The notes: generated by a model not told the origin, from the sequence alone. A stretch of 33,934 bases of DNA from Macrostomum lignano (GCA_002269645.1 NIVC01000794.1:1-33934); one strand, 5' to 3'; positions 1 to 33,934 are shown, numbered from the stretch's first letter. Made by a program: numbers and translations.

Positions 1-3000
1 GCTGAGGATGCTGGCTGCCACTTGCGCGGGCGTCAGCTGGAGCTCCGGGCTGCGGGCGGGAGAAGGGGCGCGGGCTGGTCATTGATTATCGATCGGTTGG
101 GCATTCATTATCGATTAGCTGGTCATTGATTATCGATTAGCTGGGCATTTATTATCGATTACTTGGGCAGTGATTATAGATTGGCTGGGATTGATTATCG
201 ATTAGTTGGGCAGTGATTATAGATTGGCTGGGATAGATAATCGATTGGTTGGTCATTGATTTCCGATTGGCTGGATTGATTATCGACTGGCTGGCATGGA
301 TTATCGATTGGCTGGGATGGATTACCGATTGGCTGGGATGGATTATCGATTGGCTGGGATGGATTATCGATTGGCTGGGATGGATTACGATTGGCTGGGA
401 GTTTGATTATGGATTATGGACCATAACATCATACTCATATCTCAGACGATCACCTCATTCCGGGCTTGACAGACTTGCCAACGAGCACCCCGCCAGATCC
501 GGGGTCAAGGAAGGTCGGGCACACGGTGCTCAGGAAGATCCGGTTCCGCCCGTACAGCTCCATCCGGCGCAGCTCGTCCTGCACAGCTTCCATGAAGCCC
601 AAGCTGCCAAACTTTGAGGCGCTGCAAAAACAGTGAGAATATATAAAGCGTTGGCTTGAAAAACTGAATTTCGCATTAAAGAATTTTTGCCTCACCTGTA
701 GTCGGTGCAGTAGGCGACTCCCATGCAGGCTGCCATGCTGGCCACCGAGACAATGTGGCCTCGGCCTCGCTTGATCATGTGCGGCAGGGCCGCGCGAACC
801 ACCTGCGGCAGGGTGGGGGGAGGGTGCGTTATGGGGTGTGAGATCAGGCTCTGGGTGAGGTGTGATGGCTCTGGGTGAGGTGTGGAATCAGGCTCTTGGT
901 GAGGTGTGGAATCAGGCTCTTGAAGAGGTGTGATGGCTCTGGGTGAGGTATGAGATCAGGCTCTGGGTGAGGTGTGGGATCAGGCTCTGGGTGAGGTGTG
1001 GGATCAGGCTCTGTGTGAGGTGTAGGATCAGGCTCTGGGTGAGGTGTGGGATCAGGCTCTGGGTGAGGTGTGGAATCAGGCTCTGGTGAGGTGTGGAATC
1101 AGGCTCTGGGTGAGGTGTGGGATCATACTCTGGGTGAGGTGTGGGATCAGGCTCTGTGTGAGGTGTGGGATCAGGCTCTGGGTGAGGTGTGGGATCAGGT
1201 CCAGGGTGAGGTGTGGGATCAGGCTCTGGGTGAGGTGTGGGATCAGGCTCTGGGTGAGGTGTGGGATCATACTCTGGGTGAGGTGTGGGATCAGGCTCTG
1301 TGTGAGGTGTGGGATCAGGCTCTGGGTGAGGTGTGGGATCAGGTCCAGGGTGAGGTGTGGGATCAGGCTCTGGGTGAGGTGTGGGATCAGGCTCTGGGTG
1401 AGGTGTGGGATCATACTCTGGTGAGGTGTGGGATCAGGCTCTGTGTGAGGTATGGGATCAGGCTCTGGGTGAGGTGCGATGGCTCTGGTGAGGTGCGATG
1501 GCTCTGGGTGAGGTGTGGGATCAGGCTCTGTGTGAGGTGTGGGATCAGGCTCTGGGTGGTGTGGGATCAGGTCCGGGGTGAGGTGCGATGGCTCTGGGTG
1601 AGGTGCGATGGCTCTGGGTGAGGTGCGATGGCTCTGGGTGAGGTGTGGGATCGGGCTCTGTGTGAGGTGTGGGATCATACTCTGGGTGAGGTGTGGGATC
1701 AGGCTCTGGGTGAGGTATGGGATCAGGCTCTGGGTGAGGTGCGATGGCTCTGGGTGAGGTGTGGGATCTGACTCTGGGTGAGGTGTGGGATCGGCTCTGT
1801 GTGAGGTGTGGGATCAGGCTCTGGGTGAGGTGTGGGATCAGGCTCTGGGTGAGGTGTGAGATCAGGCTCTGGGTGAGGTGCGATGGCTCTGGGTGAGGTG
1901 TGGGATCTGACTCTGGTGAGGTGTGGGATCATACTCTGGGTGAGGTGTGGGATCATACTCTGGGTGAGGTGTGGGATCATACTCTGGGTGAGGTGTGGGA
2001 TCAGGCTCTGTGTGAGGTGTGGGATCAGGCTCTGGGTGAGGTGTGAGATCAGAGTCTGTGTGAGGTGTGAGATCAGGCTCTGGGTGAGGTGTGATGGCTC
2101 TGGGTGAGGTGTGGGATCAGGCTCTGGGTGAGGTGTGAGATCAGAGTCTGTGTGAGGTGTGAGATCAGGCTCTGGGTGAGGTGTGGGATCAGGCTCTGGG
2201 TGAGGTGTGGGATCAGGCTCTGGGTGAGGTGTGAGATCAGAGTCTGTGTGAGGTGTGAGATCAGGCTCTGGGTGAGGTGTGATGGCTCTGTGTGAGGTGT
2301 GGGATCAGGCTCTGGGTGAGGTGTGAGATCAGAGTCTGTGTGAGGTGTGAGATCAGGCTCTGGGTGAGGTGTGATGGCTCTGGGTGAGGTGTGGGATCAG
2401 GCTCTGGGTGAGGTGTGGGATCAGGCTCTGGGTGAGGTGTGGGATCAGGCTCTGGGTGAGGTGTGGGAACATACTCTGGGTGAGGTGTGGTATCAGGCTG
2501 TGTGAGGTGTAGGATCAGGCTCTGGGTGAGGTGTGGGATCAGGCTCTGTGTGAGGTGTTGGATCACCCGGTGGGAAAAAAATGGTCGCCGCGACGGCTTC
2601 TGTTTGTTGCGTTTACGACGGCGGAAACTCCGTTCGAGTGAACGCCGAGTTTCCGTCGCCACAACGGTCGCTGCGACGGCGGTCGGAAGACCCATTAGCG
2701 ACTCTTATATGCGTACGATACTACTTGTATCGTGTAGTAGTGTAGATGGACCATGATATATCCCACGAATTTTTTATTTTTTCGGAATAAAAAAGAAACG
2801 AAATATAGATGCAGTCCTTTTCAACAAATAAACATTATGTTGCTATGGGAAATGCTTTTTAGCATTATATTTATAGAATTACCTGATTATTCAGTTCCTG
2901 CTAGAGAAGAAAAAATTCACCCATAGACATACTTCAAAAAAGTACAATAATATCAAACTGTTGTTTATTAAGCATACACGAAGCGTACAAGAAAGCAATC

Positions 3001-6000
3001 GTTCACAATATTAAGTACAATAAAGTACAATAAGGTATAAATGGCCTATAGGGTCCATTGTACCCCACAGACAAATAAGCAGTCATCAATAGAAATATGG
3101 CGTGCATTAGCTAACTAATTTTCTGATTATGAACATTGAGCAACTACTCCAGATCAGAGCAGTACTCGAGTTCGAGCTCTTGCTCAACTCAGAGTTTGAG
3201 GTGAAACTTGCCAGTTATTGCTCACTTTATTCATACGGCCAAATGACTAATTCAATGGGCTTTCTATGCACATAAAGTAATAACACTGTTATGTACAGAA
3301 GCTGCAATAATAGTCGATTTATGGGGTCAAAAAACTCATTATTTTTTAAACGTTTGGGGTTTAGAGTAAAAGATCAGCTGTATCATTTAACATATAAGGA
3401 CACCTAATTTAGCGCCCCAAGGACATCTAGTTTGATCCCCTAAGGACACCTAATTTATCGCCCCAAGTACATCTAGTTTATCGCCCCAAGGACACCTAAT
3501 TTAGCGCCCCAAGGACATCTAGTTTGATCCCCTAAGGACACCTAATTTATCGCCCCAAGTACATCTAGTTTATCGCCCAAGGACACCTAATTTAGCGCCC
3601 CAAGGACATCTAGTTTATCCCCTAAGGACACCTAATTTATCGCCCCAAGGACATCTAGTTTAGCGTCCCAAGGACACCTAATTTATCGCCCCAAGGACAC
3701 CTAATTTAGTGCCCAAGGACATCTAGTTTAACGCCCCAAGGACACCTAATTTAGCGCCCAAGGACATCTAGTTTAGCGTCCCAAGGACACCTAATTTATC
3801 GCCCCAAGGACACCTAATTTAGCGCCCCAAGGACATCTAGTTTAGCGTCCCAAGGACACCTAATTTATCGCCCCAAGGACACCTAGTTTAGCGTCCCAAG
3901 GACACCTAATTTATCGCCCAAGGACACCTAGTTTAGCGTCCCAAGGACACCTAATTTATCGCCCCAAGAACACCTAGTTTAGCGTCCCAAGAACATCTAG
4001 TTTGACCCCTAAGGACACCTAATTTATCGCCCCAAGGACACCTAATTTAGCGCCCCAAGGACATCTAGTTTAGCGTCCCAAGGACACCTAATTTATCACC
4101 CCAAGGACACCTAATTTATCGCCCCAAAACATCTAGTTTGACCCCCTAAGGACACCTAATTTATCGCCCCAAGGACACCTAATTTAGCGCCTCAAGGACA
4201 TCTAGTTTAGCGTCCCAAGGACACCTAATTTATCGCCCCAAGGACACCTAGTTTAGCGTCCCAAGGACACCTAATTTATCGCCCCAAGGACACCTAGTTT
4301 AGCGTCCAAGGACACCTAATTTATCGCCCCAAGAACACCTAGTTTAGCGTCCCAAGTACATCTAGTTTGACCCCACAGAGAATCGCTCGCTGTGAGAAGC
4401 GCCAATTGACAACTGCTTTCAGAAATTTTTCTTTGAGACTCACTGTATGAGAATCTCTTTCATGCGAGAATTGTCCCTTGCGAAGAACCTTGCAAAAATC
4501 GATTCGCAGAGACCCTAACCTGACGTTTTGATAACTCAAATCTCCAATCCATAGGCGCGTATGGTAATTATAAAGCTTCCTCTCTGGCTCAATGGCCTCC
4601 ATAAAATTTAGAAAATGCTGTGGAAAAATTTCGGCATGCAGTTGGCTTTTGCGAATTTTCTTCTTGATGAATAGCTATTTGCATATGCCATTTTCTAACG
4701 CCCTATAAACACATTTTACAATCGGCTTTCGCGTGGCTATATCTGAGAATAAACATATTTTCAAGACAGCTAATTATGGAGGTGGGAACAGTAAAATGGG
4801 GCATCTTTGTGAGAAGGGCAACTGAACCACAAAAGGGAAATTCTTAGCTTACTATATGCACCTAAAAATGAGGCATAGAAATGAGATTTTGAGATTGGGG
4901 GATTTTTGCGTCACCGATTGTCGGGGGATTTTCCGGAGAATTCCCAGGGGGGCTTTGTTTTGACGGGAGGGTGATAGTTGTGCACATATGATGGTTAAGG
5001 CGATGGAGACTCGTCAGATAAGTCCTGCGAATCAGGATAGTGCCGCTTTCCGCTGCCCTGCTCGGGTGCACTTGGGCGCTTCTTCGCCTTCTTGCGCAGG
5101 TTGTCCCCCGCATGCTTAAGAGCCGAGATGACGTGTTTTTCTACATCTCGCTCAGATGGCCTCTCATGAGGCTTGTCGTCTTTGTACATCGTGGAAACGG
5201 CTCCTGGAATTGGATTGGTGGTTTTATTCTGTCAAATTTATTCTACTCTATGCTCCATAGTCCCTACTTTAAGTAGACATTATTCACTTGAATTTGTCTA
5301 AATGTTTCATTCTGAACCAGTTTCATTGAAGAAACTATACTATAAAATTAGGCAAAATGATTCTGATTCTAGATTTACAATTACACACTTTCGGATTTCT
5401 GTAAACTTACGCTTCAGAAGAGGAAGCAGTGTTGTCTGGAAGCCAAGGCTGTCATCTGTTCCCGCGCCGCCGGACCTCTCGGCCAAGCCTCGACCGCAAT
5501 AGTTTAGCTGGGCCATCATTTCAGGGGTGATACACTTTAGCAGCATCCGTCGGATGGTGCTCGCAACACTGTCACCCCGGCAGCGTGCCAGTTGCGTGCG
5601 CAGAACTTTCTGTGCCTCCTTATCTGATGCCAGCTTTAGATAGCCCGCCCACGAAGCAGCTGGTTGCCATTCAGCTTCGGGCAGCTCGATGATAGTGCCG
5701 CCAACAGTCGAGTTGCCCTGCCTGTTGAGGGCCGCCAGAATCTCCCGCTGCTGCTGTTGTATTGTTGCGTCTCGCTGCTCTTGGAGCTGCTGGCCGCGCA
5801 ACACCAGCAACATCAGCTGCGAGATACCCTTCAGACTCGCCAAGTCACCGAACTTGGCTGTTAAGTCCATCATCAGCCTGCGAGCGGCTTGGTTCTCCAG
5901 TTGTAGGCCCACGCTTTCCCTGTTGCGGCTCTGGGTGCTTGAGCTAGCAGCTGTGATAGCAGCAGCAGCAGCAGCAGCAGTGAAACTCTGGTCATGTTGA

Positions 6001-8523
6001 GGCCCTGGTGTCGATGTAGCCGTAGCGGTATCTGTTGGCTGAATAGAATAGGGGTGGGGGACAAATCATTACACTCATTACTCCGGATCTGCGAATACAT
6101 TTATGTCATTTTCTTGTATAAAGCATATACACCTTATACTTTCATAGTCTCGAATTCGTACTTAAAATTTAATGCGAACATAGCATAGCATTTATCAATC
6201 ACAATTACTAATCTTGCACACTCATTTATTTATTACTTTGAAGTTGCTGCTGTCGAGACTATAGTGACTAAAATGATGTGCAAAGATGACCAGGGGACCG
6301 GATTAACCTTTCCCAAGAATTAAACATGTCAAGGCGCTCACTATAGTATAAATATACCGTACCCACGGCCAAGCGCCTGAGCGTTATAAATATTTTGTTG
6401 TACTTTTTATTTGCGACTCAGTTGTCATGATTTACCATAGAAAATTTCCTTTTACAGTTCTTTCTCGCAGTTAAGTTTCTCGCTTCATATCTTCTCATCG
6501 TTTAACTCATAATATATATACTTGAATTCAGCCCAAGTTGACCTATAATTTCACTACAGCGTAAATCTAAAAATTGGTCTGCCATGACATTTTCATCGTC
6601 AGGTAGTGAGACACAAGGTGTGCTATGCTTACCCGCACCGAACGATGCAAATCCGACGGAGAAGCGGCTGCTGCTGAAGGTGAAGCTCGGTTCTGCATGG
6701 GTAGTAGTTGAGCCGCCTCCATACTCGGCTTAGGTACCACAGAAGCTCCATGTGGATGGCTCGCGGATGCTGCTGGCTGCCCGGAACCGACATCAGCCTC
6801 TGAATCCATCGTGCCATGATCCGATTGGAGTGCCTGCACAGATAGATCGCATAGTATGGGAATGGATTATATAGTTTATCCAGGTGTATGATTATTTCAA
6901 AGCCCGAAATTATCTCACGTTATGCTTAGACTATAACGACGCAACAGTGAAGGGAAAGGCCCGAATTATACTCATTTTTCTAAGCTAGCAGAATTATATT
7001 TTACCTGATGGCTTGTGGATAACTCCGTTAAAGCAGCCCTTGGCCTTAGCTTAGAGTTTATTCTTAGAAACGTACAAACAAAAATAGGAGTAAAATCATT
7101 CTCCTTCCCTGTCCGCAACCGTTGTTTTTACCCATAATCCGCTCATTCCTTTCCACTCTGCCCTCCGACCACTCCCACACTTCCATTTGTATTTCTAAGA
7201 ACGAATTCTTTCTACTGCACTGCAAAAAGACAGTCAAAAAGCTTTTTCGACGGCGTGATTTTTGGCTCCTGTTCTGATCGATAGACACCTGGTTTCTTAA
7301 TAATTTAGTTTGGTAAATTATCTTTTACATACCTGCACGGGCTTCAGCAGCAGCCGCTTCTTCACTCCGGGACAAATAACGCGTGGCGAAACCTGAAGGA
7401 ACATTCGCTTCGGGCGAAAGTCTTTTTCAAGCCGGCACCTGCGGCAGTACTGTATGACTCTTGTAAGATCATACCCGTCATCAAGCGATACCTGAGAAGT
7501 AAGGATTGGGTGTAAATCTAAATTGTATGGTATAAGTCGTCCCCGACTCCATTTTATTTGTATGCATTATATAGATGAAGGTAGCAGGCTGCAGGTCTTG
7601 ATAAAGTGCGGACGGTTTTTATATTCTACGGAATACCTGCGGAATGGTGTAAAATATTTATGATGCGGACATTGTTTTGGCTCCAATGGCTTCCTCATCA
7701 AACGATGCAATATTTCCCCGCATTCAGCTACATGCTATACCATCGTGGCCCTTGTTATATGCACTTTTCAATTTCCGAAAAATGTGCACTGCTCTATTTC
7801 CAGTAGTGTAGTCGGGCATAGGAATCATAACAATCAAAGTGGAAAAACTGGTAGAAATTTCTGCTTCTTGACACGGTACGGTGGACTCAATTTAAACATT
7901 GTTATTGCCTAAAGAGTCTGTTGTGGCAGTAACAGGCTTTGAAAGCCCAGGAAAAGCAATTATATTAAGGAATTTATTCTATTCCGCATTCCGGTTCCGC
8001 AGTTTATAAAGAGCCGCAGGCTGCAGCTGACCAAACAATAGAAATAAGATAAAAAAGTCAATATCATTTGCTTACCAATATAACTGTTGCTTCGTAGAAG
8101 GCGTCTCCGTAGATGGCGCTGCAACGGATCCGCTCCGTCTCATGATCATCACTTTGAGCAAAGCCTATCCAGTCATTGTGACTGTCAAACGTAGCGAATC
8201 GCCCTTGAAGCCTTATTTGTTCAAAAGGTACTTCAACTACTTCCAGGTCGCAACTAAAAATTACTACGAAGCGCATTGCCATATACGAGCGTACTAGAGC
8301 TGAGAGATAACTACAGAAACGATCAGATAGATATGTCAGATGCTCATAGGAATTGTTCTACGAAGTGAATAGTATCTGACTCAGAAAGTCGTAGTCTGTT
8401 CTTAAATGCCACTTAATTCTTTTGTGAACCAATGAGAAAGCTACTGCTCTTTTTATCCTCTCTCTCGTTTGCATTCTTTTAGTCCTCATGTTCAGCGACA
8501 GCCAATGGGAGATCTTAGTGCAT

Positions 8524-8569
<46 letters not shown>

Positions 8570-8891
8570 TCGTCTGTTTGATTAGACTTCAGGTTTCTAT
8601 ATTATTGCCTATATTTTAGAGAAGGGGACAGAATATAGAATTTTGCACCCAGTTTATAATTGTGTCTCTGTCTCTCTGTGGGGCTCTGGGGGCTTCCCCT
8701 ACTTTTCCTCTCCTCTCCTTTACCCCTTTCTCTCCCTGTCTCTCTCTCCCTCCCTCTCTCACCCTCTCACAGTCTTCCTCTCAGTCTCACTCACTTTATC
8801 TCCTCCTCTCCGTCTCTCCCTCATCCCTATCTCTCTCTCCCTCTGTATGTGTCTCTGTCTCTTCTCTCTGTCCCCTCTCTTTTCTCTCTCC

Positions 8892-8935
<44 letters not shown>

Positions 8936-8974
8936 TGTATGTGTCTCTGTCTCTTCTCTCTGTCCCCTCTCTTT

Positions 8975-9069
<95 letters not shown>

Positions 9070-12000
9070 GTCTATCCCTCATCCTCTCTCTCCCTCTGTG
9101 TGTCTGTCTCTCTCTTCCCACCTCTCTCTCTCTTTCTCTCTGTTATCTTGCCTATGAGATACATAGATACATTGTGATGGTGGGTAGGAGGGTATGCTGT
9201 GCTATGTGGCGCCACTCTGTCTGTAACGATGAGACTTTATCGGTACACCCACATTCCGGCTGGCCATGAATATGGAACTGAGTGTTCGCAAAAAGGCCCT
9301 CAAACCCCCACTACCCCTATCTTTTACATTTCTAAGTTTGAAAATCGGAAATGAAGAGCGTGGGAAAATTACTTGAATTGGCTTAGAATGTTAAGATTTA
9401 GTATATTTGATTGCTCTTTGTTTGCCGGGGCTTCAGCACACACCCTCCATCTTGCACCCTGCCTTTTCCGGATCCACCAAAATACGCAACAGACTGAGTG
9501 TTGTGATCTGTACCCTGGCCCCTCCCCTTCCTTTGATGCAGGCTCCTGCTTGATTTCCCTGCTTGATTAGTTGCTAAAATGCTATTGCTAAAATTTGTGA
9601 TTCAAAGGTAACGATAAAAATAAATTCTAAAAAAAACATTTGTATTTGTATTTACTAATACAGCTTTACAGCTATTTGTATTCATTTCTCCGCCTTCGAG
9701 TATCTGGAAAGCTGATTAGGCTAGAGATCCGATTCTTTCTGCAAAAGACACCGACTGGGGTGCTCTAATTATCTGTAGAGTCTCATATCTGAATCTACAG
9801 ATACAGCTTGGCAGTTGCTGATTGATTTTTTTGGCTTTCCCTATTAAAATACATTAGAATTTCTAGGAATCTCCGCTTTTGAATATCTGGAAAGCTGATT
9901 AGGCTAGAGATCCGATTCTTTCTGCAAAAGACACCGACTGGGGTGCTCTAATTATCTGTAGAGTCTCATATCTGAATCTACAGATACAGCTTGGCAGTTG
10001 CTGATTGATTTTTTTGGCTTTCCCTATTAAAATACATTAGAATTTCTAGGAATCTCCGCTTTTGAATATCTGGAAAGCTGATTAGGCTAGAGATCCGATT
10101 CTTTCTGCAAAAGACACCGACTGGGGTGCTCTAATTATCTGTAGAGTCTCATATCTGAATCTACAGATACAGCTTGGCAGTTGCTGATTGATTTTTTTGG
10201 CTTTCCCTATTAAAATACATTAGAATTTCTAGGAATCTCCGCTTTTGAATATCTGGAAAGCTGATTAGGCTAGAGATCCGATTCTTTCTGCAAAAGACAC
10301 CGACTGGGGTGCTCTAATTATCTGTAGAGTCTCATATCTGAATCTACAGATACAGCTTGGCAGTTGCTGATTGATTTTTTTGGCTTTCCCTATTAAAATA
10401 CATTAGAATTTCTAGGAATCTCCGCTTTTGAATATCTGGAAAGCTGATTAGGCTAGAGATCCGATTCTTTCTGCAAAAGACACCGACTGGGGTGCTCTAA
10501 TTATCTGTAGAGTCTCATATCTGAATCTACAGATACAGCTTGGCAGTTGCTGATTGATTTTTTTGGCTTTCCCTATTAAAATACATTAGAATTTCTAGGA
10601 ATCTCCGCTTTGAATATCTGGAAAGCTGATTAGGCTAGAGATCCGATTCCTTCTGCAAAAGACACCGACTGGGGTGCTCTAATTATCTGTAGAGTCTCAT
10701 ATCTGAATCTACAGATACAGCTTGGCAGTTGCTGATTGATTTTTTTGGCTTTCCCTATTAAAATACATTAGAATTTCTAGGAATCTCCGCTTTTGAATAT
10801 CTGGAAAGCTGATTAGGCTAGAGATCCGATTCTTTCTGCAAAAGACACCGACTGGGGTGCTCTAATTATCTGTAGAGTCTCATATCTGAATCTACAGATA
10901 CAGCTTGGCAGTTGCTGATTGATTTTTTTGGCTTTCCCTATTAAAATACATTAGAATTTCTAGGAATCGCCGCTTTTGAATATCTGGAAAGCTGATTAGG
11001 CTAGAGATCCGATTCCTTTCTGCAAAAGACACCGACTGGGGTGCTCTAATTATCTGTAGAGTCTCATATCTGAATCTACAGATACAGCTTGGCAGTTGCT
11101 GATTGATTTTTTTGGCTTTCCCTATTAAAATACATTAGAATTTCTAGGAATCTCCGCTTTTGAATATCTGGAAAGCTGATTAGGCTAGAGATCCGATTCC
11201 TTCTGCAAAAGACACCGACTGGGGTGCTCTAATTATCTGTAGAGTCTCATATCTGAATCTACAGATACAGCTTGGCAGTTGCTGATTGATTTTTTTGGCT
11301 TTCCCTATTAAAATACATTAGAATTTCTAGGAATCTCCGCTTTTGAATATCTGGAAAGCTGATTAGGCTAGAGATCCGATTCTTTCTGCAAAAGACACCG
11401 ACTGGGATGCTCTAATTATCTGTAGAGTCTCATATCTGAATCTACAGATACAGCTTGGCAGTTGCTGATTGATTTTTTTGGCTTTCCCTATTAAAATACA
11501 TTAGAATTTCTAGGAATCTCCGCTTTTGATCTATGACATCGAGAATTAGAGCGCGCCATTGAATTTCTCGTAAAATTGTGATTGAATGCTAATGCAAATA
11601 AAGTAATTTTAATTCAGCTCATATTTAATTTAAATAACTTAATTTCAAAGCAAACGTTCTTCCTATTTGTCGTGTAATTTGCGGCCGCTTTGAGGCTTTG
11701 TCATTGGAGGATTCATCATGCGGCGGGGATGAGGTGGGGAACAGTTAAGGGGTGTGGGGAACGAATAAAATTAATGAGCTATGTTAGACTGTGTTAGATT
11801 TCCCGCGGGGGATCTAATCAGACCAATAAGTCGACATCACAGACCAATGAGTGTTCTGTAAATCTAAAAGATTGCTTGCTTCTTCCCGTGGCCCCAAGTG
11901 TTACTTGCATACATTCGTATTGGTGCAGTGAAGTAAAGGTCTTACAAAGCTGTTTGCTCATAGAGTAGTGTCCTATGCCCTACTTATAGTAGGCACAAGA

Positions 12001-15000
12001 CAACACGTTTAAACTTCGGAAGACTAATAATGCATTATAATGTACAACAAAATTCCAAGTCTGATTTTTACACGATGAAGAAGTCGATATTTCAACACCC
12101 TTGATTAAACCAGGACTCAAATTTCCCTATTTGCATCCCAGCTGCATAGCAACATATTTTCCCTTGGATACCATTGTTTCTATCACCTCAGCTGTTCCCA
12201 TTAAGGATTATGATGTCCCAGATTGCACATTAAAGCGAACTGACTACATTTTAAGCAAAGAAACGTATTCGTTATGCCATAATCGGCAAAATGCAATCAA
12301 TAGATTTATCCATGACAAAGATCAATATCCTTAGTCAAGCATTTGATTAACGAGTTCAAAATTTTAACAGCAGACAAGACGTTAAATTTCTATGCAACAC
12401 TTTAAAATTTGCACTTTAAACAGCCAGTGCAGAAATAGTCGTATACAAGAAAAAATAATTTGTTACTATGCGGTTGGACTGCTAGGGTAACAAATTCACA
12501 AGGAGTCTGTTCGCCTGCAAGCCAAAATTAAATAAGGTTGGGGACTTTAGAGGTTTAATTTGGCCTAGACCGTTGTATTAAGAAGATACCTATTAGTAGG
12601 TAAAACATCATGAAATGAAATGACATAAAATGACCATTTATCTAAAAAGTACCGATTCCAAAGCTCTATAAGTCTTTGAAGGCGACTCAAGTTACGCTTT
12701 TATAAGCCATATAAAATTTATTTGCCTGAGAAAGGCTAATGCGCAGTTCATACTACTGAGTAGTATTCTGCATACATGTGGGTCGCCAATTAGGCTAACA
12801 GTCGAGTGCTTGGCGACCCGGAGGTTAGCCGACCCATTTTAGTACGCGGGCGCGACCAGGCGCATAACCTCTGATCAAGCGACCCTTTGGCGACCATGTC
12901 AAATTATTGATATTTCACTTCCTTAACCCCGAACTAACCTCAAACAGCCCGTTTTGAGTCATTTGGAGTACATTAGTAGCAGAAAAAAAATTCGACCCGA
13001 AATACGACGGACAGCCGTCGCAACTCCGTCGCCGCGACCATTTTTTTCCCATCGGGCAGGCTCTGGGTGAGATGTGGGATCAGGTCCTGGGTGAGGTGTG
13101 GGATCAGGTCCTGGGTGAGGTGTGGCCGTGTGGCACTAGATTGCGGCAAGCCCAGCCAGCTCACCCAGATGGTGCCCATGAGGTTGACATCCACAGTGGC
13201 CCGGATCTGCGCCTCCGTCAGGTCCAGCAGCGGCCGGCCCTGGAAGACGCCGGCATTGCTGACCAGGATGTCCAGCTTGCCGAAACGCCGGACAACGTCG
13301 GCCAGGCAGTCGGACACGCTGTCCGGCCGGGTGACGTCCATCTGGTAGCTGGCAGTCAGATAGCCCCGCGACTCCAGCGACTTGGCCGCGTCGTGGACGG
13401 CAGCCTGGTGTGGGAGGGATTTTCACATAGAAAATATTCACATAGACAAAATGGGACTTCAATACGACGAACATGAAATTCTGACGAAAGTGACCATGGG
13501 ATTTTTTGAGTATCTCACTGAGAATCTCGAAAGGTGGTGGTGGTCCAGCAACTGACACTCTGGAAGGCTGGCACAGCAACTGAGGATCTGGGAGGCTGGC
13601 CCAGAAACTGCGGATCTGGGAGGCTGGTCCAGCAACTGCGGATCTGGGAGGCTGGTCCAGCAACTGAGGATCTGGGAGGCTGGTCCAGCAACTGAGGATC
13701 TGGGAGGCTGGCCCAGCAACTGAGGATCTGGGAGGCTGGTCCAGCAACTGACACTCTGGAAGGCTGGCACAGCAACTGGAGAACTGGGAGGCTGGTCCAG
13801 CAACTGAGGATCTGGGAGGCTGGTCCAGCAACTGACACTCTGGGAGGCTGGCCCAGCAACTGAGGATCTGGGAGGCTGGCCCAGCAACTGAGGATCTGGG
13901 AGGCTGGTCCAGCAACTGACACTCTGGAAGGCTGGCCCAGCAACTGGGGAACTGGGAGGCTGGTCCAGCAACTGAGGATCTGGGAGGCTGGCCCAGCAAC
14001 TGAGGATCTGGGAGGCTGGCCCAGCAACTGAGGATCTGGGAGGCTGGTCCAGCAACTGAGGATCTGGGAGGCTGGTGCAGCAACTGAGGATCTGGGAGGC
14101 TGGCCCAGCAACTGAGGATCTGGGAGGCTGGCCCAGAAACTGCGGATCTGGGAGGCTGGTCCAGCAACTGAGGATCTGGGAGGCTGGCCCAGCAACTGAC
14201 ACTCTGGGAGGCTGGACCAGCAACTGAGGATCTGGAAGGCTGGCCCAGCAACTGAGGATCTGGGAGGCTGGCCCAGCAACTGAGGATCTGGGAGGCTGGC
14301 CCAGCAACTGAGGATCTGGGAGGCTGGTCCAGCAACTGAGGATCTGGGAGGCTGGCCCAGCAACTGAGGATCTGGGAGGCTGGTCCAGCAACTGAGGATC
14401 TGGGAGGCTGGCCCAGCAACTGAGGATCTGGGAGGCTGGTCCAGCAACTGAGGATCTGGGAGGCTGGCCCAGCAACTGAGGATCTGGGAGGCTGGTCCAG
14501 CAACTGAGGATCTGGGAGGCTGGTCCAGCAACTGAGGATCTGGGAGGCTGGCCCAGCAACTGAGGATCTGGGAGGCTGGCCCAGCAACTGAGGATCTGGG
14601 AGGCTGGCCCAGCAACTGAGGATCTGAAAGGCTGGCCCAGCAACTGAGGATCTGGGAGGCTGGCCCAGCAACTGAGGATCTGGGAGGCTGGTCCAGCAAC
14701 TGAGGATCTGGGAGGCTGGCCCAGCAACTGAGGATCTGGGAGGCTGGCCCAGCAACTGAGGATCTGGGAGGCTGGTCCAGCAACTGAGGATCTGGGAGGC
14801 TGGTCCAGCAACTGAGGATCTGGGAGGCTGGCCCAGCAACTGAGGATCTGGGAGGCTGGCCCAGCAACTGAGGATCTGGGAGGCTGGCCCAGCAACTGAG
14901 GATCTGGGAGAAAACGCACTCACGCTGACATCGGTGAGCACAGTGACGCATTTCTGCTTGGCGAAGAGCTCAGCGGTAGCCAGGCCGATGCCCTGGGCAG

Positions 15001-15217
15001 CCCCGGTCACCAGCACGATCTGGCCGCTGACCTGAGCGGGCCGCAGCCCCAGCCAGGTGCGAGCGAGCTTCAGGCCGGCCTGCAAGAAGGACACGATCAG
15101 CACACCAAGGAGGTGCAGAAGAGCCAGAAGGAGCGGCCTGCCAGCCGGGGTTGGCGGGATTCGAGACTGACGGCCCTCGGAGGACCGGGGCGGCTGCTGC
15201 TGCTGCTGCTGCTGCAT
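1..15217 (-). CDS. Short-chain dehydrogenase/reductase, SDR16C-like (RDH10/HSD17B11/SDR16C5 family); multi-exon, 3' end runs off the window
   Basis: Phase-consistent GT-AG exons: 15217-14924 (294 nt), 13404-13165 (240), 802-696 (107), 621-454 (168), 49-<1. The joined protein has an N-terminal hydrophobic segment (LLLALLHLLGVLIVSFL), TGAAQGIG cofactor motif, LVSNAGV, GHIVSVAS catalytic Ser, YSASK (YxxxK, split across exons 3/4) and STVCPTF. The N-terminus has polyQ from (CAG)7. The ortholog is not assignable by eye. Confidence 0.92.
76..418. repeat. Degenerate ~21-22-bp minisatellite (GATTATCGATTGGCTGGGATG) in SDR intron 4
   Basis: About 15 imperfect tandem copies are visible and become more homogeneous at 280-390. 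Confidence 0.88.
835..2565. repeat. 24-bp minisatellite (GTGGGATCAGGCTCTGGGTGAGGT) in SDR intron 2, main block
   Basis: About 70+ tandem units with 18-bp deletion variants. It continues on the far side of the transposon at 13057-13125. Confidence 0.97.
3397..4372. repeat. 22-23-bp minisatellite (AAGGACACCTAATTTATCGCCCC / AAGGACATCTAGTTTAGCGTCCC) inside the transposon
   Basis: About 43 tandem units alternating between a few variant types. Confidence 0.95.
4995..8282 (-). CDS. Transposon-borne 5-exon gene, 467 aa, with DUF4806/BEN-like C-terminal domain
   Basis: Exons 8282-8076 (207), 7491-7333 (159), 6833-6633 (201), 6038-5411 (628), 5203-4995 (209). All are GT-AG with phases 0,0,0,1, totalling 1404 nt with no internal stop. 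The C-terminus LARCRGDSVASTIRRMLLKCITPEMMAQLNYCG...GFQTTLLPLLKRAVSTMYK...DVEKHVISALKHAGD resembles DUF4806 by my recall. The domain call is not HMM-verified. Confidence 0.78.
8531..9140. repeat. Compound (CT)n/(GA)n microsatellite and pyrimidine-rich low-complexity tract
   Basis: Pure CT runs at 8531-8565 and about 8985-9062, plus a ~60-bp CT-rich core duplicated at about 8840 and 8932. Confidence 0.95.
9687..11529. repeat. 183-bp satellite-like tandem array, 10 near-identical copies, inside the transposon
   Basis: TATCTGGAAAGCTG recurs at 9701, 9884, 10067, 10250, 10433, 10615, 10798, 10981, 11165 and 11348 (period 182-184). Confidence 0.97.
13057..13125. repeat. Residual ~3 units of the 24-bp intron-2 minisatellite on the right side of the transposon
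   Basis: CAGGCTCTGGGTGAGATGTGGGATCAGGTCCTGGGTGAGGTGTGG is the same unit as at 835-2565. Confidence 0.93.
13540..14910. repeat. 28-bp minisatellite (AGGCTGGCCCAGCAACTGAGGATCTGGG) filling SDR intron 1
   Basis: Period 28 (e.g. 14825, 14853, 14881), about 49 copies. It starts about 13 nt inside the intron after the GTGAGT donor. Confidence 0.97.
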
Positions 15218-15238
15218 GACTGGAAGAGTTCCAGCGGC

Positions 15239-15855
15239 AGGACCTGAATTTGATCGATGGGACCTGAATTTGATCGATGGGACCTGAATTTGATAGGACC
15301 TAAATTTGATGGGACCTAAATTTGATGGGACCTGAATTTTATGAGACCTAAATTTGATGGGACCTAAATTTGATGGGACCTGAATTTGATGGGACCTAAA
15401 TTTGATGGGACCTGAATTTGATGGGACCTAAATTTGATGGGACCTGAATTTGATGGGACCTGAATTTGATAGGACCTAAATTTGATGGGACCTAAATTTG
15501 ATGGGACCTAAATTTGATGGGATCTGAATTTGATGGGACCTGAATTTGATAGGACCTAAGTTTGATAGGACCTAAATTTGATGGGACCTGAATTTTATGA
15601 GACCTGAATTTGATAGGACCTAAATTTGATGGGACCTAAATTTGATGGGTCCTGAATTTGATGGGACCTGAATTTGATAGGACCTAAATTTGATAGGACC
15701 TAAATTTGATGGGACCTGAATTTTATGAGACCTAAATTTGATGGAACCTAAATTTGATGGAACCTAAATTTGATAGGACCTAAATTTGATGGGACCTAAA
15801 TTTGATGGGACCTAATTTCGAGGGGACCTAATATAATGATAGGACCTAAATTTGA
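15239..15855. repeat. 16-bp minisatellite (GGGACCTAAATTTGAT) immediately upstream of the SDR start codon
   Basis: About 38 tandem copies beginning about 22 nt upstream of the ATG at 15217. Confidence 0.95.
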
Positions 15856-16630
15856 ACTTTATGTGAAATTGTAAAACTTGAAAGTTAGGTCTTATTAGGC
15901 TGCTGACCAAATGCAATCAAATGTGGGTTTCGGTCATAGACAGTCTCATAGAGTCAAGCAAATTTGAAATTGGAAAAAAATCTAAAAAAGATTTGCGGCG
16001 CTTTTTTTCGAAGTAGTAAACTAAAAAATTATGCTTCTAATTTTGTATTTAATAAACAAAGCTCGTCACTCAATATAAACAGATTCTGTCAGCTAGGAGT
16101 TGAAAATATTTCTATATTGTGGTATAATTATTAATCAATATCAGGCCAACAACAACCAGGGCGGGGCACTTCTGTTTCTTGGAAAGCTATAAAAGCATGT
16201 CGATGGATGTTTTAAAAATCTCATGTCTCAACACATTTTTCCAAGAAACGAAATGTTGCCTCGCACTACTTATAGTAGCTGTCCGCTAAAGACATGTAGA
16301 CAATGAAAATTAAAATGAAATCGAAAATTATGGTATTTAAGTACGCATGCTAAATACGACGCCACATACAATTACTAAAGTACATTTCAATCAGTCACGC
16401 GCGTACTTTTAGATTCATTATTCTAATTGGTCAAGCCGTCAATGGAGACAAACAACTGGATTCTTTAAAAGGCCTGTCAAAGTGATTTATTTTTAATATA
16501 GATTGAGAAACAAAAACTCACTATCTGATTACTTTAGTAGTTAAATAGCGGAAAGGCTATTTCAATCTCATGAGTAGACATCAAATAATAATAAGGCTCA
16601 CCATAAGCCTGCTTGATTTGGCTTGAAAAA

Positions 16631-17505
16631 CCCCAGAATCTACCCCAGAATATCTATCCGCATCTACCCCAGAATATCTATCCGCATCTACCCCAGAATA
16701 TCTATCCACATCTACCCCAGAATATCTATCCGCATCTACCCCAGAATATCTATCCGCATCTACCCCAGAATATCTATCCGCATCTACCCCAGAATATCTA
16801 TCCGAATCTACCACAGAATATCTATCCGCATCTAACCCAGAATATCTATCCGCATCTTCACAGGAAAATTTATCCACATCTACTCAGGGATATCTATCAA
16901 CATCTACTCAGGAATATCTATCCGCATCTACTCAGGAATATCTATCCGCATCTACCCCAGAATATCTATCCGTATCTACCCCAGAATATCTATCCGCATC
17001 TAACCCAGAATATCTATCCGCATCTACCCCAGAATATCTATCCGCATCTACCCCAGAATATCTATCCGCATCTCCCCAGAATATCTATCCGCATCTACCC
17101 CAGAATATCTATCCGCATCTACCACAGAATATCTATCCGTATCTACCCCAGAATATCTATCCGCATCTAACCCAGAATATCTATCCGCATCTCCCCAGAA
17201 TATCTATCCGCATCTACCCCAGAATATCTATCCGCATCTACCCCAGAATATCTATCCGCATCTACCCCAGAATATCTATCCGCATCTACCCCAGAATATC
17301 TATCCGCATCTACCCCAGAATATCTATCCGCATCCACCCCAGAATATTTATTCGCATCTACCCCAGAATATCTATCCGCATCTACCCCAGAATATCTATC
17401 CGCATCTACCCCAGAATATCTATCTGCATCTACCCCAGAATATCTATCCGCATCTACCCCAGAATATCTATCTGCATCTACCCCAGAATATCTATCCGCA
17501 TCTAC
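16631..17505. repeat. 24-bp minisatellite (CCCCAGAATATCTATCCGCATCTA) downstream of the AIFM3-like stop codon
   Basis: About 36 tandem copies, with a more diverged patch at about 16855-16940. Confidence 0.96.
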
Positions 17506-17684
17506 ACACATACAAATAATTGGGTAGAAATTGAATTAAGAACACAAATTTAGTAGAGCAAATCAAGCAAGCGATTCAAAAATGGCCACATAGCAGACAA
17601 AAGAACTACTGATACGCAAGTAGTAGGAGAGCGCATAAACAATCGTAATTCTAAATCACCCGCTGGCATCAACAAAGCCGGTCA

Positions 17685-20600
17685 TCAGACGAGGCTCTTC
17701 AAGTCTACAGGCTGGCCCTTCTCCAGCAAGTTAGCCAGCACCACGGGGGCCGGGCCCGCGCCCACGGCCACCCCCGCCACCACCTGGTCGGCCTCCCCAA
17801 CCAGGTAGGTCATAAATTTGAATTCTTCCTTAGGCTCGGCCACTACGGCCCGTTTCCATGGCGACGAGGGCCGGCCGTCGCCGCCGGCGGCCAGGGCGGT
17901 GTAGCGGAAGCCGGTGCCGAACATCAGCGTCCAGAAGAAGGTGGCGAGCGGCTGCCGTACCGGCTTGCCGAGCATCGACCTGGCGGCCAGGCGGCCCTGC
18001 GTCTGCGCCGTCTGCCAGTGCCCGTAGCCGAGGACGTCGCCGGCGCCAAAGACGTTCGAGTCCGACGGCGAGCGAAGGTCCGGGCCGACCACCAGCGGGC
18101 TGCCCGGCTTGCCTCCGGCGAGGAGGCCGGCCGGCAGGAAGGCGGTGTTGGGCGTGGAGCCGATGCCCACCACACAGAGCTGAGCAGGCAGGGTGTCGCC
18201 CGACTTCAGCTTCAGACCGGACAGACCGCCCTGGGAGAGGGTGGGGTAAGGCTGGAGTACGTCTTCAATCGATCACTACAGTGAGGCTGGAGTGAGTCAT
18301 CAATTAGGGAGGCTGGAGTGCATCATCAATCAGTGAGTGAGGCTGAAGTGCATCATCAATCAGTGAGGCTGGGGTGCGTCATTAATCAGTGAGGCTGGAG
18401 TGCATCATCAATCAATCAGTGAGGCTGGAGTGCATCATCAATCAATCAGTGAGGCTGGAGTGCATCATCAATCAATCAGTGAGGCTGGATTGCATCATCA
18501 ATCAATCAGTGAGGCTGGAGTGCATCATCAATCAATCAGTGAGGCTGGAGTGCATCATCAATCAATCAGTGAGGCTGGAGTGCATCATCAATCAAGCAGT
18601 GAGGCTGGAGTGCATCATCAATCAATCAGTGAGGCTGGAGTGCATCATCAATCAGTGAGGCTGGAGTGCATCATCAATCAATCAGTGAGGCTGGAGTGCA
18701 TCATCAATCAGTGAGGCTGGAGTGCATCATCAATCAATCAGTGAGGCTGGAGTGCATCATCAATCAATCAGTGAGGCTGGAGTGCATCATCAATCAAGCA
18801 GTGAGGCTGGAGTGCGTCATCAATCAATCAGTGAGGCTGGAGTGCATCATCAATCAATCAGTGAGGCTGGAGTGCATCATCAATCAAGCAGTGAGGCTGG
18901 AGTGCGTCATCAATCAATCAGTGAGGCTGGAGTGCATCATCAATCAATCAGTGAGGCTGGAGTGCATCATCAATCAATCAGTGAGGCTGGAGTGCGTCAT
19001 CAATCAATCAGTGAGGCTGGAGTGCGTCATCAATCAATCAGTGAGGCTGGAGTGCGTCATCAATCAATCAGTGAGGCTGGAGTGCATCATCAATCAGAGG
19101 CTAATTATTCACCCACAGCCTCAGCACCAGCCCTCACCTGAGCATCGGAGGCGAAGGACTGCAGCTCCCCAATCACGAACTTGACTCCCTTGCTCTCGTG
19201 CAGCCGCCGGGCAGCCTTGCCGGCCTCTTCGCCGAACAGCGCCTTGAACGGCACGGGATCTCGGGCGAGCACCGTGACGGACTTGGCACCGTTGGCGACC
19301 AGGTAGGCGGCGGACTCCAGCGCGATGAAGGACGATCCGATGAGGACGGCGTCTGCGCCCTGACCGGCCGCGTGAATTCGCTTGGAGTCGTCCGGACTCC
19401 GCAGGTAGAAAACTCCGCGCTGAGGCGTGTCGACCTGGGATGGTTTTTGACGCAATCGATGAGGGCCGATCGTCCGGGGTGTACATGCTTGACAATGATA
19501 CGCGAGACAATAATAATAATAATAATAATAATAATAATTGATTACACCTGCCCTAATAGGCAGATGTGCAACCGACAGCTCAGCCGCAGCTATTGCGCGG
19601 TGCATCTGAAGGCTGCGTACGGCTGTTCAGTCCAAGGACTGGGGGGTCGCCACACACACCCTCGATTACCCCAGCTAATGCTGGCACCCATTTTACAGAC
19701 TGGTTGAACTGAAGCAAAGCAGAGTTAGGTGTCTTGCCCAAGGACACAAATTGTTCCAGTTGGATCGGGAATTGAACCCCCGACCTTCAAGTCGTGAGTC
19801 CTACGCTCTAACCGCTAGGCTACAACCTTTATCGCAATAAGTTCCTTACCAAGTCCAGGCGGGTTCAAACTTCAAAGTGGTGTATTTCTAGGAAAATTTG
19901 AATCAGGTGATCCCGCAGATCCCCCGAACAGCATTAGCAGCAGGTGCTCACAGCCATCTGCCTGGCCGAGGAACCTGAGCACACCAGCAGCTTGGTGTAG
20001 GGCAGAACCACTCGGCCATTCTTAGACTGAAACTCCACAGTCCGCTGGGCCGGGTCTACGGACTCAACTCGGGACTCCAGCATGAGCTCAATGTCATGCT
20101 GAGCATAGTGCTCAGCGGTGCGCAGCAGCGCCGGCTCGGCGGCCATGGCTTTGCTCAGCTTCGTGCGGTCGAACGGCGGCACGGAGTCGGCGCTGAGCAC
20201 CGTCAGCTTGCCGCGGTAGCCCTCCTGCCGCAGGCTGTCGGCGGCGGCTGCAGCGGCCGGCCCGCCGCCAACGATGACGAAGTGCTCGGATGCGAACTCC
20301 GGCTGGTAGCCGGCCAGCGGGCGCTGCACCACGAACTTGCCGTCCGCTGGCGGCGTGCCCTCCACCAGCACCATCTGGTCCGAGGCGCGCACCGACACCT
20401 GAGTGCGGGATAAGCGACGTAAGTTAACGAGGAATTCGCCGATACACTCAGCGACAAGATCAGCGACACACTCAGCAACAAGATCAGCGACACACTCAGC
20501 GACAAGATCAGCGACACAATCAGCAACAAGATCAGCGACACACTCAGCAACAAGATCAGCGACACACTCAGCGACAAGATCAGCGACACACTCAGCAACA

Positions 20601-23600
20601 AGATCAGCGACACACTCACCGACAACATCAGCGACACACTCAGCAACAAGATCAGCGACACACTCAGCGACAAGATCAGCGACACACTCAGCAACAAGAT
20701 CAGCGACACACTCAGCGACAAGATCAGCGACACACTCAGCAACAAGATCAGCGACACACTCAGCAACAAGATCAGCGACACACTCAGCAACAAGATCAGC
20801 GACACACTCAGCAACAAGATCAGCGACACACTCAGCAACAAGATCAGCGACACACTCAGCGACAAGATCAGCGACACACTCAGCAACAAGATCAGCGACA
20901 CACTCAGCAACAAGATCAGCGACACACTCAGCAACAAGATCAGCGACACACTCAGCAACAAGATCAGCGACACACTCAGCGACAAGATCAGCGACACAAT
21001 CAGCAACAAGATCAGCGACACACTCAGCAACAAGATCAGCGACACACTCAGCAACAAGATCAGCGACACACTCAGCGACAAGATCAGCGACACACTCAGC
21101 GACAATATCAGCGACACACTCAGCGACAAGATTAGCGACACACTCAGCGACAAGATCAGCGACACACTCACCGACAACATCAGAAACACACTCAGCGACA
21201 ACATCAGAAACACACTCACCGACAACATCAGAAACACACTCACCGACAACATCAGAAACACACTCAGCGACAAGATCAGCGACACAATCAGCGACAACAT
21301 CAGAAACACTCTCAGCGACAAGATCAGCGACACACTCAGCGACAAGATCAGCGACACACTCAGCGACAAGATCAGCGACACACTCACCGACAACATCAGA
21401 AACACACTCACCGACAACATCAGAAACACACTCACCGACAACATCAGAAACACACTCAGCGACAAGATCAGCGACACACTCAGCGACAACATCAGAAACA
21501 CACTCAGCGACAAGATTAGCGACACACTCAGCGACAACATCAGAAACACACTCAGCGACAAGATCAGCGACACACTCAGCGACAACATCAGAAACACACT
21601 CAGCGACAAGATCAGCGACACATTCACCGACAACATCAGAAACACACTCAGCGACAACATCAGCGACACACTCAGCGACAACATCAGAAACACACTCAGC
21701 GACAACATCAGCGACACACTCACCGACAACATCAGAAACACACTCAGCGACAAGATCAGCGACACACTCACCGACAACATCAGAAACACACTCAGCGACA
21801 ACATCAGCGACACATTCACCGACAACATCAGAAACACACTCAGCGACAAGATTAGCGACACACTCAGCGACAACATCAAGAAACACACTCAGCGACAAGA
21901 TCAGCGACACACTCAGCGACAACACCAGAAACACACTCAGCGACAAGATTAGCGACACACTCACCGACAAGATCAGCGACACACTCAGCGACAAGATCAG
22001 CGACACACTCAGCGACAACATCAGAAACACACTCAGCAACAAGATCAGCGACACACTCAGCGACAACACCAGAAACACACTCAGCGACAAGATCAGCGAC
22101 ACACTCAGCGACAACATCAGAAACACACTCAGCAACAAGATCAGCGACACACTCACCGACAACATCAGAAACACACTCAGCAACAAGATCAGCGACACAC
22201 TCAGCGACAACACCAGAAACACACTCAGCGACAAGATCAGCGACACACTCAGCGACAACATCAGAAACACACTCAGCAACAAGATCAGCGACACATTCAC
22301 CGACAACATCAGAAACACACTCAGCGACAAGATCAGCGACACACTCAGCGACAAGATCAGCGACACACTCAGCGACAAGATCAGCGACACACTCAGCGAC
22401 AACATCAGAAACACACTCAGCGACAAGATCAGCGACACACTCAGCGACAAGATCAGCGACACACTCAGCGACAAGATCAGCGACACACTCAGCAACAAGA
22501 TCAGCGACACACTCAGCGACAAGATCAGAGCAGATGTGAGCAGAGCTTTCACCTTGAAGGTGGGCAGGCAATCCATGCCGGGCGACTCCTCAATGTCGCC
22601 GCTGACCAGGTTGAAGCAGGCTCCGTGGAAGGGGCAGCGCAGCCGCTGCCCAGCGATTTGGCCGCCAGCCAGCGGCAGGCCAAAGTGCGGGCATTTGCCA
22701 CCAATGGCGAACAGCCGCCTGTCAGCATCGGCTGTGCGGCCAACCAGCACAGGGAATTCGCCGAATTTCACCTGCTTCATACCGGGGCTTCATTCGGGTT
22801 GGTGCGTTGATCAGACAGGCTTTTAATTCTTAAAAAATTGTAACTAATTAATAGAATATTCATTCAAAGCTCACCTTCCATCGCCAATCTCAGATTCTTT
22901 GCAGACCTCCACAGAGAATGCTGGCTTATCTGTTTTAAAGAATTGTGCTACAAGCTTTCACTTTTAAAATAAGTCCCTAAAATAATTCAATCAATTATTT
23001 TTTACCAGGAGCCAAACAGCTGTTTGATTTTTTAATACTCGCAACATTCCAAAAACCCCCTATTTAAGCCAACTCTGATATTTCCAAACTAAAACTACTA
23101 ATGGTAACTTAGAAAGCTAATTTGATGCTATGAAACATTATCCCAGAGAAATTAGTACTATTGCAACACATAGTTAAATAAATATATTATTCTATAAAAC
23201 AAAAATAAGACTAATCTCACCTGTAGAGTACATTCTTGCTGGAGCTGTAGCGATTGCAGTGCTAGTGGCTTGAAGGCTGTTACTGGATGTAACTGAAAGA
23301 AAAAATATTCAATTATGTCTAAATAGTTTACTATAAATTAACAAGCAACCAACTATTTTCAAAGTAAATTTCAGGTAATTAAAATTTAATACTTCAGCAA
23401 AAGAAATTAAATTTTGCCCTACAACAAAAGCATGATTGGAAAACTATTCATAGATAAAATTTAGTTTAAATACTCGTAATCTAGAATTTAATGGAAAATT
23501 TGTGGTATTGTTTATAAATCAAGGTTGCTACAACTAAAAATACTTACCATAAAGTTATTTAATCAAATTTTAATTGCAAAATCAGCTTTATCTCAATGTT

Positions 23601-23693
23601 TAAAATGAGTATATATGAAAATTCAAAGAAAAAACTTTCTATAATTTAAACATTTTTACCTGCTGAGGATGTTGAACTACATCCAGCACCCAT
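17685..23693 (-). CDS. AIFM3: Apoptosis-inducing factor 3-like Rieske [2Fe-2S] / FAD-NAD(P)H oxidoreductase, ~561 aa, 7 coding exons
   Basis: Exons 23693-23660, 23292-23221, 22929-22875, 22787-22553, 20398-19952, 19434-19138, 18230-17685 are phase-consistent (1686 nt). Motifs: Rieske CPHFG...CPFHGACF, FAD IVGGGPAA, DRTKLSK, NADH-site LIGSSFIALE, VFGAGDV, HWQTAQTQG, FFWT. The N-terminus MGAGCS resembles vertebrate AIFM3 MGGCF. The exon 4 acceptor is uncertain. Confidence 0.92.
18245..19096. repeat. 30-bp minisatellite (CAGTGAGGCTGGAGTGCATCATCAATCAAT) filling AIFM3 intron 6
   Basis: About 28 copies with 26-bp variants, degenerating toward the acceptor end. Confidence 0.96.
19509..19829 (-). 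mobile_element. tRNA-derived SINE with CORE/Meta-like central domain and (ATT)n tail, in AIFM3 intron 5
   Basis: The minus strand shows Pol III A box TAGCCTAGCGG and B box GGTTCAATTCC. These are followed by GTGTCCTTGGGCAAGACACCTAACTCT...CAGTT...TCTGTAAAATGGG (19747-19687), resembling the MIR CORE motif CCTTGGGCAAG..ACTTAACCTCT...CAGTTT...TCTGTAAAATGGG, and a 3' (ATT)10 tail at 19538-19509. No clear TSD. Confidence 0.82.
20445..22527. repeat. 24-bp minisatellite (CAGCGACAAGATCAGCGACACACT and variants) filling AIFM3 intron 4
   Basis: About 87 copies with zones of different variants and a 1-nt insertion near 21879. Confidence 0.97.
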
Positions 23694-25014
23694 TGCTAAA
23701 ACATCAATGTTTGTTTTTTAATAATCTAGATTACAATACAAGTAAAATCACTGGCAACAATTGTATAATTATCTAGACTAAGAGCTTAAGCATTACTAAT
23801 GATCTAGTATATTCCTTAAAAAATAGGTTTAAAGAACAATTGCAAAATAATTGTTATTCTTGCTTTATTGCTTCTTTTTTAGATTTATTTGCAATTCCAT
23901 CATTTATATAGGATAATTTTCTGAAAAATATTTATATGTGATATACATATAAGAAACTATTACTGGAGCTTATAAAATTGGCGTTTAAAATATAAACAAT
24001 TTTTTTGTCTGAGAAACACATTGCATAAGCATAACAAACCAACAAACACAAAGACAGCACAGCACTATAGTCTACAGTAAATCCAAGACGCACTTGATGA
24101 TATTACGAGTAAAATAGGTAATTATTTATTACCTAAAAATACGAAGTGCCGTTTGATAGAAGATTGAATGAGATGATTTACTAGTCGCATTGAAAACACA
24201 ACCGATTACTGCGATTTTAGCTACCAAAGATTTTCTAAAGAGCTTCATTCCTGTAAATAGGTGACAGTTAAATCCGTTCTTTTTACTTAAACAGCCTAAC
24301 GAAATTAATGTTATTTTTAGATTTTCAGAACATAATATAACTAGTTATACTTTCTTTATTATGTAAAACGTTTTTACTTTGTGTTAATTTATAATAAAAA
24401 GCTATTTAATTTACATAAGGCTATCGTCCTGACAACATAATGCTTATCCTGCTTTAAACACTTAACTTATTAAACTAATCTTTCTGTTAACTTAACGGTG
24501 ATAGCTTAGCTAAACTCTAAAACAGTGGGGACTCGTTTCTATTTTCGAGTACACTGCTAGTAAAGTATTTATTTCGCAGGCTATAATTTATGTACCTAAT
24601 ACTTCTGGTTAGTAACTATCATCTAATATAGACCTGAAAACTAACAGGCTAACCTCCCAATTACATTTCGGGAAATTTATTCCAGGAGTTTGTCACCTGT
24701 CTCAGTTCATTTTAATTTTAATTTAGCTATGGGAACCTTGTCGACTACGATAGAATTTCTACGTTACTTTCGATTCATATCCTTTTGCTGTAGTATATTT
24801 TTTGTCTTGAAGTTATTATACATGCATATACCTTCTAATTTTTATAATTTTTCAGCAGCTATGGTGTTGCACAGTAGCACTCTTAAAAAGAAAAATTGAG
24901 ATTTATAACCTTGGTTTCTTATTTCAAATTTTAGATATCTGAACAGGGCCTTAAAATATATTTGGTCGTCCAAGTAGGCCATTGCATACTTTAGAAAAAC
25001 AAATATCTGTGTAT

Positions 25015-25139
25015 GTTGTCATGGAGATATGTGTGATTATCATAGATTCGTCACCGTCAATTTTAATTTCCATGAATCCCAGCTGCAGTTCTCGGGTTGG
25101 TCTGTAATTGAATTGCCGAACGTTGCAACCAATGGCAAC
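25015..25139. promoter_or_regulatory. Candidate RFX X-box-like sites upstream of the ODAD1-like ciliary gene
   Basis: GTTGTCATGGAGAT (25015-25028) is close to the X-box GTTGCCATGG(C/A)(A/G)AC. GTTGCAACCAATGGCAAC (25122-25139) has a perfect ATGGCAAC half-site overlapping a CCAAT. Both lie 225-350 bp upstream of a motile-cilia gene, and both matches are imperfect. Confidence 0.4.
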
Positions 25140-25363
25140 TCAATCTGATTATTTACATTGTTTTTCTGTGAAATTATCTTATCTGTATTCATGTAAAAGC
25201 TGTTTAAAATCTTTCATTGACTCTAATTACAGTTTGAATCTGTAGTGTTTGATCAGAATTTTGCTCAAGTTTTTTTATTTTATATTTATTATACATTTAC
25301 AGGTTTCATTTTTTTAATTTTCAAAGTCCACCGTGTCTTTTGCATGCCTGTTGACCCTCTGCC

Positions 25364-28300
25364 ATGCCGCGACCGAGATCCGCCGCCGACGATGGAGACG
25401 AGGCCAACGACGCCCTGCTGCAAGAGGAGTTCGAGCGGCTGCAGAATCAGTACAGAATCCTTGAGAACGACCGGCGGACTTACATTGCCGAGTCGCAGGA
25501 CACGCTGAGGAAGCAGAAGTAAGTAAAGCGCGAACATATTCTCTTCACAATTTTAACTGGAAAAGCCATTTACTTTGACAAAATGACCCGAAACCCACGC
25601 TAATCACCTTTGCTCTCTCAGAGAAGAAATCGATCACCTGGAAAAGGAGAACAAGGAGATCAAGACCGACCTGAGCCAGGCCCAGAGCGACAAAAACCAG
25701 AAGGCCGACAAGCAGACTCTGAACCGGCTCACCGAGCTGTCGCGCGAGCGAGACGAACTCGAAGAGCAGATTGAGAACGAGCGAGCCAAGATCGGCACGC
25801 TCGACTCGGAGATTCGCAAATCGGAGCGCGAGAATCGCCAGCTGAAGAAGGAAAACGCGGGCGCTGGCCGCGGCGGCGGCGCCAACAAGGCCGCAGGCGC
25901 TCAGGGCTCGGCGAATCAACAGAAGCGTCGACAAACTCTGGAGAATCGACTCGACAAGGAGAACAAGCGGTTAGTTGAGCCTAATTTTCGATTGTTTGCA
26001 GCCAATTGATACCAAAATATTTCTTTCGCAATGATTATTGCAGAACTTGTTTTTGGCAAACTGGCTGATCATATAAGAGAACGCAACACTTTCGCCACAC
26101 CCCGCAGGTACAATGACACCCTGACTGAGAACGCGCACCTGCGCGAGGAGATCGACCGATTGCGCTCGGAGAAATCCATGTTTGACGACCTCTACCGCAA
26201 GCTGCTGGTCGAAGTTGAGGAAGCTCGACAACAGAAGGCCTTCTTGACGGAATCCGCTACTAAGGTGAGTCACGGGCTAAGAGTTTGCGGTTAGGTTTCT
26301 GGTTCAAGGAGTAAGTGGAAGAACATGATGCACTCCTGCTGTCACGAGCTGAAACCACCATGAACAAAGCCTTTTATCCTTCAGCTCTAAACTTCAACCC
26401 CACCCTTGCAGGCATACGAGCATCGCGACGACTGCATCAACAAGATCGTTGCCCTGCGTGACCGCAACGAGAAAGACGAGGCTCAGTACCGCAACGAGAA
26501 GCGCGACCTGGAGCGATTCATCGATCACGACAACAAACTGCGCGACTTCATGACGCGCAAAGCCAACGCCCGCGACGAGTGGAAGCGCGAGGCACAGGAC
26601 CGCCGTCTCAAGCATGGCTCGCACGGCGAGAAGGCGCGGGAAGCGCAGCGCCGGGCCTTCCGCGACCAAGGGGAGGCGATGGAGCGAATTCGCGAGATCA
26701 CGAGCGAAGACGACCTTGACGTGATCGTGCGCGACTTTGTGCAACGCGAGGACGACAATTTCGCTCTGTTCCAGTACGTGTCGGAGCAGAACAACCAGAT
26801 TGAGACCCTCACCGAGGAGATCGACCGCCTCAAGCGCGAAATGGAGACGTAAGAAAGCTGATTCCCAGCTAAACTTTTTGATGCCTATCAGTTTCCGCGA
26901 AAGGCAGTTGGTCTAAAAATGCTAGAGAGTTTTTTATCAATGTGGTGATAAGCTGTTATTGGTACATGGCTAGGTATAGTGCGATGGACTGTGTATTATG
27001 CTTAAAGCCATCAGCTGGTATGTAGCGCTACTCAGAGGGTTCTACGAGAGTAGGGAAAAGGTACTTAACTCCCTGACCTGCGTTACATCGCAGTTTCGTG
27101 AACGAAGACAACGACCTGGAAGTCGAACGCGAGCGAATTCTGGCCGAGCTTGAGCGAAAAATTGCCACCGCGAAAGCCGCTCGGACCGAGGCAGCCGACA
27201 AGCTGGACTCGGTGCGGCGGACACTGGAGGAGCTGCAGACGGCCATCAAGTCTGTGTTTGACAAGTGCGGCTGCTCCGATAGCCACATCCGCGAGATGCT
27301 GGGCGCTGATGAGACCATCTCCAACCGGAACTGCTTGCTGTATCTGGGCGCTGTTGAGCAACGAACTAATGAACTGTTGGCTGTGCAGTACTACCTGCAG
27401 ACTAAGGTGAGCTGTGTGTGCTCATGGGGTGTCAGATGTGATACCTGCAGACTAAGGTGAGCTGTGTGTGCTCATGGTGTCAGATGTGATACCTGCAGAC
27501 TAAGGTGAGCTGTGTGTGCTCATGGGGTGTCAGATGTGATACCTGCAGACTAAGGTGAGCTGTGTGTGCTCATGGGGTGTCAGATGTGATACCTGCAGAC
27601 TAAGGTGAGCTGGGTGTGCTCATGGGGTGTCAGATGTGATACCTGCAGACTAAGGTGAGCTGTGTGTGCTCATGGGGTGTCAGATGTGATACCTGCAGAC
27701 TAAGGTGAGCTGGGTGTGCTCATGGGGTGTCAGATGTGATACCTGCAGACTAAGGTGAGCTGTGTGTGCTCATGGTGTCAGATGTGATACCTGCAGACTA
27801 AGGTGAGCTGTGTGTGCTCATGGTGTCAGATGTGATACCTGCAGACTAAGGTGAGCTGTGTGTGCTCATGGGGTGTCAGATGTGATACCTGCAGACTAAG
27901 GTGAGCTGTGTGTGCTCATGGGGTGTCAGATGTGATACCTGCAGACTAAGGTGAGCTGTGTGTGCTCATGGGGTGTCAGATGTGATACCTGCAGACTAAG
28001 GTGAGCTGTGTGTGCTCATGGGGTGTCAGATGTGATACCTGCAGACTAAGGTGAGCTGTGTGTGCTCATGGGGTGTCAGATGTGATACCTGCAGACTAAG
28101 GTGAGCTGTGTGTGCTCATGGGGTGTCAGATGTGATACCTGCAGACTAAGGTGAGCTGGGTGTGCTCATGGGGTGTCAGATGTGATACCTGCAGACTAAG
28201 GTGAGCTGTGTGTGCTCATGGGGTGTCAGATGTGATACCTGCAGACTAAGGTGAGCTGGGTGTGCTCATGGGGTGTCAGATGTGATACCTGCAGACTAAG

Positions 28301-30316
28301 GTGAGCTGTGTGTGCTCATGGTGTCAGATGTGATACCTGCAGACTAAGGTGAGCTGTGTGTGCTCATGGTGTCAGATGTGATACCTGCAAACTAAGGTGA
28401 GCTGTGTGTGCTCATGGGGTGTCAGATGTGATACCTGCAGACTAAGGTGAGCTGTGTGTGCTCATGGGGTGTCAGATGTGATACCTGCAAACTAAGGTGA
28501 GCTGTGTGTGCTCATGGGGTGTCAGATGTGATACCTGCAGACTAAGGTGAGCTGTGTGTGCTCATGGGGTGTCAGATGTGATACCTGCAGACTAAGGTGA
28601 GCTGGGTGTGCTCATGGGGTGTCAGATGTGATACCTGCAGACTAAGGTGAGCTGTGTGTGCTCATGGGGTGTCAGATGTGATACCTGCAGACTAAGGTAA
28701 GCTGTGTGAGCTGACTGAATATAAGCATTTTAAAATTGTAACTGAAACGAATTTCAATTAATTTCAAACCCAGAAGCGACAGGGACTTCACAACTCTCTC
28801 GATGAAGACGAGGTACTCAAGCAGGCTCACTGAATTAGAAATTATGGTTATCCTTGTAGTTAAATTATTTTATCAGATTAAACCTCCCGCGACGACAATA
28901 GCAAACTCATATTAGCACTAAGTAAGAGATATTAATTACTAGCTAATATCTGGATGCATTTTGAAATGAGTTTTTTGTTTTACTAATAAGATTTTTTTGT
29001 TTGCTATTCGTTTTAAATACTAGCATTTACGCGTATGCAACGCGATATACTAATTTTAGTTTTGGAAGTAATGAGCATATAGCATTTCAAATTCGTCAGT
29101 TCAGTTCATGTTATTTTTTGTTTAAACCAATTCGTTATTATTCAGATCCTGACAGTAAGTTTGTTTCTATTAAATAAATTTTAAGTTTATTTCGTAGCTT
29201 TTGTTTTACTAGTTAAAAAAGCAAAATCTAGAATTTAAACAACAAAAAACTGGACATTGTACAACCACAGAAATTTGACAAGGAGGACGGCGCTCCGCAG
29301 CCCCAACACGGCCTCACGCTGGGACTGTCTGCCCGCGGCAGGGAGCCCACCGACATACAGGTGATGCCGCCCACCATTGGGTGAGTCGCTGGGCCGCTTG
29401 GTAATTTAGTGAGTGAGTGAGTGAGTGAGTGAGTGAGTGAGTGAGTGAGTGAGTGAGTGAGTGAGTGAGTGAGTGAGTGAGTGAGTGAATGAGTGAATGA
29501 GTGAGTGAGTGAGTGATTGAGTGAGTGAGTGATTGAGTGAGTGAGTGAGTGAGTGAGTGAGTGAGTGAGTGAGTGAATGAGTGAATGAGTGAGTGAGTGA
29601 GTGATTGAGTGAGTGAGTGAGTGAGTGATTGAGTGAGTGAGTGAGTGATTGAGTGAGTGAGTGAATGAATGAATGAGTGAATGAGTGAATGAGTGAGTGA
29701 GTGAGTGATTGAGTGAATGAGTGAGTGATTGAGTGAGTGAGTGAGTGAGTGAGTGAGTGAGTGAGTGAGTGAGTGAGTGAGTGAGTGAGTGATTGAGTGA
29801 GTGAGTGAGTGATTGAGTGAGTGAGTGAATGAGTGAATGAGTGAATGAGTGAGTGAGTGAGTGATTGAGTGAATGAGTGAGTGATTGAGTGAGTGAGTGA
29901 GTGAGTGAGTGAGTGAGTAAGTGAGTGAGTGAGTGAGTGAGTGAGTGAGTGAGTGAGTGAGTGAGTGAGTGAGTGAGTGTGTGAGTGAGTGAGTGTGTGA
30001 GTGAGTGAGTGAGTGAGTGATTGAGTGAGTTAGTGAGTGAGTGAGTGAGTGAATGATTGAGTGAGTTGAACCCAGCGATCAAGCGATAATTCTGTACGAT
30101 GAAACTTTTCAAATTTCAAGCGACAACTTCGAAGACGACGAGGACCCGAGCGCGGAGGTGCGGCCGCTGTCGCAGACGGAGCTGAAGCAGAAGGTGGAGA
30201 AGCACATTGTGCGCAAAGACCAGGGTGGCGGCGGCGGCGCCAGGAGCGGTGGCGGAGCGAGGCGAGACAAATCCAGTTCGGTTGCTAGGCAGAATTCGAC
30301 CGTGAAGAAATCGTGA
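25364..30316 (+). CDS. ODAD1: Outer dynein arm docking complex coiled-coil subunit (ODAD1/CCDC114/CCDC63, ODA-DC2 family), ~587 aa
   Basis: Exons 25364-25518, 25622-25969, 26108-26264, 26412-26848, 27094-27406, 28774-28812, 29146-29154, 29271-29380, 30121-30316 are phase-consistent (1764 nt). Family-like segments: EFERLQNQYRILENDRRTY, LENRLDK..RYNDTLTENAHLREEIDRLR, EDDNFALFQYVSEQN, GAVEQRTNELL, VRPLSQTELK. The two small exons are less certain, and the CCDC63 vs CCDC114 paralog is not resolvable. Confidence 0.92.
27392..28710. repeat. 50-bp minisatellite, 27 copies, each containing the exon 5 end and 5' splice site of the ODAD1-like gene
   Basis: Unit TACCTGCAGACTAAG|GTGAGCTGTGTGTGCTCATGGGGTGTCAGATGTGA, with 48-bp variants. 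The first copy overlaps the real exon end at 27406 and the last copy has GTAAG. Confidence 0.97.
29409..30066. repeat. (GAGT)n tetranucleotide microsatellite, ~165 units, in the last ODAD1 intron
   Basis: Long GTGA/GAGT run with GATT and GAAT interruptions. Confidence 0.97.
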
Positions 30317-30807
30317 CCAATTCGTTAAAGATTTTTTTCATGCAAAGTCTGCGAAGCATGGTGTGTTAAGCTGATGCAACTCAACTATATTGATTTGCTG
30401 TCTAGTCAGTCGGAACATTTCTAGTTTACGGTATAATTTTTGCGTGCAAAGACGGCTTTTATATTTTAAAAAAACTTGCGACACTTATTTTGTTTTACTT
30501 TTTACACTATTATTTTCCTTTTATCTAGTCAGTAGCCGCTGTTCAATGTTGAAGTCCCTATTCTTATTTTCTTAATGTTGAAAGTGTGTTTTCAATATTC
30601 TCGTTGTTCTTCTCCCTTATTTTACTTCTCGCAGCAGTAACTCAAAATATACAAAGTTATGGTTGTTGCTATAGAAGTTGCTTGTGTTTGGTTTTTCGAA
30701 CAATATAGACTGGCGTGGTAAATTAGGGAAGGATTTTTTTCCGCAAAGGGCGCCAGCGCGAGGTGACAACTCAGGGGTGCCATATGGTTGTTATGATAGC
30801 CCCCATC

Positions 30808-30880
30808 AAGGGGCGCCAGCACACCAAGGGGCGCCAGCACACCAGGGGCGCCAGAACACCAAGGGACGCCAGCACACCAA
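30808..30880. repeat. Short 18-bp tandem repeat (AAGGGGCGCCAGCACACC) x4
   Basis: Four imperfect copies are visible. It may be the interior of a decayed MITE, but no termini were found. Confidence 0.75.
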
Positions 30881-31163
30881 TTAAGGGGCCCCCTACACAG
30901 CATCGGACGTGTTTACCAATGCAAAGCCAAATTCCAATTGTTGGCAAACTGTTAAAAAGAGAACAGAGCTGGCACCAACTGTTTTCCAGGCTATCGGGTG
31001 GGGTTGCACGGCCCCTCAGTTTCTGCCCTAGCTGGTTTTAGTTCTTTCTGTACTCATGGACAATTGTCAGCTAGAGGTCTGCCATCGTCCCATCTAAAGA
31101 GTCCTATTTTGGGTTTTAAAATAATGAATTACCGTGGATTATGAAGCAGAAATTCGACGTTGG

Positions 31164-31632
31164 CAGGGGCGTCGCCATGGATTTTATGGTGGGGGGACAA
31201 AGCCAAGAATTCAACATGTACATGTACATGTACATGTACACTGTAGCGGCTCGCCTAAGGCTGTGCGAGCGAGAAAAAGTCCGCTTGCCAGGCCTCAACC
31301 CTCAAGTTCGGCCTGGCTTCTCTTTATTATTTTATTATTTATTATAATAAATAGTTGGCGGCAGTGGACCGCCACAACATGAGTAAATTTTTGGCACTCA
31401 TTAATTTTGGCGCCGCAGGCATTCCTTTTAGTGCTGCAAGCACTCATTTCAGCGCCGCAGGCACTCATTTCAGCGCCGTAGGCTTTCATTTTGGCGCCGA
31501 AGGCGCTATTTTTGGCGCCCTGAAGAAAATTACCACAACGACTAACAAGGTGGGTGGGGGACAAAGCATTGGCATGCCCCAGAGCTTTTACTGGGGACAC
31601 GTCCCCTTGTCCCCCCGCTGGCGACGCGCCTG
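31164..31632. mobile_element. 469-bp hAT-type MITE
   Basis: TIR CAGGGGCGTCGCCA versus the reverse complement of the right end, CAGGCGCGTCGCCA (13/14). A perfect 8-bp TSD GACGTTGG lies at 31156-31163 and 31633-31640. It is non-coding, with internal (CATGTA)4 and ~21-bp GGCGCCG(C/A)AGGC repeats. Confidence 0.9.
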
Positions 31633-32040
31633 GACGTTGGTGACGCAGACTCACTTGCTCGTGCCGAATTCAAGTCCGCCATAAAAGACGTAGTTTTAAG
31701 TTAACCGTAACCAAATCTTAAAAACAGTGTCAGATACAATTAATACTCTTTAATTACAGGAACAATGAAGAATGCCAATGGTGCAAATTACAGTAATAGC
31801 AAACAAACTAAGCCGGCTAAAAATAGGAAAGTCTTTTACCTTATGGGTTTTTATTTTGATTTTCTAAGCACATGGTAAATATGCTTTTGTTATGACTTTA
31901 TGTGACGATGTATACACGAGTAGAATGATCTTTTTTAAGTTGCTGCGAAATCAACGTTTTTCTATGAAACGAAGTATTTTTAGGATACCGTCGTGATATA
32001 TTTCCAATCTTAAGTTCTATATTTAAGAGTAAAACACAAA

Positions 32041-33605
32041 ATGGCATCTTCCGGACATCAAGATTTTTCAGGTAAAAATAAATTTGTTTCCTAATCTGCT
32101 AGTCTAATGCTATATGTTAGAGTATCACCTGCGTGTACGAGTACTATACATGATACATGAAATATGTTTAAATAAATGCACTCTTTTTTGCTGGGTATGC
32201 TTTCTAGATGCTTTCTGGTGATGACTGTGCATATAATTCTGGAGCTTATAGAAATGTTGGCCATGTCTAAATAAACATAATCTAGTATACTATAAGACAT
32301 GAATATGTAAGACAGGGATTTTTTACTAAGAGAAGAGATAATACTAAAAAAATCAAGGATAACTAACTGACACTGGCACTAGCAGACAATAGTCAATAAA
32401 TATATTGAATTTTTTATTAATTTTAAGTACCTAGTTCTAGAAAGAATGAGAAATTTATATTTTTTCATATTAGAATTTTTAGACAAATATAAATTTAAGT
32501 TTCTAATATATTTGGCTATATATTATTATAAATCTTGTCACTTATTTCAAGCTAAAAAAATTGATTTTAAAATATCTTTGGTATAAACTATCATTTTCAA
32601 ACTTTGAATGATTCTTTTTGAGTTGATATAAAAAAAATAGTAAGAAATGTATAAGTCCTATTTACAATTATAATGAATATAATAATAATATAATAAATAG
32701 GGCCATGGTTAAGAAGATGGCCTTTTTTCATGGAAAATTATAGCACAATAGCTGGCAGGGGGGAATCTGGTACAATTTGTTGCAAGACAAAAATTAATAG
32801 AATTTGGTGCAAGGCAAAAACTTTTAGTAACGTAATATTTTGTAGATAGAAAATTGGCACTTTTTTGTTCATTAATATATTGATGGGTTTTTCAATTAAA
32901 ACACATTAATATTGTATTTCAATGAAAAGGATTCAAATACATGTTTTACCATTATTTTTCAAATAGAAAATACTTATAAAACTTGTATTGTCAAATTTTA
33001 ATACAATTAGAACATATTTTGTTTAAAGTAAAGAAATGTTATAATGGCTTTGTTAAAATTTGAATGTAAATCTGAATATCAATTGGGAAATGAATACATA
33101 ATTTTATGTTCTTGTATTTTACTTTCAAAAAAGTTCTAGCACAGCACAAGCAAACTTATTTATTAAAAATAATTTTGGCACATAGCACAAGCAAACATTA
33201 CTTAACAATAATAATACTTTCTAATGTTACAAATGTCATTAACTGGAACTACCCAGTGAAATATTTGTATGCATGGTTTTAGCAAACTACAATATTTTAA
33301 AGGAATAACTAAAAATTAAAATATTCTTCTTCTTGCTATTCATTGCATTTGAATTTTCCAAAAGACTTTAAAAGCAAATTGCAAAGGCTGTAAATCTTTA
33401 ATCAAAAATAGATCTACTGTATACTTTACTTGGCTATTGGTATTTTAACATCTTTTTATATTTTTCAGGAGCACAAGGAGACTATGGTGAAAGCTTGGAT
33501 GCTGAGCACACTGAGGCATCCAACAGTGATGAAGCCAAGCTGCAGGCCATGTCTGAGGAGGAGCGAGAGATTCAGAGGCGTGACTGGATGTTGGAATTGG
33601 AGAAG
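32041..33605 (+). CDS. TPD52: Tumor protein D52-family protein, first two coding exons (continues beyond the window)
   Basis: Exon 32041-32071 (MASSGHQDFS, phase 1, GTAAAA donor) joins 33469-33605 (GAQGD...MSEEEREIQRRDWMLELEK, GTAAAA donor). SEEERE...W..ELEK resembles the start of the TPD52 coiled coil. The diagnostic EEEI.TLRQVL is not in the window. Confidence 0.6.
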
Positions 33606-33874
33606 GTAAAATACGCAGTGTTGGTTTGATTGCTTTGGCAGTCTTAATTTTATAAATGGTCAGAGATTATTTACCTCATTTATTTCTACTGAGACAGTAT
33701 TTAACATTTTCAAAATTTTCCTTATAGTTCTACTGTAAGTAGCTGCATCAGCAAGTTTAATAATTGTATTTTAATTTATCGATCAGTATTTCACTTGTAA
33801 TATACGTTTAGAAGTAGCAATATACTGGAACGGGTTATTGCCAGTCAAGTTCTACAAACCCAACTAAAAACTGT

Positions 33875-33934
33875 CTTCACCACCCAGCAGTCTGACCCTA
33901 AACTCTTCACTACTCAGCAGTCTGACCCTAAACT
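33875..33934. repeat. Start of a ~30-bp tandem repeat truncated by the window edge
   Basis: TCTTCAC(C/T)AC(C/T)CAGCAGTCTGACCCTAAA(A)C occurs twice in tandem. Confidence 0.65.

What the first reader, a model, noticed from the sequence alone, without database searches (positions are those of the whole stretch)
2564..13058. 10.5-kb transposase-less TIR element with a 2-bp TSD hidden inside a minisatellite in an SDR intron
Seen: 31-bp TIRs (29/31 identical) with CCC...GGG termini and a CA duplication; excision restores a minisatellite unit exactly. Established: 2-bp TSDs and subterminal motif clusters occur in animal EnSpm/CACTA (CMC) elements, whereas piggyBac needs TTAA. Inference: this is a large non-autonomous element carrying an intact spliced gene, two satellites and a GA tract, mobilised in trans. 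It expands the host intron from about 1.9 kb to 12.4 kb and is invisible in the ORF track.
Basis: partly seen in the sequence, partly recalled or inferred. Interest (0 to 1): 0.82.

Follow-up and report, generated by a model that had tools for sequence, protein, structure and literature searches.

The report
Transposase-less CACTA-type transposon in flatworm intron
The 10.5-kb insert is a real, very recently mobile DNA transposon of the flatworm Macrostomum lignano, of the known animal CACTA-related type (CCC ends, 2-bp target duplication), with no transposase of its own but an intact gene for a probable DNA-binding helper protein.

Summary
The window is Macrostomum lignano DNA. Window 2566-13056 is bounded by 31-nt inverted repeats (29/31) starting CCC and ending GGG. 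It is flanked by a CA duplication, and it splits a 24-bp minisatellite in a short-chain dehydrogenase intron.

I recovered ten more places carrying this element in the M. lignano assembly. Six independent full-length insertions (8.7-13.3 kb) all have a perfect, different 2-bp duplication: CA, GT, AA, TG, TT, TA. Their unique DNA is 99.8-100% identical, so transposition was very recent.

No copy holds a transposase, not even a remnant. All copies carry the same intact five-exon gene (467 aa). Its product models as a Tudor-like N-terminal barrel plus a C-terminal BEN/DUF4806-like domain.

Diverged paralogues of this gene (about 30% identity) sit in other M. lignano elements with CCCAGTG ends and 2-bp duplications. 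Those elements also encode a DDE transposase with the CMC signature and a RAG1/Transib-like fold.

The element therefore belongs to the known animal 'TRC' branch of CACTA/En-Spm, first described in Schistosoma in 2006. The carried gene is most likely the lineage's own accessory gene, not captured cargo. No autonomous partner with the same ends was found.

The parts
2564..2565 (.). Left copy of the 2-bp target-site duplication (CA)
   Evidence: Five other full-length copies have their own matching dinucleotides.
2566..2596 (+). TIR at the end downstream of the element's gene: CCCGGTGGGAAAAAAATGGTCGCCGCGACGG
   Evidence: This end is identical in all ten other places carrying the element except L017, which differs in homopolymer length.
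2583..2702 (.). Left subterminal cluster of GGTCGC / CGACGG / GTCGC motifs
   Evidence: the motifs are concentrated in the terminal 300 bp, with about 0.1-0.2 expected from the interior.
3396..4368 (.). 23-bp satellite (about 43 copies, with a 91-bp higher-order unit)
   Evidence: Present in all copies, with variable copy number.
4995..8282 (-). ORF2 gene, 467 aa. Exons: 8282-8076, 7491-7333, 6833-6633, 6038-5411, 5203-4995. The product models as a Tudor-like N-terminal barrel, a disordered linker, long helices (aa 236-297) and a C-terminal BEN/DUF4806-like domain.
   Evidence: Gene model. It differs by one residue (M99I) from PAA69771.1, which a source names a DUF4806 domain-containing protein. 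The CDS is intact in every copy. AlphaFold2 model and Foldseek search: the top four PDB matches are BEN domains.
8729..9141 (.). TC/GA-rich low-complexity tract, with a short (TC)n at 8531-8569
9687..11529 (.). 183-bp satellite, 10.1 copies at 99% matches. Copy-number differences account for most of the length variation between copies (29 units in L008).
12781..13039 (.). Right subterminal cluster of GCGACC / CGACGG motifs
13026..13056 (-). TIR at the end upstream of the gene. Reverse complement: CCCGATGGGAAAAAAATGGTCGCGGCGACGG. The two mismatches to the other TIR are fixed in every copy that includes this end.
13057..13058 (.). Right copy of the 2-bp target-site duplication (CA)
803..13164 (-). 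Host intron of the short-chain dehydrogenase (adh_short) gene. It contains the 24-bp minisatellite (835-2565 and 13063-13125) that the element interrupts.
   Evidence: Donor TGG|GTGAGC at 13165/13164. Acceptor CAG|GTGGTT at 803/802. Pfam adh_short hit on the flanking exon. Minisatellite.

Best explanation
Window 2566-13056 is one copy of a young, multi-copy family of cut-and-paste DNA transposons of Macrostomum lignano. The family belongs to the animal CACTA-related ('TRC') branch of the CMC (CACTA/En-Spm, Mirage, Chapaev) superfamily.

Shown here:
- exact TIR-bounded ends;
- non-specific 2-bp target-site duplications at six independent loci;
- near-identity between copies;
- no transposase in any copy;
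- an intact gene conserved in every copy;
- related M. lignano elements with CCCAGTG ends and 2-bp duplications that encode a CMC-type, RAG1/Transib-fold DDE transposase next to a paralogue of that gene.

Inferred:
- The element is excised and reinserted by a CMC transposase supplied in trans. The source would be an unidentified autonomous sibling or one of the related families.
- That enzyme recognises the conserved CCCRGTGG tips and makes cuts staggered by 2 bp at the target.
- The element's own protein acts like TnpA of maize En/Spm. Its BEN-like domain would bind the family-specific subterminal GGTCGC/CGACGG repeats, bring the two ends together and recruit the transposase.
- The element is thus a transposase-deletion derivative that kept the accessory gene. 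The slot where relatives carry the transposase, upstream of ORF2, is now filled by a 183-bp satellite and a GA-rich tract.
For: Organism and gene. ORF2 differs by one residue (M99I) from M. lignano PAA69771.1.

Mobility.
- Full-length copies, bounded exactly by the TIRs, lie at different loci with their own duplications: window CA, L002 GT, L003 AA, L004 TG, L005 TT, L016 TA.
- Lengths range from 8,749 to 13,313 bp.
- The 4.16-kb unique core is 99.8-100% identical among eight copies.
- The CDS shows one substitution across all copies.

No transposase.
- tblastn finds nothing in the window or in any copy.
- A profile HMM against the six-frame window gives a best E-value of 2, while the control locus L010 scores 2.7e-165.

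Related autonomous elements.
- L009 type: 6,003 bp, CCCAGTGGAAAAG ends. Its bounds are confirmed by three copies with duplications CT, AA and TC. It carries a 636-aa transposase next to ORF2 paralogue P0010, which is 31% identical over its full length.
- L010 type: CCCAGTGGGAC ends, AT duplication, transposase plus paralogue P0015.
- L012 type: CCCAGTGTTCC ends, TA duplication, transposase only.

The transposase is of the CMC type.
- Invariant D190, D265, C284-x2-C287, H485-x3-H489 and E509 in 32 homologues. This is the signature described in PMC12730594.
- Homologues hit Pfam DUF4218 (7 of 15), DUF1258 (4 of 15) and Transposase_21 (3 of 15).
- The AlphaFold2 model has pLDDT 85. Its top 36 PDB matches are all RAG1 or HzTransib, with E from 1e-9 to 3e-6.

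Literature. CCC termini with a 2-bp TSD define animal TRC/CACTA elements: SmTRC1 in Schistosoma, CCCAGTCAAC in Aedes, and an En/Spm element in Hydra.

ORF2 fold. The top four PDB matches are DNA-bound BEN domains, probability 0.84-0.99. The N-terminal domain resembles a Tudor domain.

Subterminal repeats. Each family has its own motif: GGTCGC/CGACGG here, CAACGG in L009, GGGCGG in L010, TTCCGGAA in L012.
Against: - No autonomous copy with these TIRs was found. The genome could not be searched by DNA. Only two annotated M. lignano transposase clusters exist, and neither shares the element's gene-cluster names.
- The related families' TIRs match this element only over about 8-13 terminal bases, so cross-mobilisation is unproven.
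- The BEN assignment rests on weak Foldseek E-values (0.19-0.5) and on names given by a source. Pfam HMMs give no hit on ORF2.
- Nothing shows that ORF2 binds the subterminal repeats. L012-type elements have a transposase but no detectable ORF2, so ORF2 may not be needed for transposition.
- There are too few substitutions to test for selection on ORF2: 1 in exons, 1 in introns, 5 in flanks.
- No empty allele was seen. The second contig of this locus (L006) also carries the insertion.
Confidence: 0.85

Rival explanations
1. ORF2 is a host gene captured once by a non-autonomous element (Pack-CACTA-like cargo) and has no role in transposition. The element is simply a deletion derivative that hitch-hikes on a transposase.
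For: Plant CACTA elements are known to capture host DNA (Pack-CACTA papers listed). L012-type elements have a transposase but no ORF2. BEN-domain proteins are ordinary chromatin factors in animals (targets).
Against: Every detectable homologue is a multi-copy M. lignano gene, apart from one short metagenome fragment. Paralogues only about 30% identical lie directly beside CMC transposases, inside TIR-bounded elements, in two other families. That pattern fits an old element-borne gene better than a recent capture. No single-copy host progenitor was found.
Confidence: 0.2
2. The element is a piggyBac-like or other non-CMC transposon, because its termini are CCC...GGG as in piggyBac.
For: The CCC...GGG termini are read directly from the sequence.
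Against: None of the six duplications is TTAA and all are 2 bp. Elements with the same CCCRGTG tips and 2-bp duplications in this genome encode a transposase with the CMC motif set and a RAG1/Transib fold, not a piggyBac one. CCC with a 2-bp duplication is the published TRC/CACTA signature.
Confidence: 0.02
3. The copies arose by segmental duplication or assembly redundancy rather than by transposition.
For: Two loci are each present on two contigs with about 99.5-99.7% identical flanks: window with L006, and L004 with L017. The M. lignano assembly is known to contain duplicated regions (my own knowledge).
Against: Six loci have unrelated flanks. Homology starts and stops exactly at the TIR tips, and each locus has its own 2-bp duplication. 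The insertion restores the register of a minisatellite unit when removed.
Confidence: 0.02
4. ORF2 itself catalyses transposition, so the element is autonomous through an unrecognised transposase.
For: It is the only intact gene, and it is perfectly conserved in all copies.
Against: The model shows a small beta-barrel, a disordered linker, long helices and a BEN-like helical domain. There is no RNase H-like, HUH or recombinase fold. Paralogues co-occur with a bona fide DDE transposase.
Confidence: 0.03

Closest known systems
SmTRC1 and other animal 'TRC' (Transposon Related to CACTA) elements: Schistosoma mansoni, Aedes aegypti, Tribolium castaneum (DeMarco et al. 2006, PMC1636069); Hydra Spongebob / EnSpm-4N1_HM (PMC4298943)
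   Same: - TIRs begin with CCC. Aedes has CCCAGTCAAC and Hydra CCCAGCCAAC, against CCCGGTGGG here and CCCAGTG in sister families.
- 2-bp target-site duplications.
- Internal tandem-repeat blocks.
- Insertion in introns.
- A flatworm host.
- A transposase of the Transposase_21/DUF4218 lineage in the autonomous relatives.
   Different: - This family has no transposase at all.
- It is two to three times longer than SmTRC1: 8.7-13.3 kb against 4.5 kb.
- It carries a separate five-exon gene for a Tudor-like plus BEN-like protein, which is not described for SmTRC1.
- Its TIR is 31 nt, against 54 nt in SmTRC1.
Maize En/Spm (CACTA), with TnpD (transposase) and TnpA (binds subterminal repeats), and its defective dSpm/I derivatives (my own knowledge of the family)
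   Same: - Two-protein logic in the autonomous relatives: a DDE transposase plus a second protein.
- Clusters of short subterminal repeats at both ends.
- Defective derivatives that are mobilised in trans.
   Different: - Termini are CCC, not CACTA.
- The TSD is 2 bp, not 3 bp.
- ORF2 has no sequence relation to TnpA.
- In the M. lignano autonomous relatives the transposase and ORF2 are annotated as two separate genes.
- DNA binding by ORF2 is untested.
Mirage / Chapaev / Transib / RAG1 (other CMC and CMCT lineages; PMC12730594, PMC4079192)
   Same: [quoted passage not shown] TSDs fall in the 2-5 bp range. There are weak Pfam DUF1258 hits.
   Different: Chapaev has CAC...GTG termini and 3-4 bp TSDs. 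Transib has 5-bp TSDs. Most CMCT termini are CA...TG, whereas these are CCC...GGG.
BEN-domain DNA-binding proteins (Insensitive, Bsg25A, NACC1, BEND6, BANP) and Pfam DUF4806
   Same: The C-terminal domain of ORF2 (about aa 310-440) gives BEN domains as its top structural matches. A source names the protein and its paralogues DUF4806- or BEN-domain-containing. DUF4806 has been reported as structurally equivalent to BEN (PMC10789644). It is expanded together with transposase domains in Hydra (PMC7642931).
   Different: There is no Pfam HMM hit in the copy used here. Foldseek E-values are only 0.19-0.5. The protein is encoded inside a transposon and is present in many copies.

Membership tests
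Animal TRC branch of CACTA/En-Spm (CMC superfamily) | TIRs whose first three bases are CCC | tested here: met
   CCCGGTGGG... and CCCGATGGG... at both ends, in the window and in the other copies at every end present. Criterion taken from PMC1636069.
Animal TRC branch of CACTA/En-Spm (CMC superfamily) | 2-bp target-site duplication | tested here: met
   6 of 6 independent full-length loci: CA, GT, AA, TG, TT, TA. Removing the element restores the minisatellite register.
Animal TRC branch of CACTA/En-Spm (CMC superfamily) | [quoted passage not shown] | tested here: not met
   No transposase or remnant in the window or in any copy. The feature is met only by related M. lignano families with CCCAGTG ends, 2-bp TSDs and, in L009 and L010, an ORF2 paralogue. 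Membership is therefore as a non-autonomous element, by its ends and by association.
Animal TRC branch of CACTA/En-Spm (CMC superfamily) | A cognate autonomous element with the same TIRs exists in the genome | tested here: inconclusive
   None among the ten other places sampled. Only two annotated M. lignano transposase clusters exist, neither linked to this element. No DNA search of the M. lignano genome was possible with these tools.
Animal TRC branch of CACTA/En-Spm (CMC superfamily) | Subterminal short repeats at both ends (a CACTA trait) | tested here: met
   GGTCGC 8 of 9 and CGACGG 7 of 10 occurrences lie in the terminal 300 bp. Analogous family-specific clusters occur in the L009, L010 and L012 types.
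piggyBac | TTAA target-site duplication | tested here: not met
   All six TSDs are 2 bp, and no flank reads TTAA.
Tc1/mariner | TA target-site duplication | tested here: not met
   Only 1 of 6 TSDs is TA.
Chapaev (CMC) | CAC...GTG termini and a 3-4 bp TSD (PMC4079192) | tested here: not met
   Termini are CCC...GGG and the TSD is 2 bp.
BEN / DUF4806 domain proteins (for ORF2) | Match to the Pfam BEN or DUF4806 sequence model | tested here: not met
   No Pfam family at E-value up to 5-10 for ORF2 or for P0001, P0002 and P0004. A source nevertheless labels P0001 as DUF4806 and paralogue P0014 as BEN.
BEN / DUF4806 domain proteins (for ORF2) | BEN-like helical fold | tested here: met
   In the AlphaFold2 model the C-terminal domain has pLDDT 80-90. 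The Foldseek top four are 4ix7, 4x0g, 8yzs and 7yun, with probability 0.84-0.99 and target TM-score 0.40-0.67, but E-values of only 0.19-0.5.
BEN / DUF4806 domain proteins (for ORF2) | Sequence-specific DNA binding | not testable with these tools
   This needs EMSA or DAP-seq with the subterminal repeats.

The most novel reading that the evidence does not exclude
The M. lignano CCC-type CMC elements may work as a split system. The transposase would recognise only the conserved CCCRGTGG tips. A rapidly evolving Tudor-like plus BEN-like ORF2 protein would read family-specific subterminal repeats and give each family its identity.

This transposase-less family would then be a new kind of parasite. 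It brings its own specificity subunit and borrows a generic transposase from a different family. It would also be currently active in the laboratory strain, moving 9-13 kb of DNA.
Probability: 0.25. Interest if true: 0.6.

Novelty: new member of a known kind. Interest (0 to 1): 0.4.

Why it matters
**Genome annotation.** At least ten 'hypothetical protein' gene models in the M. lignano assembly are copies of this transposon gene: the Mlig029153, Mlig003033 and Mlig017078 series. At least one UniProt model (P0003) fuses the gene's N-terminus to unrelated sequence. The element also inflates host introns about six-fold.

**Transposon biology.** The finding documents CACTA-related CCC-type elements in a free-living flatworm. 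It describes their previously unreported second gene. It also gives a clean case in which a transposase-less derivative keeps that gene intact in every copy, which makes the role of the accessory protein testable.

**M. lignano as a model.** M. lignano is a transgenic regeneration model. Near-identical copies with perfect duplications imply a cut-and-paste system that was active very recently and tolerates 9-13 kb between its ends. Once its transposase is identified, it could be tried as an insertional tool.

Tried and rejected
- **Pfam on ORF2 and its paralogues.** No significant family.
- **First splice model.** My first model for exon 4/5 (donor at 5385 or 5379) was replaced by the annotated junction (5411 joined to 5203), which reproduces PAA69771.1 apart from one residue.
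- **L001.** This copy is truncated at its upstream side inside the 183-bp satellite, next to an ACAD9 exon, so it cannot give a TSD.
- **L008.** An assembly gap hides its upstream end.
- **L006 and L017.** They are second contigs of the window locus and the L004 locus, not new insertions. No empty allele was therefore seen.
- **Autonomous partner.** None among the ten other places carrying the element. Two protein searches found only the Mlig021851g7 and Mlig024569g1 transposases in M. lignano.
- **Transposase profile against PDB sequences.** No hit. The fold search was needed instead.
- **Hydra transposase locus L015 and M. lignano L012.** No ORF2 homologue with the M. lignano profile. The ORF2 association is therefore shown only for two M. 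lignano families.
- **L011 (paralogue P0031).** No transposase within 10 kb, and no convincing CCC-type TIR pair was found.
- **Rfam on the window.** Nothing.
- **Literature.** No paper links BEN/DUF4806 genes to CACTA elements or describes CMC elements in M. lignano.
- **Selection test on ORF2.** Too few substitutions to say anything.

Full report

Yes.
- The window has 31-nt inverted repeats at 2566-2596 and 13026-13056, 29/31 complementary. They begin CCC and end GGG, and each is flanked by CA.
- It is the only long, high-identity, non-low-complexity inverted repeat in the window.
- Its 17-nt core occurs exactly twice, in inverted orientation, against 0.04 expected.
- The insertion lies in a 24-bp minisatellite (835-2565, continuing at 13063-13125). 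Deleting the element and one CA gives GGATCAGGCTCTGGG, in register with the repeat unit.
- Short motifs cluster at both ends. GGTCGC has 8 of 9 and CGACGG has 7 of 10 occurrences within the terminal 300 bp.
- The interior holds a 23-bp satellite, a TC/GA tract and a 183-bp satellite.
- The host gene is a short-chain dehydrogenase on the minus strand. Its intron runs 803-13164, 12,362 bp; it would be 1,869 bp without the insert.

**2. What organism, and what is the gene inside?**

- On the minus strand there is a five-exon gene with GT-AG introns: 8282-8076, 7491-7333, 6833-6633, 6038-5411 and 5203-4995. It encodes 467 aa.
- It differs by one residue from Macrostomum lignano PAA69771.1, which a source labels 'DUF4806 domain-containing'. 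The window is therefore M. lignano DNA. Locus L007, from contig NIVC01000794.1, is 100% identical to the element.

**3. Is it mobile?**

Looking up the contigs that encode this protein cluster gave ten other places carrying the element in assembly GCA_002269645.1.

Homology to the element begins and ends exactly at the TIR tips. Each independent full-length insertion has its own perfect 2-bp duplication:

| Locus | Length (bp) | TSD |
|---|---|---|
| window / L007 | 10,491 | CA |
| L002 | 8,749 | GT |
| L003 | 9,998 | AA |
| L004 | 11,445 | TG |
| L005 | 10,624 | TT |
| L016 | 13,313 | TA |

- Six of six matching dinucleotides has a chance probability of about (1/16)^6. There is no target consensus.
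- L006 and L017 are second contigs of the window locus and the L004 locus.
- L001 is truncated, and L008 is interrupted by an assembly gap.
- Length differences come mainly from satellite copy number, for example 29 units of the 183-bp repeat in L008.
- The 4.16-kb unique core is 99.8-100% identical among eight copies, with seven variable columns.
- The CDS is intact in all copies, with a single substitution overall.
- The two TIR mismatches are fixed in every copy, so they are a family feature and not decay.

The family therefore transposed very recently.

**4. Is there a transposase?**

No.
- tblastn with a related transposase finds nothing in the window or in any copy.
- A profile of 32 homologues, searched without filters against the six-frame window, gives a best E-value of 2. 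The same profile scores 2.7e-165 on a control locus.

**5. Which superfamily?**

*ORF2 relatives.* An exhaustive HMMER search found ORF2 relatives almost only in M. lignano. They form several multi-copy paralogue groups, 24-32% identical, with the same architecture.

*Elements carrying paralogues or the transposase:*
- Paralogue P0010 lies in a 6,003-bp element in L009 (6585-12587).
  - Its exact bounds are confirmed by three copies with TSDs CT, AA and TC.
  - Its termini are CCCAGTGGAAAAG...GGG.
  - Directly upstream of the paralogue this element encodes a 636-aa protein.
- Paralogue P0015 lies in a 9.4-kb element with CCCAGTGGGAC termini and an AT duplication, beside an unannotated homologue of the same protein.
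- A third family (L012; CCCAGTGTTCC, 23/25 TIR, TA duplication) has that protein but no ORF2.

*The 636-aa protein is a CMC transposase:*
- Invariant D190, D265, C284-x2-C287, H485-x3-H489 and E509 across 32 homologues. This is the motif set said to unite En/Spm, Mirage, Chapaev and Transib (PMC12730594).
- Homologues hit Pfam DUF4218, DUF1258 and Transposase_21.
- A confident AlphaFold2 model (pLDDT 85, pTM 0.81) finds only RAG1 and Transib transposase among its top 36 PDB matches, with E from 1e-9 to 3e-6.

*Literature.* DeMarco et al. 2006 defined animal 'TRC' CACTA-related transposons by CCC-initiated TIRs, 2-bp duplications and a Transposase_21 domain. They worked first in the flatworm Schistosoma mansoni; the Aedes element has the TIR CCCAGTCAAC (PMC1636069). 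A Hydra En/Spm element was assigned to this group on the same criteria (PMC4298943).

The window element meets the terminal and TSD criteria. Its relatives supply the transposase criterion. piggyBac (TTAA), Tc1/mariner (TA) and Chapaev (CAC termini, 3-4 bp TSD) are excluded.

**6. What does the carried gene do?**

- An AlphaFold2 model built from the paralogue alignment has two confident domains: aa 1-100 and aa 310-440.
- The top four PDB matches are DNA-bound BEN domains (Insensitive, Bsg25A, NACC1, BEND6), with probability 0.84-0.99 but E-values of only 0.19-0.5. The N-terminal barrel resembles a Tudor domain.
- A source names the family DUF4806 or BEN. DUF4806 has been reported as structurally equivalent to BEN (PMC10789644). 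It is expanded together with transposase domains in Hydra (PMC7642931).
- Pfam HMMs give no hit.
- Each element family has its own subterminal repeat: GGTCGC/CGACGG here, CAACGG in L009, GGGCGG in L010 and TTCCGGAA in L012. The extreme tips (CCCRGTG) are shared.

From this I infer that ORF2 is the lineage's own accessory DNA-binding protein. It would be functionally analogous to TnpA of maize En/Spm (my own knowledge of that system). It would bind the subterminal repeats and help a transposase supplied in trans. This step is not shown, and the ORF2-less L012 family shows that ORF2 is not universal.

**7. Mechanism, with confidence**

- Shown: a TIR-bounded, transposase-less, recently amplified element with 2-bp duplications.
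- Strongly inferred (about 0.85): it is mobilised by a CMC/TRC DDE transposase.
- Inferred (about 0.4-0.5): ORF2 acts as an end-binding cofactor.
- Unknown: which transposase does the work. The genome could not be searched by DNA, and the two annotated M. lignano transposase clusters are not linked to this family.

**8. Novelty and verdict**

- The kind has been known since 2006, including in flatworms, and non-autonomous derivatives are commonplace.
- I found no description of this family, of CMC elements in M. lignano, or of a BEN-like second gene in animal CACTA-type elements.
- It is a well-supported new member of a known kind, with a moderately interesting accessory gene and signs of very recent activity in a laboratory model.

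Noticed in passing
L009:6585-12587 (also L013:6579-12600 and L014:6585-12586): A 6.0-kb apparently autonomous CMC/TRC element. It has CCCAGTGGAAAAG termini, 2-bp TSDs (CT, AA, TC) and CAACGG/CAACGTTG subterminal repeats. It carries a 636-aa DDE transposase gene followed by an ORF2 paralogue (P0010). The L013 copy's transposase matches in two pieces that skip residue 400, and the gene called there is only 154 aa.
   Followed up: yes
L010:3936-13324 and L012:6637-14857: Two more CCCAGTG-type families. L010 (TSD AT) has an unannotated transposase on the minus strand (about 7709-9679) divergent from ORF2 paralogue P0015. L012 (TSD TA, 23/25 TIR, TTCCGGAA repeats) has a transposase (P0050) but no detectable ORF2.
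   Followed up: partly
window 13541-14910; L001:5840-6271; L010:21305-21518: The same 28-bp minisatellite unit (TGGCCCAGCAACTGAGGATCTGGGAGGC) occurs in arrays at three unrelated loci, in introns of different genes. At least some M. lignano intronic minisatellites therefore belong to dispersed families.
   Followed up: partly
window 27392-28712: A 50-bp minisatellite (26.6 copies, 97% matches) in the ODAD1-like gene. Its unit contains the last 15 nt of the exon plus the GTGAGC donor (TACCTGCAGACTAAG|GTGAGC), so the 5' splice site is reiterated about 26 times.
   Followed up: no
window 73-415, 835-2565, 13541-14910, 15276-15855, 16638-17505, 18279-19096, 20440-22528, 27392-28712, 29408-30066: Most introns sampled in the window carry a long minisatellite (units of 8-50 bp, up to 87 copies). 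These arrays create long spurious ORFs on both strands.
   Followed up: no
window 17685-22780 (minus strand) and 25900-27400 (plus strand): The neighbouring host genes are an AIFM3-like gene (Rieske plus pyridine nucleotide-disulphide oxidoreductase) and an ODAD1 (outer dynein arm docking complex) coiled-coil gene.
   Followed up: partly
L008 and L016 (both on contig NIVC01001564.1): Two copies of the element lie about 24 kb apart in the same orientation on one contig. The L008 copy has 29 units of the 183-bp satellite and is interrupted by an assembly gap.
   Followed up: partly
Proteins P0003, P0009, P0006: Public gene models of ORF2 include a chimera with unrelated sequence, named AAA_16 by a source and carrying a Pfam myosin-head hit (P0003), and frame-shifted or alternative splice models (P0009, P0006). 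This suggests the transposon gene is mis-annotated as host genes.
   Followed up: no
Protein P0021 (JGI metagenome contig, 1,539 bp): The only ORF2-like sequence outside M. lignano is a 122-aa N-terminal-domain homologue on an environmental contig, presumably from another flatworm.
   Followed up: no
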